From: Candidatus Hydrogenedentes bacterium UBA6118 | GTDB lineage: Bacteria; Hydrogenedentota; Hydrogenedentia; Hydrogenedentales; SLHB01 | DNA length: 64,000 nt | NCBI GenBank assembly: GCA_002422525.1 | Contig: DIWA01000015.1 | Coordinates: 33,797 to 97,796 of the forward strand | Direction: 5' to 3' | Part shown: piece after piece, positions 1-64,000 of the stretch | How the letters are laid out: each line of letters starts with the position of its first letter | Position numbering within the stretch: the stretch's first letter is position 1 | Notes under the pieces: model-generated | The model's input: only the letters and a program-made list of their open reading frames with translations | Databases searched by the model: none | Told to the model about the DNA's origin: nothing | Position numbers and translations under genes: made by a program

Positions 1-661
1 ATCGCGTCAGCGAACCACGTGAGCGCCGCGGCGTGGTCTCCCGACATCATCGCCCGACGCCCGGCGGCCGTGGCGGCGGCGACGGAATGGGGGTCTACGG
101 AGGCGGAGTCGGCGAGCGCGCGCGCGGTCTCGGCCGATTCCCGTGCGAGTTCCGGGGGACCGTCCGTGACCGGAGCGACCGCGGCGCGGGGATCGTCCCA
201 CCAGTTCAGGCGCCGAACGGCCAGTGCGTGGAACGCGGCCAGGGCCGGCGGCGCCTCGGCGGGGAGCGGCGCGCGGGCGATGCCTGTGAAGTCGGCCATG
301 GCGTAGCGGATGCGGGCCTGGACGAGGAGGGCGTCGACCTTGTCCGTCTGCATCGCCCTGTCGGCGAGGCGTGCGGCGAGTTCCGGCAGCACGCAGAGCG
401 TGTCCGCGGTGAAGTCCAGCATCCATGCGGCATACTGCGGGGACGCGTCCAGGGCGGTGAGCAATGCGCGTTCGGCTTCGTAGTACCGCCCGGCTTGCAG
501 GTGAGCGGCGACCTGGTCGCGCAGTACGGGGCGGTAGGCCGCGCGGGCCCAAGACTGGCCCCAGAGGCGGAGGGCGCCGGTGGAGAGCGCGAACGCGAGC
601 AGGAGCGCGATGAACGCGAGGCGCGTCCGGCGTTGGATCAAGGGATCGCGCGTCGTCATTC
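1..661 (-). CDS. TPR-like membrane-anchored protein (partial, 3' end beyond window)
   Basis: Own minus-strand translation from the ATG at 659-661: MTTRDPLIQRRTRLAFIALLLAFALSTGALRLWGQSWARAAYRPVLRDQVAAHLQAGRYYEAERALL... A hydrophobic N-terminal helix is followed by Ala/Leu/Arg-rich helical repeats, the same architecture as the adjacent gene. No in-window stop, so it is absent from the ORF track. Confidence 0.45.
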
Positions 662-1426
662 CGGGGCGTCCTCGTGTAGCAGTTCCGGGAAGCGTTCGGC
701 CATGGCGCGGGCCTCGCGGCGCAGGTCGTCCTGGTCGGCATGCTCGAGGAAGTAGCGGACGAGGTCGCGGCCCTTGTCGAGTTGTCGCGTGTCGCGCAGC
801 AGGCGCGATCCGACGGAGGCCGTCTCGAGGGATGGGGAGAGCGCGAATGCGCGGAGGGCGCGTTCGGCGACTTCGTCGGGGCGGTCAAGCTCGCGCAGCG
901 AGATGCCGGCGTAGAGCATGCCCAGGGCTTCGGCGCGAGGGGCGTCGCGGTCGTGAGCGGCTTGTGCGAAGCGTTCGCTGAGCGTCAGCCCCGTGTCATG
1001 AAGCTGCGCTTGCTGCACGGCGCGGTGCAAATCGCGGAAGGCCGCCATGGCGGTCGAGATGTCATGGTCGAGCAGGTCGACGGCCGTGTCGAGGGCTTCG
1101 TCGAAACGTCCCTGTTCGGTGAGCAGCGCGGCAAGCTCGGCGGCGCGCCACTTGTAGAGCTCGGGGTTGTCGAAGCGGGCGGCCAAGGCTTGACGATAGG
1201 CGTCGATGGCCTCCTCAGTGCGCCCGGCGCGGGCGAGTCCGACGGCGCGCGCGCTCACGACTTCGCCCACGGCCGCATCGAGGCGCTCGACCCAGGGGCC
1301 GCCATACCGCGCGTAGGCGATGGTCGCCGCGATGAAGGCCGATCCGGTCAGCGCGAACGCGACGAGGACGGACCGGCGGAGCAACGCGACGGCGGTCTGC
1401 GGGTCGGCTGTGTCCTGGTTGTGCAT
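656..1426 (-). CDS. TPR-repeat protein with N-terminal transmembrane helix
   Basis: 256-aa ORF. It has the TM segment VLVAFALTGSAFIAATIAYA, then TPR-like helical pairs (EEAIDAYRQALAARFDNPELYKW..., GRFDEALDTAVDLL). Its stop overlaps the start of the upstream paralogue by a few nt. Confidence 0.6.
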   Translation of the reverse strand: MHNQDTADPQTAVALLRRSVLVAFALTGSAFIAATIAYARYGGPWVERLDAAVGEVVSARAVGLARAGRTEEAIDAYRQALAARFDNPELYKWRAAELAALLTEQGRFDEALDTAVDLLDHDISTAMAAFRDLHRAVQQAQLHDTGLTLSERFAQAAHDRDAPRAEALGMLYAGISLRELDRPDEVAERALRAFALSPSLETASVGSRLLRDTRQLDKGRDLVRYFLEHADQDDLRREARAMAERFPELLHEDAPE

Positions 1427-1506
1427 GGGCGCATCATAGCACGCGGTCGGCGACGGACCGAGGCGTGTTCTTGCACTGGCGGGTGCGCACGGCCGAGACG
1501 GCTAGG

Positions 1507-1917
1507 CTACCTCGCGTGATCGCCGGGGTGAGGCTGGGCCACGGGGCAGCCGAGGACTTCGCGGATCTCTTGCTCGATGTGGCGCAGGCTGATTGGCTTG
1601 AGCAAGACGCGGGAAACAGACTGCAGCAGCGTGTCGTCGACCCGATCCAGGTACCCTGTGATCATGATGATCGGCAGTCCGGGAGCGACCGACCGCAGTT
1701 CGCGGATGGTCTCGCGACCGTCCATGCGCGGCATGTCGAGGTCCATGGTCACGATGTCGTAGGTGTTCTTGTTGAACAGATCGAGGGCCTCGACGCCGTT
1801 CGATGCGGTGTCGGCGTCGAAGCCGTGCGACGTGAGCCAGCGCCGGATAGCGTTGCGGATGCTCGGTTCATCGTCGACGATAAGTGCGCGTGGCGTGTCT
1901 GTGGGCGTTTCGTTCAT
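1507..1917 (-). CDS. single-domain response regulator (CheY-like receiver)
   Basis: 136 aa. Acidic pocket LIVDDEP, phospho-acceptor Asp in IVTMDLDMP, and the conserved K in LLKP. No output domain. Confidence 0.8.
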   Translation of the reverse strand: MNETPTDTPRALIVDDEPSIRNAIRRWLTSHGFDADTASNGVEALDLFNKNTYDIVTMDLDMPRMDGRETIRELRSVAPGLPIIMITGYLDRVDDTLLQSVSRVLLKPISLRHIEQEIREVLGCPVAQPHPGDHAR

Positions 1918-2192
1918 GCGCTCCGTTGATTCTCCGGATCGCGGTCACGGCAGCCCCCTGTCGTTGTGCGGTCCGAGCGATTGTAGGGCGATCCGGGGTA
2001 TGCGGATCAACTCCTCGGTCCAAAGGCTCGGGGATGTCGGAGTATTTCGTATACACGCAACGGTCCTGTGTGTATTCCCGGTTTGCGCATTATTCCGTGT
2101 CTTCGCATGCGCCACGCCCCCCATGAGCGATGTGATCGGGACGCAGGTATGGGGAGAGGCTGACGATGCCGGAGGGGCTGGACGGCGAGACG

Positions 2193-3194
2193 TCAGCCTT
2201 GTACGGCGCGTTCGCAGTATTCGCGGAACAGGCGGATGTAGATGCGGTAGTTCTCGAGGGAGACGCCGGGCGGCGTCTGATGGTCGACGGAGGGGATGTA
2301 GCCGCCGGATCGCATGGCGGGCAAGATGCGCTCGAACTCGGCGCGCATGGCGGGCTCGCCTTGGGGCATGACCATCTTGTCGTAGCCGCCCATCATGAGC
2401 AGCTCGGGGTAGTCGCGGCGGAGGGCGTTGACGTCGACGTGGGCCTGGCGTTCGAGGGGGTAGACGCCTTCGATGCCGGCGTCCTGCATCCAGGGGACCA
2501 TCGTGGTGATGTCGCCGTCGCTGTCGATCAGCACCTTGACGTCATACGCTCGGATATGGGGGATGACCTGGCGGTAGTAGGGTTGAAGGTACTCGCGGAA
2601 CAGGTCGTGCGAGAGCATGGGCCCGAGGTTGTAGGACATGTCCTCGGCGAACCCGACCATGTCCGGGCGCAGCTCGGGGAAGAGGGCCTCGACGGCGCGG
2701 ATGTTGTAGGCGGCAAGGTCGGCGTTGATGCGGTGCATGAGTTCGGGCTGCTCGTAGAAGGCGTACAGATGGCGTTCGATGCCCAGCAGGATGCGCGGGA
2801 ACCAGAAGAAACCGTCGAGCCAGAGGCGGATGATGACGTCGCCTGCGTCGTGGCGCGTGCGGAGCTCGCGGGCCGCGCCGATGGCCGACTCGATCGCCTC
2901 ATCTGTGTAAAGCGCGGGGAGCAGGGTCTCGTAGTCGGCTTCGTTCGCGATGATGCCGGCGCCGTGATGCGCGGGGTGCGGGCAGCGGGCGGACGTGCCG
3001 ACGATGGGGATGCAGATGAGGGTGTCGAGGCCGAAGTGATCGAGGGAGCCTTGCCAGTCCAGGTCCGCGGAGAGGCCTTCCGTGCGCCAGCGAGCGATGG
3101 TCTGGTCCCACCACGCGGCCCATTCGACCATGGGGATGCGGTCGTCCGGGCGCTGAAAGCGCAGTACGCTCAGGAATCGTTCGCGGGGGGTCAT
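2193..3194 (-). CDS. uroporphyrinogen decarboxylase (URO-D) family protein
   Basis: 333 aa. URO-D / methylcobamide-methyltransferase-like fold features are spread along the length (e.g. MVGFAEDMSYNLGPMLSHDLFREYLQPYY, GGYIPSVDHQ). Confidence 0.65.
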   Translation of the reverse strand: MTPRERFLSVLRFQRPDDRIPMVEWAAWWDQTIARWRTEGLSADLDWQGSLDHFGLDTLICIPIVGTSARCPHPAHHGAGIIANEADYETLLPALYTDEAIESAIGAARELRTRHDAGDVIIRLWLDGFFWFPRILLGIERHLYAFYEQPELMHRINADLAAYNIRAVEALFPELRPDMVGFAEDMSYNLGPMLSHDLFREYLQPYYRQVIPHIRAYDVKVLIDSDGDITTMVPWMQDAGIEGVYPLERQAHVDVNALRRDYPELLMMGGYDKMVMPQGEPAMRAEFERILPAMRSGGYIPSVDHQTPPGVSLENYRIYIRLFREYCERAVQG

Positions 3195-3485
3195 GGAAGG
3201 CTCCTTGTCAGGTAAGGGCTGAAAGCGTCGGGAGGATAGCAGCCTTGCGGACGGGCGTCAAACGGGGACCGGGACGGACGGCGGCGCAGCGCGGAAGGGA
3301 TGGGTTCCGAGGCGAGGTGCGCGGGGCGGCGGGGGGCTGGTACACTGTGTGCGGCGCGACGCGGCGCGGCGTTGCGCCAACGGTTCGGCATGCCTGACGG
3401 ACCGCCCCGGCGTTGGATGCGGGCATTCGCCCGCGGTCTCTGAGTGGATCCCGGTTCGTGTGCGCACCCTTCAGGAGAGTATTGC

Positions 3486-4139
3486 ATGGTATGGGCCGTC
3501 TGTTTCGATTTGGACGGGACGTTGATCGACAGCACGGACGCGATCGTGGCGTCTTTCTTCCACACGTTCGACGTTTTCGGGTTGCCGCATCCGCCGCGGG
3601 ACCGGATCGTGGACACGATCGGGCATGTGCTCGAGGACCAGTTCCAGTTGTTCACGGACCGCGACCCGCACGAGTGCACGGAAGTGTACCGCGCGCATTA
3701 TGGAGAGACGTGTTGCGAGCGGACGACGCTGTTGCCGGGGGCGCGGGAGCTGCTGGAGCGGTTGCAGGAGGCGGGGCTTCGGCTGGGGTTCGCGACGTCG
3801 AAACGGCGGTGCTATGCGGAGCAGGTGCTGGCGCATCTGGAGGTGCTGGATCACTTCAGTTCGCGGCTCGGGCCGGACGATGTGAAACAGCCGAAGCCGC
3901 ATCCCGAGGCGCTGTTGGTCGCCGCGGAGCAGCTCGGCGTGCGACCTGCCGAGATGGTGTTCGTGGGGGACACGCATTTCGATGTGCTGGCGTCGCGCGC
4001 GGCGGGGGTGCGGTGCGTGTGCGTGACGACGGGCTACGCGACGCGGGAGGCGCTGGAGGCGCTGGAACCCGAGGCCGTGTACGACACGTTGGCCGAGGTG
4101 GGGGATCACATCCTGGGGGATCGCGTGGGCTGCGTGTGA
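3486..4139 (+). CDS. HAD-superfamily hydrolase (phosphoglycolate phosphatase-like)
   Basis: The HAD motif I FDLDGTLIDS lies right after an ATG at 3486, which has an AGGAGAG RBS 8 nt upstream. Motif III is K-x(n)-GD (VFVGDTHFDVLA). The track ORF starts earlier, at 3444. Confidence 0.75.
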   Translation: MVWAVCFDLDGTLIDSTDAIVASFFHTFDVFGLPHPPRDRIVDTIGHVLEDQFQLFTDRDPHECTEVYRAHYGETCCERTTLLPGARELLERLQEAGLRLGFATSKRRCYAEQVLAHLEVLDHFSSRLGPDDVKQPKPHPEALLVAAEQLGVRPAEMVFVGDTHFDVLASRAAGVRCVCVTTGYATREALEALEPEAVYDTLAEVGDHILGDRVGCV

Positions 4140-4140
4140 A

Positions 4141-5373
4141 CTAAGCGGGGTCGAAGCGGAGCGCGGTCTCGATGTGGGGCGTGTCGGGGAAGAGGTCGAT
4201 GACGGTGCATGCGGCAGGCCGCCATCCCTCCGCGATGAGCGCGCGGGCGTCGCGGGCGAGCGTGGCGGGGTCGCAAGACACGTAGATGATGCGGTCGGCG
4301 GGGGCGGCGGCCAGGGCCGGGGCGATCGCCTTGGCGCCCTGGCGCGGGGGATCGAGGATCACGGCGTCCCGCGTCTCGTCGGCGAGCGCTTCCGCGAAGT
4401 CCGACTCGCGTCCGGCTTCGTACGTTCCCCTGCCTGTCGCCGCGGCCGCGGCGACCGCGGCGCCGTTGTGGTCCATGCCGAGCACGCGCCGCCCTTCTTC
4501 GGCCAGACGAAGCGACAGATTCCCGGATCCGCAATACAGGTCGAGGACGTTGCGGGCGTCTCCGACCATCGCGCCCACGACGTCCAGCAGCAGGCGGTTG
4601 AGCAGCAGACTGCCTTGGGAGAACGCGCCGTTGACAACGGGGATCCCGTCGAACGAGAAGGCGGCGCGGGGGGCATCGTCGCCGAGCTCCTGGGCCTGGG
4701 GGAACGCGTCGCGTATGAGACGACGCGCCGCGTTGTGCGGGGCGCGACGGGGACGGCGGCCGGCGTGCGTTCTTCGCCCCGGGCGGGATGCTTCCCGCAC
4801 CCACACCAGCACGTCGTCGCCCTCCGGATTGACGGTGATCTCGACGCCTGCCTGTGCGCGGACGGCGCGCAGTTGCGCCAGCGCGGCGTTGAGCCGCGGA
4901 TGACACAGCGGGCAGGCGCAGATGTCGACGATGTCGCGGCTGCCGCGTGCGTAGAACCCCCAGGCCTCGCCGTCGCCGTGGAACTCGGCCCGGGTTCGAT
5001 AGCCCCGGCGGAGGGCGGGATCGGCGGCGATGTCGGGCGCGATGTCGATGCGGGCGATGCGTTGGAGGCAGTCCTGTACGATGCGGCGCTTCCAGGCGAG
5101 CTGGGCGTCGTAGGCGAAGTGGAGCCAGGAGCAGCCGCCGCAGGCGCCGAAGACCCGGCAAGGGGGCGTCTCGCGGTGGGGCGAGGGCTCGATCAGCTCG
5201 ACGATCCGGGCCCACAGGACGCCTTTGGCGGCGCGTTCGACGGCGATGCGGACGGTGTCTCCGGGGAGCGCGAGGGCGACGAAGCAGACCTGTCCGTCGA
5301 TGCGGGCGACGCCGTGACCGCCATGGGCCGCGGCGTCGATCGAAACGATGTGTTCAGCGTTTGATGCGGGCAT
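4141..5373 (-). CDS. rlmD: 23S rRNA (uracil-C5)-methyltransferase, RlmD/RumA family (TRAM + 4Fe-4S + class I SAM MTase)
   Basis: 410 aa. N-terminal TRAM-like beta domain, Cys cluster CRVFGACGGCSW...CACPLC, SAM-binding motif VLDLYCGSGNLSL, and catalytic region ending IIYVSCDPATLARD. Confidence 0.7.
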   Translation of the reverse strand: MPASNAEHIVSIDAAAHGGHGVARIDGQVCFVALALPGDTVRIAVERAAKGVLWARIVELIEPSPHRETPPCRVFGACGGCSWLHFAYDAQLAWKRRIVQDCLQRIARIDIAPDIAADPALRRGYRTRAEFHGDGEAWGFYARGSRDIVDICACPLCHPRLNAALAQLRAVRAQAGVEITVNPEGDDVLVWVREASRPGRRTHAGRRPRRAPHNAARRLIRDAFPQAQELGDDAPRAAFSFDGIPVVNGAFSQGSLLLNRLLLDVVGAMVGDARNVLDLYCGSGNLSLRLAEEGRRVLGMDHNGAAVAAAAATGRGTYEAGRESDFAEALADETRDAVILDPPRQGAKAIAPALAAAPADRIIYVSCDPATLARDARALIAEGWRPAACTVIDLFPDTPHIETALRFDPA

Positions 5374-5451
5374 GGATCCGCTTCCTCCGAAGGGGTCGCA
5401 TACGGCCGTCCTTCGGACGGAATGGTCCGGCGTATGGCGTTGTGCGTACGG

Positions 5452-7077
5452 TCAGGGCGCCTCGGCGGGCCGCGCCTCGCTCAGTCCCGTGAACGGCAGC
5501 GAAGCGACGATGAAGGCCGTGCGCGCCGCGGGCTGTTCCTCGACCCAGCGGGCCAGCGTGGGGGCCGCCTCGTAGTACTTGGCGACCAGCATCCGGCCGA
5601 TGTCGGTGGCCATGAGCACCTGATCGCGGAAGGCGCGAAGGCGCGCCAGGGCTTGCGATCCGTCGCCGTAGGCGGCCTTGAGGGGGCACGTGATGGGCGT
5701 GACGGGACCGCTCGGGCCGTCGGGGGGGTCCGTACCCGCGAGCCACCCGCCTGCTTGGGAGTAGAACAGGCGGAAGGTGGCGAAGTTGTCGTAGTTTCGG
5801 GTCGTATCCGTGCAGGAGTGCATGGGGCCGTTGCTGAGGCAGCCGACGTAGTAGTGCGCGCCGCCCTCGGTGATGAACAGGCCGCAGCCGGAGCTGCCGC
5901 CCTCGGTGACGCCCTCGGTCCACATCACGTCGATCTGCCGTTCCCACGGGGCGGAGGACACATCGACGGTGCGAACGGCGCCGTAGGTGATGCGCATGTG
6001 GGAGCCCTGGGGGTGGTGCATGGCGAAGGCCTGCTCGCCCACGGCGACGGGACGGGTGGTGTAGCCGGCGTAGGCGCGGCCGAGTTCGCCCGGCGGTACG
6101 TCGCTGAGAAGGAGCAGGGTCATGTCGAGGATGGGGTTGGTGGTAAGCAGGGTCGTGCCGTCGGTGCGGGGCAGGCTCGCGAGGGCGGGCGTCTCATTCG
6201 AGTCGCACGCGGCGGCGCGGTAGTCCCAGATGACCTCGGCGACGCTCGCCTCGTCCTGGTCGGCGATGCAATGGTTGGCGGTCATGAAATAGGGCTCATG
6301 CTCAGGGGTGTCGGGGTTGTTGATCAGGATGCCGCTGCAGAGGGCCTGGTCGTAGCCGCCGTTGGTCCAGACCATGAAGCCGACCCCGGTGGAGAGGTTC
6401 TGGATGGTCGGCGAGGTCTCGCAGGCGATGTTGACGTTGCAGGGCAGGGCGATGTCGAATTGCTTGAAGAAATGCGATAAGCCGCGCACGACGAGCCGCG
6501 GGGGATCGGCGGCAGCGGATTTCGCGATGAACACGATGGCGTCGCCCTCGACCGTGGGGGTCCAGCGGCCGTCGGGGAGCGCATCCGATGCACGGTAAGG
6601 GCCGAAGGCGCGGGGGCCCGTGGGGTCGACGACCCAAATCTCGTCGCCGGGCGCGAGGGCGGAGAGATCCAGCACGGCGCGCAGGGCGAAGGCGTCGACC
6701 GATACGAGTTCGCCGACGAAGACGTTGCGGTCGTCCTCGGCGAAGACGGCGGTGAAGAGGTCGGACTCGGCGAGATCGAGCTCCATGCCGACGGCCACGG
6801 TGTGAGATTTGCCCGCGGCCTGGAAAGAGGCGGCGAATGCGTCGTTCATGCCCGCGTAGGCATCGTAGACGACGGGTTCGGCGCGTCGGTCGAGGTATTC
6901 GGCGACGCGCGCCTGGGGCAGCGGGTGGAGCAGCGCGTCGAGGGCGCTCTTGCTGGACACCGGCGGGTCGAAGGCCGTCGGAGCGGTGATGATGGGTTGT
7001 GCGAATGCCGTGCAGGCAAGGCACAGGGTCAAGGCCAGGACGGTAGCCGGAACCGATCGCCGTATGGACGTCGCCAT
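5452..7077 (-). CDS. secreted trypsin-like (S1) serine protease with C-terminal sorting-signal-like domain
   Basis: ATG at 7075-7077 has an AAGGGAGA RBS. It gives the signal peptide MATSIRRSVPATVLALTLCLACTAFA. The catalytic His is in TANHC and the Ser in GGSSGCGLF. The C-terminal 78 aa carry the shared CPLKAAYG...LRAFRDQVL...KYY..AP module. Confidence 0.7.
   Translation of the reverse strand: MATSIRRSVPATVLALTLCLACTAFAQPIITAPTAFDPPVSSKSALDALLHPLPQARVAEYLDRRAEPVVYDAYAGMNDAFAASFQAAGKSHTVAVGMELDLAESDLFTAVFAEDDRNVFVGELVSVDAFALRAVLDLSALAPGDEIWVVDPTGPRAFGPYRASDALPDGRWTPTVEGDAIVFIAKSAAADPPRLVVRGLSHFFKQFDIALPCNVNIACETSPTIQNLSTGVGFMVWTNGGYDQALCSGILINNPDTPEHEPYFMTANHCIADQDEASVAEVIWDYRAAACDSNETPALASLPRTDGTTLLTTNPILDMTLLLLSDVPPGELGRAYAGYTTRPVAVGEQAFAMHHPQGSHMRITYGAVRTVDVSSAPWERQIDVMWTEGVTEGGSSGCGLFITEGGAHYYVGCLSNGPMHSCTDTTRNYDNFATFRLFYSQAGGWLAGTDPPDGPSGPVTPITCPLKAAYGDGSQALARLRAFRDQVLMATDIGRMLVAKYYEAAPTLARWVEEQPAARTAFIVASLPFTGLSEARPAEAP
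5455..5688 (-). other. C-terminal conserved module (copy 3): CPLKAAYGDGSQALARLRAFRDQVLMATDIGRMLVAKYYEAAP... plus hydrophobic tail
   Basis: Aligns position-by-position with the C-termini of the ORFs ending at 28265 and at 30142: Cys, AAYG, [FL]RxFRDxVL, G, YY..[AS]P. Confidence 0.6.
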
Positions 7078-7331
7078 GGTTCTGAATCTCCCTTGGATGC
7101 TCACGTGATTTCACCCCCGGCAAGGAGCGGGACGCGGAGCATAACGCTCATTGGCGGCGCACTGCGCGCGCCGTCGCCCACTATACACCTTGTATCCCGA
7201 TCCCGCACAACGGGTTGCATCGGTCGCTTCCGTTGCGCCGGAAGGCATGGTAGCATCGAGGGGACGCACGAGCGTCGGGCGATTGCCCGTTGAAGGGCGG
7301 ACAGGTTGCGCATCGGCGCGAGGGGAGTGCA

Positions 7332-8999
7332 ATGACGAGCGGTTTGGGGATGATCATCGTGATGGCGACGGCGGCGACAGGGGCGGGCGAGGGGCTTGCG
7401 GCGGATGTCGGCGCCGGTCCGGCGTGGGGCTTCGGCGATCGGCCGCCCGTGTCGATGCCGATCGGGGCGGACGATGCGGGGAGCAAGCTGCCGGTGTATG
7501 CGGATGAGGCCGCGCAGGAGGCGTTCCGGCGGATGGGGCTGGACTTCTACAGCCACCACATCGGCTACCCCGGGCATCCGCTGCCGTTGGAGGAGGACGT
7601 CGAGGCGCTGGACGCGTGGGCGCGGAAGGGCGGCTACGGGTATATCCTGAACAGTGAAGGGGCCTTCGTGACGGAGGGCGACCCGGAGATCCATACCAAG
7701 CCGGGGGCGTTCTTCCAGCCGGATCCGGCGCTGGTGCGGAAATGGAGCGAATCGCCGCATTTCATGGGGATCTGTTACGACGAGGTGTCGCATTGGGTAT
7801 TGGACGGGGGCTGGCCGACGATCTACGAATGGCGGTATGCGCCGTACTTCCACGACGCGCGCGGCGAGTCGTTGGCGGAGGCGTACGCGGCGAATCTGGC
7901 CAACCTGCGGACGCTGATGGCGCGCAGCTACGCGGGGATGGCGGGGAATGCGCGGATCCCGCATGGCACGCCCACAGTGAGCGGCGAGTACGCGATGCCG
8001 GTGTTGCAGCATCTGTTCGCGCGCGCGGGCTGGGTGCAGACGCCGAAGTACCTCAAGGAGTCGATCACGCCGGTGCATGCGGGCATGGTCTTGGGCGCTT
8101 GCCGGCAGTACGGGGTTCGTTACTGGACGTGTCTGGACCTGTGGTTCGTGACGGGGTATCCGGGCCACACGCCCGCGGATCTCGAGTCCGCCCTGCTGTT
8201 CTCCTACTGGACGGGCGCCGACTACGCGTACGTGGAGAACCTGAATTGGGAGGGGAGTCTGTACACCGAGTCGGAGGAAGGGGTGACGCTGAACGCCTAC
8301 GGCGAGGCGGTGCGGGAGTTTCGCCTGGACTACCTGCCGAGGCATCCGCGGAGCATTCGACTCGAGGAGTTCGCGCCGGAGATCGTGATCGTGCGGTTCG
8401 ACGACAGCGACTGGGGTCAGGTGAAGACGGGGACGTGGATCACGGGGGATTTGTACGGCGCGGAGGATCTGCAGCCGGACGCCGACACGCGCTACTGGAT
8501 CCGGATCTGGCACGTGCTCACGCATGGCGCCATGAAGCCGATCGCGGTGAACTACAACAACCCGGAGATGGGCGACGAGTTTGCGTTCTGGATGCCGGCG
8601 AACAATGTCGCGGTGTACGACCACCTTGCGGCGGATCCGATGCTGTACGACGGGGTGAAGCTGGCGTTCCTCACAGGGAAGGAGATTGACGCGAGGAGCA
8701 TGGCGACGATCGAGGCGCGGGTTCGGGATCACGGGATGACCGTCGTGTCGACGACTCGACTTGCGCCCGCGCGGTTGGCGCGGCCCGACGGGGCGCCGAT
8801 GGCGATCACCGAGGACGGCCGGGGGCGGTGGATCGTGACGGACAGCGTGGACGATCCGGCGGTTCGCGAACTGCTTCGGCCCTATCTGGGCGACCCCGAA
8901 CAGCTTCGGTACGTGTTCGGGGAGCATGAGGTCGTCTTCACGAAGCCGTCGACCGACGACGAGGCGATAGGCGTTCGCGTGGGGCGGTTGGCGCGGTGA
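7332..8999 (+). CDS. hypothetical protein, possibly glycoside-hydrolase-like (TIM-barrel-like, Trp/Tyr-rich)
   Basis: ATG at 7332 has a GAGGGGAG RBS 6 nt upstream. The N-terminus MTSGLGMIIVMATAATGAG is hydrophobic. Aromatic-rich segments (GICYDEVSHWVLDGGWPTIYEWRYAPYF, WTCLDLWFVTGYPGH) are typical of carbohydrate-active enzymes, but I recognise no family. Confidence 0.45.
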   Translation: MTSGLGMIIVMATAATGAGEGLAADVGAGPAWGFGDRPPVSMPIGADDAGSKLPVYADEAAQEAFRRMGLDFYSHHIGYPGHPLPLEEDVEALDAWARKGGYGYILNSEGAFVTEGDPEIHTKPGAFFQPDPALVRKWSESPHFMGICYDEVSHWVLDGGWPTIYEWRYAPYFHDARGESLAEAYAANLANLRTLMARSYAGMAGNARIPHGTPTVSGEYAMPVLQHLFARAGWVQTPKYLKESITPVHAGMVLGACRQYGVRYWTCLDLWFVTGYPGHTPADLESALLFSYWTGADYAYVENLNWEGSLYTESEEGVTLNAYGEAVREFRLDYLPRHPRSIRLEEFAPEIVIVRFDDSDWGQVKTGTWITGDLYGAEDLQPDADTRYWIRIWHVLTHGAMKPIAVNYNNPEMGDEFAFWMPANNVAVYDHLAADPMLYDGVKLAFLTGKEIDARSMATIEARVRDHGMTVVSTTRLAPARLARPDGAPMAITEDGRGRWIVTDSVDDPAVRELLRPYLGDPEQLRYVFGEHEVVFTKPSTDDEAIGVRVGRLAR

Positions 9000-9052
9000 G
9001 GCGCGTGCGTCTCCCGACCGCGGGGCTCCGGAGCAAATCGGATGTTTTCACT

Positions 9053-9080
9053 TGACGTTTGGCACGCGAGTCGGTAACCT
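9053..9080 (+). promoter_or_regulatory. sigma70-type promoter: TTGACG, 16-nt spacer, TAACCT
   Basis: The -35 TTGACG (9053-9058) and -10 TAACCT (9075-9080) sit about 40 nt upstream of the lipoprotein gene RBS. Confidence 0.4.
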
Positions 9081-9118
9081 AGATGAAACGCGTTGAACGC
9101 AGTACAGGAGGAGCACCG

Positions 9119-9424
9119 ATGAAACGCATACTGACTATGGCATTCGCGCTGTTGATGGTCGTTGGGCTGGCCGTGGGCTGCACCCCGAAAGAGGCGGCCA
9201 CGGACGACGAGGCCACGACCGAGGGCATCTCGGACGAGGCGACCGAAGAGGACGCTGAGGCCGGCATGGGAAGCTTCGCGCCTGACGCTGCCGAGGAGGC
9301 TGCTGAGGCCCCGGCCGACGTGGAAGCGGTCGCCCCGGTAGAGGCGGCTCCGGCGGATCCGGCTCCGATGGCTCCGGCGGCTCCGGTTGAGGAAGCCCCG
9401 GCCGAGGAAGCGCCCACGATGTAG
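9119..9424 (+). CDS. small acidic Ala/Glu/Pro-rich lipoprotein (intrinsically disordered)
   Basis: ATG at 9119 is preceded by AGGAGG. The signal peptide and lipobox are MKRILTMAFALLMVVGLAVG-C. The rest is low-complexity E/A/P/D-rich. Confidence 0.6.
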   Translation: MKRILTMAFALLMVVGLAVGCTPKEAATDDEATTEGISDEATEEDAEAGMGSFAPDAAEEAAEAPADVEAVAPVEAAPADPAPMAPAAPVEEAPAEEAPTM

Positions 9425-9481
9425 GGTGCAGGCAGGGTGTTCTGTACGGACCCCTCCTTCGATCCCGATCCAAGTCAGTGA

Positions 9482-9522
9482 AGCCCGAACGCCCCCGGTG
9501 TGCGCGTTCGGGCTTTCTCGTT
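9482..9522. terminator. bidirectional intrinsic terminator between convergent genes
   Basis: Perfect 11-bp inverted repeat: AGCCCGAACGC (9482-9492) pairs with GCGTTCGGGCT (9504-9514). It is followed by TTTCTCGTT. It lies between the lipoprotein gene and ftsY. Confidence 0.5.
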
Positions 9523-9562
9523 GCGTGTCAGGCGTCGGCCGCGCGGGGTGCGGAACGGTCGA

Positions 9563-10555
9563 TCAGGTGAAGATGGCCTCGACGTAGTCGACGGCGGAGA
9601 AGGGCTGGAGATCCTCGACGCCTTCGCCGACGCCGATGTACTTGATGGGGATGCCGAGCTGCCGCTGGATGGCGACGGCGACGCCGCCTTTGGCGGTGCC
9701 GTCGAGCTTGGTGACGATGAGGCCGGTGACGTTGAGGGCCTCCGTGAAGACCTTGGCCTGCTGCAGGCCGTTCTGGCCCGTGGTGGCGTCGAGCACGAGC
9801 AGCACGTCATGGGGCGCCTCAGGATAGCGCTTGCCGATGACGCGCTGGATCTTGCGCAGCTCCTCCATGAGATTGACCTTGGTGTGCAGGCGGCCGGCCG
9901 TGTCGATGAGGAGGCAGTCGATGCCGCGCGCGATTGCCGCGTCCGTTGCGTCGAATGCGACCGCGGCGGGGTCCGCGCCGTCTTGATGCCTGATGATGGG
10001 GATGTCGACGCGCTCGCTCCAGATGGTGAGCTGCTCAACGGCGGCGGCGCGGAAGGTGTCCGCCGCGGCGAGCATGACGGTCTTGCCCTGTTGTTTGAGA
10101 TGGGAGGCGAGCTTGCCGATCGTGGTGGTCTTGCCGGATCCGTTGACGCCGACGACGAGGGTGACATGGGGGCCGCCGTCGGCGGCGAACCGCAGGGTAT
10201 GGTCGCCGGGTTCGAGGGCGGCGACCAGCTCCTCCTTGAGAACGGCGTAGAGTTCGTCCGGATTCTGGAGGCGGCGTTGGCGCACGGCGGTGCGCATCTC
10301 GTCGACGAGGGCGAGGCTGAGCTCGACGCCGAAATCGGCCTCGACGAGGATCTCCTCGAGTTCGTCGTAGACATCGTCGTTGATCTGCGTGTGGCCTGAG
10401 AAGACCCGCTTGACGTTGTCGACGAGGTTGCTGCGCGTCTTGCCGAGCTGTTCGCGAAGCCGGCCGAGGAATCCCTTATTGGCTTGTGTCATGTTGATGG
10501 GTCCTGTTGGGGGTTGGGTACGGGAGGAAGCTACCACGGCGCCGCGATGCAACAC
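9563..10555 (-). CDS. ftsY: signal recognition particle receptor FtsY
   Basis: 330 aa with an SRP-GTPase NG domain. Motifs: P-loop GVNGSGKTTTIGKLA, DTAGR, and the G4 motif TKLDGTAKGG. Confidence 0.9.
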   Translation of the reverse strand: MLHRGAVVASSRTQPPTGPINMTQANKGFLGRLREQLGKTRSNLVDNVKRVFSGHTQINDDVYDELEEILVEADFGVELSLALVDEMRTAVRQRRLQNPDELYAVLKEELVAALEPGDHTLRFAADGGPHVTLVVGVNGSGKTTTIGKLASHLKQQGKTVMLAAADTFRAAAVEQLTIWSERVDIPIIRHQDGADPAAVAFDATDAAIARGIDCLLIDTAGRLHTKVNLMEELRKIQRVIGKRYPEAPHDVLLVLDATTGQNGLQQAKVFTEALNVTGLIVTKLDGTAKGGVAVAIQRQLGIPIKYIGVGEGVEDLQPFSAVDYVEAIFT

Positions 10556-10597
10556 AAACCGCGGGCGCGGCGGCAGGGAGGGCGTTCGGCGCGGGGG

Positions 10598-11788
10598 TCA
10601 GCCTTCGGCGGCGGTGTCCTGCGTCGCGGGCGCCGGCTGCTGCGCGGGCGCGGGGTTGGGGTTGAAGCGGCCGGCGTACTCGAGCTCGCAGCAGCCGCGG
10701 CAGAGGGCGAAGCCGGATTCGCGGCGGCGTTGACGGAAGCGGCGCAGCTCGGGGCCGTTCCAGATCTCTTTGAGCGGTTTTTCGCGCACGTTGCCGACCT
10801 TCTGGATGAAGCAGGGGTAGACGCCGCCCTTGGCGCCGATGTAGAGGTTCATCCAGACGGCGCGGCACTCGAACTGCGCGAGGTCGTAGCCCTGGTCGTA
10901 GTGGTTGAGGACTTCTTCGTAGGGCATGCGGGGGAGGCGGACTTCGATGCCGAGGCGCCTGGCCTCGGCGAGGGCGCCGCGCAGGGCCTTGTCGAGGCGG
11001 GCGCGATTGATGGTGGGCATGGCGATGTCCTCGCGGGAGAACTCGCCGGGATCGACGAGGCCGACGCGTTCGTAGTCGTCGAGGGATCGCATCTCGGTGA
11101 GGAGGTTGAGGACGTCGGCGCCGGCGTCGGCGGCGATGCGCGGCATCTCCGGCAGGCAATCGAGGTTCTCGTCCTGGACCACGGTGTTCATGTGGATGAG
11201 GGGGGCGTGTTTGCCCAGGCGGTCGCGGTGTTCGCGAAGCGTCGTGACGCCGGCGATGCTGCGGTCGAAGGCGCCCGTCTGGGCGCGGATCACGTCGTGG
11301 ACGTCGCGCGTGCCGTCGATCGAGACGCCGAGGAAGTTGAAGCCGCGCATGCCGAACCATTTTGGGGCGAGTTCGGCGCAGCGGCGGGCGCGCTCTTCGG
11401 TGAGCATGGTGGCGTTCGAGATGAAGTGGACGCGACGCCGGGCGCAGGCGTACTCGAGGATCTCCATGAAGTCCTTGCGGACGAAGACCTCGCCGCCGGT
11501 GAAGGTGAGGAGGCTGAAGCGGGCGGTCTGGTCGATGACGTTGCGCCACTCGTCCGTGGTCAGTTCGCCTTCGGCTTGCACGCGCCCGGGGGTGGTCTTG
11601 TACCACTCGATGTACTGGCACATTTTGCAGCGCAGGTTGCATCGGCGGGTGACTTCGAGGAAGTAGTGCTGGGCGGGGAAGCTGGCGCCGCTTCTGGAGA
11701 GGCGGTAGGGGGCGGCGGTGTAGAGTCGCGTGAGGCCGCGATAGAGTCGCGTGATCAGGCCCATGGGGCTGTATGCGGTGGCATCCAT
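10598..11788 (-). CDS. radical SAM / SPASM-domain protein
   Basis: The CNLRCKMCQY (CxxxCxxC) cluster is near the N-terminus. The C-terminal SPASM Cys pattern is CRAVW...YPCF...CRGCCELEY. The likely start is the ATG at 11786-11788 (MDATAY, RBS GAGGA); the track uses an upstream TTG. Confidence 0.8.
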   Translation of the reverse strand: MDATAYSPMGLITRLYRGLTRLYTAAPYRLSRSGASFPAQHYFLEVTRRCNLRCKMCQYIEWYKTTPGRVQAEGELTTDEWRNVIDQTARFSLLTFTGGEVFVRKDFMEILEYACARRRVHFISNATMLTEERARRCAELAPKWFGMRGFNFLGVSIDGTRDVHDVIRAQTGAFDRSIAGVTTLREHRDRLGKHAPLIHMNTVVQDENLDCLPEMPRIAADAGADVLNLLTEMRSLDDYERVGLVDPGEFSREDIAMPTINRARLDKALRGALAEARRLGIEVRLPRMPYEEVLNHYDQGYDLAQFECRAVWMNLYIGAKGGVYPCFIQKVGNVREKPLKEIWNGPELRRFRQRRRESGFALCRGCCELEYAGRFNPNPAPAQQPAPATQDTAAEG

Positions 11789-11930
11789 GACTATCCTCGG
11801 GGTTCGGCGCAACGGGGCGGGTCGGCATACGCTCCCGCGTGTCCCTCCGTTGGTAAGAGCAACAGGCGCCTGGTCGACCGTATTTCGCGCGGGCGCGGAT
11901 GATGGATGATCGCGTCGCGCGGCGTCGCGT

Positions 11931-12611
11931 CTAGCTTAGCACGGGTTGACCCGGATCCAGGAGCGGGCCGAGCGGGCAGGCGTCGCATTTGGGGGAGCGG
12001 CGACAGAAGTCCTTGCCGACGAACACGATAAGCCCGTGGTACTCGCCGTAGACGTGGATGTCTCGGGGGAGATGCGCTTCGAACAGGGCTTGCAGGGCGT
12101 GGTAGTCGATGTCCGGGGGACAGAGGCCGTGGCGACTGAAGATGCGGCGGGTGTAGGCGTCGATGACGAACACGGGCTTGTCGCAGGCGTAGAGCAGAAT
12201 ATCGTCGGCGGTCTCGGGGCCGATGCCGTGGAGGGCGAGGAGCTCGCGGCGCAGGGCGGGCATGGGGCGTGCGGCCAGCCGGGCCATGTCGCCGTCGTAG
12301 TGGTCGACGAGATGGCGGCAGAAGTGGAGCAGGCGCTTGGTCTTCACGCGGAAGAAGCCCGCGGGACGGAGCAGTTCGTGCAGTTCCTCGTCGCCGCGGG
12401 CGAGGAGGGCGCGGGGGTCGAGGGCGTCGGCGGCCTTGAGGTTGTCGATGGCGCGCTCGACGTTGGTCCATGCGGTGTTCTGTGTGAGGATGGCCCCGAC
12501 GGCGATCTCGAACGGGGTCTCGCCGGGCCACCAGTGCGTGGGGCCGTAGTGGGCGTGCAGGGCGTCGTGGAAGCGCAGTATTGCGTCGTATTGCGGCCGG
12601 GCGTCGGTCAT
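11931..12611 (-). CDS. endonuclease III-like HhH-GPD DNA glycosylase
   Basis: HhH motif LLALHGIGPETADDIL, a catalytic Asp, and the C-terminal [4Fe-4S] loop CRRSPKCDACPL. Confidence 0.75.
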   Translation of the reverse strand: MTDARPQYDAILRFHDALHAHYGPTHWWPGETPFEIAVGAILTQNTAWTNVERAIDNLKAADALDPRALLARGDEELHELLRPAGFFRVKTKRLLHFCRHLVDHYDGDMARLAARPMPALRRELLALHGIGPETADDILLYACDKPVFVIDAYTRRIFSRHGLCPPDIDYHALQALFEAHLPRDIHVYGEYHGLIVFVGKDFCRRSPKCDACPLGPLLDPGQPVLS

Positions 12612-13528
12612 GGGCGGATCAGACTCAGGGCGACGGGGGTCTTGGCGTCGGCGCGGGTCTCGGCGGCGAGACTGCCGAGGTTGACGGCGAGTTCGAGGAA
12701 GCCGGCGCTCTGGACCAGGGCGAGGCGTTCGCCGGCGGGGACGTCGCTGTAGGTGGTCTTGAACGGGGCCTCGAACGTCTCCTCGCCCAGGGTGATGCGC
12801 AGGCGGGCGTCCGGCCGGATGTCGGCGTCCGCGAGCAGCGTCGCCGGGATGTTGGTGACCAGATTGCCGTAGGGATCGGAGCGGAGGACGACGCCTTCGA
12901 TCGCGTCGTCGCGGATCCGGGCCTGGGGGATCTCGAAGCGGATGAAGTCGGGCAGATCCGGTCCGACGGAGGCGATTGGCGCGCCCGCGGCCAGGGCGGC
13001 GGCCAGCGGGCCGAAGATGTCGCGGCCGTGGAAGGTGTGGGACTCGGCATCGGCCCAGAGGTCGCGGTTCACGCCCTCGCGCGCGTCGGCGACGCCGTCG
13101 CGCTGGGCGACGACGGTGAGCAGGCCGTTGTCGGGCGCGACGAAGAGCTGGTTCTTGCGGGTGCGCAGGACGAGGACGCGACGGTCCGTGCCGACGCCGG
13201 GGTCAACGACGACGCAGAATACGGTCCCCTCGGGGAAGGCGGAGCAGCCCTCGGCCAGCATGAAGGCCCCGGTGAGGATGTCGTACGCGGGCACGCTGTG
13301 GGTCAGGTCGACGGCGCGGACGTCGGTCTGTTTGGTCGCGATTGCGCCCCGGAGCATCCCGACGTAGAGCGAGTCCGCGCCGTAGTCGGTGAGCAGGGCG
13401 ACGATGCCGTTGGGTTGGAAGGCTGAGGAATCGGGCGGCGCGTCTTGGGCGGCGGCGGGGGCGACGGCGGCGAGTAAGGCGAGACAGCACAGCGCGCTGA
13501 TGACGTATCGGGTTCGGATGGACACCAT
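12608..13528 (-). CDS. SAM hydroxide adenosyltransferase (DUF62 family) with N-terminal signal peptide
   Basis: ATG at 13526-13528 has a GGAGG RBS. The signal peptide is MVSIRTRYVISALCCLALLAAVAPAAAQ. The DUF62 core shows LTDYGADSLYVG, VDPGVGT and SAGFLELAVNLGS. Its stop overlaps the next gene's start by 4 nt. Confidence 0.65.
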   Translation of the reverse strand: MVSIRTRYVISALCCLALLAAVAPAAAQDAPPDSSAFQPNGIVALLTDYGADSLYVGMLRGAIATKQTDVRAVDLTHSVPAYDILTGAFMLAEGCSAFPEGTVFCVVVDPGVGTDRRVLVLRTRKNQLFVAPDNGLLTVVAQRDGVADAREGVNRDLWADAESHTFHGRDIFGPLAAALAAGAPIASVGPDLPDFIRFEIPQARIRDDAIEGVVLRSDPYGNLVTNIPATLLADADIRPDARLRITLGEETFEAPFKTTYSDVPAGERLALVQSAGFLELAVNLGSLAAETRADAKTPVALSLIRP

Positions 13529-13671
13529 GGGTTCCTCCAGCGGATGGGTTGTCTGGGGCGCCCGGCTCCGCGAGGCCGGGGCGCGAGGCGCGTATTGTAC
13601 CGATCGCGTATGGCCCCTGCACGGTTTTCGAGGTTGTGGCGGGGGGCGGGGTGTGAAATACTGACGGCGCC

Positions 13672-15930
13672 GTGATCCGGGCGGAACGGCAGGCGTTGGG
13701 CCGACGAAGAGGAGGCATGGCCGTGTATCTTGCGTTGTTGCCGTTGGGAATCTTGTGTGCATCGATGGGGGCGCCGGCGCCGCCGCCCGCGGACCTGCTC
13801 GAGGACGTGCCGGAGCATTTCCCGCGGTTCTATGTGGAAGGGGCTGAGGAGGACGCGCAATGGCTGGGGCGGTACCTATGGTATCACTACAAGAACCGGT
13901 TGGGAGCGGGGCCGACGCTGTTCAACAAGGAGTACATCGCGACGTCCGACCTGTGGATGGGCGGCTCGATGCACCCGCACCGGAACAAGACGGCGCAGGA
14001 GCAGTTTCGCGCGGACCTGTTGGCGATCCGGATGCAAGACGACGGGTATGTCGAGACGCATCAGCACTTCTCGCACGCGCATGAGCAGGGCTGGCCGTTC
14101 CCGATGTGGGTGCAGGGGGATCCCGGTCGGCTGACGGCGGGGTGGCATTTCCAGGAGCAGGGGTTCGGGTGGGCCTGGGAACACTATCTGAACCACCAGC
14201 CCGATTCGCCGTTCGGGCGGGCGCGGGCGATCGAAGGATGGACGCTGGAGAACGTCGCGTCGGAGGGGATCGTGGACGGGAGGTGGCGCTTGACGGCCAC
14301 AGGCCCGTCGCCGGCGATCACCACGCCCGCGGGGCCGACGATCGACGCGTTCAACGCGCCGTATCTGCAACTGCGGTGGAAGCGGAGCGGGGAAGCGCCG
14401 GACGGCGTGCTGCCGTATCTGGAGTGGAAGCGCGAAGGCGACGCCGCGTTCAGCGAAGAGCGGCGCGTGTCGATCCTTCCGGGGACGGGGAACCCGGACT
14501 ACGAGAAGCAGACGGGCGTGAATCACGCGATGATCGCGATGCACGGCCATCCGCAGTGGGAGGGGACGATCACGGCGATCCGGCTGTCGCTGGCGCCGGG
14601 CGAGTCGGACGTGACCTTCGACGTGGATTCGTTCTTCACGGTGTACGACACGCGGCACAGCATCAACAACCCGATCTACATCCTGGCGTGCTGGGACTAC
14701 TACCGGTGGACGGGCGACGCAGGGTTCCTGCAGGAGGTGATCGGCCGGATGCGCACGGCGCTGCGGTACCAGCAGACGGTGATGGGCGGGCAGGAGCTGA
14801 ACCATATTCGCAATCCGTGGCCGGGCCATGACGGATTGCCCGGGTTCACGGTGCATCCGGACGGATCGAAGGAGGTCCGCCACGGCCACGGGATCGGCAA
14901 TAACTATTGGGACCTGCTGCCGTTCGGCTGGGACGACATGTACGCGACGTCGCAGTACTACGCGTCGCTGTTGGCGATGGCGGAGGTTGAGGACGCGGTG
15001 CGGCGGCATCCGGAGTGGGGGATCGCGCAGGGCGCCGATGCGTTCGAGCCGGAGGCGCTGCGGGAGCATGCGGCGCAGGTGAAGCAGACGGCGAACCGGA
15101 AGTTCTGGAACGCTGAAACGGGGCGGTTCTTTGCGTGCATCGACAGGGATGGGAACGCGCATGACTTCGGCTTTACCTTCCTGAACCTCGACGCGATCTG
15201 GTACGGGATTGCGTCGGACGAGCGCGCGGCGTCGATCATGAGCTGGATCAACGGCGATCGGATTGTGGAGGGCGACACGTCGCAGGGCGCGGACATCTAC
15301 CATTGGCGGTTCGGTCCGCGGGCGACGACGCTGCGTAACGAGACGTGGTACGTGTGGGTGTGGCATGCGCCGGAGTCGATCCCGTGGGGCGGCCAGGTGC
15401 AGGACGGCGGCGCGGTGCTGGGGTTCAGCTTCTACGACCTCTGGGCGCGCTTGCAGACGTTCGGTCCGGACGATGCGTGGACGCGGCTGCAGGCCCTGCT
15501 GGCATGGGAGCGGGACGTGTGGGCCGAGGGCGGCTACCGGCCGTACTACGCGGACGGCAGCAAGGGCACGACGCTGCAGGGCGGCGGCACGGCCGGCGGG
15601 CTGGGGATTGACCAGGAGTTCTACGAGAGCAGCCTCGTGCCGACGGTCTTCGTGCGGGGGTTCCTCGGGATCGAGCCGCTGGCGGACGGGCTGCTGATCG
15701 CGCCGAAGCTGCCCGAGGCGCATCCGCGCATGGGGATGACGAACCTGTTCTACCGCGGGGCGCGGCTGGACATCCTGGCGGATGCGGCGGGCGTGTCGAT
15801 CCAGGCGCACGACGTGCCGCCGGAAGGCGTGGTGATCGTGTTCCTCGCGCCGCACGCCGACGCGGAGGAGCAGACCGGGACCGTGTTCCGGCTGGCGCAG
15901 TCGGGCGAGTACCGGTTCACGAAGCAGTAG
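13672..15930 (+). CDS. six-hairpin (alpha/alpha)6 glycoside hydrolase, secreted
   Basis: GTG at 13672 gives a positively charged n-region (RQALGRRRGG) and h-region (MAVYLALLPLGILCA). The alternative start is the ATG at 13717. The six-hairpin GH signatures are NPIYILACWDYYRWTGDAGFL and GNNYWDLLPFGWDDMYATSQYYASL. Confidence 0.55.
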   Translation: MIRAERQALGRRRGGMAVYLALLPLGILCASMGAPAPPPADLLEDVPEHFPRFYVEGAEEDAQWLGRYLWYHYKNRLGAGPTLFNKEYIATSDLWMGGSMHPHRNKTAQEQFRADLLAIRMQDDGYVETHQHFSHAHEQGWPFPMWVQGDPGRLTAGWHFQEQGFGWAWEHYLNHQPDSPFGRARAIEGWTLENVASEGIVDGRWRLTATGPSPAITTPAGPTIDAFNAPYLQLRWKRSGEAPDGVLPYLEWKREGDAAFSEERRVSILPGTGNPDYEKQTGVNHAMIAMHGHPQWEGTITAIRLSLAPGESDVTFDVDSFFTVYDTRHSINNPIYILACWDYYRWTGDAGFLQEVIGRMRTALRYQQTVMGGQELNHIRNPWPGHDGLPGFTVHPDGSKEVRHGHGIGNNYWDLLPFGWDDMYATSQYYASLLAMAEVEDAVRRHPEWGIAQGADAFEPEALREHAAQVKQTANRKFWNAETGRFFACIDRDGNAHDFGFTFLNLDAIWYGIASDERAASIMSWINGDRIVEGDTSQGADIYHWRFGPRATTLRNETWYVWVWHAPESIPWGGQVQDGGAVLGFSFYDLWARLQTFGPDDAWTRLQALLAWERDVWAEGGYRPYYADGSKGTTLQGGGTAGGLGIDQEFYESSLVPTVFVRGFLGIEPLADGLLIAPKLPEAHPRMGMTNLFYRGARLDILADAAGVSIQAHDVPPEGVVIVFLAPHADAEEQTGTVFRLAQSGEYRFTKQ

Positions 15931-15998
15931 GCGCAGGCGACGCGAAAGCGCCCGCCGCGGGGACGGATTCCTGTCCAGCGGCGGGCGCGCTGGAGAAC

Positions 15999-16078
15999 GG
16001 CGTGAAGGGGTGTGGGACGAGCCTCGATCGCGTGGGCCAGCATGTGCTGGAGATAGATCTCGTCGCTATGCTGCGTCA
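15999..16078 (-). pseudogene. hepT (HEPN/DUF86 toxin) 5' remnant
   Basis: ATG at 16076-16078 overlaps the mntA stop in the classic ATGA-type arrangement. It encodes MTQHSDEIYLQHMLAHAIEA, a HepT-like N-terminus, and then loses all HEPN conservation with no Rx4-6H motif. The rest of the frame lies over the 3' end of the GH gene on the other strand. Confidence 0.35.
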
Positions 16079-16371
16079 TATACTGGCTCTGCTTCCCCAA
16101 GCACCTTGTCGCGAAAGCCAGCGCTCAGCGAACTGGCGAGGTTGAGATCCACTTGCCGGTCGAGCAGTTCGGATAGCTCCGCTTCGATCGTCCCCAGTCG
16201 GATGAACCCGACTCGCTCGCCTGGTGCGAACTCGGCGAGGAGGTCGATGTCGCTCTCGGGGGAGAAGTCTCGTCGGAGCACGGAGCCGAATGCGGCCAGC
16301 CTGCGGATCCGGTGTTTCTGGCAGAAGGCGCTGAGAGCCTCGTCAGAGATACCCAATCGGCTGCGGTCCAT
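16066..16371 (-). CDS. mntA: MntA-type nucleotidyltransferase antitoxin
   Basis: ATG at 16369-16371 (MDRSRLGISDEALSAF...). Minimal nucleotidyltransferase motif GSVLRRDFSPESDIDLL. Confidence 0.65.
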   Translation of the reverse strand: MDRSRLGISDEALSAFCQKHRIRRLAAFGSVLRRDFSPESDIDLLAEFAPGERVGFIRLGTIEAELSELLDRQVDLNLASSLSAGFRDKVLGEAEPVYDAA

Positions 16372-16634
16372 GTGGCGCCTCCGTGTCAACCTGCTCGATC
16401 TTTGCACGAGACCCGAGTCTTACTCAACCCGGATTCGACGACCAAGTGCACGGCAGGTCGCCGAGTTCATACAGGAGGTGCAACGCGGGGAGAGAGGCCC
16501 TTTCCCGTCGGAGGCGTCCGTCGCTGATTGAGCGCGGCGGCGCAAGTAGTCTGTCCCTGTCCCATACGCCGAGTGAGGGTAGGCGCCCGCGCGTTGGTCG
16601 GCGCATAGGATCGGGGCAGGTCAACGTCGTGACG

Positions 16635-18272
16635 CTACGCCTCCACGCGGACGATGCCCTCGGGGAGGTCGATCTCGGATGCGACGGCGCCGTCGGCCTT
16701 GCGTTCGTGGCGCACGCGGATGTCGCCCTTCGGCGTCGGGTAGGTTCCTTCGGCGAAGGCGAGGTCGCCGAGGTGCGGCTCGATGGCGACCTTGGCGAAG
16801 CCGGGCGCGACGGGACGGATGCCGAGCACATGCCGGCTCATCCAGGCGGTCGGGCCGGCGGCCCAGCCGTGACAGAGGCTGTGGCGAAGGCCCTTGTAGC
16901 AGTAGTCGCCGAAGTCGCCGTGGATGTCTTTCATGCCTTCCGGCACGGGTTCGTCGATGCCGGCGGCGTTGTCGGTCCAGTCGAGGTTGAAATCCTCCCA
17001 GAAGGTGGTCGCGCCGAGGTCGAGCATGGCGCCCCAGAATTTGCGGATGACGTCCAGGCAGCCCTGGTGGTCGCCGGCCATGGCGCGGGCTTCGAGGACG
17101 TAGTAGCCGTAGAAGGTGGACAGGTTGCGTGCGGGGTCGGCGCCGAGCACCTTCGCGTTCGTCTCGGCGGCGTCGGCGTGGCCGGACAGCACGAGCAGGG
17201 CGTTGGCCTGTTTGCTCGAGGTGGGCGGGGGCAGATACCGGCTCAGGCGCTGGGCGGCGACGAGGCATTCCTCCTGGTGGGAGCGTTCGCCGAGGATGCC
17301 GCAGAGCTCCGCGCCGGCGCGCAGGCTCATTGTGAGCAGGGCCTGGAGGCCGGCATGGACGGCGCTGTGGTCGGGGCTGGAGGGCCAGTCGAGGAAGCGG
17401 GCGCCGTCGAGGGTCTCCTTGCCGTCGGCGTCGACCTTCGAACGGAGCATGGTCAGCAGATCCAGCAGGTAGGGGCGCTGCTGGGCGAGGTAGTCGGCGT
17501 TTCCGTGGAAATGGTGCCAGCAGTGGTGGATGAGGACCCACCACAGCGAGTAGGAGCTGATGCCGTTCATCCAGCGGGGCAGGGGCGTCTCATCGCGGAC
17601 CTTGTCGAGACTCTCGGGCACGATGTCGGTCTCGCCGAAGACGGTGTTGATCACCATGGTCTCGGGGTGCATGTCGCCGATCCAGACGAGGCGGTCGCGT
17701 TTGATGCCGTCCCAGAGGTGGTCCTGCATGCAGAGGTGAACGGTGTACGCGCCGGTCTGCCAGATCGTGTTGAGGCGTTCGTCGTTGCAGCGGAACGATC
17801 CGCGGTAGGGGAGGTCGCGGAAGACGAAGATGCCGCGGACCCGCTCGATCTCCCATTCGGTTCCCTTGTCGAGCAGATCGATGCGGACGAAGCGGAACCC
17901 GGTGTTGCCGATCTCGGCCGCGCCGCACCAGGGGATGCGGCACTCGAGGTCGTGGATGCTGTGGTCTTGGTTCGGGGCGCCCATGACCTCGCTGACCGAT
18001 TCGCCGAACCGCAGGCGGATGCGCACGGGGGACTGGTTGTTGGTCCAGCCGTGGCGGAGGTGGACGCCGCCGTGGATCTCGCGACCGAAGTCGAGCACGA
18101 TGGAGGCGGGGGCGTCGGTGTAGCGCATCATGGCCGATCCCGCGCCGTCCTGGCAGACGCGCTCGAGGTTCTCGAACGCCTTGTCGCCGCCGGATTTCCA
18201 GACGATGCGCGTCGGCAGTACGTAGTGGCGCACTCTCGGGTCCAGCGTTGCATGGTCCAGCCGCAGATGCAT
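16635..18272 (-). CDS. GH78-like six-hairpin glycoside hydrolase (alpha-L-rhamnosidase-like)
   Basis: 545 aa. N-terminal beta-sandwich (IVLDFGREIHGGVHL), six-hairpin region (WQTGAYTVHLCMQDHLWDGIKRDRLVWIGDMHPE, TFWEDFNLDW), and a C-terminal beta domain. Confidence 0.5.
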   Translation of the reverse strand: MHLRLDHATLDPRVRHYVLPTRIVWKSGGDKAFENLERVCQDGAGSAMMRYTDAPASIVLDFGREIHGGVHLRHGWTNNQSPVRIRLRFGESVSEVMGAPNQDHSIHDLECRIPWCGAAEIGNTGFRFVRIDLLDKGTEWEIERVRGIFVFRDLPYRGSFRCNDERLNTIWQTGAYTVHLCMQDHLWDGIKRDRLVWIGDMHPETMVINTVFGETDIVPESLDKVRDETPLPRWMNGISSYSLWWVLIHHCWHHFHGNADYLAQQRPYLLDLLTMLRSKVDADGKETLDGARFLDWPSSPDHSAVHAGLQALLTMSLRAGAELCGILGERSHQEECLVAAQRLSRYLPPPTSSKQANALLVLSGHADAAETNAKVLGADPARNLSTFYGYYVLEARAMAGDHQGCLDVIRKFWGAMLDLGATTFWEDFNLDWTDNAAGIDEPVPEGMKDIHGDFGDYCYKGLRHSLCHGWAAGPTAWMSRHVLGIRPVAPGFAKVAIEPHLGDLAFAEGTYPTPKGDIRVRHERKADGAVASEIDLPEGIVRVEA

Positions 18273-18377
18273 GGTTGCTCTCCTTGTAACTTCGGCAGCG
18301 GAATATGGGGGTCCTGACGTGCGGGCGGCGGGTAGTCTAGAGGCAATGCCGCAATGACCGCAAGATAGTCGCGGGGG

Positions 18378-19343
18378 CTAGGGAGATTCGGGAGCGGCGT
18401 CGCGCAGGTCGGCGTCGACTTCCTGAATCCACGCGAGGGCTTCGTCGAGCACGGCGCGGACGGTGTCCGGGTCGAGGCCGATGTGGTCGCCTTCGTACCA
18501 TGTGATCGATTTGGGTTCGCCCGCGGCGTCGTAGAGGGCCTGCGCGGCGGCTGTGGGGATGAGCTGGTCGTCGGTCCCGTTCTGGAAGAGGATGGGGCGG
18601 GGGCTGATGCGGCCGACGTAGTGGATCGGGTCGGCGGTCTGGAGCAGCCAGGAGACGAGGCCGGCGGCCTCGTCGTGCCAGGGGCCGAGCTCTTCGGCCG
18701 CGGCGCGGTTGCCAAGGAGCACGGGCAGGTTGCCGCCGCCGTACACGAGGGCGACCGCGCGGAAGCGTTCGTCGAAGGCGGCGGCGGTCGCGCCGGTGAT
18801 GGCGCCGTAGCTGGCGCCCATGAGGTAGATGCGGTCGGAGGCGATTTCGGGGCGCGTCTGCAGGTAGTCGATGAGGCGGCGGGCCTCGATCACGGTGAGC
18901 GCGCCGCGCCTATAGAAGGCGGATGCCACGCGCAAGGGGCTTTCGTCGTCGTCGAGTTTGCGCTCGCCGCGCATGAGCTGGTCGAACGTGGCCATGGCGA
19001 AGCCGGCTTGGGTGAAAGGCCCGGCGATGCGGTCGAGGAACTTGCGGTCCTGGCCGATGCCGTGGAGGAACACGATGCAGGGAACGGGTCCGTCGGCGTC
19101 GAGGGGGAGCGCGAGGCGCGCGGGGACGGTAACGCCGGGAGCGCCCTGGAAGGCGACCTCGATGCGGCGGAACGGGGCTTCCGCCTCTTCGGGATGGACC
19201 GTCTCGTCGGCGCGGATTTCGGCATTCAGCGCAAGGTCGGGGTCGTAGCCGTCGTAGTACCGGGCGTCGAAGTAGGCTTTGGCCGCGACCGCGCCGGCTC
19301 CGGCGAGGGCGACGACGGCGACGAGGATCAGCAAGCTGCGCAT
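18378..19343 (-). CDS. membrane-anchored alpha/beta hydrolase (dienelactone hydrolase / S9-like)
   Basis: ATG at 19341-19343 gives the TM anchor MRSLLILVAVVALAGAGAVAA. Nucleophile elbow LMGASYG, plus HG and D/H downstream. The track ORF extends to 19595. Confidence 0.6.
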   Translation of the reverse strand: MRSLLILVAVVALAGAGAVAAKAYFDARYYDGYDPDLALNAEIRADETVHPEEAEAPFRRIEVAFQGAPGVTVPARLALPLDADGPVPCIVFLHGIGQDRKFLDRIAGPFTQAGFAMATFDQLMRGERKLDDDESPLRVASAFYRRGALTVIEARRLIDYLQTRPEIASDRIYLMGASYGAITGATAAAFDERFRAVALVYGGGNLPVLLGNRAAAEELGPWHDEAAGLVSWLLQTADPIHYVGRISPRPILFQNGTDDQLIPTAAAQALYDAAGEPKSITWYEGDHIGLDPDTVRAVLDEALAWIQEVDADLRDAAPESP

Positions 19344-19783
19344 GAGGCGGGCTCCAAGGCGGCGGGCGGGTTTCGCGTTTGTTTCCGGCGCATCCGGCGG
19401 ATTGGGTTGGGAAGGCGTTGCGGTCACGTCAGACTCCGTATGAGTTGCATGCCGTGGGCGCTCGAGGACGGCGAGCGCATGGAGATAACGATACTCCGGG
19501 GCGCCCATGCACGGCAACCGCGACGCGCTGCATCGCCGGATGCCGTGTTGCGCAGCAAGGCGTCGGGAGGACCGGCTCGCGAAGCCGATACGCAAATTGA
19601 TACGCGCAAGGGGGTTGTGGCAGTATTCATTATTCCAGGAAGAGAGTGCGCGACGGCATGGATACGCATGTCGGCGTGTGTGCAGTAGGCGGGAGCCGCC
19701 GCGCGGCGGGGTTGCAGTGCGGCGCGTCCGGAGGGCGGAGCGTAGCGCGTCCCGGCCACGTGCAGCGAGGAGAAAGACGGAAA

Positions 19784-20884
19784 ATGGCGAACATTGATTT
19801 CGGCGGCGTCACGGAAGAAGTGATCATGCGCAAAGAGTTCACGCTCGCGAAGGCGAAGCGTGTGCTGAAAGACGAGACGATCGCGGTGATCGGGTACGGC
19901 GTGCAGGGGCCGGCGCAGTCGTTGAACATGCGCGACAACGGCTTCAACGTGATCGTCGGCCAGGCGAAGTCGTTCAAGAACGACTGGGACCGCGCGGTGG
20001 AGGACGGGTGGAAGCCCGGAGAGACGTTGTTCGACATTGAAGAGGCGGTCGAGCGCGGCACGGTGGTCCAGTACTTGGTGTCGGACGCGGCGCAGAAGGC
20101 GCTGTGGCCGGTGGTGAAGAAGGGCCTGAAGGCGGGCGACGCGCTGTACTTCTCGCACGGGTTCTCGATCGTCTACGGCGACCAGACCAAGGTGATTCCG
20201 CCGGAAGACGTGGACGTGATCATGGTGGCGCCGAAGGGCTCGGGCACGTCGGTGCGTCGGAACTTCCTGTCGGGCGCGGGGATCAACTCGAGCTTCGCGG
20301 TGCACCAGGATGCGACGGGCCGCGCGCGGGATCGGGCGATCGCGCTCGGCATCGCGATCGGCTCGGGGTATCTGTTCCCGACGACGTTCGAGCACGAGGT
20401 GTACAGCGACCTGACGGGCGAGCGCGGCGTGTTGATGGGCGCGCTGGCGGGGATCATGGAAGCGCAGTACGATGTGCTGCGTAAGAACGGTCACTCGCCG
20501 AGCGAGGCGTTCAACGAGACGGTCGAGGAGCTGACGCAGAGCCTGATCCGGCTGGTCGATGAGAACGGCATGGACTGGATGTATTCGAACTGCTCGGCGA
20601 CGGCGCAGCGGGGCGCGCTGGACTGGAAGCCGAAGTTCCGCAAGGCCGTGGAGCCGGTGTTCAAGGAGCTGTACGAGCGGGTGAAGAGCGGCGCGGAGAC
20701 GCGGCGCGTGCTGCGCGAGTGCGGACGCGAGGACTATCGCGAGCGGCTGGCGAAAGAGCTTGCGGAGATCCACGACAGCGAGATGTGGCGCGCCGGGGCG
20801 GCGAGCCGCGCGCTGCGTCCGAAAGAGAAGGCCAAGACCATCACGCGGGCGACGAAGGGCGTGTCGGGTCGCGGGGCCAACTGA
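19784..20884 (+). CDS. ilvC: ketol-acid reductoisomerase (NADP+)
   Basis: ATG at 19784 follows GAGGAGAAAG. Rossmann motif VIGYGVQGPAQ. The KARI catalytic region has the conserved SHGF, MVAPKGSG, and EQYDVL segments. Confidence 0.9.
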   Translation: MANIDFGGVTEEVIMRKEFTLAKAKRVLKDETIAVIGYGVQGPAQSLNMRDNGFNVIVGQAKSFKNDWDRAVEDGWKPGETLFDIEEAVERGTVVQYLVSDAAQKALWPVVKKGLKAGDALYFSHGFSIVYGDQTKVIPPEDVDVIMVAPKGSGTSVRRNFLSGAGINSSFAVHQDATGRARDRAIALGIAIGSGYLFPTTFEHEVYSDLTGERGVLMGALAGIMEAQYDVLRKNGHSPSEAFNETVEELTQSLIRLVDENGMDWMYSNCSATAQRGALDWKPKFRKAVEPVFKELYERVKSGAETRRVLRECGREDYRERLAKELAEIHDSEMWRAGAASRALRPKEKAKTITRATKGVSGRGAN

Positions 20885-20916
20885 TCGGTTGATCGGCGTC
20901 GACGACTGTAATCGCG

Positions 20917-20956
20917 AATCCCCGAGGGCGCGCCGATCGGTGCGTTCTCGGGGATT
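20917..20956 (+). terminator. hairpin downstream of ilvC (10-bp stem, 20-nt loop)
   Basis: AATCCCCGAG (20917-20926) pairs with CTCGGGGATT (20947-20956). There is no U-tract, so it is a weak terminator or an RNA-stability element. Confidence 0.3.
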
Positions 20957-21121
20957 GCTGCGTCTACGGAGGGCGCGACCGGCGCCTCACTCTGCTGGTA
21001 CGCGGAAGCGAGCGCTTGATCGGATTGCAGCGGCCTTGATAGGGTGCGCGCTGATTGACGGGGTTTGCAGACCGACCGGCGCGGGCCCGTGCGCGCGGCG
21101 TGTCGGAGGGAGTTTCCAAGG

Positions 21122-22324
21122 GTGAGCGGTGAGAAGAGTCAGTTCACGCGCCTCGTAGAGCTGGGGTTCCGCGTTGCGGCGCACTGGAAGCCCATGACGC
21201 TGTTCGCCCTGATCGGGGGCGTGGTCCTTGGTCTCGCGGCGTACTACGTGCCGCCGCCCTCCTACACGTGCGAGGTGCTGGTGTATCTGCAGCCGCAGCC
21301 GTGGACCGGCGAGACGGCGGGGCGGATCGACCTGGAACAGGAGATTGTGTTCACGCCGAAGCCGTTCTCGGCGTACCTGTCGCGCCCGCCGGAGGCGAAG
21401 GACTACGTACAGATCATGACATCCGACGGGGTGTTGGGGGACGTGCTGGACCGGTTCGTGGAGCGTCACGGCAGCGAGTACCGCGAGAAGGAGATTCCCA
21501 CGCGCCAACGGCTGCGACGGACGATCTCGGCATATGCGCCGACGGTGCTCAGGACGCCGTATGAAGTGGAACACACGCCTACGATCTACCTGTCGACCAA
21601 GGCGCCGAAACCCGAGATGGCGTATCAGCTCATGGTGATCTACCTCGAGGTGATCCAGGAGTGGACGCGAGACCTGACGTACGCGGAGCGGGCGAAGAAG
21701 GCCTTCGCGTCGGTGGAGGCGGAGTACAACCGCCTGCTGGGCGAGCTCGATGCGTTGGACGCGGAGCGGATTGCGCTGGCGCGGGAGAACGCGGAGAAGC
21801 TGGAGGCCGTGCAGCACGAGTGGTCTCGCAAAGCCGCGGAGTACGAGGCGGAGACCGAGCGGCTGGTGCTGGAGCTGATGGGCGAGTGGACCGAGCGGAT
21901 CGCGGAGGCCCCGGACGGCGTTGCGCGGGAAGTTGCGAAGGAGGAGCGGGACCAGGCGATCGAGGCGCTGCGCGCGGAGCGGCGCTACGGGCTGGAGGAT
22001 ATCCTGCGGGCGGGCGAGGGGGCCTACAGCGCCCTGCGGCGGGAGTGCGAAATCGCCGAGCAGAAGCTCGAGCGACGGTACCGGATGGAGCTCGAGATCA
22101 CGCAGAACGTGGCCGCGGCGTTGACGCGGGCCGCGCCGGTGATCGCGGAGGAGTTCGAGGAGATCGTCGTGATGAACGAGCCGCGGATGCCGGAGGAGCC
22201 GGAGAAGGCGTCGGTGGTGCTGTTCGTGGCGGGCGGCGTCGTGTTGTGCGGTCTGGCGGCGCTGGCCTACGTGATTGGCAAAGTGCTGGTGGGAGACGTG
22301 CGGTCGGCGGTGCAGCAGGGATAG
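21122..22324 (+). CDS. polysaccharide chain-length determinant (Wzz/PCP-like) protein
   Basis: GTG at 21122 has a GGAGGG RBS. N-terminal TM after FRVAAHWKPMTLFALIGGVVLGLAAYYVPPPSYTCEVLVYL matches the Wzz N-terminal pattern. It has a long coiled-coil periplasmic region and a C-terminal TM VVLFVAGGVVLCGLAALAYVIG. Confidence 0.5.
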   Translation: MSGEKSQFTRLVELGFRVAAHWKPMTLFALIGGVVLGLAAYYVPPPSYTCEVLVYLQPQPWTGETAGRIDLEQEIVFTPKPFSAYLSRPPEAKDYVQIMTSDGVLGDVLDRFVERHGSEYREKEIPTRQRLRRTISAYAPTVLRTPYEVEHTPTIYLSTKAPKPEMAYQLMVIYLEVIQEWTRDLTYAERAKKAFASVEAEYNRLLGELDALDAERIALARENAEKLEAVQHEWSRKAAEYEAETERLVLELMGEWTERIAEAPDGVAREVAKEERDQAIEALRAERRYGLEDILRAGEGAYSALRRECEIAEQKLERRYRMELEITQNVAAALTRAAPVIAEEFEEIVVMNEPRMPEEPEKASVVLFVAGGVVLCGLAALAYVIGKVLVGDVRSAVQQG

Positions 22325-22359
22325 GACGTTGGGGGGAGAGTGCGCCAGGAGATGGGAAA

Positions 22360-22436
22360 TGGCGTACCCGGAGGGACTCGAACCCCCAACCTTCTGGTCC
22401 GTAGCCAGACACTCTATCCAATTGAGCTACGGGTAC
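22360..22436 (-). tRNA. tRNA-Arg (anticodon ACG)
   Basis: Reverse complement GTACCCGTAGCTCAATTGGATAGAGTGTCTGGCTACGGACCAGAAGGTTGGGGGTTCGAGTCCCTCCGGGTACGCCA folds as a cloverleaf. Acceptor 7 bp, D-stem GCTC/GAGT, anticodon stem TCTGG/CCAGA, loop CTACGGA, T-arm GGGGG-TTCGAGT-CCCTC, and an encoded CCA. Confidence 0.85.
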
Positions 22437-22803
22437 GCACTGTTCTGAGCAGAACGAACGGAATGATAGCAGAGGATCGGGGCCGAATGCAAATCAGGTC
22501 CGGCGTCGGGCCGGCGTCGGCATCGGTTCGAGGCGGTCGGCGGGCGCTGTTAATAGCCTTGCTATGCCCTGATCGCATGGGCTATGATACGAAGAGCATG
22601 AGGGGCTTCTCGTTCCTGCGGGGATTGTCGGGGCGAGGGGCGCGATCGAGCAGGGTGAGAGAGTGACTCCACGAGACGAGCCGGGAGGAGTCTCCCGCGA
22701 GTGGGGGAGACTATTGACGCGATTGCCGAATAGTCGAGTCCGTCGAAACCGGCGAGGGATGCTTAACTATTTGCCAGCAAGGGGATTGCGTGGGATTCAT
22801 TTG

Positions 22804-22832
22804 TTGACAGCCCCGGTGCCGTGTGATATAAG
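22804..22832 (+). promoter_or_regulatory. near-consensus sigma70 promoter: TTGACA, 17-nt spacer, TATAAG
   Basis: TTGACA at 22804-22809 and TATAAG at 22827-22832, with AT-rich upstream flank GATTCATTTG. It is oriented toward the giant gene about 260 nt downstream. Confidence 0.5.
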
Positions 22833-23033
22833 GCCCTATGCCATTGTATGTTGGTTGGGCCGTCAAAGTCAGCCCGCCGGCGGTCATGGGTCGCAGGCCG
22901 GGGCGGCTTGCGGGCTGTGGGATATCCGTGTGGGGAGTCTGCAAGAGGGCGCGTGTGGCGCCTCCTGGACGACGTCGGGGTGTGCGGGCTCACACGGCAA
23001 GAAGGTAGCCATGCACGCAGAGAAACGGGAAAC

Positions 23034-23073
23034 AACGCTCCTCGGGCATTCACGCCCGGGAGCGTTTTTTGTT
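23034..23073 (+). terminator. intrinsic-terminator-like hairpin plus U-tract in the 5' leader (attenuator or riboswitch expression-platform candidate)
   Basis: AACGCTCCTCGGGC (23034-23047), loop ATTCAC, GCCCGGGAGCGTT (23054-23066), then TTTTTTGTT. The U-tract ends 6 nt before the RBS GGAGGT (23080-23085) and 20 nt before the GTG start. Confidence 0.5.
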
Positions 23074-23093
23074 CCTGCTGGAGGTACCGAACC

Positions 23094-26000
23094 GTGAAGA
23101 CCAAACTCGGCGCTCGAACCTGGTTCATCGGCGCAGCCTTGCTTGCGGGAGCGGCGCTGCTGGTTGCGCCCGCGGCGCGCGCGCAGGACGACGTCCCGAC
23201 GGCGAGCTTCAACATCGAGGACGCCGTCCAGGACGGTCACTCGCTGTTGCCCACGCAGAACTGGACGCCGCTGGTCCGGCTCGAGTTGGCGTGGGACAGC
23301 CAGGACGCGCCCGCGCCGCGGGATCTGACGGGGATGGTGTATTACATCACCGGGGATCCCGTGGATGAGCGGTCGTGGAGTCGGTACGCCAGTCCGGAGA
23401 CGAAGCACCTCTATGAGTTCGCGATCATCCGGGAGGGGCAAGGCCCGGACGACGACGGCTATGGGGTGTTGGGCGACAACGACAGCGTCTGGTATGTCTG
23501 GGACGGCGAAGGCGACCCGGTCGGCGAAGTGACCGACCTGGGCGGGGCCCTGCGGTACGAGATGGACTTCGTGGGGGATGGCACGGAGGACAATCCCGAG
23601 TTCCCGATCCCGAACGGTTCCGCGGACTTTCCCGCGAGCTATTTCCTCGCGGTGCGCACGTCGGCGCTGTGGCACAACGGCATGCACATGAGCGTGCGCA
23701 TTCCGGTGGGCGGGCTCGACTGGAACCCCCGTTTCCCCGACGACTCGGCGACGGTGGACGAGGATCCGTTCGAGCCGGAGACGGCCTACTCGGCCAGTTT
23801 CGGCGCGTACGACGTGACGGGTTCGCTCACCTCCGACCAGAGTTACGTGTACACGAATACGTGGAACTACCCGAACTTCGTGTACACGCCGCAGCCGGAG
23901 TATTCGCGTCCGCGTTGGGACAGCTCGGCGACGGCGCTGCAGATCCTGAACGGCGAGTGGATTCAGCTTCGGCGGCTGTTTGCGATCGAGACGTGGTATG
24001 CGGTGATCGGGCTGAACATGCATTCAAGTTCAGCGTCCGTCATGGAGACGGCGACGCGGAGCGGGTTCGATCCGCTGCTGAATCCCGAGCCGCGCGGCGA
24101 CGTGGGCCGCGTGCGGACGGTCGCGGTGGACGGGGCCTACCCGATCGAGATGAACGTCGTCATGACGGACGTGGGCGGGGATCCGCTCGGGCCTCCGGGA
24201 AACGGCGGGTTCAATCCGCAGACTGGTCTTGAGACCATGACCTACGATGTGCTGTCCGCCGGCGGCGACATCATCGTCGACCGCGCGTACGAGGAGGACC
24301 ACGCGTTCAACGGCGTCTGGCTGTGGCGCGACGGCGGCAACAACGATTTCGACCGGCCAACGCCCGGCGCGAACGGCGCGACGTTCGGCGAGGACACGCC
24401 CGCGTTGCCGATGGGCTGGGCGATCGACGACGACCAGAACATCTTCATGCTGCCGGACGCCGGGCTCGGCGCGTACTGGGAGCATGTGGCGAACCCGCCC
24501 GGCGGCGGGGATCCCTGGTGGCGAATCACGCTGCAGTTCGGCAACAACCGCGGCGGCGCGGGGCGCATGGAGCCGACGCCGAACGGCGATGTGAACGCGC
24601 GGCCAAGCATCCAGTTCCACGATTACTTCATCACGGTGCGCGCGGACAGCGGCTACGCGGATGCGAGCGGCCGGTCGGGCGACGGCACGGGGATCACGTA
24701 CGGCGCCGAGACTCGGATGTACATCGAGCCGCGGTATACGACGCCGAGCAACGACGTGTTCGACGGTTCGATGGACATGGGCGGGCTGCTCGTGACGTCG
24801 CAGTTCCCGCTGGAGTGGTCGGGCGGCTGGCGCGAGCACCCGGCGTTGAGCCCGGTGAACGAGGACACGGGGCTGCGGCAGCAGGAGCCGTGGTGGCACC
24901 AACGCACAATGGATCGCAACAACGCGAAACTGGTGCGCTTCGGCGCCGAGATCCACGACCTCGTGATGACCTACGAGTCGAACAACGCGTTCTCGATGGC
25001 GCAGGGCGTGGACATCGATATCGCGGGCGGCGACAACTTCGGCAACCCGGCGTTCAGCGATCTGCTCGACGACCTCGGCTTTGACTTCTTCTCGATCGCC
25101 AGCTTCGCGCGGTGGATGGATCCGTTCGGGATCCGGTCGGGCGAGTTCATCGACGGCTACCGTACGGGCGTGGTGAACTGGCGGTTCGTGGACTTGGGGA
25201 TCGACGACAGCCAGAACGGCCCGATGCAGAAGCCGTATGAGACGGCGCCGTTCTTCAATCCGCTCGATCTGGCGCCGGCGGGTCCGCGTTCGTTCTTCTA
25301 TCCGAACCCGCCGCAGCAGCCGTCGCTTCCGTCGTATGCGACGTGGCCGCTTGGCGCGGGCGAATTCGCGAACAATCCGGGTATGCAGACGCTGCCTCCG
25401 GGCGAGTTCCCGCGGGAGATCAACTGGCGGCCGGCGGATCTGGGCACGCGGAAGCTGAAACAGCATATCGACGCGGACAGTCGCGCGACGGCGTTGCTGG
25501 GGTTCAACATGGCCGGCGCGAACGACCCGGTGACGAACGAGTTCGCGGCGATCTCGCTCGAGCAGATCACGGTGGCCCTGTGGGGTCCGGACACCAACAA
25601 CGACGGCGTGATGGACTTCTCGCCGGCGGACTTGAAGGCGCTGGACCCGGAGGGTCTGTCCGGCACATCCGGCGTGGCGATCTATGTCGACACGGGGAGC
25701 GGCACGTTCTCGGATCTTGCCGGGGGCGACCAGCCGCTTCCGCTGCGAAGCCTGAAGTGGGGCAGCGCGCCGGAATTCCTCGATGTGACGGGCGACGGCG
25801 AGCCGGATGACCTGAACGGCGACGGCCTGATCACCGGGCTGGACAAGGCGTGGGTGCTGCGGCTGCGTCCGCAGACAGCCTTCCGCGTGCCGGTCGAGGA
25901 CGCGAACATCGCGCCATTTGCGCGTTCGCTGCCGTCGGGCGCGGGCTCGGGCGGCGGCAAGACCGTGCTGGATCTGGGCGAAGAGATCGAGGGCGCGCCG

Positions 26001-28265
26001 TACTGGACGCAGAAGCCGCGCCTGGTGGACCTGGAGACGTATAACGAGGACGCGATCGCGCAGGCTGGACAGGGCATGGGCGACGGGTCGATTCCGGTGA
26101 CTCAGATCCCCGGCGACCCGGACGGCGGCGGCAACGCGGGTGACGACCTGTTCTTCGTAGTTCGGACGTCGGATGCAATCGGGCAGTTCCGGAAGTTCAC
26201 GGCGCTTGTGCCGGCGACGTTGCCGGAGCGGCCTGTACAGGACCGGACGGCGGGGATGCAGTTTGCGCCGTCGAACATCCCGGCCGCGGCCTATGGCAAG
26301 AACCACCCGGAGGAGTCGGGCGGTCCGTCGTTCTTCGAGCACGAGCTGATCGAAGCGAATGTGGCGGTGAAGCTGACGGATTTGACCGGGCAGGGGCAGA
26401 TGCTGTACGCGAACGGCCAGCCGACGGCGGTAATGGGTATTGACGCATCGACGAACCGCGGCGGGGGCGCGATTGTGGCGTCCGGCGAAGCGGGCGTTGG
26501 GGGTCCGGGCCAGTTCACCGCGGCGGGCGCGGGCTTCCCGCCCGGCGGGTTCGTGGGCTACCACCTGATCGATTCGGCGTATGAGTCGTACCTGATCACG
26601 GGGAACACGAACACGCAGTTGACGGTGCTGAGCGGCACGCCGCTTTCGGGGGCGTGGCGGATCGTACGTGATCCGACGTATCTGGAACAGGTTATCGTGG
26701 AGCTGTATCCGGAGGTGGAGGACGTCCAGAACTTCAACCTGCTGGAGCATCTGCTTCCGCTGAATATCAACCAGGATGTCAGCGGTGTGGCGCTGTACCG
26801 CGATAATGACATGCATCCCGACAATCAGAACGGGATCTTTGATCCGGGCGTCGACATCCCGCTGCAACTGGACTACGCGCCGTATATGATCGGCATGCAG
26901 GGCGAACCGCGGCATCAGGTGTTGTTCGTGTTCAGTTCGCCGGGAACGGATGACGTGCCTCTGCAAGGGTTCCCGGCCGGCCTGGCCAACCAGCCGCGGC
27001 GGCGCCAGGTGATCCCGGAGACGTTCGGCGCGACGCTGAGCGACCCGGACCGCGGACCGGACTTCTTCGTGGTGATGCGGGCGGCCTCGAAGGTAGAGGA
27101 GCCGGTGGCGTTCCGGGTCGGCATCGTGTCGTGGGGTCCGAACACGCCGACGGCGCCGGATCCGGACACGTTCCCGCCGCCGCCGGTGGCGACAGTGGGC
27201 GAGTTCGACATCTTCTCGGAGTTCCCGTGGGGCGGGCGCGGCCTCGGCTTCGTCAGCTTCTTTGCGGATATCCGAGACTATGACGCGCGTGACTTCAGCG
27301 GATACAACTGGGTCCGTACGCATCCGAACAAGAACGTGCGGACAAACGTCCTGACCATTGACGAACAGACGGCGCAACCGGGCGACGTTGTGATCACCTC
27401 GGTGTCCCACGACAAGTTGCCGCAGGTGACGCCGGACGGCGGGATCGTGCTGGTGATTCGCGGCAGCGGGTTCGGCACGACGCCGCGGGTGACGCTGAAC
27501 AACACGTTGCTCGAGGTGCAGTCGGCGACGGATACGTCGATCAGCGCGCAGATTCCGGGCGGGTCGACCTTCACGGACATGCTGGTGTTGACGGTTACCA
27601 ACCCGAAGACCGAGAAGACGGGTACGTGGACGGCGATTACCCTTGTTCCGGACGACGGGGGCTTCGGCGACGCGCCGTCGATCGCGTCGGTGTCGCCGAG
27701 CAGCGGCAGCGCGGCCGCGTTCCCCGTGACGATCGTCGGCGCCCGGTTCAGTGATCCGATCGTGCGGTTTGACCAGGCGGAGATGCCGATCGTTGAATGG
27801 ACGCCGACGCGCGTGGTGGTGGCGTTCCCCTCATCGGGTCTGCCCAAGACGGGCCCGTTGGACGTCACCGTGGAGAATGGCGGCTCGGGTCTGTTCGCGA
27901 CGGCGGTGGACGCGTTCACGTATCTGAATATGCCGGGGACCGGGGTGCGGCCGTGCTTCATCGCGACGGCGGCGTACGGTTCGCCGTTGTCCGGGCAGTT
28001 GGACGTGTTCCGCGCATTCCGTGACGATGTGCTGCTGAAGAGCGCGGCGGGCGCGGCGGCGGTCGACCTGTATTACACGGTGAGCCCGGGGTTCGCGGAC
28101 GCGGTTGCGGCGCACCCGGCGCTGGCGATGGCGGTGCGGGCGGCGCTGACGCCGATCGCGTGGGCGCTGAAGTGGCCTGCGTGGGCCGCCGCCGTTGCGG
28201 TCGGTCTGACGTTGTGTGCGGCGGCGGCGTGTTTGCGGCGTCGCCGGGCGCGCGCGGCCGTGTGA
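23094..28265 (+). CDS. giant secreted cell-surface protein (~1,723 aa) with tandem IPT/TIG-like domains, Ca-binding D-x-D-G motifs and C-terminal sorting-signal-like module
   Basis: GTG at 23094 follows GGAGGT by 8 nt. Signal peptide VKTKLGARTWFIGAALLAGAALLVAPAARA-QDD. Ca-loop motifs DTNNDGVMDF and DDLNGDGLITGLD. Two Ig-like IPT/TIG segments (VITSVSHDK...IRGSGFG; IASVSPSSGSAAAFPVTIVGARF). C-terminus CFIATAAYGSPLSGQLDVFRAFRDDVL...DLYYTVSP, then TM AAAVAVGLTLCAAAAC and LRRRRARAAV. Confidence 0.75.
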   Translation: MKTKLGARTWFIGAALLAGAALLVAPAARAQDDVPTASFNIEDAVQDGHSLLPTQNWTPLVRLELAWDSQDAPAPRDLTGMVYYITGDPVDERSWSRYASPETKHLYEFAIIREGQGPDDDGYGVLGDNDSVWYVWDGEGDPVGEVTDLGGALRYEMDFVGDGTEDNPEFPIPNGSADFPASYFLAVRTSALWHNGMHMSVRIPVGGLDWNPRFPDDSATVDEDPFEPETAYSASFGAYDVTGSLTSDQSYVYTNTWNYPNFVYTPQPEYSRPRWDSSATALQILNGEWIQLRRLFAIETWYAVIGLNMHSSSASVMETATRSGFDPLLNPEPRGDVGRVRTVAVDGAYPIEMNVVMTDVGGDPLGPPGNGGFNPQTGLETMTYDVLSAGGDIIVDRAYEEDHAFNGVWLWRDGGNNDFDRPTPGANGATFGEDTPALPMGWAIDDDQNIFMLPDAGLGAYWEHVANPPGGGDPWWRITLQFGNNRGGAGRMEPTPNGDVNARPSIQFHDYFITVRADSGYADASGRSGDGTGITYGAETRMYIEPRYTTPSNDVFDGSMDMGGLLVTSQFPLEWSGGWREHPALSPVNEDTGLRQQEPWWHQRTMDRNNAKLVRFGAEIHDLVMTYESNNAFSMAQGVDIDIAGGDNFGNPAFSDLLDDLGFDFFSIASFARWMDPFGIRSGEFIDGYRTGVVNWRFVDLGIDDSQNGPMQKPYETAPFFNPLDLAPAGPRSFFYPNPPQQPSLPSYATWPLGAGEFANNPGMQTLPPGEFPREINWRPADLGTRKLKQHIDADSRATALLGFNMAGANDPVTNEFAAISLEQITVALWGPDTNNDGVMDFSPADLKALDPEGLSGTSGVAIYVDTGSGTFSDLAGGDQPLPLRSLKWGSAPEFLDVTGDGEPDDLNGDGLITGLDKAWVLRLRPQTAFRVPVEDANIAPFARSLPSGAGSGGGKTVLDLGEEIEGAPYWTQKPRLVDLETYNEDAIAQAGQGMGDGSIPVTQIPGDPDGGGNAGDDLFFVVRTSDAIGQFRKFTALVPATLPERPVQDRTAGMQFAPSNIPAAAYGKNHPEESGGPSFFEHELIEANVAVKLTDLTGQGQMLYANGQPTAVMGIDASTNRGGGAIVASGEAGVGGPGQFTAAGAGFPPGGFVGYHLIDSAYESYLITGNTNTQLTVLSGTPLSGAWRIVRDPTYLEQVIVELYPEVEDVQNFNLLEHLLPLNINQDVSGVALYRDNDMHPDNQNGIFDPGVDIPLQLDYAPYMIGMQGEPRHQVLFVFSSPGTDDVPLQGFPAGLANQPRRRQVIPETFGATLSDPDRGPDFFVVMRAASKVEEPVAFRVGIVSWGPNTPTAPDPDTFPPPPVATVGEFDIFSEFPWGGRGLGFVSFFADIRDYDARDFSGYNWVRTHPNKNVRTNVLTIDEQTAQPGDVVITSVSHDKLPQVTPDGGIVLVIRGSGFGTTPRVTLNNTLLEVQSATDTSISAQIPGGSTFTDMLVLTVTNPKTEKTGTWTAITLVPDDGGFGDAPSIASVSPSSGSAAAFPVTIVGARFSDPIVRFDQAEMPIVEWTPTRVVVAFPSSGLPKTGPLDVTVENGGSGLFATAVDAFTYLNMPGTGVRPCFIATAAYGSPLSGQLDVFRAFRDDVLLKSAAGAAAVDLYYTVSPGFADAVAAHPALAMAVRAALTPIAWALKWPAWAAAVAVGLTLCAAAACLRRRRARAAV
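27954..28262 (+). other. C-terminal conserved module (copy 1) plus TM helix plus Arg-rich tail
   Basis: CFIATAAYGS...FRAFRDDVLL...GAAAVDLYYTVSPGFADAV...WAAAVAVGLTLCAAAACLRRRRARAAV. Confidence 0.6.
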
Positions 28266-28396
28266 AGGGGTCCGACGGGAGTCGGGGAAGCCCACGGTAC
28301 ATATGCTAGGACCCCTCGGGGGGTCTGGAACCGGCCTTTCCGCAGGATGCGATCTCGATCGGGGATCGCTTTGGGAAGGCCCTGAGGAGCCAACAG

Positions 28397-30772
28397 GTGA
28401 GAACGAGAATCTGGCACGTGATGCTGGTGGGCCTGTGTGGGATCGCCCTGCTGTTCGCAGCGCCCGGGGCCGAGGCGTTCTTCCCCCTGGGCGTGTTCCT
28501 GACGGATCTGGAATACGGGGATCCGTTGCGCATCCCGCTGTGGACGCTGAACTACATGGACACGAACGGGGACCGGGACGTGTCCGGAGCGAACGAGGGC
28601 ATCCCGATCACGTTCCAGGGCGGCGATGACGGATGGACCGTGCAGGAGATGCAGGCCCTGCAGGATGGGTTCGAGGTATGGGAGCGCGTGCCGTCTTCGT
28701 TCCTCGCCTTCCAGTACACCCAGCCGGTGGAGCAGGCGCTCGAGACGTCGGATGACTTGGGGTCGATCGACTTCTTCAACTACGTGGCGAATGACGCGGG
28801 CGGCGCGCTGGTTCCGGCGGGGTTCGCCGGGATCACGTTCATCTCGTATGTGGCCGAGAGCGGTTTCTTCACATACAACGGCCAGGCGATCGAGGTGACG
28901 GGGCCGCAGATCCTGGATGCGGATATCGCGATCTACGGGGATGTGATTCAGACCAGCCGCGACATTGATTTCTCGAATGCCACGGACCAGTTCGATGCGG
29001 GGGTGCCGCTGTCGGGTCTGGTGGTTCAGTTGGCGGGGATGATGGCGGGGCTTGGCCAGAGTCCGATGACCAATACCGATGAAGTGCAGGTGCAGACGGC
29101 GGGCGGCGAGCTGACGCTGCTCGTGGATCCGCTGGTGTACGCGGACCGGGTGTTCTCGGGGAACCTGCAGATGGTGGGCGTGACGCCGAGCATGTACCCG
29201 AATCTGGTGTACACGGACCTCGGGAATGACATCTACCGGCTGGCGTGGGAGGACCTCGCGCCGGACGACATCGCGGGGATCACGTTCCTGTATCCGCGGG
29301 GCGACTTGTCGAACTTCTTCACGGTGCAGCAGGAAGCGCGGTACGCGTCGCGGGCCGGGTTCCCGACGGCGCCGATCGCGGGCGGGTTCATCGAGGCCTG
29401 GTGTGACGTGGACGACAACGCGAACACGCCGCGCGTACCGATGTTCAGCACGCTGACGGGGATGTATGAGAACCAGGCGCAGTTCTCCGGGTTCTTCCGA
29501 CTGTACAACCTGTTCCGGCAGATCGAGTCGCCGACGGCCGTGCCGTTCACCGCGTCGTATACGCTTACGCTGAGCGAGCTGGAGCCGCCGGAGGGGTTCA
29601 CGGCGGACTTCTTCGACTCGCTGCACAACGGGCTGTACGCGGGCGGCGGCGGGTTTGCGTTCTCGACGAACTACCCGCATCAGACGTTCCTGGAAGGCGG
29701 CGAGAATATCATGAGCCGGGACCGGCATGATGAGGGCACGCCGCTGATGTACGATCCGGTGCGCGCGGAAGTGGTGAGCGCGGTGTCGGGGCGCACGCTC
29801 GATCAGATGCTGCCGGGAACGCGGCCGATGTTCGGCGAGTCGGATGCGCAGAACGTGTGTCCGTTGACGCTCGCGGCGCGGCTGGCGAAGACGCAGAACG
29901 GTCCGCGGCTGTTGCGGCAGTTCCGCGACGACGTGTTGCTGACGAATGCGCTGGGCGCGGCCGCGGCGGACGCCTACTACCGGATGGCGCCGACGATGAG
30001 CGCGTTCCTGATGGAGTACCCGATTGCGATGAGGACGGCGCAGGCGATGGCGGAGCTGACGGAATGGGGCATCGCGCATGCGCGGATGCTCGCGGCGCTG
30101 TTGTTGGCGGCGATCGGCGCGGCCTTCGCGATGCGGCGGCGGGTCGTACGCGCGGGCGTCGCGGCGGGATTGATCCTTGCTGCCGCGATCGTGTTCGCGG
30201 GCGGCACGGCGGACGCGCAGGCGATCGACTATTCGATCGAGAAGGCGGTCTCGCTGAGCGATGACATTCTGACCGGTGAAGTGACGTCGCTGCAGTGCCG
30301 GATGAACGACAACGGGCAGATCATCACGGACGTCTCGATCGAGATCGAGGACACGATGAAGGGCGCGTTGAATCGTACGGGGACGCTGCATTTCAGCCAG
30401 ATTGGCGGCGAAGTGAACGGCGTCACGACGTATGTACCGCAGTATCCGCGCTGGCGGCAGGGCGAGGAGGTCGTCGTGCTGATGAAGCGGAACGCGGTGT
30501 TCGGCCACATGGCGGTGTACGGCGTCGGCGGGAAGTTCGAGGTGAAGACGGACGAGGAGACGGGCAAGAAGTACGTCGTGGGTTCGACGGCGCTGGCGAA
30601 GCTGGGCCTGGATAGAGCGCGGCCGACGATAGAGAAGCGTGACGGAGCCGAGGCGTCGGAAGACGGCCCGGCGCAGGGCGTGGACCTGGACGCGTTCAAG
30701 GCGTATCTGGAGTCCGTGGCGGCGGAGCAGGCCGCGAACGAGGAGGCGGCGCGGACGGTGTCCGACGAGTAG
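28397..30772 (+). CDS. large secreted protein (791-aa ORF) with internal copy of the C-terminal sorting-like module, then an in-frame second signal-peptide-like segment and a 190-aa domain
   Basis: GTG at 28397 follows GAGGAG by 7 nt. Signal peptide VRTRIWHVMLVGLCGIALLFAAPGAEA. The module CPLTLAARLAKTQNGPRLLRQFRDDVLL...DAYYRMAP spans aa 488-578 and ends in TM MLAALLLAAIGAAFA plus MRRR. Then VVRAGVAAGLILAAAIVFAGGTADAQA and a soluble domain follow to the stop at 30770-30772. Confidence 0.65.
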   Translation: MRTRIWHVMLVGLCGIALLFAAPGAEAFFPLGVFLTDLEYGDPLRIPLWTLNYMDTNGDRDVSGANEGIPITFQGGDDGWTVQEMQALQDGFEVWERVPSSFLAFQYTQPVEQALETSDDLGSIDFFNYVANDAGGALVPAGFAGITFISYVAESGFFTYNGQAIEVTGPQILDADIAIYGDVIQTSRDIDFSNATDQFDAGVPLSGLVVQLAGMMAGLGQSPMTNTDEVQVQTAGGELTLLVDPLVYADRVFSGNLQMVGVTPSMYPNLVYTDLGNDIYRLAWEDLAPDDIAGITFLYPRGDLSNFFTVQQEARYASRAGFPTAPIAGGFIEAWCDVDDNANTPRVPMFSTLTGMYENQAQFSGFFRLYNLFRQIESPTAVPFTASYTLTLSELEPPEGFTADFFDSLHNGLYAGGGGFAFSTNYPHQTFLEGGENIMSRDRHDEGTPLMYDPVRAEVVSAVSGRTLDQMLPGTRPMFGESDAQNVCPLTLAARLAKTQNGPRLLRQFRDDVLLTNALGAAAADAYYRMAPTMSAFLMEYPIAMRTAQAMAELTEWGIAHARMLAALLLAAIGAAFAMRRRVVRAGVAAGLILAAAIVFAGGTADAQAIDYSIEKAVSLSDDILTGEVTSLQCRMNDNGQIITDVSIEIEDTMKGALNRTGTLHFSQIGGEVNGVTTYVPQYPRWRQGEEVVVLMKRNAVFGHMAVYGVGGKFEVKTDEETGKKYVVGSTALAKLGLDRARPTIEKRDGAEASEDGPAQGVDLDAFKAYLESVAAEQAANEEAARTVSDE
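29858..30142 (+). other. C-terminal conserved module (copy 2), located internally in the 791-aa ORF
   Basis: Same Cys / [FL]RxFRDDVLL / G / YY..AP / hydrophobic helix / RRR order as copy 1. Confidence 0.6.
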
Positions 30773-30823
30773 GGCGGACGTCGGTGCGGCGGCCGAGTCG
30801 AACGAGCTGGTAAGTAGTTGATC

Positions 30824-30866
30824 GCGGCGGTCTCAGGGGTTCTGGGGCCGCCGCGTTGTGTGTGTG
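30824..30866 (+). terminator. GC-rich hairpin followed by a (TG)5 / U-G-rich tract
   Basis: GCGGCGG (30824-30830) pairs with CCGCCGC (30848-30854), then GTTGTGTGTGTG. It lies 50 nt after the stop of the 791-aa ORF. Confidence 0.35.
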
Positions 30867-31121
30867 CGGGGGCGGGGGGAGCGCGGGGTTTTGTAGCGCG
30901 TCGCGGCGAAGGGATACACTGGCAACCGCGCCCGTAACCCGAACGGCGTCAACCGCGTGCGGGCAGGGCGCGTTCCCGAAGCGGGTGATCATCCCGGGGG
31001 CGATTCGGCGCATGCGTGGGTCTGCCGCCGAGCGCGTAGCGCGCGGCCGGGATGGAGTGCGCCGACGCAGGCGACGGGGTGTCGTTTGCGGCGTACCTTG
31101 GCTGGAGTTATCGACGAAATC

Positions 31122-32030
31122 ATGTTGCGCGGTCTGCTTATCCGACAGGCGTTGATCGCGACGGACTTGGTCTTGGCGGGACTGGTCGTCGTGATGGCGT
31201 ACTTTGTGATGGCGCGGATCCTTGGGGATGACGCGGTGACGGCGGCGCCTGTGGAGCGGGTTGAGACCTCGACGGATGTGGGCGTGTTGCGCAAGCCGGC
31301 GGAACGCGGGGACTACGACGGGATCATCGCAGGCAATCTCTACGGTCCGGCGGCGGACGTGACGCGCGAAGATCCGGTGGAGGAGGCGGTGGTCGAGGAG
31401 CAGCCGTTGCGCCCGACGACGCTGCCGCTGAAGCTGTACGGGACGCTCGCGCTGGATCCCGAGGATCCGCTGGCGACGGCGGTGATCGAGGATGTGACGA
31501 CGCGCGTGAAGCAGACGTACTATCTGAACCAGCCGGTGAAGGATGGGTACGTGCTGCGCGAGGTGCACAAGCGCCGGGTCGTGTTGTACAACGAGTCGAC
31601 CGGGGCTCTGGAGGAGCTGGCGCAGGAGGACTTGCAGGTGGCGGCGTCCGAGACGCGGAGCGCGGCGAGTGCGCGGCCCGCGGGACGGAGTCCGGCCGGG
31701 GCGAACCAGGTGGTGGTGAACCGGCTCGACACGCAGCGCGAGCTGGAGTCAATGAACTTCGCGGAGTTCTACGCGCAGGTGAGTCCGCAGCTTGTGCGGG
31801 ACGAGGCGGGGAACGTGAAGGGCATCACGTCGCCGAATATCGACAAGGTGCCGCTGGCGCAGCGGTTCGGGTTCCAGAGCGGGGACGTCGTCAAGAAGAT
31901 CAACGGGGTGCAGATCGACAGCGAACAACGTGCGCTGGAAGTGATCAACCGTTTTCAGAATTCGAGCAGCCACTGGCTGACGATAGAGCGGAATGGCCGA
32001 GAACAGACACTCGTCGTGCGGGTGGAGTGA
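31122..32030 (+). CDS. GspC-like T2SS inner-membrane protein with C-terminal PDZ domain
   Basis: ATG at 31122. N-terminal TM LIATDLVLAGLVVVMAYFVMA. C-terminal PDZ-like segment VKGITSPNIDKVPLAQRFGFQSGDVVKKINGVQIDS. It sits immediately upstream of the secretin gene. Confidence 0.5.
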   Translation: MLRGLLIRQALIATDLVLAGLVVVMAYFVMARILGDDAVTAAPVERVETSTDVGVLRKPAERGDYDGIIAGNLYGPAADVTREDPVEEAVVEEQPLRPTTLPLKLYGTLALDPEDPLATAVIEDVTTRVKQTYYLNQPVKDGYVLREVHKRRVVLYNESTGALEELAQEDLQVAASETRSAASARPAGRSPAGANQVVVNRLDTQRELESMNFAEFYAQVSPQLVRDEAGNVKGITSPNIDKVPLAQRFGFQSGDVVKKINGVQIDSEQRALEVINRFQNSSSHWLTIERNGREQTLVVRVE

Positions 32031-32043
32031 CTGGGGACGTGGA

Positions 32044-34542
32044 ATGCTGAACTATCGAGATCCGTATGCGTGGGCGCGACGCGCGAGGAGGATCGGGCGG
32101 CGGACCGGCGTCGGGCTTGTCGCGGTCGCGACCGCGTTGGCGTTGACGGCGGGATGGGTTGCGTGGGTTCCGGCGGAGCGCGCCTGGGCGCAGGACGACG
32201 AACCGTACTACGAGGAGGAGTACATCGAGCCGGATCCGCAGGCGGAGGTGGACGAGGGGGCGGAGTACGAGGAGTACGTCGAGGAGGAGGAGCCTGTGTT
32301 GCGGCCTGTGGCGCCGCAACGGCCGGCGCCGCCGGCGCGCCCGCAGCCGATCCGGCCTTCGCGCGTACAACCGACCCAGGTGCGGCCTGGGACGACCCCG
32401 GCGGCCCCGGGGGCCGCGGCGGAGCCGAACCCGTACCGACCGAAAGAAGGGGCGGCGGCGACGGAGCCGGTGAGCATCGACTATGAGGGGGTGGAGCTGC
32501 AGGAGATCGTGAAGGCGATCGGCGCGGCGACCGGACGGAACTTTCTGCTCGACCCGCAGATCGGCGCGATCCCCGTGACGTTGATCTCGCACGCTCCGGT
32601 TCCCGCGAACATGCTGCTGGACGTGCTGCAGGCGGTGCTCGTCACGCACGGCTTCACGATGCGCGACACGCTGGACGGGAAGCTGATCAAGATTCGACCG
32701 ATTGACGAGGAGGGCGAGAATGCGCCGCTGGTGGTCGGGTCGACGGAGTCGACGGCGCGGTATGACGATTTCGTGACGCACATCGTGCCGGTGCGGTATG
32801 CGTCGGCCGAGGAGCTTGCGCGCCTGCTGCCGCGGCTCGGATCGCGGACGGCGACGGTGGACGCCTACGGGCCGACGAACACGCTGATCCTGTCGGACAA
32901 TGCGCGGGGCATTGAGAACATGCTGACGTTCCTCGCCGAGATTGACGTGCCCGGGTCGGAAGTGGTCATGGAGACGTTCACGCTGGATTACGCGCGGGCG
33001 GAAGTGGTGGCGGAGCAGATCCGGGAAGTGTTGATGGGCGACGAGGGCGTCGCAGGGGATCGGGCGGCAGCGGTGGCTCGGGCGCGGGCCCCGCAACCGG
33101 TGCGGCCGACGGTGCGGACGCCGGTGAGCGCGCAGGCGCAGCAGACGATCATCGGATCCGAGGAGCCGGTGTTGCAGATCGTGGCGGTGGATCGGCTGAA
33201 CATGCTGATCGTGCGGGCGAACGAGTCGCTGATGCAGCAGGTGCGATCGCTGGTGGATCGGCTGGACGTGCAGACGCCGATCGAGGCGAACAACCTGCAC
33301 GTGTATCCGTTGCTGAACGCGGACGCGGAGTCGGTGGCGGAGAAGCTGAACGCGGTGATCGGGCTGACGCCGCGGGCGGCGTCGGACCAGGGAGGGGGCG
33401 ACGCGCAGGCGGCGATCACCGAGGTGCAGCCGTTCGAGAAGAAGGTGCTGGTCGAGGCGTATCCGGAGACGAAGTCGCTGTTGGTCGTTGCGGCGCCGCA
33501 GGACTACGAGGTGATCAAGGAGCTGATCGCGCAGTTGGATGTGGCGCGACGTCAGGTGCACATCGAAGCGTTGATCATGGAGGTCAACATCCAGGATCGC
33601 TACCAGCTCGGGGTTGAGCTGAGCTCGTTGAGCGCGGAAGACGGATTCGCGCTGAATAACGTGATCTCGTTGGCGAACATCATGGCGAACGGGCCGCTGG
33701 CGGGCGTGGGCGGATCGGACAGTCCGGTGTTGACGACCGGCGTGCTGGACGGCGTGGTGTATCTGCCGGTGGCGGGCGAGGACGGCGCATTGACGCTGCA
33801 GGCGTTCCCAAAGATCCCGCTGTTGCTGACGGCGCTGGACTCAATCACGGACCTGGACGTGTTGTCGCAGCCGTTGCTGACGACGGTGGACAACGAGGAA
33901 GGGAAGGTGACGATCGGTCAGGAGGTGCCGGTGACAACGGGGACGCAGTCCTCGCTGAACCAGAGCGCGTCGAACAGCAGCGTTTACAGCCGGATCGAGC
34001 GCAAGGACGTCGGCATCAAGATGACGGTGCAGCCGCAGATCAGCGAGGGCGACAACATCTTCCTGGAGCTGGAGGTGGAAGTGTCGCAGCCGATCCAGAG
34101 CTCGGTGGGGGCGGATCCGAACATTGTGGGCCCGACGTTCTCGAAGTCGAACATCCAGACGCCGCTGATCGTGCGCGATGGATCGACGGCGGTTGTGGGC
34201 GGTCTGATCAGCGAGAGCATCGATCGGTCGACGCGACAGACGCCGTATTTCGGCGATGTGCCGGTGGTCGGGTGGCTGTTTCGGCGGAAGAACGACCAAC
34301 GGAGCAAGCGCAACCTCGTGGTGTTGGTGACCCCGCACGTGATCAAGGAGGGGGTCGACACGGACCGGATCACGGACTACCGACTGGACGAGTTCGGAGA
34401 GGCGAATGCGGATGTCGTGTTTGAGCAAGGGTTTGTGGAACGGATCCGGCGACGTCACGAGACGCGCACGCAGCACCATCCGAGCGGGTCGCGCGTGGAG
34501 CGTCTGCGCACAAACGAGTTTGATCGAGGGGAACTGCGGTAG
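32044..34542 (+). CDS. gspD: type II secretion system secretin GspD
   Basis: About 830 aa. Signal peptide RRIGRRTGVGLVAVATALALTAGWVAWVPAERAWA, a long Pro/Ala-rich linker, N0-N3 secretin-N domains, and the C-terminal secretin domain (VVGGLISESIDRSTRQTPYFGDVPVVGWLFRRKNDQRSKRNLVVLVTPHVI). Confidence 0.85.
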   Translation: MLNYRDPYAWARRARRIGRRTGVGLVAVATALALTAGWVAWVPAERAWAQDDEPYYEEEYIEPDPQAEVDEGAEYEEYVEEEEPVLRPVAPQRPAPPARPQPIRPSRVQPTQVRPGTTPAAPGAAAEPNPYRPKEGAAATEPVSIDYEGVELQEIVKAIGAATGRNFLLDPQIGAIPVTLISHAPVPANMLLDVLQAVLVTHGFTMRDTLDGKLIKIRPIDEEGENAPLVVGSTESTARYDDFVTHIVPVRYASAEELARLLPRLGSRTATVDAYGPTNTLILSDNARGIENMLTFLAEIDVPGSEVVMETFTLDYARAEVVAEQIREVLMGDEGVAGDRAAAVARARAPQPVRPTVRTPVSAQAQQTIIGSEEPVLQIVAVDRLNMLIVRANESLMQQVRSLVDRLDVQTPIEANNLHVYPLLNADAESVAEKLNAVIGLTPRAASDQGGGDAQAAITEVQPFEKKVLVEAYPETKSLLVVAAPQDYEVIKELIAQLDVARRQVHIEALIMEVNIQDRYQLGVELSSLSAEDGFALNNVISLANIMANGPLAGVGGSDSPVLTTGVLDGVVYLPVAGEDGALTLQAFPKIPLLLTALDSITDLDVLSQPLLTTVDNEEGKVTIGQEVPVTTGTQSSLNQSASNSSVYSRIERKDVGIKMTVQPQISEGDNIFLELEVEVSQPIQSSVGADPNIVGPTFSKSNIQTPLIVRDGSTAVVGGLISESIDRSTRQTPYFGDVPVVGWLFRRKNDQRSKRNLVVLVTPHVIKEGVDTDRITDYRLDEFGEANADVVFEQGFVERIRRRHETRTQHHPSGSRVERLRTNEFDRGELR

Positions 34543-34547
34543 CCGCC

Positions 34548-36302
34548 ATGGTTGAGATGGCCGAGAGCCGGATCTGCGAGATTCTCGTGCGTAACGGCCG
34601 CCTGCATCCGGAGCAGGTGGACGAGGCGCTTGAGCTGCAGAAGATCCGCCCGAAGCGGATCGGCGAGCTGCTGTTGGATCTCGGGTATATCGAAGAGGAT
34701 GAGCTGTTGGAAGCGCTGAGCGAGCAGTTCGGGATCCCGTTCGAGACGGGGATTCGCGAGCAGCTCGACTCGTCGCTGACGACGCGGGCGCCGATCGGGT
34801 TCATCCGCGAGTACCACATGGTGCCGCTGCGCAAGAACGGCTCGGCGTACTACGTGGCGCTGAACGATCCGGCGAACCTGCCGTTGCTGGACGATCTGCG
34901 GCTGCTGTTGGGCGGGCCGGTGACGCCGGTGCTGTGTCGTCGGGAAGATATCCAGGCGGTGATCGACGGGTACTTTGACCAGCAGGGCGAGAACGCGGCG
35001 GACATGCTGGACAGCATCGTGCTGGACGAGCATGACGACGATGAGCCGGGGTCGATCGACCTGATGGACGGCGATCGCGACCTGCTGGACCTGGCGAACG
35101 AAGCGCCGATCATCAAGCTGATCAACCTGCTGATCTCGGGGGCGGTGCGCGAGCGCGCGTCGGACATTCACATCGAGCCGTTCGAGCGCGAGGTGAAGGT
35201 GCGGTATCGCATCGACGGCGTGCTCTACGACAAGTTCAACGTGCCGAAGTCGCAACAGGCGGCGGTGGTGTCGCGCATCAAGATCATGGCGCGGCTGAAC
35301 ATCGCGGAGCATCGGCTTCCGCAGGACGGGCGCATCAAGATCCGGCTGAGCGGGAAGGAGATCGACATTCGCGTGTCGGTGATCCCGATTCAGCACGGCG
35401 AGCGCGTGGTGATGCGTATCCTGGAGAAGGGCAGCTTCCTTTTCGGGCTCGAAGAGCTGGGGATGGCGCGACAGGACTACGAGCTGGTCGACAAGCTGTT
35501 GCGGAGCCCGCACGGGATCATGCTGGTGACGGGCCCGACGGGCTCGGGAAAATCGACGACGCTATACGCCTGTCTGCAGCGGGTGCTGTCGCCGGATATC
35601 AATGTGATCACGGTCGAGGACCCGGTCGAGTATCAGATGTCGGGGGTGGGCCAGATTGAGGTGAAGCCGAAGATCGGGCTGACCTTCGCGCACGCGCTGC
35701 GGAGCATTCTGCGGCAGGACCCCGATGTGATTCTGGTGGGCGAGATTCGCGATCTCGAGACGGCCGACATGGCGGTGCACGCATCGCTGACGGGGCACCT
35801 GGTGTTCTCGACGCTCCACACGAACGACAGCGCGGGGGCGATCACGCGGCTGGTGAACATGGGGATCGAGCCGTTCCTGGTGACGTCGTCGACGATTGCG
35901 ATCATGGCGCAACGGCTTGTGCGGAACATCTGCCCGGACTGCAGGGAAGCGTACGAGCCGGATCTCGAGAGTCTGCTTGAGCTCGGGCTGACCGAGGAGC
36001 AGGCGCGGGGCAAGTCGGCGTATCGGGGGCGGGGCTGCGCGAAGTGCCAGAACCGGGGCTATTACGGCCGGACGGGGATCTTCGAGCTGCTGGTGATGAC
36101 GCCGCGCGTACAGAATCTGGCGTTGCGGGGGGCGGACTCGAACCAGATCAAGCGCGAGGCGAAGAAGTATGGCATGCGCACGCTGCGCGAGGACGGGGCG
36201 GCCAAGGTGATGCGCGGCGTTTCGACCATCGAGGAGGTGTTGCGGGTGACGCGCGACGATATCCTCGAGGAGCTTCCGGAGCCGGGCGATGGCGGTCTAT
36301 GA
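34548..36302 (+). CDS. gspE: T2SS ATPase GspE
   Basis: N-terminal T2SE_N domain. Walker A GPTGSGKSTT, Asp box, Walker B ILVGEIRD. Tetracysteine motif CPDC...CAKC. Confidence 0.9.
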   Translation: MVEMAESRICEILVRNGRLHPEQVDEALELQKIRPKRIGELLLDLGYIEEDELLEALSEQFGIPFETGIREQLDSSLTTRAPIGFIREYHMVPLRKNGSAYYVALNDPANLPLLDDLRLLLGGPVTPVLCRREDIQAVIDGYFDQQGENAADMLDSIVLDEHDDDEPGSIDLMDGDRDLLDLANEAPIIKLINLLISGAVRERASDIHIEPFEREVKVRYRIDGVLYDKFNVPKSQQAAVVSRIKIMARLNIAEHRLPQDGRIKIRLSGKEIDIRVSVIPIQHGERVVMRILEKGSFLFGLEELGMARQDYELVDKLLRSPHGIMLVTGPTGSGKSTTLYACLQRVLSPDINVITVEDPVEYQMSGVGQIEVKPKIGLTFAHALRSILRQDPDVILVGEIRDLETADMAVHASLTGHLVFSTLHTNDSAGAITRLVNMGIEPFLVTSSTIAIMAQRLVRNICPDCREAYEPDLESLLELGLTEEQARGKSAYRGRGCAKCQNRGYYGRTGIFELLVMTPRVQNLALRGADSNQIKREAKKYGMRTLREDGAAKVMRGVSTIEEVLRVTRDDILEELPEPGDGGL

Positions 36303-37539
36303 ATACCAGGCCATAGCGCGGAGCTCGGGCAAGCGGGTGAAGGGCGTGATCGACGCCGACTCGCCTGCGGCGGCGCGACGCAAACTGCGCGAACAGGACA
36401 TGATGCCGACGGCGGTATCGGAGTCGTTCGGCGGCGGCGGGGCGAAGCCGGCGGGGCGTGCGAGGTCGGCGAACGGGTCGGGCAAGGCGCCGGCGGGGGG
36501 ATTCGGGCGCGTTCCGCAGCACGAAGTGTCTGTGATGACGCGGCAGATGGCGGTGTTGTTGCAGGCGGGGATGCCGTTGGTCGAGGCGCTGTCGGCGCTG
36601 ATCGAGCAGACGGCGAACGTGCGGCTGAAGAAGATCATTTACGACATTCGCGACCGGGTGAACACGGGCGCGCGGATGGCGGATGCGCTGGGCGCGCACC
36701 GGCGGGTGTTCTCCGAGTTGTACATCAACATGGTCGGCGCGGGCGAGGCCAGCGGGGCGTTGGAGCAGGTGCTGTTCCGGCTGGCGGACATGCAGGAGCG
36801 ACAGGTGCGGCTGTCGCGGCGGCTCCGCAGCACGATGATGTATCCGGCGTTCATGGCGGTCGTGGGCGTGAGCGTGGTCTCGTTCATGATGGTGGTGATC
36901 GTGCCGAAGATCACGGCGCTCTTCGACAAGCAAGGGCGGGAACTGCCGGCGATCACCGATTTCCTGATCGGCGTGTCTCGGTTTGTCGGGAACTACTGGC
37001 CGGCGTTGGTCCTGGCGGTGGTCGGGTCGTTTGCGTTGTGGCGGATGTGGGTGCGACGTCCGGCGGGGCGCCTGCAGTGGGACCGGCTGAAACTGCGCGC
37101 GCCGCTGTATGGGCCGTTGTACGTGAAGATCATCAGCGGCCGCATCGCGCGGACGCTGGGCACGATGCTGAGCAGCGGGCTGACGATGATGACGGCGCTC
37201 GAAGTGGTGAAGTCCGTCGTAGGCAACGCAGTGATTGAGTCCTCGATGGAGGACGTGAAGGCGAACGTACGGCGCGGCAAGGACCTCGCGGTGCCGCTGC
37301 GGGAGATGGGGGTGTTCCCGTCGATGATGCTGAGCATGATCGAGCTGGGACAACGCAGCGGCGAACTCGAAGGGATGCTGCTCAAGGTGGCGGACACCTA
37401 CGACGACGAAGTGGAGATGAGCGTAGACGGTCTGGTGAGTCTGCTCGAACCGGCGATGATCGTGGTGATGGCGCTGATCGTCGGGTTCCTGGTAATCGCG
37501 ATCCTGCTGCCGATCATGGACATGAGCAGCGGATTCTGA
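36289..37539 (+). CDS. gspF: T2SS inner-membrane platform protein GspF
   Basis: 416 aa with a duplicated GspF/PilC domain (two copies of the conserved periplasm-facing loop) and three TM segments. Its start overlaps the gspE stop. Confidence 0.9.
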   Translation: MAVYEYQAIARSSGKRVKGVIDADSPAAARRKLREQDMMPTAVSESFGGGGAKPAGRARSANGSGKAPAGGFGRVPQHEVSVMTRQMAVLLQAGMPLVEALSALIEQTANVRLKKIIYDIRDRVNTGARMADALGAHRRVFSELYINMVGAGEASGALEQVLFRLADMQERQVRLSRRLRSTMMYPAFMAVVGVSVVSFMMVVIVPKITALFDKQGRELPAITDFLIGVSRFVGNYWPALVLAVVGSFALWRMWVRRPAGRLQWDRLKLRAPLYGPLYVKIISGRIARTLGTMLSSGLTMMTALEVVKSVVGNAVIESSMEDVKANVRRGKDLAVPLREMGVFPSMMLSMIELGQRSGELEGMLLKVADTYDDEVEMSVDGLVSLLEPAMIVVMALIVGFLVIAILLPIMDMSSGF

Positions 37540-37585
37540 CGGCTTGGCCGCGACGCGCGGGCCAAGGGAAAAAGAGAGGTAACGC

Positions 37586-38026
37586 ATGGAGAACCGAAAA
37601 CGGCGAAGCGGATCGGGGATCTCGGGTTTCACCCTGGTCGAGCTGATGGTGGTGATCGTGATCATCGGGCTGCTGGCGGCGTTGGTGGTGCCGAAGTTCG
37701 TGGCCCGCACCGACGATGCCAAGGTGGCCGCGGCGAAGGCGCAGATCCACTCGCTGAAGCAGGCGCTCGAGATGTTCAAGCTGAAGACGGGGAGCTATCC
37801 GTCGACCAGCGAGGGGCTCGAAGCGTTGGTCAATAACGAGTATGAGAACTTCCTCGAGCAGGACGTGATCCCGCTCGACCCCTGGAACAACCCCTATGTG
37901 TATGCGTCGCCGGGCAGCGAGGGGCACGACTTCGAGATCATCTCCTATGGCGAGGACGGGGCGCCGGGCGGTACGGACTTCGCGGCGGACATCGTGAGCT
38001 ACAACCTGCAGGGCACTCGGAACTGA
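37586..38026 (+). CDS. gspG: T2SS major pseudopilin GspG
   Basis: Prepilin leader plus N-methylation site GFTLVELMVVIVIIGLLAALVVP. The GspG core (AKAQIHSLKQALEMFKLKTGSYP) has the conserved pseudopilin C-terminal residues. Confidence 0.9.
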   Translation: MENRKRRSGSGISGFTLVELMVVIVIIGLLAALVVPKFVARTDDAKVAAAKAQIHSLKQALEMFKLKTGSYPSTSEGLEALVNNEYENFLEQDVIPLDPWNNPYVYASPGSEGHDFEIISYGEDGAPGGTDFAADIVSYNLQGTRN

Positions 38027-38045
38027 CGACCGCGCGAGGCGGGCC

Positions 38046-38846
38046 ATGGACGATGCAGTGACAGACAGACGCGGGCGGGCCGGCGGCTTCACGCTGATTG
38101 AGCTGGGGCTCGTCATGTTCATCATCACGATCGTGCTGGCGCTGGCGCTGCCTCGTTTCGTGCCGATGATCGCGTTCAGCGAGCTGGAAGGGTCCGCGCG
38201 ACGGATCGCGGGGTACGGGCGGTCGCTGGTGGCGCACTGCGCGATGGTGCGCGAGCCGGTGACGTTCCGGATCGACATGGACGCCGGCGAGTACTGGTCG
38301 CTCCGGTGGCTGCCCGACGAAGACGAGGGTCTGTTCGAGGACGGCGACCTGTTCGACGAGGGCGCGTTCGCGACGCGGTCGGGATCGGAGCGCGACGCCT
38401 ACAACCCGAACCAGTATATGGACGCGGCCCAGGAGGACGCGTTGCGTGGGGAAGAGCTGGCGGTGCAGTTCGAGCGGTTCGTGCGGATGGCGACGACGGC
38501 GAAGGCGCGGAACGTGCCGGGCGACGGGCTGTTCGACGACCTGGATCCGCTGTTCGAGAAGGAATTCAGCCTGGACACCGATGAGGACGAGTCGCTTGAG
38601 GAGCTGAAGACGGCCCTGCTTGAGCGGGGCACGCTGCCGGAGGGGGTGCGGTTCGCGGCGATCGAGGTCGGGCCGCGGGTGTACGCGAGCGGTCTGGTGG
38701 AGATCGACGTGACGCCGCTGGGGCTGACGGAGGCGATCGAGTTCACGCTGGAGAACGAGCGGGGCGATCGGTACGTCGTAGCGTGGGACGCGATTACGGG
38801 CGGGGCCCGAATCGCGGAGGCGCCTCGGGCGGAGACGGGGTCATGA
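38046..38846 (+). CDS. minor pseudopilin (GspH-like)
   Basis: Prepilin-type N-terminus GGFTLIELGLVMFIITIVLALALP. 266 aa, longer than the canonical GspH. Confidence 0.55.
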   Translation: MDDAVTDRRGRAGGFTLIELGLVMFIITIVLALALPRFVPMIAFSELEGSARRIAGYGRSLVAHCAMVREPVTFRIDMDAGEYWSLRWLPDEDEGLFEDGDLFDEGAFATRSGSERDAYNPNQYMDAAQEDALRGEELAVQFERFVRMATTAKARNVPGDGLFDDLDPLFEKEFSLDTDEDESLEELKTALLERGTLPEGVRFAAIEVGPRVYASGLVEIDVTPLGLTEAIEFTLENERGDRYVVAWDAITGGARIAEAPRAETGS

Positions 38847-39235
38847 TGCGGCGGGGTCGGGAACGGCGAGGCGCAGCGGCCGAAGGGTTCACGCTGGTCG
38901 AGATCATGGCGGCGCTGGCGATACTGGGCACGGCGCTGTTCGTGCTCTTGGAGGCGCACTACGGCACGTTGCGGCTGTTCGATGCGGCGCGCGAGGAAGT
39001 GCAGTTCACGGAGATGCTGGAACGGGCGACCGGTATTGCGAAACTCGAGACGGCGGCGGGCAATCTGTCCGGATCGGACACGATGGGGAAGCGGTATCCG
39101 GGCTATGCATACCGGTTTGAGGCCGCGGCCATGGATGACACGCGGCCGGAGCTGCTCGAGTTGCTGGTCGAGGTCGAAGGGCCGACCGAAACGCGGCAGG
39201 TTCGTCTTCTGCTGTTCCTGCCGAGCCCGGGATGA
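38843..39235 (+). CDS. minor pseudopilin (GspI-like)
   Basis: The ATG overlaps the upstream stop (GTCATGATG). Prepilin N-terminus EGFTLVEIMAALAILGTALFVLLEA. Confidence 0.55.
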   Translation: MMRRGRERRGAAAEGFTLVEIMAALAILGTALFVLLEAHYGTLRLFDAAREEVQFTEMLERATGIAKLETAAGNLSGSDTMGKRYPGYAYRFEAAAMDDTRPELLELLVEVEGPTETRQVRLLLFLPSPG

Positions 39236-40239
39236 TAGCGATGACGACGCGTGCGGGCTCGTGTGCGCCCGCGAAGGGTTTCACGCTGCTGGAGTTGCTG
39301 ATCTCCCTGTCGATCCTCGTGGTGATCACGGCGATCGTGTATGCGTCGTTCTCGGGCGTGACGCGGACGATCGACGCGACGCGCACGGTGACGGAGGAGG
39401 TGCGGCTGCGGCAGTTCCTCGGGCAGAGTCTGCGGACGAACATCGCGACGGCGTACGTGGATCTGAGCTACACGGCGGAGGCGTTCCAGTTTCTCGGGGT
39501 GAACGAGGACGGCATCGACGGGGCGAAGGATTCGTTGCGGTTCATCTCGACGGCTTCATTGATCGGCGGGCTGACGTTGCCCGGCGATCTCAAGGAAGTG
39601 CGCTATGAGGTGCTGGAGCCGCGGGATTCTGAGATGGAGCTGTCGTGGGATGATGATGATGAGAATGACGAAGCGGCGGACGCGTTGACGGGGCTGGCGG
39701 CGGAACTGCGGGGCCGGCACGCTCGACTGCGGGTGACGGAGACGCCGCTGCTCGCCGGGAATGTCCAGTCGCTCGATGAGGAGACGGGGTATTTCACGCC
39801 GGCCGAAGGGTACGAGTCGCCTCACTGGGACGTGCCGATCCGTTCGTTCGATGTGCGGTACTTCGACGGCGAGCAGTGGGTGGATGAGTGGGACAGCCTG
39901 GCGGTCGGGCGGTTGCCGTGGGCGCTGCGGGTTCGGGTGAATTTCGCACGGACGGAGGCGTATCTGGAGCGGGAGCGGGACAAGAACTACGACGAGCTCG
40001 AGGATCCGGAGTTCGAGATGATCGTTACGTTGCCGGCGGGCGTGGGCGTGTTCGAGGACCAGCGCCAGCTTCCGATGGCGCAGGGCGGCGGCGCGGGCGG
40101 CATAGGCGCGGATGGCGCGTATGGAGGCGACGGAGCCGAAGGGGACGCCGAGGGGGTGCAGGGCCGTCCGAGCGGCCAGACTGGCGCGCCGTTCCAGACG
40201 TTTACGTTCGACATTCCGATGGGAGGCGGCGAGCAGTGA
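39232..40239 (+). CDS. minor pseudopilin (GspJ-like)
   Basis: Prepilin N-terminus KGFTLLELLISLSILVVITAIVYA. About 330 aa, consistent with GspJ size. Confidence 0.55.
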   Translation: MIAMTTRAGSCAPAKGFTLLELLISLSILVVITAIVYASFSGVTRTIDATRTVTEEVRLRQFLGQSLRTNIATAYVDLSYTAEAFQFLGVNEDGIDGAKDSLRFISTASLIGGLTLPGDLKEVRYEVLEPRDSEMELSWDDDDENDEAADALTGLAAELRGRHARLRVTETPLLAGNVQSLDEETGYFTPAEGYESPHWDVPIRSFDVRYFDGEQWVDEWDSLAVGRLPWALRVRVNFARTEAYLERERDKNYDELEDPEFEMIVTLPAGVGVFEDQRQLPMAQGGGAGGIGADGAYGGDGAEGDAEGVQGRPSGQTGAPFQTFTFDIPMGGGEQ

Positions 40240-41264
40240 GGAAGGCAGCCGCGCGACACGGTCGACGGGATGAAGGCATGGCGTTGCTGATGGCGTTGCT
40301 GGTGGTGGCGCTGCTCTCGGCGATCATCGTCGACTACGCCTATGAGGTGCGGGTGGAGGCGTCGTTGATCGGGAACCGCAGCGCGCAGTTTCGGGCCCAG
40401 CTTGCGGCGGAGTCCGCGGCGGCGCTGGGCATGTCGCTGTTGCTGGATGATATGGACAACCTGGACGGCGTGAGCGGGCCGGAGTTCGACGCGCTGACGG
40501 ATGTATGGGCGGGGGGCGTTCCCTATGAGGACTATGAGGACGGGGTGCTGCGGTGCTCCGTGACGGACGAGTTCGGCAAGCTGAACGTGAACGCGCTGCT
40601 GCGTGCGGACGGCGAGACGCGCCCGGTGGTGGAGGATGCGTTGCGGGCGTTGTTCATTGCAAGGGGCGCGGAGGAGGATCCGGTGGACGCGATCCTCGAT
40701 TGGATCGATCCGGATGACGAACAGCGGACGACGGGGGCGGAGGCCGACTACTACATGGGCATGGAGGTCTCAGTAGGGTGCAAGAACGCGCCGCTGGACT
40801 CGATCGAGGAGCTGCTGATGGTGCGGGGGGTGACGCCGGACCTGTTCTTCGGAGACCCGGCGCAGGACCAGACGCCGTTGACGGAGCTGCTGACGGTGCA
40901 TGGGGACCCGAGCGGCAAGGTGAACGTGAACACGGCGCGCCGGGAGCTGCTGGACGCGTTCGGCGAGGCGTTGGGCCGCCCGGGCTTGGGAGAGATTGTG
41001 ATTCAAGCGCGTGAAGAGGCCCCGTTTGAATCCGTGCAGGATCTTCAGGCGCGGGGCATCTTGCCGACCCAGACGGCGAACCCCTCGGGGGAGAGCGGGA
41101 TTCCAATGGAGCTTGAGCAGCCGGCGACGGTGGCGGGGTACTGCTACCGGGTTCATGGCGACGGCATGGTGAATGACTGCAAGGTCCGGGTGACTGCGTA
41201 CGTGTGGCGCGATCCCGCGATCCCCGGCGGATTCCGCATTCTTGACTGGAGAACGGTGCAGTGA
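40236..41264 (+). CDS. GspK-like pseudopilin
   Basis: The GTG overlaps the gspJ stop (GTGA) and has a GGGAGG RBS. N-terminal TM MALLMALLVVALLSAIIVD. GspK-like body (GKLNVNALL..., GKVNVNTARRELL). Confidence 0.6.
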   Translation: MRKAAARHGRRDEGMALLMALLVVALLSAIIVDYAYEVRVEASLIGNRSAQFRAQLAAESAAALGMSLLLDDMDNLDGVSGPEFDALTDVWAGGVPYEDYEDGVLRCSVTDEFGKLNVNALLRADGETRPVVEDALRALFIARGAEEDPVDAILDWIDPDDEQRTTGAEADYYMGMEVSVGCKNAPLDSIEELLMVRGVTPDLFFGDPAQDQTPLTELLTVHGDPSGKVNVNTARRELLDAFGEALGRPGLGEIVIQAREEAPFESVQDLQARGILPTQTANPSGESGIPMELEQPATVAGYCYRVHGDGMVNDCKVRVTAYVWRDPAIPGGFRILDWRTVQ

Positions 41265-42805
41265 AAGTCAGCGCGAAGATAGGGGTGATCCAGATTCTGG
41301 AGGACCGGGTGCGTGCGTGCGTCGTGCAGACGGGCGGCGCGGCGCCGACGATGCTGGACCGCATCGAGACGCCGATCGGCGGTTCGACGGATGAGGAAGG
41401 CGCGGATCCCGCGGTCGATGCGGTGTGGAACGCAGTGCGCGGTCTGTCGTCCATGCCGAACTGCTATGTGCTGAGCGCAAGCAGCCTGGACAGCGTGGTG
41501 CGCGTGCTGCGGATCCCCGTGAAGGGTGCGCGGCGGGTGGCGGCGGCGGTGCAGTTCGAGCTGGAGCCGTACCTGGCGTTTCCGATCGAGGAGCTGGCGG
41601 TGGACCACTTGCCGATCCGCGAGGTCGAGGGTCAGACGGAAGTGCTCGCGGTGGGGATGCGTCGCGCCGTTCTGGACCGGGGGCTGGCGGCGTTGCGAGG
41701 CGCGGGCGTGGAGCCGGAGGGCATCGGCCTGGACGCGCTGGGACTGACGGCGCTGTGGCTGTGCGGCCGGAAACAGGTGAAGGGCCTGAACGCGCTGGTG
41801 CATTTCCAGGAGCGGGGCGCGACGCTGGTCGTGTTGGCGGATCGACACGTGGCGTTCATGCGGCCGATGGCGGATGTCACCGCGGCGTCCGTGCGGGAGG
41901 CGCCCCGGGTGGTCGCGCGCGAGATCACGAACCTGGTGCGGGCGTTTCTGACGCTGTCCCGCGCCAAGGAACCGCTCGCGGGCGTGCATGTGACGGGCCT
42001 GGCGCCGGACCCGGACCTGGAAGGCATGCTGGGCGAGTCGTTGAACGCGCCGGTGGCGTGGACGGACTTGAGCGAGGTCGTCCGGTATCAGGAGAAGAAG
42101 CCGAAAAGCGCGCGGAAGCGTTCGGCGGAGGGGGATGTCGAGGAGGCGGCGGAGGCCGGCCCGAACGTCTGGGAATCGCTGGCGGGAATGGCCTTCTCGG
42201 CGGCGGGCGGGGGTCCGGCGCTGAACTTCCGGCGCGGAGAGCTGGCGCCGCGCAATGTGCTGCAGGGCGTGGGGGGTCTGGCGGCGTTCACGCTGGCGAT
42301 GGCGGCGATCCTGTGCCTGAGCTACGCAGGGTACTGCTACGTGGACTATACGAGCAACGTGCAGCGGATTGAGCGGGCAGGCGAGGAGATCTGGCGGCTG
42401 TACACGGAGGCGTTTCCGGATTCGCCCGATGCGCAGGCCGGACGGCCGCCGATGGACATCGGCGGCGTGCGGACGCTGGCGCTGATGCGGCGGGACTTCG
42501 ATGAACACACGAAGCAGTCGAGCGAGCTGAACACGGCGATTCTGACGCGGCCGACGCTGTTGGATATTCTGAACGAGATCAGTACGCATCTGTCGGCGGA
42601 CAAGATTCTGCTGACGGAGCTGCGGGTGCGTTCGAGCAGGGAACGGAGCCAGCAGGTGAGCATCGTGGGCGAGCTGACGGATCCGGGGGCCTTCGAGCAG
42701 GAGCTGGAGAAGCTGCGACAGTCGAAGGTGCTCAAGGTGACAGGGGAGCCGACGATCTCCCAACGGCAGGGAAAGACGACCTTCACGATCACGGCGTCGA
42801 CGTGA
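41261..42805 (+). CDS. GspL-like protein (PilM/actin-like cytoplasmic domain + TM + periplasmic domain)
   Basis: 514 aa. The first ~330 aa are PilM/GspL-cyto-like (MKVSAKIGVIQILEDRVRACVV...). Then one TM (AAFTLAMAAILCLSYAGYCYV) and a PilN-like periplasmic region. Confidence 0.55.
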   Translation: MKVSAKIGVIQILEDRVRACVVQTGGAAPTMLDRIETPIGGSTDEEGADPAVDAVWNAVRGLSSMPNCYVLSASSLDSVVRVLRIPVKGARRVAAAVQFELEPYLAFPIEELAVDHLPIREVEGQTEVLAVGMRRAVLDRGLAALRGAGVEPEGIGLDALGLTALWLCGRKQVKGLNALVHFQERGATLVVLADRHVAFMRPMADVTAASVREAPRVVAREITNLVRAFLTLSRAKEPLAGVHVTGLAPDPDLEGMLGESLNAPVAWTDLSEVVRYQEKKPKSARKRSAEGDVEEAAEAGPNVWESLAGMAFSAAGGGPALNFRRGELAPRNVLQGVGGLAAFTLAMAAILCLSYAGYCYVDYTSNVQRIERAGEEIWRLYTEAFPDSPDAQAGRPPMDIGGVRTLALMRRDFDEHTKQSSELNTAILTRPTLLDILNEISTHLSADKILLTELRVRSSRERSQQVSIVGELTDPGAFEQELEKLRQSKVLKVTGEPTISQRQGKTTFTITAST

Positions 42806-42833
42806 CGGGCGACAGAGACCGGAGTACGCAAGG

Positions 42834-43343
42834 GTGAAACTACCGCAACTGGAGAAGCGAGAGCGGATCGTCGTCGCGGGCGGGGCCGCGGCCGCCGTGC
42901 TGATCGTCGGGTACTACCTGATCAGCGGCCCGCTGGAGGCTTACCAGCAGTCGCGCACGCGGGTTATCGCCGCGCAACGGGCGTTGGCGCAGGCTCAGAC
43001 GATGCATCGGCAAGTCATGGAATCGCGTTCCGACCGGGAAGCGGTGGAGCAGTTGCTCGCGGTGCGGGAAGGATCAAACCTGTTCTCGACCGTGACGCGG
43101 GCGATCCAGACGGCGAACCTGACGGACCGGGCGGAGTTGCAGAGTCAGCCGCGGCTCATGGCGAATGCGCAGGCGGTGCAGATCTCGCTGACGGGCGTGA
43201 GCATGAAGGAGCTGGTGGACTTGCTGTATGAGCTGTTCAGCGACAATCTGGTGGTGCTGCATCAGTTGACGCATCTGCGCCCGGCGCAGTCGGGGCAGGG
43301 GTTGGACTGCGCGTTCGTGCTTATCCAGCCGTCGACGGAGTAG
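42834..43343 (+). CDS. GspM/PilO-like bitopic protein
   Basis: 169 aa. The N-terminal TM AAAAVLIVGYYLISGPL is followed by a coiled-coil and ferredoxin-like periplasmic region. It is the last gene of the cluster. Confidence 0.5.
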   Translation: MKLPQLEKRERIVVAGGAAAAVLIVGYYLISGPLEAYQQSRTRVIAAQRALAQAQTMHRQVMESRSDREAVEQLLAVREGSNLFSTVTRAIQTANLTDRAELQSQPRLMANAQAVQISLTGVSMKELVDLLYELFSDNLVVLHQLTHLRPAQSGQGLDCAFVLIQPSTE

Positions 43344-43369
43344 GCGAGCGACTCGCAGCGCATGGAAAC

Positions 43370-43399
43370 GGCCCGACACGGACGGCGTCCGGTCGGGCC
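43370..43399. terminator. bidirectional hairpin between T2SS cluster and rpmG
   Basis: GGCCCGAC (43370-43377) pairs with GTCGGGCC (43392-43399). An inner imperfect stem ACGGACG/CGTCCGG extends it. It is followed by GAGATCTGTTG. Confidence 0.45.
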
Positions 43400-43426
43400 G
43401 AGATCTGTTGAACGATAGGGCGCGGG

Positions 43427-43597
43427 CTACTTCTTCTCGCGGTGCAGCGTGTGCTTGCGCAGCTTCGGGTTGTACTTCCTCAACTCGAGGCGGCCCGTGC
43501 TGTTCTTGACGTTCTTCATGGTCGTGTAGCGCGAGGTGCCGGGGGCTTCCGTGCACTCGAGCGTGACCTGGACGCGGTTGCCTTTTGCTTTTGCCAT
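43427..43597 (-). CDS. rpmG: 50S ribosomal protein L33
   Basis: Own translation: [56 protein letters not shown]. At 56 aa it is too short for the ORF track. It matches the L33 family pattern (NY.T.KN......LEL.KY.P....H..H.E.K). Confidence 0.85.
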
Positions 43598-43664
43598 GGT
43601 CGGTCTCCGTCACGCGCGGAACAGACGGGGTTCTCGCGCGGAAGTCCACGTTACAGGAGTTGGA

Positions 43665-43694
43665 TTTATACCCGAACGGCGGCGGCGAAGTCAA
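43665..43694 (-). promoter_or_regulatory. sigma70-type promoter for rpmG: TTGACT, 18-nt spacer, TATAAA
   Basis: On the minus strand, TTGACT is the complement of 43689-43694 and TATAAA the complement of 43665-43670. The leader to the rpmG ATG is about 60 nt. Confidence 0.45.
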
Positions 43695-43716
43695 ACCGAT
43701 GAATCAAGCCATCCAT

Positions 43717-43763
43717 GATCGTACCGGGGATCGTATCGTCGTGCCATTTGCGATCGTACCGGG
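43717..43763. repeat. three tandem GATCGTA(C/T)CG direct repeats
   Basis: GATCGTACCGGG at 43717 and at 43752, plus GATCGTATCG at 43729. They lie between the stop of the GH42-like gene and the rpmG promoter. Confidence 0.35.
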
Positions 43764-43771
43764 ACCTTCCG

Positions 43772-46264
43772 TCAGTCTTGCGCCGAGACCGGGTCGGCGC
43801 CGCCGAACTGCACGAGACACGCGTGGGAGAAGTCCGGCAGGGCGATCCGGCCGTTCTCGACGGCGACCTCGCCGCGCTTGTCGAAATCGGCCCATGCGCG
43901 GCCGGCGGTCGGCATGTCGGGCAGGTCCAGGTCGACTGTCGCCTTGTGGGCCCGGCCGTCTTCGCGGTTCAGGGCGAACACGGTGTAACTTCCCGCGGCG
44001 GCGTCGTGGAACACGGACACGTGGACGTCGGCCCGGTCGGGATCGAGCCGCACCGGCAGGGTGACCCCGGCGTTCGTCAAGGCGTCCGCAAGGCGCCTGC
44101 GGACCTGCATGCGGGCGAAAGGCGTGCGGGCGGGGTCGTCGACCTCGACGTAGACGGGCGGCGTGTTGCCGTGAACGGCTTCGAGGCGAACCTTGCCCCA
44201 GTACGCGCGGCCGACGCTGTCGCCCAGGCGGATGACGCGGCGCGAGGCACGGTCGAGCGCGGGCAGCGGGGCGCCGGCGAGGTCTTGCTCCGGCAGCCGT
44301 CCTGACGCGACGAGCACGCCGCCGCGCGCGATGAACGCGGCCAGCGCGGCATGCACGGGCGCGGGCAGCACGGGGCAGTCCGAGAGGAAGACGACGTCGT
44401 AGCCGTCGAACGCCTCCGGGCCGCGGCGTTCCACCTCGTAGGGCGTGTAGACGTCCGGGGTGACGCCGCAATCCTGCAGCAGATGGTGCAGACCGGCGTT
44501 GTCGAGCGGATCGCCCTTGCGACCGCCGGGGTCGGCCAGCGAGTAGGTCATGACGGGCATGAGCTGCGCGGCGCGGGTGACCAGGCGCTGTTCCTGGATC
44601 GCCTCGGAGGCGGCGCGCACGTCGCGGAGGAGACGGGTGAGTTCGCCGGATGTGAGGTGCTCGAAGTAGGAGTAGTCGGGCACGCCGGTCCAGCAGTACC
44701 AGAAGAAGCCGGTCATGCCGTGCTGCACGCAGGCGAGGCTGCCGCGGTAGATGGCCTGGAAGCCGCTGTAGTGGCCGTAGGGGAAGTCGACGAGGTCGGT
44801 GCACCACATGGGCTTGCCGTACTTGCGGGCGAGGTCGATGTTCGCCGCGGCGTAGGTGAAGTCCTCATCGGCGATGCAGATCTGGAAGCCGTTCACGTCG
44901 ATCCGCGGCGTGTTGGCCAGGCTGATGTCGAGGCGTTGCTCGATCGACGCGTACTCCCACAGGACCGGCTGGCCGAAGATGTAGCCGATGTAGCTGACGA
45001 CGGGCCGCGTCGGGTCGAGGCGCTTGATGTACGCCGCGCTCTCGTCGAGCCAGGCGGCCATCGCCTCGAACGAGAAGGTGACGAAGTCCTCGAGCGCGAC
45101 GCCCGTGGCTTCGTAAGGCATGGGCTGGGGGTCGACCTCGATCTGGACGACGACCACGTCGTCCACGATTTGGATCCTTCCGCGGCCTTCGCCGTGCCAC
45201 TTGCCGAAATGCCAGCCGTCGACGCCGTCGGCTGTGCTGACGGGCGGGGGGAGCAGGTTCTTGTCCGTGCCGGCCAGGCGGAAGCCGGCGGATCTGTAAC
45301 AGGCTGCGCCGGGGGCCATGGCCTTGAAGAGGAGGGCGGCATGGGCGGCGCGCTCCGGACACCGCACGCGGGCCTCGACGCGGCTGGTGTATGCGTCGGG
45401 GGCGTATGCGTCGGTTTGGAGCAAGCCGCCGTCGGCGTCGAACCATACGACTGCCATCACGCTGAGGCCTTCGGGGATGCCCTCGAGCGTGCCCAGGGCC
45501 GATGCGTCGTAGAACTCGCCGGGCGTGACGGGGACCCACGGCGAGAACCAGCCCATGTCGATGGCGCCGTTGATGCCGAAGGTGCGCATGCCGACCCGCG
45601 GGTCGCCGATCATCCAATGGCGGGGCGGGTCGGCGTCCGACCAGTCTGAGAAGTCGGCGCCCCATGCGGCGTTGAGGGCGTCGATGTCGCCGTACTTGGC
45701 TTCGAGCCACTGGGTGAACGCGCGGAGCGCGAGCGGGCTGTAGTCCAGCGAACCGGGGTAGAACCACTCCGCGCCGCCCAGGTAGCCGGCGATGCGGCGG
45801 TCTTCGTCGCGGGATGCGACCCAGTCGGTCACGGCCTGCGCATAGCGGCGGACGGATTCGCGGAAAAGCGGCGAGTGGAGGGAGGAGAAGTCCCAGACGC
45901 GGCTGTCGAACCCGACGAAGTTCTCGCCGACCTCGCGGGTCATCGCCTGACGCCAGGGGATGTTCGTGTGGTGGACGGAGGTGTCGATGATCGGATAGGC
46001 CACGCGGTCGGATGCGGCGACGTTGGCGTACCAGTCGTCGAACTTGGCGGGGTCCAGCGCGATGTCTTCGAGGCGCAGCACGTCCTTCGGATGCTCCCGC
46101 AGGTCCCAGTGGACGACGTCGCTGAGTTCGGCGGTCGCCGGGAAACGCGAGAGGGCCTCATGGTGCGGGGCCGTGCGATGCACGACGAAGCCGATGGGCG
46201 GCGGCGAGGCGTCGCCCTGGGACAGACCGAAGGAGAGAGCAACGGAGATCAGCAGGAAAGTCAT
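43772..46264 (-). CDS. secreted GH42-like glycoside hydrolase (TIM barrel + GATase1-like middle domain + C-terminal beta domain)
   Basis: Signal peptide MTFLLISVALSFGLSQGDA. N-terminal TIM-barrel region (AWGADFSDWSDADPP, GINGAIDMGWFSPW). The middle domain YDVVFLSDCPVLPAPVHAALAAFIARGGVLVASG resembles the GH42 trimerisation/GATase1-like fold. Confidence 0.5.
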   Translation of the reverse strand: MTFLLISVALSFGLSQGDASPPPIGFVVHRTAPHHEALSRFPATAELSDVVHWDLREHPKDVLRLEDIALDPAKFDDWYANVAASDRVAYPIIDTSVHHTNIPWRQAMTREVGENFVGFDSRVWDFSSLHSPLFRESVRRYAQAVTDWVASRDEDRRIAGYLGGAEWFYPGSLDYSPLALRAFTQWLEAKYGDIDALNAAWGADFSDWSDADPPRHWMIGDPRVGMRTFGINGAIDMGWFSPWVPVTPGEFYDASALGTLEGIPEGLSVMAVVWFDADGGLLQTDAYAPDAYTSRVEARVRCPERAAHAALLFKAMAPGAACYRSAGFRLAGTDKNLLPPPVSTADGVDGWHFGKWHGEGRGRIQIVDDVVVVQIEVDPQPMPYEATGVALEDFVTFSFEAMAAWLDESAAYIKRLDPTRPVVSYIGYIFGQPVLWEYASIEQRLDISLANTPRIDVNGFQICIADEDFTYAAANIDLARKYGKPMWCTDLVDFPYGHYSGFQAIYRGSLACVQHGMTGFFWYCWTGVPDYSYFEHLTSGELTRLLRDVRAASEAIQEQRLVTRAAQLMPVMTYSLADPGGRKGDPLDNAGLHHLLQDCGVTPDVYTPYEVERRGPEAFDGYDVVFLSDCPVLPAPVHAALAAFIARGGVLVASGRLPEQDLAGAPLPALDRASRRVIRLGDSVGRAYWGKVRLEAVHGNTPPVYVEVDDPARTPFARMQVRRRLADALTNAGVTLPVRLDPDRADVHVSVFHDAAAGSYTVFALNREDGRAHKATVDLDLPDMPTAGRAWADFDKRGEVAVENGRIALPDFSHACLVQFGGADPVSAQD

Positions 46265-46369
46265 GGGGCGTCGAGCTCCTCTCTTGGCTGCGCGATGGAC
46301 ACGCGGCGGAACGCGTCAGGGGCGCGAGACCCGTGACGCCGATCCGTGTCATCTCTTCGCGTTACGCGC

Positions 46370-48217
46370 TCAGCGATCGCGGATGCCGCGCAGGGCCTGG
46401 CGGATGTCGTCGATAGCGGCCTGGCCCATGCGGAACACCTCCGCGCGGTTGTCGACGATGACGAAGCGTTCGCGTGAGTTGTCGGGCGCGACGGCGCCGA
46501 CGCGCAGGGTCGGGAGAGCGACCGGGGCGTCCGCGTCTTCCTCCTGCACCGTGACGGTCAAGATGACCGTCGGGTCGTCGAGGCCGTAGGGCGCGAGGTC
46601 GGCGGGTCGCTGTTCGGCCTCGACCTTGCCCGCCTCGATGGCGCTGATCGCGTCGATGAGGGCGCGCATGTCGCTCTGGCGGTCCCAGACCTTGTCCTCC
46701 GGCGTACGGATGCGCCAGCTCTGGGTCGGCTTTTCGAAGACGTACGCTACGTCGTCGATGGTCAGGTCGATGCGAACGGCGGCGTCGGGCAGGAACGCGA
46801 CGAGTCGGCGCTGACGGAAGTCCGTCAGGCCCATGTTGAGGAGGATGTCGGCGTCGTCCTGGCCGACGACGATGATCTCGCCGGTGTCTTGCAGGCCGTA
46901 GCAGCCGTCGCCTTCGGGGGTGGGGGCGCCGAGGGCGAACACGGAGGGCTCCTGGTCGTCGCCGGTCTCGAGCGTGATGCGCACGCGCGGCGGGTTGAGT
47001 CCGTAGGAGCCGTTGTCGGGAGCGGCGGCGAACCGAATGGCCTCGCGCCGTGTGAAGCCGTTGAGGAACGTCGGCGTGGCGACGGGGTCGGCCTTCTCCT
47101 GGATGGGCTGGGTGATGTACCACATGTCGTCGTCGCGGCGCTCAAGGTGCACGGCGACGCCGTCGCGCTCGTAGATCAGCTCGCGGAGTCCGGCGACGGG
47201 CTGCGTGATGTATCGCCGGTCGCGGTAGGCGTCGGGCGTCTTGGGGAACAGGGTCTGGATACCGGCGTCCACGGTGAAGACGGCCGGGGCGTCGGCGCGT
47301 TTGGCGAAGAGGCGGGCCTGCTCGCCCTCACGATCGAGGGAACCGAAGTAGAGCGTCTGCGGGGGCGCGTCGGGGCCGGTCTTGACGGTGAGGCGCGCAC
47401 TGGGCGGGTCGAGGCCGTAGTCGGAGAGGGCTTCGGGCTCATCGATGAAGCCCTGGCAGCGCTCGCTCTGGAGGAGGGTGATGAGCTGGGCGAGCGTGCG
47501 CATGTCGGCGGGGCCCTGCGCGGGCGAGGTCATGCGCCAGTTGCCGTCGCCCTGGTGTTCGACGGCGACGACAAGGGACTCCTCGCCGGGCTCGATTCCG
47601 GGATCCGGTTCATCCCCTTGGAGGCCCTGCCAGATCCACGCGAACTCGACGCCCTGGATGCCAGCGTCGCCGGGGTCGACCATGTAGTGGTAGCGCAGGA
47701 GCGAGAGGTCGCGGTTCAGCTCGAAGAACGCAGCTTCGTCGGCGAGAATCACCGGGCCGTCGTCGACGCGGGCGTAGCGGTTCGTCTGGGTCGGGCCGGC
47801 CTTTCCAAAGATGACGGTGTGCGTCTCGTTTTCGCGGGTCTCGCACTGCACGGTAAGCGTGGGCTCGTGCAGCCCGCGCTCCTCGAGGTCCTCGTCCGAG
47901 GGGTCTTCGAGCACGATGCGCTGGGCGAGGAGGCCGGCGAGATGCTCGCTGAGGCGGTTCCAGAGGGCGGTGTAGGCCCGGAGGGGGTACGGTTCGGTGA
48001 TGGCCCATTCGCCGTCGTCGTCACGGACGCCGACCGTGGGCCGTTTGTCCTCTTGTTGCACGCTGACCTGACGCAGATCCTCGGGTTCGAAGGCGAACAC
48101 GCGTTGCGAGGCGATGACCTGCTTCTTGGCCTCGTCGCGGTAGCGCACCATGCCGTAGTAGGCCAGGCACAGGAGCAGCAAGACCAGGAGGAGGGCGATG
48201 GTGGTCCGAGGCTTCAT
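46370..48217 (-). CDS. DUF4340-domain protein (Gld-type ABC system accessory)
   Basis: N-terminal TM MKPRTTIALLLVLLLLCLAYYG. Repeated YGLD.P motifs (SDYGLDPPSARLTV, GSYGLNPPRVRITL, APYGLDDPTVILTV). It lies immediately downstream of the GldG-like gene with a 4-nt overlap. Confidence 0.6.
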   Translation of the reverse strand: MKPRTTIALLLVLLLLCLAYYGMVRYRDEAKKQVIASQRVFAFEPEDLRQVSVQQEDKRPTVGVRDDDGEWAITEPYPLRAYTALWNRLSEHLAGLLAQRIVLEDPSDEDLEERGLHEPTLTVQCETRENETHTVIFGKAGPTQTNRYARVDDGPVILADEAAFFELNRDLSLLRYHYMVDPGDAGIQGVEFAWIWQGLQGDEPDPGIEPGEESLVVAVEHQGDGNWRMTSPAQGPADMRTLAQLITLLQSERCQGFIDEPEALSDYGLDPPSARLTVKTGPDAPPQTLYFGSLDREGEQARLFAKRADAPAVFTVDAGIQTLFPKTPDAYRDRRYITQPVAGLRELIYERDGVAVHLERRDDDMWYITQPIQEKADPVATPTFLNGFTRREAIRFAAAPDNGSYGLNPPRVRITLETGDDQEPSVFALGAPTPEGDGCYGLQDTGEIIVVGQDDADILLNMGLTDFRQRRLVAFLPDAAVRIDLTIDDVAYVFEKPTQSWRIRTPEDKVWDRQSDMRALIDAISAIEAGKVEAEQRPADLAPYGLDDPTVILTVTVQEEDADAPVALPTLRVGAVAPDNSRERFVIVDNRAEVFRMGQAAIDDIRQALRGIRDR

Positions 48218-49899
48218 TGATACTTGCTCCGCAGGAAGTAGACGGCGATGCCGGCGAGCGCGACGACGTGCAGCAGCCCGAGGCTGGCGAGCCAGGCGAC
48301 GATCTGCTCATCCAGGGGGGTCATCATGATCGGGGGGTTCTCTTCGCCGACGGCGCGCATGCCGATCAACTCCTCCGACTCGCTCAGCCAGGCGAAGGTG
48401 TTCATGATGAGGTTGCCCGTGCTGACGATGTGCTGGTTGTCGGCCATGTCGAGGTTGCCCATGACGACGATGCGCGCGTCGCGGGTGAGGCCGGTGTCGC
48501 CTATGGGGGTCTCGGTCGGGATGGTGACGGCGGCGGCGATCGGCACGGGACCGGCGCGTTCGTCGGGGTCCTGGTTCACGCGGGGATTATCGGGGTCGCG
48601 CAGCTCGTCGAGGTTGGTCTCGGCCCAGGTGTTGGGCGTGCTGAAGAGGAGCTCTTCGCCGACGATGCCATCCGGCAGGGGATCGGTGAGCGCGACGCTG
48701 CGCACGCCGCCCCGGAGTTGCAGGTTCTGGGCCATCGAGCGGGTGATCGGGTGGTCGTCGTTGTACGAGCCGCGTCGTTCGGCGCCGCCGGCGGCGCCGA
48801 AGTCGGGCACGAGCCAGACTTCGCTGAGGTGTTCGCGGGAGAAGATGACGTCGTCGCCGACGCGGACGCCGCAGCGGCGTTCGAGCCAGGGGCGGAACTG
48901 CTCATGGGCGGCGACGCCGTTGGGGCGGTCGACGATCCAGAAGTCGAAGAAGGTGAGGATGCGGCCGCCGCGTTGGACGTATTCCTGGAGCGCCTGGATC
49001 TCGGAGGGATGCAGGTCCTTGTTCTGGCCGAGCATGACGAGGATGGAGCAGTCGCTGGGGATAGCGGTCTCGGCGGGCGTCATGGTCAGGCGTTCGATCA
49101 CGTACGACTCGGCCTGGAGCAGTTGCTGCAGGCCCGAGAAGCCGATCTTCGGATCGGGGTCGCCGATGTCCTGTTCGCCATGGCCCTGCAGGAAGTAGAC
49201 CTTCGGTTCGGCGTCGCGGACGACGTTGATCAGGCTGTTGGTGAAGTCGCGCTCTTCGAGGCGGGGACTGACGCCCTGGAACGGGATCACGCGCGTGCGG
49301 GAGCCGCACCTTACCACGACGGTGCCTTGGGTCGAGACGCGACGGAGCCCGAGCTGCGCCAGGATCATCGGGTCGCGTTCGGGATCGACGAAGCGCACGT
49401 TGAGGAAGCCGGTGAGGGCTTGGCACCGCTCGAGGAAGCGGCGGGTCTTGTCGCGCGACACGGCGACCTCGCTGTCGGCGGCCGACACGAACAGGCCGTA
49501 GACCTCGACCTCCTTGTCGAGGCTCTCGAGGATCTGGACGGTCTGCGGGGCGAGCTCCTGGCGTCCCTCGCGCGTCAGGTCCCAGGAGGCCTGGGTGCTG
49601 CGGGCGAAGGCGAAGATCACGATGCAGATGAGGAAGACGACGACCGAGGCGAGCACGGCGTTGGCGCTTGCGCCGGCTCCGAAGCGGCCGGAGACGGGAG
49701 CGCCGAACAGCCTGGCCATGCTGAAGATCATCCAGACGAGACCGAGGAAGAGACCGAGAGCGCCCGGCACGACCACCCACGCCGTGAACAGGGTCTGCTT
49801 GAGCAGCAGGAAGTTGAGGGCGATGTCGAGCAGGATGATCGAGAGGATGCCGATGATCCAGGTGAATCGCGCTTCGCGTCTCACGATACCGCCCTCCAT
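48214..49899 (-). CDS. GldG-like ABC transporter auxiliary component
   Basis: 561 aa, with N- and C-terminal TM anchors flanking a large periplasmic domain. It sits between the ABC-2 permease and DUF4340. Confidence 0.6.
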   Translation of the reverse strand: MEGGIVRREARFTWIIGILSIILLDIALNFLLLKQTLFTAWVVVPGALGLFLGLVWMIFSMARLFGAPVSGRFGAGASANAVLASVVVFLICIVIFAFARSTQASWDLTREGRQELAPQTVQILESLDKEVEVYGLFVSAADSEVAVSRDKTRRFLERCQALTGFLNVRFVDPERDPMILAQLGLRRVSTQGTVVVRCGSRTRVIPFQGVSPRLEERDFTNSLINVVRDAEPKVYFLQGHGEQDIGDPDPKIGFSGLQQLLQAESYVIERLTMTPAETAIPSDCSILVMLGQNKDLHPSEIQALQEYVQRGGRILTFFDFWIVDRPNGVAAHEQFRPWLERRCGVRVGDDVIFSREHLSEVWLVPDFGAAGGAERRGSYNDDHPITRSMAQNLQLRGGVRSVALTDPLPDGIVGEELLFSTPNTWAETNLDELRDPDNPRVNQDPDERAGPVPIAAAVTIPTETPIGDTGLTRDARIVVMGNLDMADNQHIVSTGNLIMNTFAWLSESEELIGMRAVGEENPPIMMTPLDEQIVAWLASLGLLHVVALAGIAVYFLRSKYQ

Positions 49900-50717
49900 C
49901 TGCGCGCGTCGAGCACCCGGAACGTCAGGAACAGGAAGAATCCGGTGACCAGCAGGTAGTAAGCAATGTCTTGGGGTTCAACGATGCCTTGCGCCATGTT
50001 GCGCGCGTGGGCGTCGATCGGCAGCTCGAGCACGAGTTGTCGGAAGACGCGGTAGAAGAACCCAACGGCGAGGCGGGCTTGTTCGGGCCAGGCGTCGGGC
50101 GCGGGGTTCCCTTCGGCGAGGTCCTTGCCGAGGGACCCGAGCACGTAGGAGACGAAGAAGGCGCCGAAGGAGATGGTGGCGGCGCTGACGGGCGACCGCG
50201 TGAAGGAGGACACGAACAGGCCGATGCTGAGGAAGGCGGCGGACATCATGAACACGGCGAGGAGCCCGAAGATGAGCACGGCCGGCTCGACGGGGGCGTA
50301 GTATGCGACGATGCCGAGATGAACCGCCACGGAGCTCATCATGACCAGGGCGACGCCCAGCGAGGCGAGATACTTGCCAAGGATGATGTCGCGATCGCGG
50401 AGGGGATAGGTGAGCAACAGCTCCATCGTGCCGCGGTTGCGCTCTTCCGCGAGCAGCCACATGGTGATCAGCGGGGCGAGGAAGAGCATGACCTGGCCGG
50501 TGAAAACCAGATAGGGGCTGAGCATCACCTCTTCAAGATCCGGCACGGCGGGGTAGTTGAAGTCGGCGGGGGATCGGGTGATTCGCGAGAAATAGAGGAA
50601 ACTCGCGACAAACCCGAGCCCGGTGATCAGCGTATAGGCGCCGACGACGATGTATCCCATCGGTGTGATGAAGTAGCTCGCGAACTCGCGTCGGCACACC
50701 GCCCACATCCCATGCAT
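49881..50717 (-). CDS. ABC-2 type transporter permease (GldF-like)
   Basis: 278 aa with six predicted TM helices. Overlaps the neighbouring genes at both ends. Confidence 0.7.
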   Translation of the reverse strand: MHGMWAVCRREFASYFITPMGYIVVGAYTLITGLGFVASFLYFSRITRSPADFNYPAVPDLEEVMLSPYLVFTGQVMLFLAPLITMWLLAEERNRGTMELLLTYPLRDRDIILGKYLASLGVALVMMSSVAVHLGIVAYYAPVEPAVLIFGLLAVFMMSAAFLSIGLFVSSFTRSPVSAATISFGAFFVSYVLGSLGKDLAEGNPAPDAWPEQARLAVGFFYRVFRQLVLELPIDAHARNMAQGIVEPQDIAYYLLVTGFFLFLTFRVLDARRWRAVS

Positions 50718-51676
50718 CAGGCAGACTCCCTTTCTGCGTCGGAGGCTCCGGCGGGCCTGGGTTCCTTCGTGATCGATTCCACGAACACATCCTCGAGCGT
50801 GCGCTGTCGCGTGGTCAGCGATCGCAGTCCGATGCCGCCGGAGACGAGGGCGCGGCCGATGGGGACGCGCGGGTCGGCGCCGGGCTTGGCGTGCACGACG
50901 TAGCGGTCGGCGCCCTCGCGCTTCGCGTCCTCGACCCCCGCAATGGCGCGCAGGGCTTCCAATATCGCCGCTTCGTCTCCCGTCGCCTCGATTTCGATGA
51001 TCATCCCCGCGCCCGCGCCCGCGAGCGAGGCCATGGACTCCTCGGCGACGAGGCGGCCCTGATGGATGATGAGGACGCGGCCGCAGACCATGGCCACCTC
51101 GGGCAGGATGTGCGAACTGAGGAGGATGGTGTGCTGGGCGGCGAGCGACACGATCATGTTGCGGATCTCGATGATCTGGCGGGGGTCCAGGCCGACGGTC
51201 GGCTCGTCGAGGATGAGGACCGGGGGGCTGTTGACGAGGGCCTGCGCGAGGCCCACGCGCTGGCGGTAGCCCTTCGAAAGGTTGCGGATGGTGCGGCGGC
51301 CCATGTCGGCGAGGCCGCAGTGTTCGAGGACGCGGTCGATCTCGGCGCCGATGCGGTCGCGCGCGACGGCCTTGACGCTGGCGGCGTAGCGCAGGAACCC
51401 GCGGACGGTCATCTCCGGATAGAGGGGGACGTTCTCGGGCAGGTAGCCGACGCGGCGCTTGACCTCGAGGGGGTCGGTCGCGACGTCGAACCCGGCGATT
51501 CGGGCGGTTCCGGACGTGGCGGGCATGTAGCCGGCGAGCACGCGCATGGTGGTGGACTTGCCCGCGGCGTTGGGCCCGAGGAAGCCTACGATCTCGCCTT
51601 GCGCCACGTGGAACGAGACGTCCTGCACGGCGGCGATGGGGCCATAGGACTTGGTGAGGTTTTGGACTTCGATCAT
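50717..51676 (-). CDS. ABC transporter ATP-binding protein (GldA-like)
   Basis: ATG at 51674-51676 (MIEVQNLTKSYG). Walker A GPNAAGKSTT, signature LSKGYRQRVGLA, Walker B ILDEPTVGLD. The track ORF extends 85 codons further upstream through an Arg/Pro-rich frame. Confidence 0.85.
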   Translation of the reverse strand: MIEVQNLTKSYGPIAAVQDVSFHVAQGEIVGFLGPNAAGKSTTMRVLAGYMPATSGTARIAGFDVATDPLEVKRRVGYLPENVPLYPEMTVRGFLRYAASVKAVARDRIGAEIDRVLEHCGLADMGRRTIRNLSKGYRQRVGLAQALVNSPPVLILDEPTVGLDPRQIIEIRNMIVSLAAQHTILLSSHILPEVAMVCGRVLIIHQGRLVAEESMASLAGAGAGMIIEIEATGDEAAILEALRAIAGVEDAKREGADRYVVHAKPGADPRVPIGRALVSGGIGLRSLTTRQRTLEDVFVESITKEPRPAGASDAERESA

Positions 51677-51985
51677 GTCTTTCCGTCCAGGTCGCGCACC
51701 CGGCGGGCGGCGCCGCGCGTTGGGCCCGGCTCCCGCGTCTTGAATGCGTACGGATGCACCGGGCCGGACGTTGACGGCAAGTGGGCCGGCGTGCGCTCGA
51801 CGAGGCGTCTGCGTTCCCCCGGTTGGTTCGACCGGCTGTGTGCGCGGCAATGATAGCAGGGGGCGTCGGTCGGCCACAATCCGGCGTCGAGCTGGACGGA
51901 GACGGCGGCGCAAAACGAGGCCGGAACGCAAGGGGAAAACGGCGCCTTGCGTTCCGGCTGCAAGAGAGTGCGGCCGAGGCCGCGC

Positions 51986-52369
51986 TTACTGGGCGAGCTT
52001 GGCCTTGATCGTGGAAACAAGGGTCTTGGGATCGATGGGCTTCTGGAAGATGCCCGCCAGACCGAGGTCGCGCGCGTCGAGGTTGTAGCGGACGGTGTCG
52101 CCGGCGCTGCTGAGCAGGTAGATGGGTCCGGCGTACCCGGCATCCTTCATTTTCTGCGCGGCGACGGCGCCCGCGTCGACCGTCTCCATCATGAGGTCGA
52201 CGATGACGGCGTCAGGATTGATGCGCTGGGCGATCTTAACGCCTTCTTCGCCGGAGGCGGCTTCGCCGACCATGAAGCCTTCGGCTTCGAGCACCATCCG
52301 CAGCGCGGCGCGGATATCCGGATCGTCGTCGATGGTGAGGACCGTTTTCTTCTGGCTACCGCTATCCAT
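51986..52369 (-). CDS. single-domain response regulator (CheY-like)
   Basis: ATG at 52367-52369 has a GGAAGGAGA RBS. MDSGSQKKTVLTIDDDPDIRAAL..., phospho-acceptor in VIVDLMMETVD, and the conserved K in FQKP. The track ORF is longer. Confidence 0.75.
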   Translation of the reverse strand: MDSGSQKKTVLTIDDDPDIRAALRMVLEAEGFMVGEAASGEEGVKIAQRINPDAVIVDLMMETVDAGAVAAQKMKDAGYAGPIYLLSSAGDTVRYNLDARDLGLAGIFQKPIDPKTLVSTIKAKLAQ

Positions 52370-52829
52370 AGTTGGTCTCCTTCCACGTTCGCACCTTTTC
52401 GATGACGAACGCGACAGCTTCTTCGAGGTTGGCTTGGGCCCGCGGGGTGAGGCCTTCGACGAAGTCGAAGTCGTACCCGCGAATCCCCAGCGTCCACGCC
52501 TTGGGCGCGGCGCTGAAGTGGTCCTCGCAGATGGCGAGGATGGCCTCGGGGGACACCGCGTGGCTCGTGAACTCGATAGACGATGCGGGGCGCACGGGCT
52601 TGAGCTCGAGGGGCTCGGGCCCGCTCTCGGCGGCATCGACGAACAGGACGTGGTCGTGTCCGGCGATGGCCGCGCCGTCTTCGATGTTCAACTGGTAGTC
52701 GGAGTCGAGCACTACATCGGGGATGCGGAGGCTCTCGAGCCGGGCTACCAGGGCGGGCCCCAGGCCGTCGTCGCGACGGCCCGGGTTCCCGTATCCGAGG
52801 ATGTACGCCGTGGCCACGGGGCTGGTCAC
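52362..52829 (-). CDS. hoxW: [NiFe]-hydrogenase maturation endopeptidase (HoxW/HycI family)
   Basis: 155 aa. Metal ligands are the N-terminal D/E, the D in VLFVDAAESG, and the H in EFTSHAVSP. It lies immediately downstream of the large subunit gene. Confidence 0.8.
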   Translation of the reverse strand: MTSPVATAYILGYGNPGRRDDGLGPALVARLESLRIPDVVLDSDYQLNIEDGAAIAGHDHVLFVDAAESGPEPLELKPVRPASSIEFTSHAVSPEAILAICEDHFSAAPKAWTLGIRGYDFDFVEGLTPRAQANLEEAVAFVIEKVRTWKETNYG

Positions 52830-54277
52830 CCGCGGAGTTTCTCGTCGACGACTTCGCCGTCGGGTCCGACGAGCTGGACCTGGAGCCGCATCTTGCCCAG
52901 GGCGTGGGTGGCGCAGCTCAGGCAGGGGTCGTAGGCGCGGATGCCGACCTCGACGTGGTTGAGGAGGCCTTCCGTGATCTCCTTGCCTTCGAGGTACTGC
53001 TTCGCGACGACGTTGACGGCGCGGTTCATCGCCTCGTTGTTGTTGGTGGTGGAGACGATGAGGTTGGCGCGCGTGATCTGGTCGGTCTGGTTGTTGACCT
53101 CGTAGTGGTGGAAGAGCGTGCCGCGCGGGGCCTCGATAATGGCGATGCCCTCGGGCCGCTTCTCGCCGGCGACCACCAGGTCTTCGCTCTGGAGATCGGG
53201 GTCGTTGAGCAGTTCGCGGATCTTCTCAGCCGAGTGCAGCGTTTCGATCATGCGCGCCCAGTGGTACGCCATGGTGGCGTTGATCGGCTTGCCGCCGCCG
53301 AGCGCCATGAACTCCTGGCGTTCCTGTTCGGCGAGGGGCGTGTCGATGAAGTCGCAGTTGTTGACGCGGGCGAGCGGCCCGACGCGGTACCAGCCGTTTT
53401 CCTTTCCGAGGGAGCGGATGAAGGGGAACTTCATGTAGCTCCAGGGGCGGACTTCCTCGCCGATGTACTTGAGGTAGTCGGCAGGAGCGACCTGGTCGAA
53501 GATGATGTTGCCATCGGCATCTTTCGCGCGGAGCTTGCCGTCGTAGAGGTCCATGCAGCCGTCTTCGCGGACGATGCTGAGATGGTTGGACGGGAAGGAG
53601 CCGAACTCGAGCAGCGTCTGGCCGCCGGCCTTGGTGATCTTCTTGCAGAGCGCCAGGCCTTCGACCGACCACTGGACCATGGTGTCGGCGTCCTTGAGCA
53701 GGAAGTCGCGCTCTTCGATGGAGAGCGGCTTGTTGACGCCGCCCGGGATGGCGCCGGTGCCGTGGATCTTTTTGCCCGCGGTCGCCTTGATGACTTCCTG
53801 GCCGTACTTGCGCATGAGCACGGCCTGTTTGGCGACATCGGGGTAGGCCTGGATGACGCCGATGACGTTGCGCTTCTCGACGGGCGCGTCGAACCCGAAG
53901 AGGAGGTCCGGCGACGCGAGGTGGAAGAAGTGCAGGGCATGCGACTGGAAGGTCTGGCCGTAGTGCATGAGCCTGCGGATCTTCTCGGCGGCGGGAGTGA
54001 GCTTATCGGCGCCGACGATGACGTCGGTGGCCTTCGCGGCGCAGAGGTGGTGGCTGACGGGGCAGATGCCGCACAGCCGTTGCACCATGACGGGGGCTTC
54101 CCAATAGAAGCGCCCCTGCACGAAGCGTTCGAATCCGCGGAACTCGATGATGTGGAACCGGGCTTGCTCCACGTTTCCGGCGGCGTCGATGTGAATGGTC
54201 ACCTTGCCGTGGCCTTCAACGCGGGTCACGGGATTGATGACGATCTTTCTTTTGCCCGTATCAGCAGCAGTTGCCAT
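52826..54277 (-). CDS. hoxH: bidirectional [NiFe] hydrogenase large subunit (group 3)
   Basis: N-terminal RLCGICPVSHH (L1 motif, Ni ligands) and C-terminal DPCLSCATH (L2 motif). These are followed by the 24-aa extension ALGKMRLQ..., which is removed by the maturation protease. Confidence 0.9.
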   Translation of the reverse strand: MATAADTGKRKIVINPVTRVEGHGKVTIHIDAAGNVEQARFHIIEFRGFERFVQGRFYWEAPVMVQRLCGICPVSHHLCAAKATDVIVGADKLTPAAEKIRRLMHYGQTFQSHALHFFHLASPDLLFGFDAPVEKRNVIGVIQAYPDVAKQAVLMRKYGQEVIKATAGKKIHGTGAIPGGVNKPLSIEERDFLLKDADTMVQWSVEGLALCKKITKAGGQTLLEFGSFPSNHLSIVREDGCMDLYDGKLRAKDADGNIIFDQVAPADYLKYIGEEVRPWSYMKFPFIRSLGKENGWYRVGPLARVNNCDFIDTPLAEQERQEFMALGGGKPINATMAYHWARMIETLHSAEKIRELLNDPDLQSEDLVVAGEKRPEGIAIIEAPRGTLFHHYEVNNQTDQITRANLIVSTTNNNEAMNRAVNVVAKQYLEGKEITEGLLNHVEVGIRAYDPCLSCATHALGKMRLQVQLVGPDGEVVDEKLRG

Positions 54278-54298
54278 GAGTTGTGGTCTCCGTGGAGC

Positions 54299-54838
54299 TT
54301 AGTCGTACTTGACCATTTCGTAGGGTAGGTCGAGCGGCTTGCCGGAAAGCAGCGCCGTCAATGCGGCCCAGATCACGTCCGCTGAGGGCGGGCAGCCGGG
54401 CAGGAAGTAGTCGATCTTGACCACCTCGTGGCAGGGGTAGACCTTGTCCAGGAGGATGGGGATGTCGGGATCGTCCGGGATTTTGCCGTCGACCACGGTC
54501 GGTCCGTCGATAAAGGCTTCCTGCAGGCACTCGCGCAGGGGCACGGTGTTGCGGATCGACGGGACGCCGCCGGTGACGGCGCAAGCGCCGAGGGCGATGA
54601 GGATCTTGCAGTTCTCGCGGAACATGCGCAGGAACTCGACGTTTTCGTCGTTGCTGACCCCGCCCTCGACGAGTCCGATGTCGACGGGGCGGGAGAAGCG
54701 TTTGATGTCATTGATGGGCGACTTGTCGAATTCGACGAGCTCGACGAGGTCGAGGATGCGTTCGTCGATGTCGAGGATCGACATGTGGCAGCCGAAGCAA
54801 CCGGTGAAGTGGCCCGTCGCAACGAGTGGTTTGGCCAT
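54299..54838 (-). CDS. hoxY: [NiFe] hydrogenase small subunit (group 3, HoxY-type)
   Basis: 179 aa. Proximal-cluster cysteines GCFGCH...GACAVTGG...GCPP. The short form lacks the medial and distal cluster domain, typical of HoxY. Confidence 0.85.
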   Translation of the reverse strand: MAKPLVATGHFTGCFGCHMSILDIDERILDLVELVEFDKSPINDIKRFSRPVDIGLVEGGVSNDENVEFLRMFRENCKILIALGACAVTGGVPSIRNTVPLRECLQEAFIDGPTVVDGKIPDDPDIPILLDKVYPCHEVVKIDYFLPGCPPSADVIWAALTALLSGKPLDLPYEMVKYD

Positions 54839-54859
54839 GAGTCTAGCCCCTTTCTTCGA

Positions 54860-55576
54860 TTACTTGGCCGAGCGCGACCGTTCGATCTCGGAACCGATGG
54901 GTTCGTGGTCGTACTTGCGTTGGCCCACCGGGATGGCGAAGCCTTTGCGCTTGAGCATGATGCATCCCGTGGGGCAGACCTCGGCGGCCTTGTCGGCGGC
55001 GGCGAGGTTGGTCTCGCCGAGGTTGTGGGGGGCGTCGACGCTGATGCGCTTATGGACGCCGCGGCCTTCGAAGCCGAAGACGACCTTGTGGTCAACCTCT
55101 CGGGAGGCGCGGGCGCATCGGCCGCAGAGGATGCAGCGGTCGCGGTCGACGTAGACGTCCTTGTGGGAAGCGTCGAGTTCGCGTTCGCAGCGGAAGTAGG
55201 GAAGCGTGGGCGCCAGCAGGCCCAGGCGATAGGCCATGGCCTGCAGCTCGCAGTTGCCGCTGTGTTCGCAGGTGGGGCAGTAGTGGTTGCCCTCGACGAA
55301 GAGCATCTCGACGATGCGGCGGCGGTGGTCGTTGAGCTCCTCGGTGTCGTTCTCGACGACGAGGCCCTCATCGGCCGGGAAGGTGCACGAGCTGGCGGGG
55401 CGGCCGTTAATCTTGACCGTGCACAGGCGGCAGTGGCCGCCGGGCGGCAGCGAGGGGTGGTAGCAGAGCCGGGGGATGTAGATGCCGGCATCGTCCGCCG
55501 CCTGCAGGATGGTCTGCCCGGCCTTGGCCGTGATCTCCACGCCGTCGATGGTGAAGGTGACTGGTTTGTCGCTCAT
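54860..55576 (-). CDS. hoxU: diaphorase iron-sulfur subunit HoxU (NuoG N-terminal-like)
   Basis: 2Fe-2S motif C-x10-C-x2-C (CYHPSLPPGGHCRLC). 4Fe-4S motifs CPTCEHSGNC and CILCGRCARASRE...CPTGC. Confidence 0.85.
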   Translation of the reverse strand: MSDKPVTFTIDGVEITAKAGQTILQAADDAGIYIPRLCYHPSLPPGGHCRLCTVKINGRPASSCTFPADEGLVVENDTEELNDHRRRIVEMLFVEGNHYCPTCEHSGNCELQAMAYRLGLLAPTLPYFRCERELDASHKDVYVDRDRCILCGRCARASREVDHKVVFGFEGRGVHKRISVDAPHNLGETNLAAADKAAEVCPTGCIMLKRKGFAIPVGQRKYDHEPIGSEIERSRSAK

Positions 55577-57351
55577 ACGTGGTGTTCCTCCAAGGCAGGC
55601 GTGCGACCGGTGATCTCGCAGCCCTCTTTGATCGCTTTGTCCAGGTCGAACGACGGGATGAAGTCGTCCGACTGAAGCAGGGCATCGTAGAGCTCGGGGA
55701 AGTTCCGCATGGTCGTGAGGATGGGGTTCGCGGCGGTCTGCCCGAGGCCGCAGCGGCTCATCGTCTTGACGGTCATGCAGACCTGCTCAAGCTGCTGGTA
55801 GTCGGCGCGGGTCCCCTTGCCGTCGAGGATCTTGCGGAAGATGATGTCGAGGTGCTTGGCGCCGACGCGGCAGGGGACGCACCATCCGCAGGACTCCTCG
55901 ACGAAGAACTCGATGAACTGGTGCATGGATTCGAGGATGTTGCGCTGGGGGCCGAAGACGATGAAGGATCCGCCGGTGGGGATGTCTTCGAACGAGATGC
56001 TTCGGCCGAAGTTGCGCGGCGCGAGGCACTGGCCGGAGGGCCCGCCGACCTGGACGGCCGCGGCGTCTTCCGCGCCGACCATGTTGAGCACGGTGGCGAC
56101 GGTGGCGCCGTAGGGCACTTCATAGACGCCGGGGCGCTCGCAGTCGCCGGAGACGCTGAGGAGCTTGGCGCCGGTGCTGTCGCGCGTGCCGATGGAGGAG
56201 AACCACTCGGCGCCCTTTTCCATGATGCGGGCGGCGCAGCAGAGGGTCTCGACGTTGTTTACGGAGCTGGGCTGGTTGCGGTAGCCCTTCTGCACGGGGA
56301 ACGGGGGCCGATCGCGGGGGGCGCCGCGCTTGCCTTCGAGCGACTCGATGAGCGCGGATTCCTCGCCGCAGATGTAGGCGCCGGCGCCGAGCTGGATGCG
56401 GATGTCGAAGTTGAAGCCTTCGCGGCCGCAGATGTTCTCGCCGAGGAGGCCGAGTCTGCGGCGTCGGGCGAGGACCTGCTCGAGATGCGGCAGGAGGTAC
56501 TCATACTCGGCGCGGAGGTAAAGGAAGCCTTCGCGGGCGCCGATCACGAACGCGGCGACAGTCATGCCTTCGAAGACGAGGTCGGGCTGTTCGGTGAGGA
56601 TGACGCGGTCCTTGAACGTGCCGGGTTCGCCTTCATCCGCATTGCAGATGATGTAGTGGGCGTCGCCCTCGGCCTTGCGGCAGAAGTCCCATTTCATCGC
56701 CAGGGGGAAGCCGGCGCCGCCGCGTCCGCGCAACCGGGCCGTATTCATCGTGGCGATGATCTCGTCGGGGGTCATGTCGACGGCGCGGCGGACGGCCGCT
56801 CCGCGATCCATGGGCGCGAAGATGACGGGCCCGCTCTGACGCAGGTTCAGTTCGATCTCGGCGACGGGGAGGGACTGAACGGCTCCGCCCTTCTTGATCG
56901 CGTCGATGATGGCGGGAACGTCGGCTTTGCGGATGCCGGTGATGGGGACGCCGTTGACGAGGGCGGAGGGGGGTTGGTCGCTCATGCCCATGCAGGGGGT
57001 GTATTCGAGGGAGATGGCGCCGTCGGGGGTGGTTTCCCCGAAACGGATGCCGAGGGCCTCCTCGAAGGCTTGGGCGATTTCATCGGCGCCGTTCATGCGC
57101 TCGACGACCGCGTTGCAGAGTCGGATGGTGGTCTTGCCTTTCGGGGAGCGGGAAAGGAAGGCGTAGAAGCTGACCATGTCGCGGACTTCCACGCGGTGGA
57201 TGCCGAGCGCGTCGGCGATCTCCCCGATGATGTCCTCGGACAGGTGTCCGAGCTTTCCGTGGAGGGCGCGAGCGATGTCCATCAAGCGGGAGCGATCCGC
57301 GCCGAACTGCTCGACGACCTCCTTGACCAGTGTTGAATGCGCCTCAGCCAT
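55573..57351 (-). CDS. hoxF: NAD(P)H-binding diaphorase subunit HoxF (NuoE-like + NuoF-like)
   Basis: ATG at 57349-57351 has a GGTGGAGG RBS. NuoF core: GRGGAGFP (FMN/NAD site), CGEESALIESLEG, and the 4Fe-4S motif CGWCVPCR. The track start is an upstream GTG. Confidence 0.85.
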   Translation of the reverse strand: MAEAHSTLVKEVVEQFGADRSRLMDIARALHGKLGHLSEDIIGEIADALGIHRVEVRDMVSFYAFLSRSPKGKTTIRLCNAVVERMNGADEIAQAFEEALGIRFGETTPDGAISLEYTPCMGMSDQPPSALVNGVPITGIRKADVPAIIDAIKKGGAVQSLPVAEIELNLRQSGPVIFAPMDRGAAVRRAVDMTPDEIIATMNTARLRGRGGAGFPLAMKWDFCRKAEGDAHYIICNADEGEPGTFKDRVILTEQPDLVFEGMTVAAFVIGAREGFLYLRAEYEYLLPHLEQVLARRRRLGLLGENICGREGFNFDIRIQLGAGAYICGEESALIESLEGKRGAPRDRPPFPVQKGYRNQPSSVNNVETLCCAARIMEKGAEWFSSIGTRDSTGAKLLSVSGDCERPGVYEVPYGATVATVLNMVGAEDAAAVQVGGPSGQCLAPRNFGRSISFEDIPTGGSFIVFGPQRNILESMHQFIEFFVEESCGWCVPCRVGAKHLDIIFRKILDGKGTRADYQQLEQVCMTVKTMSRCGLGQTAANPILTTMRNFPELYDALLQSDDFIPSFDLDKAIKEGCEITGRTPALEEHHV

Positions 57352-57703
57352 GCGTAGTGCCTCCACCGTTGCGAGCGGCCCGAAAAGGACACACCGGATC
57401 CCTTGGGGGACTCCATGCGCCACTCAAAGATACTGCATTTCGAGGGGGGAACCGTGGACCCGGCTCCCGGATTCGCGAAGCGTATCACAATAGGCGGGAG
57501 TACGCAAGGTTCTCTCCGCCGGGTCTCCCCCGTTATCTTGTGGGCGTTGCTCTAGGGTATCTGTTGACGCGATCCGTGCCTAAGCTGTTGCTATGTATAA
57601 ACCCCCTCTTTCGGACCGGAGCGGCCGATCCGGGTCAAGCGCCGCACGAACCCGTGCGAGACGGGGATCGCAGTTGGGGCGCGAATCGTGAATATGTGCA
57701 CGA

Positions 57704-59095
57704 TTACGGGTTTTGGCGGGATGTGAGCGGCAGGGTGATCAGCACCTGACAGCCGGGGCCTTCGCCGCTGCTCAACTCGATCGTTCCCCCATGTTCTTCG
57801 ACGATGCCCCGGGTGATGGACAACCCAAGCCCGGTTCCCGTCGGCTTCGTAGTGTAATACGGGTCGAAGGCGTGTTCCAATGTTTCGCGCGACATGCCCG
57901 GACCGTCATCGCGGATCTCGATCTGACAGTCTGCGTCGCGCAGTCGGGAGAAGACGCGGACGCGGCCGTCGGGGGGGCAGGCCTCCATGGCGTTGATGAG
58001 GACGTTGAGAATGGCGCGGGACCATCGTTTGGGGTCGAGGGTGAGCGAGGCGTCGCCCGCGCGGAGTTCGGCGATGAGTCGGATGCGGCGGTCTTCGGCG
58101 TCTTTCCGGACGAGGCGGATGCATTCCTCGATGAGTTGATCGATGCGCACTTCCTCGGGCTGAAGCTCGCTCTCGCGCGCGAGGGAGAGGAAGCCGGAGA
58201 CGATCTCCTCGAGGCGATGCACCTCCGCGCGGATCGTGTTGAGCTGGCGGATGGCGCGCTGCTCGGCGTCCGCGCTCGACCCGGAAGCGGCGAGGGTGTC
58301 GAGGGCGTGACCGGCAAGCAGCTTGATGGCGTTGAGGGGGTTTCTGATGTCGTGGGCCACGCCCGCGGCGAGGTTGCCGATGGAGGAGAGGCGTTGGGCC
58401 TGCCGGAGCCGGCTCTCCATCTGTTCCTGATCCTTGAGGGAGGCGACCATGCGGTTGAACGCGCGCTCGAGGGCGAGGACCTCGCCGGTGCTGTTGCGCA
58501 TCGCGACTTCTTTGAGGTTCCCGGCGCTGATCTGTGCGCAGGATTCGGAGAGCTCGCCAAGGGGGCGGAGCGTTTTGCGGATGAAGTAGATCATGAGGCC
58601 CAGGGCGATGAGGAAGAGGGCGGTGAGCGCGATGAGGTTGCGGTTCATGAAGGCGCGGACGATCTCGGTCTGGGGCGAGAGGGTGACGCTGGTCTGGACG
58701 AGGATGCGGCGGTCGGCCAGTTGGATCATCGTCTGGGCGGTCTTCGTGACGCGACCGTCGTCGCCCATGTGCACGGAGACGCGCGCGGGGACTTCGACTT
58801 CCTCTTCGGCGGCGGGGATCTCGCTCAACTCGACGTCGGTGTAATCGTCGTGGTACTGGCCGGCGAGGGCGTCGAGGTCCTCATCGGGGTTGGCGTTGAG
58901 GTGGACGACGACGTCCTCGGCGATGGCTTCGGCTTGGCGGCGCATCTCGACGATGGTCTGGGTGTAGAAGTGGGATGTGAGGACGTAGACGAGCCCGAGC
59001 AGGCACAGCAGCAGAACGGTGCAGAGGGCGATGGTGCGGAAGATCAGCGATTGGCTCCAGCGGATGGGGAGGGGTTTCGAGGGGACTGGAGCCAT
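57704..59095 (-). CDS. sensor histidine kinase (2 TM + HAMP + HisKA + HATPase_c)
   Basis: H-box VAHDIRNPLNAIK. N box LNVLINAMEA. G boxes DDGPGM and GTGLGLSI. Confidence 0.85.
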   Translation of the reverse strand: MAPVPSKPLPIRWSQSLIFRTIALCTVLLLCLLGLVYVLTSHFYTQTIVEMRRQAEAIAEDVVVHLNANPDEDLDALAGQYHDDYTDVELSEIPAAEEEVEVPARVSVHMGDDGRVTKTAQTMIQLADRRILVQTSVTLSPQTEIVRAFMNRNLIALTALFLIALGLMIYFIRKTLRPLGELSESCAQISAGNLKEVAMRNSTGEVLALERAFNRMVASLKDQEQMESRLRQAQRLSSIGNLAAGVAHDIRNPLNAIKLLAGHALDTLAASGSSADAEQRAIRQLNTIRAEVHRLEEIVSGFLSLARESELQPEEVRIDQLIEECIRLVRKDAEDRRIRLIAELRAGDASLTLDPKRWSRAILNVLINAMEACPPDGRVRVFSRLRDADCQIEIRDDGPGMSRETLEHAFDPYYTTKPTGTGLGLSITRGIVEEHGGTIELSSGEGPGCQVLITLPLTSRQNP

Positions 59096-59104
59096 GGGCG
59101 GGGT

Positions 59105-59893
59105 CTAGGCCTCGATGCTGCCGGGGCCGAAGCAGGGCGGCTCGTCGCGTTCGAGCAGCTCCAGGATCGCCTGGACGTCTTCCCAGACCTTGCGGCGGTT
59201 TTCCTTGAACTTCTCGGGCACGTCGCGCGACCGGATGACGTAGGAGGGATGGTAGGTGACGCGCAACGGGATCCCGTGATAGCTGTGCCATTTCCCGCGC
59301 AGTCGGGTGGTGGACTCGCTCGTGCGCAGCAGGGTCTTCGCCGCATGGCCGCCAAGGGCGCAGATCACGCTCGGCGCGATGAGCTCGATCTGGCGGACGA
59401 GATAGGGTTCGCATTCGGCGATTTCGTCGGCTCGGGGGTCGCGGTTGCCCGGGGGGCGGCACTTGAGGACGTTGCAGATGAACACGTCCTCGCGGCGCAT
59501 CTTGAAGCCGCCCTCGATCACCCGGGTGAGGAACTGGCCCGCGGCTCCGACGAACGGTTCGCCGCGAAGATCTTCTTGTTGCCCGGGGGCCTCGCCGACG
59601 AAGACGAGCCGCGCGCGGGGACTGCCGGCGCCGAAGACGGTCTGGGTGCGGGTCTCGCTGAGGGGGCAGCGGGTGCATTGCGCGACTTGCCGTGCGAGCT
59701 CGGCCAGGGCGTCGGCTGTTCCGGAGGTCTCGGCGGTTTGAGGCGGCGCGGCGGAGGGAGCGCCGTCGATTTCGCGATCCGCCATCAGCCAGGCGGCGGC
59801 CTCCGGGGAGGTGCGCACGGTCCGTCGCGACCGATGCGCCGCGCGTTCGGCCAGGGCCCGCGTGTCTCTCAGGATCTCATCGATCAAGGCCAT
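59105..59893 (-). CDS. uracil-DNA glycosylase, family 4 (4Fe-4S)
   Basis: Motif A GEAPGQQED. FeS cysteines in CTRCPLS...CNVLKCRPP...C. Motif B HPSYVIR. Confidence 0.8.
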   Translation of the reverse strand: MALIDEILRDTRALAERAAHRSRRTVRTSPEAAAWLMADREIDGAPSAAPPQTAETSGTADALAELARQVAQCTRCPLSETRTQTVFGAGSPRARLVFVGEAPGQQEDLRGEPFVGAAGQFLTRVIEGGFKMRREDVFICNVLKCRPPGNRDPRADEIAECEPYLVRQIELIAPSVICALGGHAAKTLLRTSESTTRLRGKWHSYHGIPLRVTYHPSYVIRSRDVPEKFKENRRKVWEDVQAILELLERDEPPCFGPGSIEA

Positions 59894-59916
59894 GCGTTGC
59901 TTGTTCTCCGGGGGCG

Positions 59917-61833
59917 TCAGATGCTTCCTTCGGATGATACTGAAGCGGGAGGCGCGATGCCACCGCGTGCGGCGACAAGGTCGCGACCGGCATCGTTGGC
60001 GATGAGGAGGACGTCGCGGCTGCCGACCCCTTGGGCCTGAAGGACGTGGAAGCGGCGAAGGGGGGGATGGAAGGCCATGGCCCAGCGCCAGTCTCCCTGC
60101 TTCACATAGAGGAAAGCGGGTTCGGTTCCGCCGAATTCGTCCGCGAATGCGGCGATGGCGCTGGTGAGTTCGTCTTGCATGAACGCGGCGGATTCCGGGT
60201 TGAGGCGCTCATCGTCGGCGACGGCGGCGCGAATGGCGTCGCGGAGGGCCTGGACCTCGTCTTCGGCGACGGAATCCATGGAGGCGATGGGGACGCTGTC
60301 CACGGCGCGGGCGATGTCTTTGCGGAGTTGTTTGACCTGGCGGACGAGTTCGAGGAGGGACGCGTCGTCGGGGAGGCTTTTGGGCTGGAAGTCGGTGAGT
60401 ACGGGCGTGTGGGGGCGCTTGGAGTAGAAGATGTATTCCTCGCGGGAGAAAGCGAAGGAATACAAGCGGAAGGACGCGCCCGCCTCGCTGAGTTCGCGAA
60501 CCGGTCGGCAGATGTCGCGGGCGGACTTGACCGTGTTGACGACGGGGAAGATCAGCAGCGCGGTGAGGAACAGGACGACGGCGGTGTGGCCGGCGATGAG
60601 GCCGAGCAGGGCGCGGCCGTCGCCGCGGACGGCGTGGAACAGGGCGTGGGCGGCGCAGGCGGCGCAGCAGAGGGAGAACACGAGCAGGCCGTTGTTCCAG
60701 AGGTGACGGTACTCCGAGAGCAGGAGCGCGGGGCCGGATGCGGCGAGGGCGAGGAGGAGAACGGCCCATGCGGCGGCGAACCCTTTGCGCCAGCGCGGTC
60801 GGTCGGCGTCGATCAGGTCGAGCGCGCTCCGGGCGACGAGGATCGCGAGGGCGGGGTAGAGCGGGAGCAGGTAGACCTGACGTTTGCCGATGATGATGGA
60901 GAAGAAGACGAATGCGGGGACGGTCCAGGCGAGGAGGAGACGCATGCCGTCGTCCGCGCGGCGGTTGCGCCAGACCCATGGGAGCGTCCAGGGCAGGAGC
61001 AGCGACCAGGGGAACCAGTCGACCGGGAGGTTGAGGAGGTAGTACCAGGGCCATTGGGCCTTGCTGAGCCCCAGGAACATGCGGCCGATGGTCTGGCGGA
61101 ACAGGTTGGCGCCGATGACTTCCGTGGCGGCGGCGTCGGCGTGGGCGCCGGCCGCAATGCGCGCGGGGATCAGCCAGAGGGCGATGAGGACGGCGACGCA
61201 CGCAAGGCCGAGCAAGGGCCGGGCCTGACGCCGGAGTTCGGGGGCGCGCCACGTGAGCGTGAGCAGGGCGAGCAGCGGAAAGACGACGCCGGGGGGACCC
61301 TTGGCGTAGACCGCGGCGGCCATGGCGGCGTAGAAGCCGATGAGCCATGCGGTCTTGCGGGTCTGGGTCCAGTGGAGCAGGCAGAGCAGGTTGACGGCGA
61401 GGCAGGCGACGAGGATGGTGTCGGTCTGGGCGGTGCGGGCCTGCCACCAGAATCGCGAACAGGTGAGGAGGACGATGCCGGCCCAGCAGGCGACGCGGGG
61501 GCCGTAGAGGCGGAGCGCGATCAGGTAGGTGCAGGCGAGGGCGATGAGCGCGGCGACGACGGAGGGGATGCGCGCGGTCATTTCGGTGACCTCGCCGGCG
61601 GGCAGCGACACGGCGGAGATCAGCCAGAACAGCAGGGGCGGCTTCTCGAGGTAGGGCTCGCCGTTGATGTGCAGCGTGACCCAGTCGCCGGTGTCGAGCA
61701 TTTCCTGGGCGACTTGGGCGAATCGGGGTTCGTCCGGAGGCCAGACGTCGTAGCCGCCGATGTTGACTGAGAAGAGCACGGCGGCGAACGCGAGGAGCAG
61801 GACCAGGCATCGCATGGGCGCGTTCATGGGCAT
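59917..61833 (-). CDS. GT-C fold glycosyltransferase (ArnT / GT83 / PMT-like) with C-terminal soluble domain
   Basis: About 12 TM helices. DE motif DVWPPDEPRFAQVAQEM in the first periplasmic loop, and YLEKPPLLFWL as in ArnT. A C-terminal ~200-aa non-membrane extension follows. Confidence 0.7.
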   Translation of the reverse strand: MPMNAPMRCLVLLLAFAAVLFSVNIGGYDVWPPDEPRFAQVAQEMLDTGDWVTLHINGEPYLEKPPLLFWLISAVSLPAGEVTEMTARIPSVVAALIALACTYLIALRLYGPRVACWAGIVLLTCSRFWWQARTAQTDTILVACLAVNLLCLLHWTQTRKTAWLIGFYAAMAAAVYAKGPPGVVFPLLALLTLTWRAPELRRQARPLLGLACVAVLIALWLIPARIAAGAHADAAATEVIGANLFRQTIGRMFLGLSKAQWPWYYLLNLPVDWFPWSLLLPWTLPWVWRNRRADDGMRLLLAWTVPAFVFFSIIIGKRQVYLLPLYPALAILVARSALDLIDADRPRWRKGFAAAWAVLLLALAASGPALLLSEYRHLWNNGLLVFSLCCAACAAHALFHAVRGDGRALLGLIAGHTAVVLFLTALLIFPVVNTVKSARDICRPVRELSEAGASFRLYSFAFSREEYIFYSKRPHTPVLTDFQPKSLPDDASLLELVRQVKQLRKDIARAVDSVPIASMDSVAEDEVQALRDAIRAAVADDERLNPESAAFMQDELTSAIAAFADEFGGTEPAFLYVKQGDWRWAMAFHPPLRRFHVLQAQGVGSRDVLLIANDAGRDLVAARGGIAPPASVSSEGSI

Positions 61834-62106
61834 GCACTCCCTGCCGCGTGCAGCTTCGGAGCGCCGGCAGTGGCCGGACTCAAGAGGACGGCAGGCAATT
61901 GCCGCGCTTGACGCGGGAACGGAGATGGAACCATGTCGGGCTCCCGTGCGTGAAGGCTCCCCGGGTTCTCTGCGCGGAACGGAGGCCGGAGCGGGGAGTC
62001 GGGTTGCTGACTACAACGCGCCGCGGGGCGCGGTGGAAGTATAGCTGGTGGGGGGAAGGCGAATCACGCCGGACTTGGCGTTTGAATGTGGGGGCTTGCC
62101 GGGACG

Positions 62107-64000
62107 CTACGGCTCCGAGAGGGACGGGTAGGCGCTGAGGAGCACGGGAGCGGCGGCGGGGTTGTCGGGCTCGCCGGTCCACAGGCGCAGTTCGTCGCGG
62201 TCGACGTAGCGTTCGATGCGGCGGGGGTGGCCGAGGATGCGGGCCCAGCGGGCGTAGCGGGCGCGTTCGGGTTCGGGGGCGCCGAGGGCGGGGTCGGCGA
62301 GATCGCCGGCGGCCACCGAGAGCCACGCCATATCGGCGGAGAAGTCCGGGCAGGCGGCCATGTCGGGCCAGTAGATGTGTTCGACCCGGTCGAAGACGGC
62401 GAGGTCGATGTCCGGCGCGGCGTCGGCGAGGATCTGCTTGAGCAGGTCCGGGTCGCCGGGCTGATCCCATCCGATTTGGTCGCCGGGAGCGATGGCGGCG
62501 ATGGTGCGGCGGAGGTTGTCGATCACGGTGTGCGCGCGGCGTCGGCGGAGGTCGGCGATGCGGTCGAGGCGGCCGCTGGCGCGGTAGAGCTGGACCTGCA
62601 TCTGCTCGACCCGCAGAGAGGGCGTGTGGTCGGCGAGGAGGCGTTCCGCGCGGTCCCACTCGCGACGGGCGATGAGCCAGGCGACGTAGGGTTCCAGGAT
62701 GAAGTCGACATCGTCGGGGCGCCGGGCGAGAAACTCGTCCATGAGGGCGCCGGCTTCGTCGAGCTCGCCGTCCTCGACGAGGCGGTCGGCGAGGCGGCGG
62801 ACGACCTCATAGCCCCTCTCGCGGCCGCGTACGCGGGCGGCTTTGCGGAGTTGGCGCAGCTCCTCCTCGGGTTCGCCGTGCGTGCGGAAGTAGCTGGCGA
62901 GGGCGAGGTGGAATGCGTACGGGTTGCGGTTGCGGTGGGCGCGAAGATGACGCATGCCGACGGCGCGGTTGTAGCCGTCGAGCAGGGTGAGCGACCGCAT
63001 CTGGTTGGCCACGTCGCGGGGCGCGGGCGGGGGCATGGACCGGGGAGTGTAGGCGATGCCGAATTCGTCCTTGAGGACCCGCTTGAGGCGTTCGCGGAGG
63101 TCGGCGAAATCGGCCCAGCGGTTTGCGGGGTCCTTCTCGAGGCAGGTCATGATGACTTCGTCCAGGCTGGCCGGGCAGTCGGGCCGGTGGGCCTCGAGGG
63201 GGACCGGCGCGTGGGTGCGGTGCATCTCGCGCGCGCGGGTGATGTGTTCCATGGGCGTGGACGAGCGGATAGTGAAGAGGCGGCGCCCGGCGATGGCTTC
63301 GTAGAAGCAGCAGCCGAAGGCGTAGATGTCGGCGAGGCGGGTGACGTTCTCCGCGTCGACGAACTGCTCGGGGGCCATGTAGGCGGGGGTGCCGATGGCG
63401 CTGCCGGACTGAGTGAGGCCCAGGCCGTCGGAGCCGGATCCGTCGCCGGTCGGCTGGGATGCGTCGTCGTCGGGCGGGCCGGAAGTGCGCTGATTCATGC
63501 GGCAGCGCACGAGACCGAAGTCGGTGATCTTGAGCGCGCCGTCGGGGGCGATGAGCAGGTTTTCGGGTTTGAGGTCGCGGTGTACAAGGTCTGGAACGGC
63601 GCTTTCGGCGTGGACCATGCCGTCGCAGCACTGGATGGCGAGGTCGAGGATCTCCGGGATGGCCAGCTTGCGCCGGGCGAGGCGGTCGGCGAGGGAGACC
63701 GCTCCGGATGGATCGCGCTCGACGTACTCCATGAAAAGGTAGGGGACGACCTCGATGATGTCGATTCCGTAGGCGCGCACGATGTTGGGATGGAAACCGA
63801 TGAGCATCCAGGTGGCGGCTTCGCGCAGGAAGCGCTGGATGAGCTGGTGGTCCATCGCGAACTGCTGCTGGAAGGTCTTGGCGGCGACGCGTCCGTCGCG
63901 GCTGTTGAGGATGTAGACGATGCCCATGCCGCTGTGGCCGGGGCCGCCGAGGACCTCTTCGACGCGGTACCGGCCTTCGATGACGGCGCCGACGGGCCAC
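62107..64000 (-). CDS. Ser/Thr protein kinase with C-terminal helical-repeat domain (partial, N-terminus beyond window)
   Basis: Own extension of the frame past the track start shows the G-loop YRVEEVLGGPGHSGMGIVY. Then VAAK, the catalytic loop HRDLKPEN, DFG, and APE in TPAYMAPE. The C-terminal ~330 aa are TPR-like. The frame is open to the window edge. Confidence 0.8.
   Translation of the reverse strand, partial: WPVGAVIEGRYRVEEVLGGPGHSGMGIVYILNSRDGRVAAKTFQQQFAMDHQLIQRFLREAATWMLIGFHPNIVRAYGIDIIEVVPYLFMEYVERDPSGAVSLADRLARRKLAIPEILDLAIQCCDGMVHAESAVPDLVHRDLKPENLLIAPDGALKITDFGLVRCRMNQRTSGPPDDDASQPTGDGSGSDGLGLTQSGSAIGTPAYMAPEQFVDAENVTRLADIYAFGCCFYEAIAGRRLFTIRSSTPMEHITRAREMHRTHAPVPLEAHRPDCPASLDEVIMTCLEKDPANRWADFADLRERLKRVLKDEFGIAYTPRSMPPPAPRDVANQMRSLTLLDGYNRAVGMRHLRAHRNRNPYAFHLALASYFRTHGEPEEELRQLRKAARVRGRERGYEVVRRLADRLVEDGELDEAGALMDEFLARRPDDVDFILEPYVAWLIARREWDRAERLLADHTPSLRVEQMQVQLYRASGRLDRIADLRRRRAHTVIDNLRRTIAAIAPGDQIGWDQPGDPDLLKQILADAAPDIDLAVFDRVEHIYWPDMAACPDFSADMAWLSVAAGDLADPALGAPEPERARYARWARILGHPRRIERYVDRDELRLWTGEPDNPAAAPVLLSAYPSLSEP

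Follow-up and report, generated by a model that had tools for sequence, protein, structure and literature searches.

CFI-box-CTERM, a catalogued domain with a proposed sorting or anchoring role, on secreted proteins upstream of a Hydrogenedentota T2SS cluster

Classic C-terminal sorting signals, whose attributes were listed by Haft (bioRxiv 10.1101/2023.06.07.544157, Methods), are small, with a short motif directly before a TM helix that is followed by 2-5 basic residues. Also listed are multiple carriers in a genome, passengers of unrelated kinds, N-terminal signal peptides, and orthologues that have another tail or none (bioRxiv 10.1101/2023.06.07.544157). Two such tags provide precedents for the use of T2SS: MYXO-CTERM, a Cys-bearing tag paired with myxosortase (PMC11980579), and GlyGly-CTERM, paired with rhombosortase (PMC6219818), whose substrates pass through T2SS and remain surface-associated (PMC6219818; PMC3237569). 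In the midcut-by-XrtH concept (NF033207), a mid-protein motif, TM helix and Arg cluster are followed by a further extracytoplasmic domain. The 'choice-of-anchor' models (NF058597, NF012200 and NF041766) describe passengers rather than tails, the tail being treated as one of several interchangeable anchors.

The window analysed here is a 64,000-nucleotide stretch of Hydrogenedentota DNA, taken at its full length. Two adjacent genes, ORF A and ORF B, each encode a Cys-led module followed by a TM helix and a basic cluster, and a third copy of the module is present elsewhere in the window. The features referred to below are as follows.

5452-7077, reverse strand: trypsin-like secreted protease gene (Trypsin_2 Pfam match)
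5455-5688, reverse strand: copy 3 of CFI-box-CTERM, at the C-terminus of the trypsin-like protease (NF041770 and our own HMM)
23094-28265, forward strand: ORF A, a secreted protein of 1,723 aa (gene call, translation)
27954-28172, forward strand: helical CFI box of copy 1, ORF A aa 1621-1693 (NF041770, AF2 and family consensus)
28173-28262, forward strand: hydrophobic helix (aa 1694-~1714) and Arg tail (LRRRRARAAV, aa 1715-1723) of copy 1
28397-30772, forward strand: ORF B, 791 aa, conserved in Hydrogenedentota
29858-30151, forward strand: copy 2, comprising a CFI-like module (aa 488-563), TM1 (aa 564-578) and a basic cluster (MRRRVVR, aa 579-585)
30152-30217, forward strand: second hydrophobic segment of ORF B, aa 586-607 (family alignment columns ~800-826)
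30218-30769, forward strand: C-terminal domain of ORF B, aa 608-791
30823-30855, forward strand: terminator-like hairpin with a 15-bp stem and 11 G-C pairs (consensus scan only)
30957-43343, forward strand: T2SS cluster, with gspC (with PDZ), D, E, F, G, H-like, I-like, J, K, L and M (Pfam and gene calls)

The repeated Cys-led tail is the CFI-box-CTERM domain (NCBIfam NF041770), which is already catalogued and hence no new domain. Copy 1, at the ORF A tail, matched this model with 86.2 bits (E 9e-25) over positions 1-68 of 69, and copy 3 scored 48.1 bits, above the curated cutoff of 40 bits. Copy 2, internal to ORF B, fell under the cutoff with 36.9 bits (E 2.3e-9; model positions 17-63); the ORF B homologues P0052 and P0043 passed it, at 43.3 and 42.4 bits. 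The similarity of copies 1 and 2 exceeds chance: BLASTP aligned 38 residues only (47% identity, E 5e-4), and an HMM that we built without copy 2 recovered copy 2 with E 4e-13 and matched copy 3 with E 5e-15 when the window was translated in six frames. The window thus contains three versions of the domain: a canonical C-terminal one (ORF A), a divergent mid-protein one (ORF B) and a TM-less C-terminal one (the trypsin-like protease). A preliminary description of this DNA had correctly reported the likeness of the two tails and alluded to a third copy, and the interval that it gave, 27954-30142, is exact to the base, running from the start of the Cys1621 codon to the end of Arg582. It had also taken the motif to be unlike any known, and its claim of a new sorting signal fails, since a curated model of the domain exists. 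A match to an already-described domain with a known processing enzyme had been named there as one of two refuting cases, the other being a purely local duplication; the domain is indeed described, and a literature search on CFI-box-CTERM turned up neither a paper nor an experiment, nor any enzyme assigned to its processing.

ORF A begins with a signal-peptide-like segment (aa 1-30, ...APAARA|QDD; judged by eye from sequence). Its passenger is mostly without family match and ends in IPT/TIG and choice-of-anchor-Z repeats, with the latter (CoaZ_rpt_PGGG, 39.4 bits; cutoff 30) just ahead of the CFI box. From Cys1621, whose codon starts at 27954, the tail reads CFIATAAYGSPLSGQLDVFRAFRDDVLLKSAAGAAAVDLYYTVSPGF...TM...LRRRRARAAV, with the motif order CFIATAAYGS ... 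FRAFRDDVLL ... G ... YYTVSP ... R..L.P. Of the positions with at least 90% conservation across the family, copy 1 departs at only one, having Phe for the Leu of LRxFRD. The module was modelled by AF2 with a pLDDT of 90.7 as all-helical, the helices spanning module residues 8-13, 17-31, 37-59 and 61-79, and the TM region as a helix at residues 81-108. About 73 residues, predicted to form four helices, separate the Cys from the TM helix. The TM helix looks like a stop-transfer anchor, with a predicted N-out/C-in topology under the positive-inside rule. Orthologues of ORF A in 10 loci were 33-46% identical to it, and one of them (locus L004) has, instead of the CFI box, a short motif rich in Cys and Gly ahead of a TM helix and RTRK.

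ORF B is merely 791 aa long, although both proteins had been described as giant. It starts with a signal peptide (signal-peptide-like by eye from the sequence), a matrixin/MMP-fold domain and a beta domain; the internal CFI-like module comes next, and a TM hairpin, a second, C-terminal beta domain and finally a long helix complete the protein. The AF2 model had a pLDDT of 77.9, and Foldseek returned MMP matches with a target-normalised TM of about 0.6. The HExxH motif is gone from the MMP-fold domain, likewise in most homologues, which suggests a structural role. Twenty-eight homologues of 603-869 aa were found, 26 of which cover at least 88% of the query. Residues 488-582 (29858-30142) read CPLTLAARLAKTQNGPRLLRQFRDDVLLTNALGAAAADAYYRMAPTM...TM...MRRR. 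Copy 2 retains C, LRxFRDDVLL, G, YY and P; its start, CPLTLAARLA, keeps the Cys alone of CFIATAAYG, with FIATAAYG gone. In an alignment of 27 ORF B-family sequences (31-77% identity), C488, R507, R510, D511, L514, G520, Y528 and P532 were invariant. The second hydrophobic segment ends in a family-conserved A-x-A|Q and is reminiscent of a signal peptide or signal anchor placed internally, before the C-terminal domain, that might be cleaved at this site. ORF B appears to be a two-part protein, the halves of which are parted by the CFI module, TM1, the Arg cluster and the internal signal-peptide-like segment. A conserved Hydrogenedentota family with this mid-protein arrangement is a new observation.

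At E<=1, the only sorting-type NCBIfam models matched by ORF A or ORF B were NF041770 and, below threshold, midcut_by_XrtH; PEP-CTERM, GlyGly-CTERM, MYXO-CTERM, LPXTG and other named CTERM models gave no match. The midcut-by-XrtH match of ORF B (aa 538-645) reached 18.5 bits against a cutoff of 45 (E 0.0016) and was rejected; it probably reflects just the TM/Arg/TM composition. ORF B shares the layout of the midcut-by-XrtH concept but differs from it in having no PEP motif and no exosortase present.

The NF041770-type family comprises 32,228 cluster representatives at E<=1e-3 and 24,316 at E<=1e-10 (clusters counted at 50% identity) and spans Hydrogenedentota, Nitrospirota, Desulfobacterota, Gammaproteobacteria, Chloroflexota, Bacillota and Archaea. 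The exact pattern CFIATAAY had at least 599 matches in species-representative genomes of many bacterial phyla and Archaea. In the consensus of 180 modules, an invariant Cys follows a usually Gly-rich linker and opens the at least 90% conserved signature CFIATAAYG, after which an all-helical domain of ~70 residues bears, in order, CFIATAAYG / LRxFRDxxL / G / YYxxSP / RxxLxP. The signature is exact in copy 1, and copy 3, which reads CPLKAAYGDGS ... LRAFRDQVL ... YYEAAP, keeps C..(K)AAYG. The module is C-terminal in 171 of 176 cases, copies 1 and 3 among the C-terminal kind and copy 2 internal (aa 488-585 of 791), and the Cys lies a median of 102 aa from the C-terminus. A strong TM helix was present in 127/176 modules, with at least two basic residues after it in 119 of these 127; the helix and basic cluster are found in copies 1 and 2. 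About 10% of modules clearly lack both, including copy 3 and members from Halobacteriota and Dehalococcoidales.

It could be argued that the likeness is a local paralogous duplication, or an Ala-rich, high-GC compositional resemblance limited to neighbouring genes with no wider family. The sequences are indeed Ala-rich, and the BLASTP alignment between copies 1 and 2 is short and of modest significance. However, an independent curated model matches all three copies, the family has the size and spread given above, and the passengers of the three copies are mutually unrelated. A compositional artefact is unlikely, since the motif positions are invariant. Given these NF041770 matches, the breadth of the family and the CFIATAAY matches, the local reading was rejected, and we accord it next to no credence; the view of the preliminary description that this is a family-wide C-terminal module is upheld.

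Compared with the classic tripartite signals, the CFI box shares multiple carriers, unrelated passengers, signal peptides and swapped tails, but it is not a short motif. Three carriers lie in the 64-kb window, and two MAGs supply two loci each. Passengers are as different as S8 subtilase, trypsin-like protease, Ig-repeat giants, MMP-like proteins and 'choice-of-anchor' domains; one Geomonas giant carries choice-of-anchor D and U. A hydrophobic N-terminus was detected in 62 of 92 full-length members by a crude signal-peptide test, and signal peptides are common in the family. The swap of anchors that underlies the 'choice-of-anchor' idea is seen directly in the L004 orthologue. The sorting-signal logic that had been ascribed to these tails therefore holds for most of Haft's published attributes and breaks down at the length of the folded region between Cys and TM helix and at the TM-less members. 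Known intramembrane sorting enzymes act on a short TM-adjacent motif, whereas the Cys of the CFI box lies ~73 residues away, inside folded helices.

The closest likeness is to two systems. MYXO-CTERM, the substrate of myxosortase (MrtX, CPBP family; PMC11980579; bioRxiv 10.1101/2023.06.07.544157), similarly has a tag-initial invariant Cys, a TM helix, an Arg-rich tail and many unrelated passengers; MYXO-CTERM is T2SS-dependent and CFI-box carrier genes are linked to T2SS clusters. The short Cys/Gly-rich tail of the L004 orthologue recalls its general style. In contrast to the CFI box, the Cys motif of MYXO-CTERM abuts the TM helix, and the CFI box occurs also in lineages without an outer membrane. 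GlyGly-CTERM (VesB via T2SS; PMC6219818; PMC3237569) likewise places a Gly-rich region, TM helix and basic residues on secreted proteases, a parallel to the S8 subtilase with a CFI box that is encoded within a T2SS operon (L051, below). GlyGly-CTERM is short and Proteobacteria-confined, while the CFI box is long and found in both prokaryotic domains. Both systems differ from this locus in their enzymes as well as in sequence: as had been reported of sortase-like genes, no match to the sortase, exosortase, rhomboid or CPBP families was found in any major ORF of the window.

The T2SS reported downstream of the pair was confirmed, with gspC, D, E, F, G, pseudopilins, J, K, L and M; the cluster in the window contains no prepilin peptidase. 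With a strong terminator-like hairpin standing after ORF B and before gspC, the gene pair and the T2SS genes may be transcribed separately. ORF A and ORF B were adjacent in 10/10 related loci, including those without T2SS. gspCDEF lay directly downstream of the pair in six of the eight assessable related loci, and T2SS was absent there in L004 and L006; with the window included, this newly recognized ORF A/ORF B pair is upstream of T2SS in 7/9 assessable loci. CFI-box genes within or beside T2SS/type IV pilus clusters were also newly observed in two further phyla. In the Nitrospirota MAG of locus L051, the gene between gspF and gspG encodes an S8 subtilase whose CFI-box-CTERM scores 103 bits, and in loci from Geomonas, another Geobacteraceae and Syntrophorhabdaceae, giant CFI-box proteins are encoded two genes past pilMNO and a secretin. 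Proximity to T2SS/T4P was seen in 8 non-orthologous loci of 80, against roughly 2 expected by a rough estimate, an enrichment that may reflect one subfamily only, as the 80 loci are those most similar to the query. Among the clustered neighbour genes within 10 kb in these 80 loci, no recurrent protease or sortase-like partner was found. The proposed parallel with T2SS-dependent secretion thus gains some comparative support from gene neighbourhoods, but a T2SS requirement cannot be general, because the family is present in Archaea, Bacillota and Chloroflexota, which are without T2SS.

As a whole, we consider CFI-box-CTERM identity, combined with anchoring or handling of the carriers and with hand-over to T2SS in diderms, the probable explanation. 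After Sec export, the C-terminal helix and cytoplasmic Arg tail would halt transfer, leaving the passenger tethered on the outside of the cytoplasmic membrane, where the helical CFI box would be the membrane-proximal element. The CFI box would most likely be a recognition or handling site for a putative partner or enzyme, possibly at the invariant Cys. In diderms, including this Hydrogenedentota organism, tethered proteins would probably be passed to T2SS/secretin for display or release, resembling MYXO-CTERM or GlyGly-CTERM, while in monoderms and archaea the TM anchor by itself would display the protein. We infer that CFI-box proteins may undergo cleavage and lipidation and may depend on T2SS. 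Points against this mechanism are the distant Cys in a folded domain, the TM-less members, the occurrence of the family in Archaea, Bacillota and Chloroflexota, the failure to find a recurrent protease or sortase-like neighbour in the 80 loci, the T2SS-less loci L004 and L006 and the hairpin before gspC.

A permanent, uncleaved anchor, in which the CFI box is only a membrane-proximal stalk or dock and has neither an enzyme of its own nor a functional connection with T2SS, would accommodate several of these points: the helical domain, besides being long and folded with high confidence, is itself under selection, no sortase-like gene is in the window or recurrent across 80 neighbourhoods, a TM anchor suffices for surface display in the monoderms and archaea that carry the family, and a terminator-like hairpin stands ahead of gspC. 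We nevertheless think it rather unlikely, as secreted proteases and adhesin-like Ig-repeat giants of diderms would stay trapped in the periplasm, TM-less members cannot anchor, CFI-box genes are in or beside T2SS/secretin clusters in three phyla, and one orthologue has, where the module would be, a short tripartite tail that contains a Cys and is of the processed kind. An alternative role for the modules would be docking, with those of ORF A and ORF B pairing within or at the membrane into a two-protein, T2SS-associated envelope complex and TM-less copies docking onto TM-bearing partners. The constant adjacency of the pair even without T2SS, the invariant module core residues in 27 ORF B-family sequences, the existence of TM-less modules and the possibly structural MMP-like domain, without catalytic HExxH in most members, all favour such pairing. 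However, the pair is conserved where the L004 ORF A orthologue is without a CFI box, and most of the 32,228 members are carried by single, unrelated proteins that have no ORF B-like partner in their vicinity, making docking quite improbable.

Extending the anchoring and hand-over model, CFI-box-CTERM might mark proteins for a widespread sorting pathway, in which a putative enzyme or partner reads the helical box, perhaps at the invariant Cys, and hands the protein to T2SS/T4P-type secretins in diderms. ORF B-type proteins would then be 'mid-cut' polyproteins, split into an MMP-like and a C-terminal half at the internal CFI module and the signal-peptidase-like A-x-A site, and ORF A and ORF B could be dedicated cargo of, or an accessory complex for, the adjacent T2SS. 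We regard this extended proposal as unlikely. If the link to T2SS/secretins is true, the paradigm of MYXO-CTERM and GlyGly-CTERM would reach many more phyla. CFI-box-CTERM, with more than 30,000 clusters, is among the largest C-terminal tail families of those for which no experiment, paper or enzyme was found. Handles for its study are provided by the conserved pair beside T2SS, the mid-protein module, the TM-less versions, the tail-swapped orthologue, and the carriers Geomonas and Oligoflexus, which are cultivated.

The C-terminal tail of ORF A, the 1,723-aa secreted protein, matches the NCBIfam model NF041770, 'CFI-box-CTERM domain' (86.2 bits, E 9e-25, model positions 1-68 of 69; curated cutoff, 40 bits). 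The module, which the preliminary description had presented as new, is thus already catalogued. The same description had counted a match to a described domain with a known processing enzyme against its interpretation; by that measure the claim to novelty fails, the domain being described, although to our knowledge it has no cognate enzyme. Its reading as a sorting signal is reasonable, as a rediscovery of NF041770. The two copies had been placed between positions 27954 and 30142; these are exact, 27954 opening the Cys1621 codon of ORF A and 30142 closing the Arg582 codon of ORF B, the neighbouring gene. Both cited sequences were found as quoted.

Features of the window that bear on the module
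5455-5688, minus strand: copy 3, at the C terminus of a trypsin-like protease (gene 5452-7077); NF041770, 48.1 bits
23094-28265, plus strand: ORF A, 1,723 aa as called; N terminus signal-peptide-like, ...LLVAPAARA|QDD
28397-30772, plus strand: ORF B, 791 aa; N terminus signal-peptide-like
30152-30217 (aa 586-607): signal-peptide-like segment inside ORF B; Arg cluster, about 18 hydrophobic residues, A-x-A|Q; family-conserved
30957-43343, 3' of ORF B: gspC (with PDZ), D, E, F, G, pseudopilins, J, K, L and M

The internal segment of ORF B matched NF041770 slightly below the cutoff (36.9 bits, E 2.3e-9, positions 17-63), and two ORF B homologues scored above it (43.3 and 42.4 bits). We also built an HMM with copy 2 left out and used it to search the window translated in all six frames; the hits were ORF A (E 2e-39), ORF B (E 4e-13) and a third copy (E 5e-15). 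A third copy had been alluded to in the preliminary description, and it must be this C-terminal module of the protease, which has neither a hydrophobic helix nor a basic tail. Compared directly by BLASTP, copies 1 and 2 aligned over no more than 38 residues (E 5e-4, 47% identity), so that the case for their homology is carried by the profile searches. Comparison by hhalign of alignments A1 and A2, the latter that of the ORF B family, gave E 4e-25 and, copy 2 being part of A1, was not counted as independent support. A midcut-by-XrtH match, with a score far under its cutoff, was not accepted.

When a profile built from 22 modules was searched against 1.84 billion cluster representatives, 32,228 proteins were recovered at E<=1e-3 and 24,316 at E<=1e-10, with the match almost always at the extreme end of the protein. 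With each GTDB species represented by a single genome, the peptide CFIATAAY was found in at least 599 stretches. The best 80 of these loci came from Hydrogenedentota, Nitrospirota, Desulfobacterota/Geobacteraceae, Gammaproteobacteria and Nitrosomonas, and also from Gemmatimonadota, Oligoflexus, Dehalococcoidia, Bacillota, Bathyarchaeia and Halobacteriota.

Single tails among the CFIATAAY loci were checked individually. The module was C-terminal in 171 of 176 cases, with a median of 102 aa from the Cys to the C terminus and usually a Gly-rich linker before the Cys. A strongly hydrophobic helix was present in 127 of the 176, followed in 119 of those 127 by at least two basic residues; the helix was moderately hydrophobic in many other modules and clearly absent in about 10%. 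Positions conserved in at least 90% of 180 modules were CFIATAAYG, LRxFRDxxL, G, V, YY, SP, A and RxxLxP. The AlphaFold2 model of copy 1 was all-helical (mean pLDDT 90.7), with four helices before the TM helix. Foldseek of the module against solved structures gave no matches, nor did a PDB sequence search with the module and with ORF B, and a full-text literature search found neither the name CFI-box-CTERM nor a CFIATAA-type motif in any paper of the library covered. Hint- or intein-like autoprocessing, at which 'G|CF' hints, was rejected, since the module is helical throughout and has too few residues to form a Hint fold.

ORF B had 28 homologues (603-869 aa; query coverage of at least 88% in 26), and all those with a name came from Candidatus Hydrogenedentes/Hydrogenedentota MAGs, so that the window most probably belongs to this phylum. 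Their alignment was invariant at C488, R507, R510, D511, L514, G520, Y528 and P532. The CFI-like module in the middle of the protein is thus conserved across this family and no local accident. The recurrence of the module is correct as first described and goes beyond chance; its explanation as a local duplication or a chance likeness is refuted. After the module, ORF B continues with TM1, an Arg cluster, a second hydrophobic segment, a conserved A-x-A|Q and a terminal domain of about 185 aa, a sequence arrangement which suggests that the C-terminal domain may be freed by signal peptidase and that ORF B may be a two-part polyprotein. The idea that the internal Met (MRRRVVR...) begins a gene of its own was rejected on the coverage of the homologues and because this Met of the window ORF B is not conserved; ORF B is thus one gene. 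Its N-terminal domain had a matrixin/MMP fold (Foldseek, target-normalised TM about 0.6). The HExxH zinc site is lost in the window ORF B (VVQLAGMMAGLGQSP), and HExxGHxxGLxH is kept in only 4 of 27 aligned sequences. The C-terminal beta domain gave weak Foldseek matches to NTR/TIMP-like modules (1uap, 6xzu; target-normalised TM 0.42-0.45). Protease-like and inhibitor-like domains in one membrane-split polypeptide would be unusual if true, but the likeness to NTR is weak.

The module was checked against the eight attributes listed by Haft for small C-terminal sorting signals (bioRxiv 10.1101/2023.06.07.544157). It is C-terminal, opens with an invariant signature, ends in most members with a hydrophobic helix and then an Arg cluster, and has several carriers per genome (three in the window, and two loci each from two MAGs). 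Signal peptides were found by a crude test in 62 of 92 full-length members, and the passengers are unrelated, comprising trypsin-like, S8 subtilase and MMP-like proteins, Ig-repeat giants and 'choice-of-anchor' domains. An orthologue with another tail was found at locus L004, on a Hydrogenedentota-like contig, where the ORF A orthologue (L004:5131-5631) has no CFI box and ends in ...FLCAGGQGGSSGLPGADAAVMLMTAGLLWLLGRTRKGSAARAERQ, composed of a short Cys/Gly-rich motif, a TM helix and the basic tail RTRK. This ending matched no NCBIfam CTERM model and so could be an uncatalogued short sorting tail. The remaining attribute, a small motif adjoining the TM helix, does not describe the CFI box, in which about 73 folded residues lie between the Cys and the helix. 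Members without a TM helix also exist, and the substrate of a purely intramembrane enzyme should not tolerate this loss.

Among the major ORFs of the window, all scanned with Pfam, none matched a sortase, exosortase, rhomboid or CPBP family, in agreement with the earlier remark that no sortase-like gene was present. All-against-all clustering of the ORFs from 80 CFI-box loci identified T2SS genes as recurrent neighbours in the orthologous Hydrogenedentota loci. The other recurring neighbours were generic histidine kinase/sigma-54 regulator and ABC ATPase families, which clustered by paralogy. A cognate enzyme was thus found neither in the window nor as a recurrent neighbour in the 80 loci. A 'PilSR' partner was considered and dropped, a PilS-type N terminus being found in the kinase of the Hydrogenedens MAG locus (L024) only.

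The T2SS noted earlier downstream of ORF A and ORF B was confirmed as gspC-M. ORF A and ORF B are neighbours in 10 related loci. Genes gspCDEF lie directly 3' of the pair in the window and in 6 of 8 assessable related loci, and are absent downstream of it in L004 and L006. Between ORF B and gspC is a strong terminator-like hairpin (30823-30855; 15-bp stem, 11 G-C pairs, T/G-rich tail). Directly 5' of ORF A, a 419-aa ORF (21065-22324) had only a weak coiled-coil-type match in Pfam and NCBIfam; upstream of the ORF A orthologue in two related loci, L002 and L005, is a TPR + SLT lytic transglycosylase gene instead. In Nitrospirae bacterium JdFR-88 (L051:2277-10713), an S8 subtilase gene lies between gspF and gspG of the T2SS operon, and its product has a fervidolysin-like prodomain, an fn3 domain and CFI-box-CTERM at 103 bits. 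The secretin-bearing ORF of this locus also has a fervidolysin-type prodomain match, near its C-terminal end. Giant CFI-box proteins are encoded two genes after pilM-N-O and secretin in Geomonas oryzae (L081), another Geobacteraceae (L053) and a Syntrophorhabdaceae (L059), and in the Hydrogenedens MAG the gene for such a giant has pilB and pilS/R-like genes as neighbours. A type IV filament marker was found within 10 kb in 8 of about 70 non-orthologous loci, against a rough, back-of-envelope expectation of about 2 for random 14-kb windows, in a sample consisting of the 80 loci most similar to the query. These data are suggestive of a link between the CFI box and T2SS/T4P, perhaps in one subfamily only. 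CFI-box-CTERM occurs in Archaea, Bacillota and Chloroflexota as well, so a T2SS link cannot hold for the whole family.

We favour, with moderate confidence, the interpretation that the CFI box is an envelope sorting or anchoring module. The protein would be exported by Sec until the C-terminal helix stops its transfer, which would leave the Arg tail inside the cell and the passenger held outside the cytoplasmic membrane, where the helical CFI box may serve as a recognition or handling element. By analogy with MYXO-CTERM/myxosortase (PMC11980579) and GlyGly-CTERM/rhombosortase (PMC6219818), diderms could then pass the protein on to the T2SS or a secretin, to be displayed or released. If the module does sort or anchor, cleavage of its diderm members is somewhat the likelier outcome.

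That the tail is instead a permanent anchor seems unlikely to us, and that the module is a docking unit through which ORF A and ORF B pair is quite improbable. Four findings add to what the database entry records: a conserved mid-protein form of the module in the ORF B family, a copy without a TM helix, the exchange of the anchor in L004 and the T2SS/T4P neighbourhood across phyla.

Elsewhere in the window, a radical SAM/SPASM protein gene (10598-11935, minus strand) adjoins FtsY (9563-10597, minus strand), and near it is a SAM hydroxide adenosyltransferase-like gene (12608-13921, minus strand). A possible small ORF (9083-9421, plus strand) has a signal-peptide-like N terminus and an Ala/Pro-rich tail. 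Of two minus-strand clusters, the first (46370-51985) contains a GldG-like ABC_transp_aux gene together with DUF4340 and an ABC ATPase, and the second (52826-57423) is of the NiFe-hydrogenase/Nuo51-like kind. The G+C content of the 64-kb window is about 67%. GC skew was positive in all 2-kb bins of positions 1-64000 (+0.09 to +0.24) despite genes on both strands, an unusually strong and uniform strand asymmetry.

Follow-up and report, generated by a model that had tools for sequence, protein, structure and literature searches.

The 791-aa open reading frame (ORF) described here is one genuine, conserved gene, coding for a two-ectodomain precursor that is fused phylum-wide in Hydrogenedentota. 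It joins a tagged, matrixin (MMP)-like N-terminal part to a C-terminal domain of predicted NTR/TIMP-like fold. We favour a reading in which the gene originated by fusion, its product is a hairpin precursor, signal peptidase would release the tail, the tail would act as a partner of the MMP-like domain, and the N-terminal part would be cargo of a type II secretion system; taken together, these parts have a probability of roughly 0.6. Positions refer to the window, i.e. the whole 64-kb stretch of DNA that was analysed. Features of the gene and of its upstream neighbour are as follows, with a slash marking a predicted cut.

22848..28265 (+): giant protein, a 1805-aa ORF with TIG domains and terminal CFI-box, TM and RRRR, from profile matches; its true start is probably internal
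28384..28389 (+): Shine-Dalgarno-like GAGGAG, 7 nt 5' of the GTG start
28397..30772 (+): whole 791-aa ORF (precursor or polyprotein), stop codon included, from the ORF and homologue comparison
28397..28477 (+): N-terminal Sec signal peptide, residues 1-27 (…APGAEA/FFPLG), from conservation and low pLDDT at residues 18-27
28478..29311 (+): MMP-like domain, residues 28-305, from its matrixin fold
29027..29059 (+): degenerate zinc motif QLAGMMAGLGQ replacing HExxHxxGxxH, residues 211-221, from homologue alignment
29312..29845 (+): beta-rich middle domain, residues 306-483, pLDDT mostly >90
29846..30076 (+): CFI-box-like helical module, residues 484-560 (helices 489-560), from NF041770 score and conservation
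30080..30130 (+): TM1, residues 562-578, hydrophobic core M564-A578, predicted stop-transfer helix, from sequence and model
30131..30151 (+): cytoplasmic Arg-rich loop MRRRVVR, residues 579-585, also n-region of the internal signal peptide
30152..30217 (+): TM2, the h-region and c-region of the internal signal peptide, residues 586-607, from conservation and low pLDDT
30218..30643 (+): NTR/TIMP-like OB-fold domain, residues 608-749 (N-terminal helix, beta-barrel, helix), from predicted fold
30644..30769 (+): acidic linker, residues 750-763, and long C-terminal helix, 764-791, from predicted structure
30823..30855 (+): terminator-like hairpin, 15-bp stem with 11 G-C pairs, 50 nt past the stop codon

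Reading begins with GTG at 28397 and ends with TAG at 30770-30772. As an earlier note on this DNA had observed, the frame meets no stop after the sorting-like module and stays open past the junction as MRRRVVRAGVAAGLILAAAIVFAGGTADAQAIDY.... All parts of the protein lie in a single frame in 27/27 full-length homologues, in 84/84 diverged protein representatives (homologues clustered at 50% identity) and in all 66 complete genomic copies, the set of complete genes drawn from species-level genomes. Comparison of orthologues at the junction, split versus fused, thus found them uniformly fused, and as a gene structure the two-TM hairpin protein with an extra C-terminal ectodomain, one of three interpretations proposed before, holds throughout. 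A second, the fusion of two genes through loss of a stop codon, is retained as an account of origin, given the thousands of stand-alone tails with their own signal peptide, but not as a recent event, the fusion being ancient and phylum-wide. Uniform fusion together with a lack of stand-alone tail homologues had been named as the outcome that would count against these interpretations; the orthologues are uniformly fused, but stand-alone homologues are abundant. Furthermore, the tail profile matches the frame of the 791-aa ORF at E=1e-63, far above chance, and the tail is conserved in the 84 diverged homologues. Apart from a few loops, only the two segments that resemble signal peptides have low AF2 confidence.

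Conserved positions at the N-terminal signal peptide and just after it are A25, A27, F28, P30 and G32. In the domain that follows, both a matrixin fold and the Met-turn (M266) were found, together with retained DLAPDDIAGITFLYPR; the closest folds are MMP-2, -9, -12 and -20. Judged by its degenerate zinc motif, the MMP-like domain of the source organism is a catalytically dead pseudo-protease. Across the family, 42/84 representatives keep an intact HExxHxxGxxH (43/84 if the pattern is relaxed), as do 30 of 66 genomes. The window protein gave no match to PF00413 (M10) in Pfam at the gathering score of 24 bits, which is passed by orthologues P0020 (25.2) and P0045 (35.5) and missed by P0011 (21.8). 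No Pfam family matched the middle domain, residues 306-483.

The sorting-like module corresponds by profile to NCBIfam NF041770 (CFI_box_CTERM). Residues 504-550 align to profile positions 17-63 of 69 with 36.9 bits, below the cutoff of 40; scores above this cutoff were obtained for orthologue P0020 (43.3), the giant neighbour (80.4) and the ORF at 5452..7104 (48.1). The CFI box itself (CFIATAAYG) is absent from the window protein, which carries VCPLTLAARL instead, the family consensus being VCPLN with invariant Cys. Cys488 (29858-29860), R507, R510 and D511 are invariant in 29 sequences and at least 90% conserved in the 84 representatives. The layout of a tripartite tag is present, comprising the C488 motif, TM1 (564-578) and RRR (580-582), with the signal peptide at 1-27. 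Invariant-Cys motif, TM, Arg cluster and N-terminal signal peptide are shared with the MYXO-CTERM/myxosortase, GlyGly-CTERM/rhombosortase and NF041770 systems, as are the occurrence of several tagged proteins per genome (three in the window) and the adjacent type II genes. Unlike these C-terminal sorting signals, the tag of the 791-aa ORF is internal and has CPLT in place of the CFI motif. The module can therefore sit inside a protein, as had been proposed: 213 residues extend beyond the Arg cluster, and the module is likewise internal in 84/84 family members. The giant protein does end at the corresponding point, with its stop 7 residues past its Arg cluster. The CFI-box is in addition a helical domain of ~70 aa, whereas CTERM tags have a short motif. 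On its own it may not act in sorting, since no TM follows it at locus L011 and in ORF 5452..7104. No CPBP/myxosortase homologue was detected within the 64-kb window.

Proteins of the midcut-by-XrtH family (NF033207), which combine a PEP-CTERM-like signal with exosortase XrtH, have the sorting signal mid-protein rather than terminal. The tag in the window shares this position, a likeness that is drawn from the name and description of the family. The NF033207 profile reached 18.5 bits (E 0.0016) at residues 538-645, across the hairpin, against a cutoff of 45; membership was rejected, the score probably reflects TM composition, and the family is kept as an analogy only. A literature search for CFI-box, midcut-by-XrtH and MXAN_2677 returned nothing. 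The junction of the 791-aa ORF lets one ask, as a natural experiment, whether a CTERM-type sorting tag has to stand at the C-terminus.

At this junction, the hydrophobic core of TM1 is short (15 residues), and the loop carries at least 3 K/R and about 0 D/E across the family, with a family mean of 4.4 K/R and ~0 D/E in the best 8-residue window. Residues 579-607 show the features expected of a signal peptidase I substrate, in the order RRRVVR / AGVAAGLILAAAIVFAGG / TADA. The second signal-peptide-like segment of the earlier note is accordingly present in its basic, hydrophobic and AxA parts, but the site chosen there, AQA/I, is not the conserved one; the family-conserved small-x-small site is two residues upstream, at A605-D606-A607/Q608, with the predicted cut between 30217 and 30218. 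At position -3, 69/84 sequences have Ala and 81/84 a small residue; at position -1, 82/84 have Ala or Gly, and a Pro or Gly helix breaker often precedes the two positions. In the model, pLDDT falls below 50 at residues 580-608, as it does in the N-terminal signal peptide. Moreover, the profile of the stand-alone tail family aligns to the 791-aa ORF from profile position 1, at M579. TM2 is probably the retained signal peptide of the fusion partner, cleavable by signal peptidase I. The same TM-RRR-signal-peptide junction joins a giant protein to a 791-type protein in L012/P0088, an actual case of neighbouring genes becoming fused in this way.

A hairpin that is never cleaved would have TM1 and TM2 as permanent anchors, both ectodomains being tethered on the outer face of the inner membrane without processing by signal peptidase. 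The ORF is continuous everywhere, the whole-chain pTM of 0.80 suggests a defined domain arrangement, and the uncharged run of TM2, with a family mean of ~18 residues, is of membrane-spanning length, all in agreement with such a structure. A mere anchor, however, would need neither small residues at -3/-1, kept in 81-82 of 84 diverged sequences and often placed behind the Pro/Gly breaker, nor the spacing between TM2 and the first helix, which is the same as in the cleavable signal peptides of stand-alone homologues. We therefore consider permanent anchoring rather unlikely.

According to the preferred reading, with processing at TM2, the gene would go back to an ancient event that joined, in frame, a metzincin gene with a Cys/TM/Arg tag to the gene of a small secreted TIMP-like protein, whose signal peptide was kept and became TM2. 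The N-terminal signal peptide would start Sec export, TM1 would halt transfer and leave the Arg cluster in the cytoplasm, and TM2 would restart export in N-in/C-out orientation. Cleavage by signal peptidase I after A605-D-A607 would release the TIMP-like domain to the periplasm at a 1:1 ratio to the MMP-like domain, its N-terminus being free. There it may bind the MMP-like domain, as a latency factor or inhibitor where HExxH is intact, and in a structural role in members with a dead protease.

The soluble tail domain, suggested before from the sequence, is supported by structure prediction: the 184-aa tail folds at pLDDT 94.4 into an OB barrel with flanking helices, i.e. the NTR fold. The closest structures are N-TIMP-3, NtA, NTR and TIMP-1, and NTR/TIMP structures score ~3 Z units above any other OB fold in the search. 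Identity to TIMP/NTR is 6-15%, with a Foldseek E of ~4e-3 and a target-normalised TM-score of ~0.5, and by these predicted models the resemblance to TIMPs is at fold level only. Sequence-profile searches of the PDB with tail alignments gave no TIMP or NTR chain and no other solved structure, and Pfam NtA matched the tail at E=0.17 only. The hallmark of TIMPs (MEROPS I35, Pfam PF00965), Cys1-x-Cys3, and the disulfides are absent, no Cys is conserved in the tail, and the predicted mature N-terminus is QAIDY. A motif VxLDxFKxYL near the tail end is common to stand-alone homologues. Matches to Pfam ATP-grasp_5 (E 8e-4 to 6e-3, below cutoff) were attributed to chance in view of the OB barrel, which is modelled with confidence.

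Mean pairwise identity of the tail is 0.368 in HExxH-dead members and 0.347 in intact ones. This equal conservation indicates that inhibition of catalysis is not the sole role of the tail, and certainly not its role in the window protein. It would also suit an OB-fold binding module that has nothing to do with protease control and binds the giant neighbour, a glycan or a type II component, so that the TIMP resemblance is generic; the protease motif is dead in the clade of the window, the identity to TIMP/NTR structures is low, and the giant gene is a conserved neighbour. Such a module would explain neither the lead of NTR/TIMP over other OB folds nor the metzincin link, which appears repeatedly in four layouts, namely as an operon, as an N-terminal fusion, as a hairpin fusion and as a split CFI-box version, and we judge such a module improbable.

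The tail family as a whole comprises 15,271 clusters, and roughly 5,700 hits reach E values of 1e-10 or lower. Outside the fused family most members are stand-alone secreted proteins, many of them complete at 160-215 aa with their own signal peptide, and ten such homologues matched no family in Pfam and NCBIfam. Neighbourhoods were surveyed at seven loci, three of them from related Myxococcota (the search gave 17 proteins). At 7/7 loci a gene with HExxHxxGxx[HD] adjoins the stand-alone tail gene or lies one short ORF downstream. The cutoff of Pfam M10 is exceeded at L003, L004, L009 and L011, and tandem metzincin pairs are present at L003 and L005. The pair at L003 matches NF041905, the MXAN_2677/2678 'myxosortase-dependent metalloprotease', with 342 and 339 bits, so that metzincins beside stand-alone tails are of a type known from the MYXO-CTERM system. 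Sorting tags are frequent at the C-termini of these metzincins and include the MYXO-CTERM type (Cys-TM-RRRRR, L080), a canonical CFI-box (L011) and a T9SS tail (L004). An independent direct fusion (P0113) has two NTR-like domains followed by a matrixin. No tail homologue was found by tblastn in phage and plasmid collections or by a scan of PHROGs.

These data describe a large bacterial family of TIMP/NTR fold that lacks a Pfam/NCBIfam model and is repeatedly wired to matrixin-like proteases, through operons, direct fusion and hairpin fusion. It may represent a widespread bacterial counterpart of the MMP/TIMP pair, in which ~15,000 clusters would partner or inhibit sorting-tagged matrixin-like metzincins through an N-terminus made by signal peptidase, and which became welded in Hydrogenedentota; we put this forward as a tentative possibility, short of an even chance. 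Through this family, the origin and logic of protease/inhibitor pairing can be tested in bacteria, including at the tractable MXAN_2677/2678 locus of Myxococcus xanthus.

TIMPs and NTR modules are usually regarded as animal inventions. The window protein resembles animal MMP/TIMP and NTR modules (TIMPs, agrin NtA, PCOLCE, complement C345C) in the predicted fold of both domains, and, as in TIMPs, its predicted mature N-terminus would derive from signal-peptide cleavage ~5 residues ahead of the first helix. Unlike in animals, the protease has no zinc ligands and both domains reside in one polypeptide; the tail has neither the Cys-based hallmarks nor detectable sequence similarity, and the likeness, one of fold, need not reflect common descent.

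Among bacteria, Listeria monocytogenes has the Mtz-Tim pair, a secreted metzincin with a TIMP-like lipoprotein (Boichis et al. 2021, PMC8235301), whose authors had no earlier bacterial TIMP-like protein on record; Tim is also the only one that we found in the literature. Both systems genetically couple a bacterial metzincin to a small exported protein of predicted TIMP-like fold. Tim is at first tethered at the membrane and then proteolytically freed, a fate also predicted for the tail; Firmicute Tim homologues have an ordinary type I signal peptide (PMC8235301). In Listeria, however, mtz and tim are two separate genes, in this order, and the lipoprotein Tim is released by Mtz, while the window has one ORF, a TM-hairpin tether and predicted release by signal peptidase I. 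The Listeria locus is tied to phages and mobile elements in Firmicutes, in contrast to the tail homologues, with their lack of phage or PHROGs matches. Pseudomonas APRin/Inh was named by the same authors as the known bacterial analogue of the TIMP-like partner (PMC8235301). These serralysin inhibitors (MEROPS I38) are periplasmic, their gene adjoins that of a metzincin, and they bind 1:1 via an N-terminal segment; unlike the tail, they have another fold and are encoded by separate genes.

Precursors divided at internal signal peptides include the flavivirus and bunyavirus glycoprotein precursors and the Bradyrhizobium FbcH precursor of cytochromes b and c1. Signal peptidase cuts them at the internal signal peptide, and each ORF yields two exported products at fixed stoichiometry. 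The order of TM, positive loop and internal signal peptide is the same in the 791-aa protein, for which cleavage is predicted only. The viral precursors use host ER signal peptidase. To our knowledge, bacterial polyproteins of this kind are uncommon and belong to respiratory complexes rather than pairing a protease with its partner, and our literature search for them returned only a virology review. The junction may be one of the few bacterial cases of a polyprotein divided by an internal signal peptide.

The third interpretation in the earlier note placed a start of translation at ATG 30131-30133, which encodes Met579 of the 791-aa ORF, and would have the same mRNA give rise to a second, small secreted protein. 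This ATG is indeed followed by a textbook n/h/c signal peptide, and Met1 of the stand-alone profile aligns exactly with it. Met is nevertheless found in this column in only 4/84 sequences and is replaced by Leu in the 77%-identical orthologue P0002; no Shine-Dalgarno-like sequence occurs in the 15 nt upstream, unlike at the GTG start, and no promoter-like site precedes the ATG. The internal start was therefore rejected as very improbable. A sequencing or assembly error, or recent stop-codon loss in one assembly, has a practically negligible chance and is refuted by an identical 791-aa protein in several independent assemblies (contigs of 169 kb and 208 kb) and by homologues from different samples, at 95%, 77% and down to ~30% identity, all of them continuous.

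Genes for type II secretion follow directly downstream of the 791-aa ORF.

30957..37539 (+): type II secretion genes
30957-32030 (+): gspC
31993-34542 (+): gspD
34548-36302 (+): gspE
36289-37539 (+): gspF

Cell-surface delivery of GlyGly-CTERM and MYXO-CTERM proteins depends on the type II secretion system (bioRxiv 10.1101/2023.06.07.544157). The tagged N-terminal part of the 791-aa protein, like the giant CFI-box neighbour, is probably cargo of the adjacent system. If the tentative bacterial counterpart of the MMP/TIMP pair is real, the welded pair would guarantee 1:1 delivery, and a CTERM-type tag would work internally ahead of type II secretion. The analysis also offers an initial clue to the function of two conserved 'hypothetical' genes, which head the type II secretion operon of an uncultured phylum. 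The giant gene is a conserved partner, located upstream of the 791-type gene in 39/49 genomes. Downstream, gspD and gspE are present in 35 of 48 genomes (73%), and in only 12/24 among HExxH-dead members. The same order of gsp genes was observed at loci L001, L002, L007 and L008.

The 791-aa ORF encodes, in order, a signal peptide, an MMP-like domain, a CFI-box-like module, a first transmembrane helix (TM1), an Arg loop, a second helix (TM2) and a TIMP/NTR-like tail. Features of the window are as follows:

28384-28389, + strand, Shine-Dalgarno-like GAGGAG preceding the GTG start of the 791-aa ORF
28397..30772, + strand, 791-aa ORF with GTG start, from the ORF listing
29027..29059, QLAGMMAGLGQ replacing HExxHxxGxxH, zinc ligands and catalytic Glu all lost
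30823..30855, strong terminator-like hairpin with a 15-bp stem, between the 791-aa ORF and gspC
5452..7104, - strand, 550-aa trypsin-like serine protease (Trypsin_2 37.7 bits), third CFI-box protein of the window

The earlier note described this ORF accurately. Its sorting-like module is NCBIfam NF041770 (CFI_box_CTERM), which scores 80.4 bits in the neighbouring giant 1805-aa ORF (22848..28265) and 36.9 bits, under the cutoff of 40, at residues 504-550 of the 791-aa ORF. The giant ORF stops 7 residues past its RRRR; the 791-aa frame runs on past Met579 (ATG 30131-30133) as MRRRVVRAGVAAGLILAAAIVFAGGTADAQAIDYSIEK... and stays open until TAG 30770-30772.

A search through 5.8 billion proteins disclosed 28 homologues of the 791-aa protein, with identities from 95% to 31%, and those with a named source belong to Candidatus Hydrogenedentes without exception. 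Lengths are 758-869 aa in 27 of them, and most span 88-100% of the query; the odd one, P0028, duplicates P0026 with a frameshift. Common to all homologues is a junction composed of a hydrophobic helix, an Arg/Lys cluster, a second hydrophobic helix and A-x-A. It is kept in 84/84 representatives (homologues and profile-search additions, identity ≤50%). In a species-level scan (one genome per species, 68 loci), MMP-like, CFI-like and tail profile matches share one stop-free frame in 66 loci; of the remaining two, one is truncated by a contig end and the other has a different, stand-alone arrangement.

Because of this continuity, and because the identical protein is present in several independent assemblies, the sequencing error considered in the earlier note is rejected. 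Its proposed internal start at ATG 30131 is also dismissed, since Met occupies the M579 column in 4/84 sequences (Leu in the 77%-identical orthologue), and neither a Shine-Dalgarno nor a promoter-like site was found upstream of this ATG. Fusion by recent loss of a stop codon is incompatible with a fused junction in all 84 diverged representatives.

At the junction, 69 of the 84 sequences have Ala at position -3 and 81 have a small residue there; position -1 carries Ala in 75 of them and Gly in 7. K/R average 4.4 (minimum 3) in the best 8-residue window of the loop, where D/E are essentially nil, and the uncharged run after the loop averages 18 residues. The conserved site is A605-D-A607|Q608, between 30217 and 30218, and replaces the AQA|I initially suggested. 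AlphaFold pLDDT is <50 at residues 580-608, likewise at residues 18-27 of the N-terminal signal peptide, and position 1 of a profile of stand-alone tail homologues, signal peptides included, aligns at M579. The junction forms a conserved hairpin that carries a signal peptidase-type site, and it has the geometry of a stop-transfer helix with a re-initiating, putatively cleavable signal peptide after it. By the positive-inside rule, the Arg loop should be cytoplasmic and the AxA site should face the periplasm.

The N-terminal family profile matches MMPs weakly (E 0.025) and collinearly across the three matrixin motifs AFxxW, HExGHxLGLxH and DDIxGIxxxY. Two orthologues, P0020 and P0045, score above the Pfam threshold for Peptidase_M10. 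Among the representatives, 42/84 retain an intact HExxHxxGxxH (43/84 if the pattern is relaxed), as do 30/66 genomes. In the clade of the 791-aa protein QLAGMMAGLGQ stands in its place, so this protein is a pseudo-protease. No pro-domain or cysteine switch was found in the MMP-like domain, so HExxH-intact orthologues would form without built-in latency. Right after the first signal peptide (residues 28-32, 28478..28492), the mature MMP-like domain begins with an FFPxG motif in which F28, P30 and G32 are (near-)invariant.

Pfam and NCBIfam assign the tail to no family, ATP-grasp_5 and NtA being the sole Pfam matches, both under cutoff. AlphaFold2 with a 25-sequence alignment (pLDDT 94.4, pTM 0.88) models it as a short N-terminal helix, an OB beta-barrel and two long helices. 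It is 6-15% identical in sequence to NTR/TIMP structures, searching PDB sequences with profiles gave zero TIMP or NTR chains, and the tail has no conserved cysteine, Cys1 included. For these reasons the modelled tail resembles the NTR/TIMP module at the fold level, homology is not demonstrated, and the tail falls outside the TIMP family proper. Against 1.84 billion cluster representatives, the tail profile matched 15,271 proteins at E ≤1e-3 and 5,703 at E ≤1e-10. Fused forms of about 780-830 aa predominate at the top of the list; lower down, numerous complete proteins (160-215 aa) begin with Met and a signal peptide, their domain starting 5-8 residues past the predicted cleavage site. None of ten such stand-alone homologues tested belongs to a Pfam/NCBIfam family.

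The neighbourhoods of stand-alone tails were surveyed in seven loci of other genomes. An HExxHxxGxx[HD] gene adjoins, or lies one short ORF downstream, in all seven:

L003, L005, L009: related Myxococcota, two matrixin-like genes each; L003 pair with 342 and 339 bits for NF041905, 'myxosortase-dependent metalloprotease, MXAN_2677/MXAN_2678 family'
L004: 1001-aa M10 protein with T9SS tail
L010: HExxHxxGxx[HD] motif at contig edge, ambiguous case
L011: M10 protein with canonical CFI-box (83.9 bits), adjoining a PilM/GspL-like gene
L080: metzincin with terminal Cys...TM...RRRRR

In addition, the protein P0113 is a matrixin with two NTR-like domains fused directly at its N-terminus. Based on these loci and P0113, the recurrent unit is a secreted TIMP-fold protein with a metzincin carrying a C-terminal sorting tag, and genomic coupling of MMP-like and TIMP/NTR-like folds recurs. 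Stand-alone tails beside metzincins support the other part of the stop-loss proposal, the joining of two partner genes: a tagged metzincin (TM-RRR) joined in frame to a signal peptide and partner would give the architecture of the 791-aa ORF. Joins between tagged and signal-peptide genes do occur, as in P0088 (L012, 6001..11508), where the giant's TM-RRR is joined, in frame, to a 791-type protein at its signal peptide (...TFSRRRFRSFTLLLVLTLLFAVTPGQA|FFPKGG), forming a three-part precursor. A seemingly separate 902-aa gene upstream is parted from P0088 by a scaffold N run alone. In the Myxococcota loci, a CPBP (Rce1-like) intramembrane protease gene beside gltX (L003 5737..7485, called as a gltX fusion; L005 5742..6515) lies ~1.5 kb upstream of the stand-alone TIMP-like gene and MXAN_2677/2678-type pair, and matches myxosortase-type models weakly.

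A signal peptidase-type cut after A607 would release the tail 1:1; the tail could then bind the MMP-like domain, and the tagged part might be exported by type II secretion. The main rival is an uncut hairpin, in which the MMP-like and TIMP-like ectodomains would remain tethered. As for the function of the tail, a pure inhibitor role is disfavoured because the tail lacks Cys1 and is equally conserved in HExxH-dead (0.368) and HExxH-intact (0.347) members; in the window's protein it cannot restrain catalysis.

Every ingredient of this architecture has precedent. The nearest described system is Listeria Mtz-Tim, a secreted metzincin and a TIMP-like lipoprotein freed by it; the authors of that study came across no previous account of TIMP-like proteins in bacteria (PMC8235301). 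For the internal sorting tag, NCBIfam offers a named analogue, 'midcut-by-XrtH', a model that matches the 791-aa ORF under cutoff only. Viruses provide familiar cases of polyproteins split at internal signal peptides, as does the Bradyrhizobium cytochrome b/c1 precursor. What appears undescribed is the combination, i.e. MMP-like and TIMP-like domains in one bacterial ORF through a tag-plus-signal-peptide hairpin, phylum-wide and heading a type II secretion operon, as well as how large the unannotated TIMP-fold family is.

Giant and 791-type genes adjoin in L001, L002, L006, L007 and L008, and a giant homologue lies upstream in 39/49 genomes with enough flank. The window and 4/5 inspected loci then continue with gspC, gspD, gspE, gspF, gspG and pseudopilin genes. 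Downstream gspD and gspE were found in 35/48 genomes, comprising 23/24 HExxH-intact members versus 12/24 degenerate ones. The hairpin at 30823..30855 precedes gspC, which suggests that the giant and 791-aa genes are transcribed as a unit that is separate from the type II secretion genes or attenuated ahead of them. Surface delivery of GlyGly-CTERM and MYXO-CTERM proteins requires the type II secretion system (bioRxiv 10.1101/2023.06.07.544157), and by this analogy the same route is plausible for these CFI-box proteins.

The serine protease at 5452..7104 ends in CFI_box_CTERM (48.1 bits, same 'CPL' variant) with neither a clear TM helix nor a clear Arg cluster after it, and the canonical CFI-box of L011 (1267..2304) ends its protein without a hydrophobic TM segment (…LKPLVGIARRMTKSE*). 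CFI_box_CTERM may thus be a helical module, not itself a membrane-spanning sorting signal. Giant orthologues differ in their tags: CFI-box, TM and basic cluster in the window (22848..28265), L001, L007 and L008; a short Cys-Ala/Gly-Gly... with TM and basic tag, the CFI helical domain absent, in L006 (1..5631) and L012 (6001..11508). Only 11/39 upstream giants match the CFI profile. In L011, a MAG with seemingly lower G+C, an in-frame TGA (1264..1266) divides a matrixin, CarboxypepD_reg and CFI-box gene into two called genes, and could reflect a pseudogene, an error or a recoded TGA.

All 2-kb bins over the 64 kb (1..64000) show positive GC skew (0.09-0.24). Antisense ORFs of great length, among them 28073..30508 (811 aa) on the strand opposite the 791-aa gene, look like by-products of 67% G+C, not genes. 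Several public MAG records (L016, L020, L024, L031, L032 and others) bear the title 'uncultured Nitrospiraceae/Nitrospirales' or 'Bathyarchaeia archaeon' despite their Hydrogenedentota-type gene, and are probably mislabelled bins.

Follow-up and report, generated by a model that had tools for sequence, protein, structure and literature searches.

A type II secretion gene cluster in a Hydrogenedentota bacterium and the conserved gene pair that adjoins it

Results

Organisation of the locus

The window, that is, the whole 64-kb stretch of Hydrogenedentota DNA that was analysed, carries eleven collinear genes on the + strand, gspC-D-E-F-G-H-I-J-K-L-M, between positions 31122 and 43343. Two large genes of the same orientation, here called P1 and P2, immediately precede them. 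The features of the locus are as follows.

23094..28265, + strand: P1, ~1,723 aa, Sec signal peptide, C-terminal CFI-box-CTERM anchor
28397..30772, + strand: P2, 791 aa, signal peptide, MMP-like metzincin domain
30823..30855, + strand: terminator-like hairpin after P2, 15-bp stem with 11 G-C pairs, tail TTGTGTGTGT
31122..32030, + strand: GspC-like protein, N-terminal TM segment, HR (T2SSC) domain, C-terminal PDZ domain
31993..34542, + strand: GspD secretin, N0 domain, three Secretin_N stretches, secretin domain
34548..36302, + strand: GspE assembly ATPase, predicted N-terminal tandem MshEN c-di-GMP-binding motif
36289..37539, + strand: GspF inner-membrane platform protein (TIGR02120, 428.8 vs 424)
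37586..38026, + strand: GspG major pseudopilin, G↓FTLVE (TIGR01710, 140.3 vs 88.85)
38046..38846, + strand: GspH-like minor pseudopilin, 266 aa, unusually long, with an acidic insert
38843..39235, + strand: GspI-like minor pseudopilin
39232..40239, + strand: GspJ-like minor pseudopilin, 335 aa (T2SSJ weak, 25.3 bits vs cut-off 28)
40236..41264, + strand: GspK minor pseudopilin (NF037980, 147.1 vs 130)
41261..42805, + strand: GspL-like protein, the counterpart of PilM and PilN fused
42834..43343, + strand: GspM-like protein (PF04612, 37.6 vs 27.8)
43563..43581, + strand: weak terminator-like site after gspM

An earlier note on this DNA had described a complete gspC-to-gspM cluster, and all eleven genes were found over this span, together with the 4-nt overlaps that it had pointed out, of which there are four (ATGA at 38843 and 39232, GTGA at 40236 and 41261). 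The overlap with the gspJ stop contains the GTG start of gspK at 40236, with GGAGG 5' of the start. The true start of GspD is probably the ATG at 32044, just 5' of the signal peptide. All eleven reading frames are intact and have high GC3, and the gene downstream of the terminator-like site after gspM is convergent.

Identity of the Gsp components

GspD, E, F, G and K score above NCBIfam equivalog cut-offs (GspD, TIGR02517, 425.3 vs 351.35; GspE, TIGR02533, 664.5 vs 630.25), and GspD matches PF21305, PF03958 in three stretches and PF00263. GspM and the PDZ-containing GspC are above Pfam cut-offs; for GspC the scores are 33.5 bits with PF11356 (cut-off 27) and 27.9 with PDZ_2 (cut-off 27), and the protein falls under the NCBIfam GspC equivalog cut-offs (GspC_delta, 83.5 vs 150). 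The H-, I- and J-like pseudopilins carry class-III signal peptides of the form G↓FTL(I/V/L)E and are named from gene order, their family matches being sub-threshold; in the GspH-like protein this signal peptide is the sole feature detected. Positions 31122-43343 are thus a genuine, complete type II secretion system (T2SS) gene cluster of an uncultured Hydrogenedentota bacterium. It shares its eleven functions and their order with the canonical proteobacterial Gsp/Eps/Pul/Xcp T2SS, against which its GspD, E, F, G and K score at equivalog level. Type IVa pilus machinery was considered and rejected, as the matches to PilB (TIGR02538, 614.6 < 675.65), PilQ (213.7 < 284.35) and PilM (32.8 < 133) are all below cut-off. 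No PilT gene was found in the 64-kb window.

Relatives' loci, which were found by P2 alignment (a GspD single-protein scan of genome contigs gave no confirmed relative), show the same arrangement. In three of them (L072-L074) the C-to-M order is identical, with L-M last and without N or O. GspE identity across the phylum reaches ~80% with the O- and N-less layout kept, the GspL-like protein has a 100% identical counterpart in an NCBI MAG, and those of its homologues that bear a source name are labelled Hydrogenedentes. The T2SS is an ordinary one, the phylum-typical gspCDEFGHIJKLM operon of Candidatus Hydrogenedentota.

The PilM-like GspL

The PilM/actin-like domain that the earlier note had seen in GspL is PilM-like both by profile and by fold. 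This cytoplasmic actin-fold domain is followed by a membrane-spanning segment within a long helix (333-384), periplasmic helices and an alpha/beta domain at ~aa 430-513. Matches to the GspL models (TIGR01709, 44.2, cut-off 65; PF05134, 18.9, cut-off 25.5) and to the PilM model (32.8, cut-off 133) are all below cut-off; by fold the protein resembles PilM more than GspL, and its domain architecture is that of GspL. HFQE replaces the phosphate-2 ATP motif 'DIGA', the family consensus being HVRE. Features specific to this lineage are a GspL with a cytoplasmic domain that is PilM-like in structure and without the phosphate-2 ATP motif, and the conserved tandem MshEN motif of GspE described below.

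The likeness to the PilM-PilN pair of type IVa pili (T4aP) covers PilM in sequence profile and fold, and the membrane-spanning segment and periplasmic alpha/beta domain stand in the position of PilN. Unlike that pair, the GspL-like protein is one fused polypeptide with a changed phosphate-2 motif, and it is encoded in a T2SS operon without pilO, pilP, pilQ or pilT. The PilMN complex is already treated as a GspL orthologue in the literature (PMC4471445).

The MshEN motif of GspE

The N-terminus of GspE (aa 8-60) matches the MshEN model NF053729 at 54.6 vs a cut-off of 38. MshEN is defined as two 24-residue RLGxxLLxxGLLxxxxLxxxLxxQ motifs in tandem, 5 residues apart (PMC5013675), an N-terminal arrangement that GspE has in common with the c-di-GMP-binding ATPases MshE and PA14_29490 (PMC5013675); here the motifs occupy aa 8-31 and 37-60 and the spacer is KIRPK. 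By eye, the second motif fits every specified position, with Tyr at one hydrophobic position. The first deviates twice (Cys for Gly at position 3, Arg for a hydrophobic residue at position 11), a difference from MshE and PA14_29490, and binding is a prediction. Most of 45 aligned sequences, among them a few non-T2SS paralogues, retain this region. The conserved tandem motif predicts control of GspE by c-di-GMP.

Prepilin peptidase and GspN

The earlier note had reported gspO and gspN as absent, and Pfam scans of the ~40 other large ORFs of the 64-kb window indeed gave no peptidase A24 or GspN domain. Neither gene adjoins the gsp loci of relatives, and tblastn found no PilD-like gene either in the window or in the relatives' loci that were retrieved, the query being an approximate P. 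aeruginosa PilD sequence. The five prepilin-type proteins would need a peptidase encoded elsewhere; the claim of the earlier note that processing is supplied in trans agrees with these searches and stays a likely supposition. The prepilin peptidase gene is commonly encoded apart and is 'loner, exchangeable' in the MacSyFinder T2SS model (PMC6668835), and its absence from the window is therefore compatible with T2SS membership.

The upstream proteins P1 and P2

The signal peptides of P1 and P2 are of the Sec type, as read directly from the sequence. P1 consists of a large conserved core whose fold was not recognised, CoaZ-type repeats, two IPT/TIG domains and the anchor (CFIATAAYGS...FRDDVLL...TM...RRRR), which matches NF041770 at 80.5 bits vs a cut-off of 40. 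For the core, no function emerged from PADLOC, Pfam or sequence searches of the PDB, and domain searches found no recognisable enzymatic domain in P1. Its homologues variously carry adhesin-type TIG, PKD or Kelch modules.

In P2, Foldseek relates the metzincin domain to the catalytic domains of MMP-1, -3, -7, -8, -12 and -13 at probability 1.00, with target-normalised TM-scores of ~0.6 and a model pLDDT of 78. The zinc motif is lost, the sequence there being VQLAGMMAGLGQSPM, and the window copy has VQLAGMMAGLGQ at the HExxHxxGxxH position. Among 73 P2 homologues this motif is intact in 31 and lost in 42. From its sequence P2 of this genome is predicted to be catalytically dead, and the loss here and in so many homologues argues that P2 is not a classical secreted hydrolase. 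The remainder of the protein comprises a CFI-box-like helical module, two hydrophobic segments, the second of which resembles a signal peptide ending in AQA, and a C-terminal beta-barrel domain. The module is internal, lacks the CFI box itself and scores 36.9 with NF041770, below the cut-off of 40. Both proteins thus bear inner-membrane-type anchors, a hydrophobic helix with an Arg cluster, at the C-terminus in P1 and internally in P2, and neither is a simple soluble exoprotein.

Spacer and transcription units

P2 and gspC are separated by ~350 nt. The earlier note had called the terminator between them weak, which applies to the T-tract alone; the hairpin itself (30823-30855) is strong. Most relatives have a stable GC-rich hairpin similarly placed after P2, in several with a T-run behind it. 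Because of this recurrent hairpin and the long spacer, P1/P2 probably form a transcription unit separate from gspC, and co-transcription with the gsp genes is not expected. Rfam detected no riboswitch or other RNA in the spacer or elsewhere in the window, the sole match being a tRNA upstream of P1. A search of 27500-44500 for sigma-70-like promoters was negative, a result that is uninformative for this phylum.

Conservation of the neighbourhood

In all of 57 loci a P1 homologue immediately precedes P2, and in three loci the two occupy one open frame; P1 and P2 are an obligate pair. The T2SS adjoins P2 in 44 of 62 species-level loci (~70%), two complete chromosomes (L031 and L059) included, with P2 identity of only 28-45%. 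The relative orientation is nearly always the same, the single exception (L040) being convergent. On the other side of P1, 12 unrelated gene families occur among 28 loci. As this flank turns over while the adjacency to the T2SS persists, the adjacency appears to be selectively retained. In the remaining 18 loci (29%) unrelated housekeeping genes follow the pair, and in L077 FtsK stands upstream of the T2SS in place of P1-P2. The pair is probably best described as a conserved neighbour of the gsp operon with its own transcription unit. An SLT-TPR lytic transglycosylase gene upstream of P1 (L001-L003) was considered as a further member of the module and rejected, since no more than 12 loci have it and the window lacks it.

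Discussion

The earlier note had proposed that cargo and machine form one module. The two large Sec-signal proteins directly upstream on the same strand, and their adjacency to the T2SS across species, speak for this; the probable separation into two transcription units speaks against it. Its reading stands in part, with P1/P2 as plausible cargo and the hairpin strong rather than weak. We lean towards the view that P1 and P2 are the dedicated, cell-surface-retained substrates of a genuine Hydrogenedentota T2SS operon; that they are kept beside the T2SS in ~70% of related species makes them plausible but unproven cargo.

From the established T2SS mechanism, substrates exported by Sec would fold in the periplasm. 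GspC, through its HR and PDZ domains, would link the inner-membrane platform to the GspD secretin, and the PilM-like GspL with GspM would hold GspE at the membrane. GspE would drive growth of a GspG pseudopilus tipped by GspH-I-J-K, and the substrates would be pushed through GspD. P1 and P2 might then stay at the surface, as do SslE in the case of the E. coli T2SS-beta and VesB, which is anchored C-terminally, in that of V. cholerae. The anchors of P1 and P2 would need to be cleaved or exchanged before the proteins could pass the secretin.

In E. coli, sslE directly precedes gspC-M and shares its regulation (PMC3707838), and SslE remains anchored to the cell surface (PMC3707838, PMC5012682). 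The E. coli locus (sslE/yghJ-pppA-yghG-gspC-M) and ours both have, just ahead of gspC-M and in the same orientation, a gene for a very large metalloprotease-class protein, whose role as cargo is putative here. The differences are that SslE is an N-terminal M60-like lipoprotein, whereas P1 and P2 are a pair whose CFI-box-type anchors are placed C-terminally or internally; that the E. coli locus encodes a prepilin peptidase of its own, pppA, and ours has no peptidase gene nearby; and that in our window the MMP-like metzincin site is dead and a terminator-like hairpin lies between the units.

In the Eps system of V. cholerae, VesB is a GlyGly-CTERM-anchored T2SS cargo that is exported and kept at the surface (PMC6219818), a putative parallel for P1/P2. 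Its tripartite C-terminus of motif, hydrophobic helix and basic tail is like that of P1, and the GspC PDZ domain is implicated in its recognition (PMC6219818, PMC12369372). Unlike VesB, P1 has a CFI-box-CTERM and not a GlyGly-CTERM signal, and no anchor-processing enzyme, rhombosortase-like ones included, was found near our locus; processing is hypothetical.

A rather unlikely but serious alternative accepts the T2SS and takes P1 and P2 as anchored inner-membrane proteins of the periplasm or envelope that are not carried by it, for instance in a wall- or S-layer-associated complex. Adjacency would then reflect shared ancestry or regulation, and the true cargo would be encoded elsewhere, for example by the GH42-like, GH78-like (rhamnosidase) and esterase genes that the window also holds. 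The helix and Arg cluster in both proteins, the hairpin and spacer before gspC, the breaks in adjacency (29% of loci and L077), the want of a recognisable enzymatic domain in P1 and the lost catalytic motif of P2 all fit such a role. It accounts poorly for an adjacency that persists in 44 of 62 deeply diverged species as the genes on the other flank change, and for an orientation with one convergent exception; moreover, T2SS substrates with C-terminal or lipid anchors are established (PMC6219818, PMC3707838).

We regard it as improbable that P1/P2 are accessory parts of the apparatus, or that the whole locus encodes a T4P-like surface filament or adhesion organelle. The GspL structure closer to PilM, the end-to-end alignment of GspE with the PilB model (614.6 bits, below cut-off) and its PilB/MshE-like N-terminus, the oversized GspH-like (266 aa) and GspJ-like (335 aa) proteins and the adhesin-type modules of P1 homologues would suit a filament, but the HR and PDZ domains of GspC, GspD with N0 and the equivalog matches of GspG and GspK are T2SS-specific. 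There is no PilT, PilO, PilP or AMIN-type PilQ, and in the relative L072 a distinct T4P-like cluster follows the T2SS directly. Since the pair can be absent from the locus (L077), P1 and P2 are not obligatory structural parts. That the gsp cluster is a decaying, non-functional remnant, as the lack of A24 peptidase and GspN genes in 64 kb might suggest, is highly improbable given eleven intact, high-GC3 frames, the phylum-wide O-/N-less layout with GspE up to ~80% identical and the habitual separate location of the peptidase gene (PMC6668835).

Returning to P1 and P2 as substrates, we offer a tentative extension, which we think unlikely to hold in full. In Hydrogenedentota the T2SS may be a dedicated route for a class of C-terminally anchored surface proteins that had gone unrecognised, namely CFI-box-CTERM proteins such as P1 together with its obligate partner, the MMP-like P2, with the anchor as a GlyGly-CTERM-like sorting signal and secretion gated by c-di-GMP through the MshEN motif of GspE; P2 may be a former maturation protease of P1 that repeatedly turned non-catalytic.

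To our knowledge Hydrogenedentota are known only from metagenomes, and we know of no genetic system for them. Literature searches on Hydrogenedentes T2SS or CFI-box-CTERM found nothing relevant, and ours is a first fairly complete description of a T2SS in this candidate phylum, with the P1/P2 pair as its most testable candidate cargo. If the cargo link is true, the uncharacterised CFI-box-CTERM domain would be tied to a transport machine and P1/P2 would be a second case of T2SS substrates anchored at the C-terminus. Current understanding is not overturned, as there is precedent for neighbouring cargo genes, for missing gspO/gspN, for the homology of GspL with PilMN and for T2SS ATPases that bind c-di-GMP. 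The PilM-like GspL and MshE-like GspE are useful intermediates for the divergence of T2SS and T4aP.

Identity and gene content of the gsp cluster

The G+C content of the window is about 67%, and third-position GC makes its coding frames easy to recognise. Profile searches of the window's open reading frames identified eleven collinear + strand genes at 31122-43343, and re-examination of the start codons gave four overlaps of 4 nt each (H/I, I/J, J/K and K/L), a count that depends on the gspK start having been moved to GTG 40236. Both the profile matches and the overlaps bear out an earlier note, made from the sequence alone, which had described eleven collinear genes with several such overlaps. 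The identity of the cluster as a type II secretion system (T2SS) is secure, and the whole is an ordinary system. It comes from a phylum that has been little studied, and offers a single testable lead of moderate interest.

Genes of the gsp cluster (window 31122-43343) and profile scores against their cut-offs
GspC-like, + strand, T2SSC/HR domain and C-terminal PDZ domain, each barely over the Pfam cut-off
GspD, + strand, TIGR02517, 425 bits (cut-off 351), likely start now 32044
GspE, + strand, TIGR02533, 664.5 (cut-off 630)
GspF, + strand, TIGR02120, 428.8 (cut-off 424)
GspG, + strand, TIGR01710, 140 (cut-off 89)
H-, I- and J-like pseudopilins (n=3), + strand, G|FTLxE leaders, assignment chiefly positional
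GspK, + strand, NF037980, 147 (cut-off 130), start now GTG 40236 with GGAGG ahead
GspL-like, + strand, 514 aa
GspM, + strand, PF04612, 37.6 (cut-off 27.8)

The GspH-like protein (38046-38846) is 266 aa long and the GspJ-like protein (39232-40239) 335 aa; both have acidic, low-complexity inserts, and their relatives are of similar size. Pseudopilins of the H and J type are usually much shorter.

Absence of gspO and gspN

Profile searches found no prepilin peptidase, GspN, PilT or other type IV filament gene among the approximately 40 other genes of the window, in agreement with the earlier claim that prepilin peptidase and GspN genes are missing. An NCBI metagenome-assembled genome (MAG) encodes exactly the same GspL-like protein, and the GspC protein too has an exact copy in NCBI; where relatives of the GspL-like protein have a named source, it is Candidatus Hydrogenedentes or Hydrogenedentota. 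Loci from related genomes (handles beginning with L) keep the C-to-M order, with the PilM-type GspL next to last and, at the GspM position, a protein of some 180 aa, after which neither gspN nor gspO was found; a tblastn probe with an approximate P. aeruginosa PilD sequence gave no match in any fetched locus. Because the same layout recurs in the relatives' loci, with no PilD match, the absence of gspO and gspN is a phylum-wide trait of the cluster and not an accident of the UBA6118 genome.

Prepilin peptidases are promiscuous and common to several systems (PMC4471445), and in the T2SS model of MacSyFinder gspO has the status 'loner, exchangeable' (PMC6668835). It is reasonable to suppose that the pseudopilins would be processed in trans.

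In one relative (L072, 12627-21515) a cluster like that of a type IV pilus directly follows gspM. Besides several pilins and a platform protein resembling PilC, it encodes three ATPases of the T2SSE family, two of which begin with an MshEN domain. A second type IV filament system thus exists in the phylum and could be a source of prepilin peptidase.

The GspL-like protein

Alone, the GspL-like protein scores 44 bits for GspL and 33 bits for PilM, both under the cut-off. A profile of its 49-member family, searched against all PDB sequences, matched PilM only (2YCH, 1.9e-14; 3JC8; 5EOX) and found no GspL. The earlier description of a PilM-like GspL is supported, with the caveat that the protein would be nucleotide-free. 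The layout, a cytoplasmic domain, a long helix (333-384) with a hydrophobic membrane-spanning stretch, more helices and a C-terminal alpha/beta domain, fits the equivalence of GspL to PilM plus PilN already proposed in the literature (PMC4471445). In the profile alignment the window protein has HFQE, and the family consensus HVRE, where PilM has its phosphate-2 motif DIGA, and by eye no D-x-G phosphate-1 motif was seen at the N-terminus. From these two features we infer a putative PilM-shaped, nucleotide-free scaffold for GspE.

A c-di-GMP motif in GspE

34569-34727, + strand, tandem motif of the c-di-GMP-binding MshEN type, N-terminal in GspE, the T2SS ATPase (aa 8-60)

With 54.6 bits, the N-terminus of GspE passes the cut-off of 38 set for the c-di-GMP motif model of NCBIfam, a feature that had been missed before. 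It consists of two 24-residue motifs of the RLGxxLLxxGLLxxxxLxxxLxxQ type (aa 8-31 and 37-60) separated by the 5-residue spacer KIRPK, the same arrangement of two motifs and a 5-residue spacer as defined for MshE (PMC5013675). The region is kept in most of 45 aligned sequences, a few of the 45 being other ATPase paralogues. T2SS ATPases that bind c-di-GMP are already known (PA14_29490), and the motif is therefore not a novelty but a prediction about regulation, namely that secretion would be under second-messenger control through GspE.

Among the relatives, L073 has a protein with both MshEN and HDOD domains directly after its T2SS (12064-13575, - strand) and L001 an HDOD/HD protein near the module (1-82); either might be an additional partner in signalling related to c-di-GMP.

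Two large proteins upstream of gspC

23094-28265, + strand, P1, large protein
28397-30772, + strand, P2, 791-aa protein

A clear Sec signal peptide stands at the start of each protein. In P1 there are two IPT/TIG domains and a C-terminal CFI-box-CTERM (80.5 bits against a cut-off of 40), then a hydrophobic helix and RRRR; its conserved core of about 1,400 aa gave no match to anything characterised. The P2 family has only 28 matches in a collection of 5.8 billion proteins, all of those with a source name being labelled Hydrogenedentes. A predicted model (pLDDT 78) gives the N-terminal domain of P2 the matrix-metalloproteinase catalytic fold. Over loci L004-L076, HExxHxxGxxH is intact in 31 of 73 homologues, for instance in L007 and L022, and lost in 42; the window protein has VQLAGMMAGLGQ in its place. 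Among scored loci, 17 have no T2SS next to P2, and in 16 of these the zinc motif is degenerate, which may be a single-clade effect.

After the metzincin domain P2 has a CFI-box-like helical module (36.9 bits, slightly below the cut-off) and then an internal anchor made up of a hydrophobic helix and an Arg cluster. The part beyond this anchor (about 30100-30772, aa ~570-791) consists of a second helix, which resembles a signal peptide and ends in AQA, and a terminal beta-barrel domain, for which Foldseek gave just a weak match of NTR/TIMP type (1uap, E 7e-3). Such an architecture looks as if two proteins had been joined at a sorting signal. Where the earlier note spoke of two large secreted proteins, the signal peptides agree, but by their predicted features P1 and P2 are anchored envelope proteins, not plain exoenzymes.

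P2 also has a weak 'midcut-by-XrtH' match. P1 homologues in L032, L040, L050 and L066 carry a shorter tail instead of CFI-box-CTERM, with a Cys motif (FFGC in L040, L050 and L066; LFCG in L032), a hydrophobic helix and basic residues, a putative different sorting signal within one protein family. On its upstream side the P1-P2 unit is bounded by a gene for a tRNA (22363-22436, - strand; 65 bits for Rfam RF00005), some 660 nt ahead of P1.

Conservation of the neighbourhood and the cargo hypothesis

The P2 alignment was scanned against one genome per species and gave 68 loci, most of them titled Hydrogenedentota, Hydrogenedentes or Hydrogenedens and the others with different or generic labels. 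P2 is directly preceded by P1 in 57 of 57 informative loci and followed by gsp genes in 44 of 62, two of them complete chromosomes, at a P2 identity of just 28-45%. Complete chromosomes of the phylum include OY782877.1 and OW818658.1. The far side of P1 holds 12 unrelated gene families among 28 loci, and three loci have a single continuous frame of 2,150-2,764 aa that spans both P1 and P2 (L015, 5882-12334; L053, 4397-12442; L055, 4175-12469), which could be a true fusion or a MAG assembly artefact. Together these four observations argue for selection on the P1-P2/gsp adjacency. The link is not obligatory, since P2 is followed by unrelated genes in 18 of the 62 loci (for example one for a helicase, a TPP enzyme or a transporter of the MFS type) and in a close relative, L077, ftsK stands ahead of gspC.

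Although the module is specific to Hydrogenedentota, several public MAG records that contain it (L007, L011, L015, L022, L023 and others) bear the title 'uncultured Nitrospiraceae/Nitrospirales' or 'Bathyarchaeia archaeon'; these are likely to be taxonomic mislabels or mis-binned contigs.

The hairpin between P2 and gspC, previously called a weak terminator, in fact has a strong stem (15 bp, 11 of them G-C) with a poor T-tract. Most relatives have a stable GC-rich hairpin just past the P2 stop, several with a T-run, and then a P2-gspC spacer with a median of 364 nt; with hairpin and spacer recurring, P1-P2 and gspC-M are most likely separate transcription units. The proposed cargo-plus-machine module survives as an adjacency kept in relatives, but not as an obligatory or, most likely, a jointly transcribed one.

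On the two grounds of synteny and signal peptides, the best available reading is that P1 and P2 would be cargo of the T2SS. There are clear precedents: sslE directly precedes gspC-M and shares its regulation (PMC3707838), and C-terminally anchored VesB is exported by the Vibrio T2SS and retained at the surface, with involvement of the GspC PDZ domain (PMC6219818, PMC12369372). Export of P1 and P2 by this route would need an extra step freeing or exchanging the membrane anchor. The main rival explanation, less probable but still plausible, is that they are envelope proteins without relation to secretion.

Other genes in the window

A GH42-like gene lies at 43772-46264. The genes at 46370-51985 (- strand), convergent to the T2SS, resemble a gliding-type ABC export module; they encode an ABC ATPase, a GldG-like protein (ABC_transp_aux) and a DUF4340 protein. 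Genes for NiFe-hydrogenase large-subunit-like, Oxidored_q6-family small-subunit-like and NuoF/NuoG-like Fe-S and flavoproteins lie together at 52826-57423 (- strand) and probably form a soluble bidirectional hydrogenase module.
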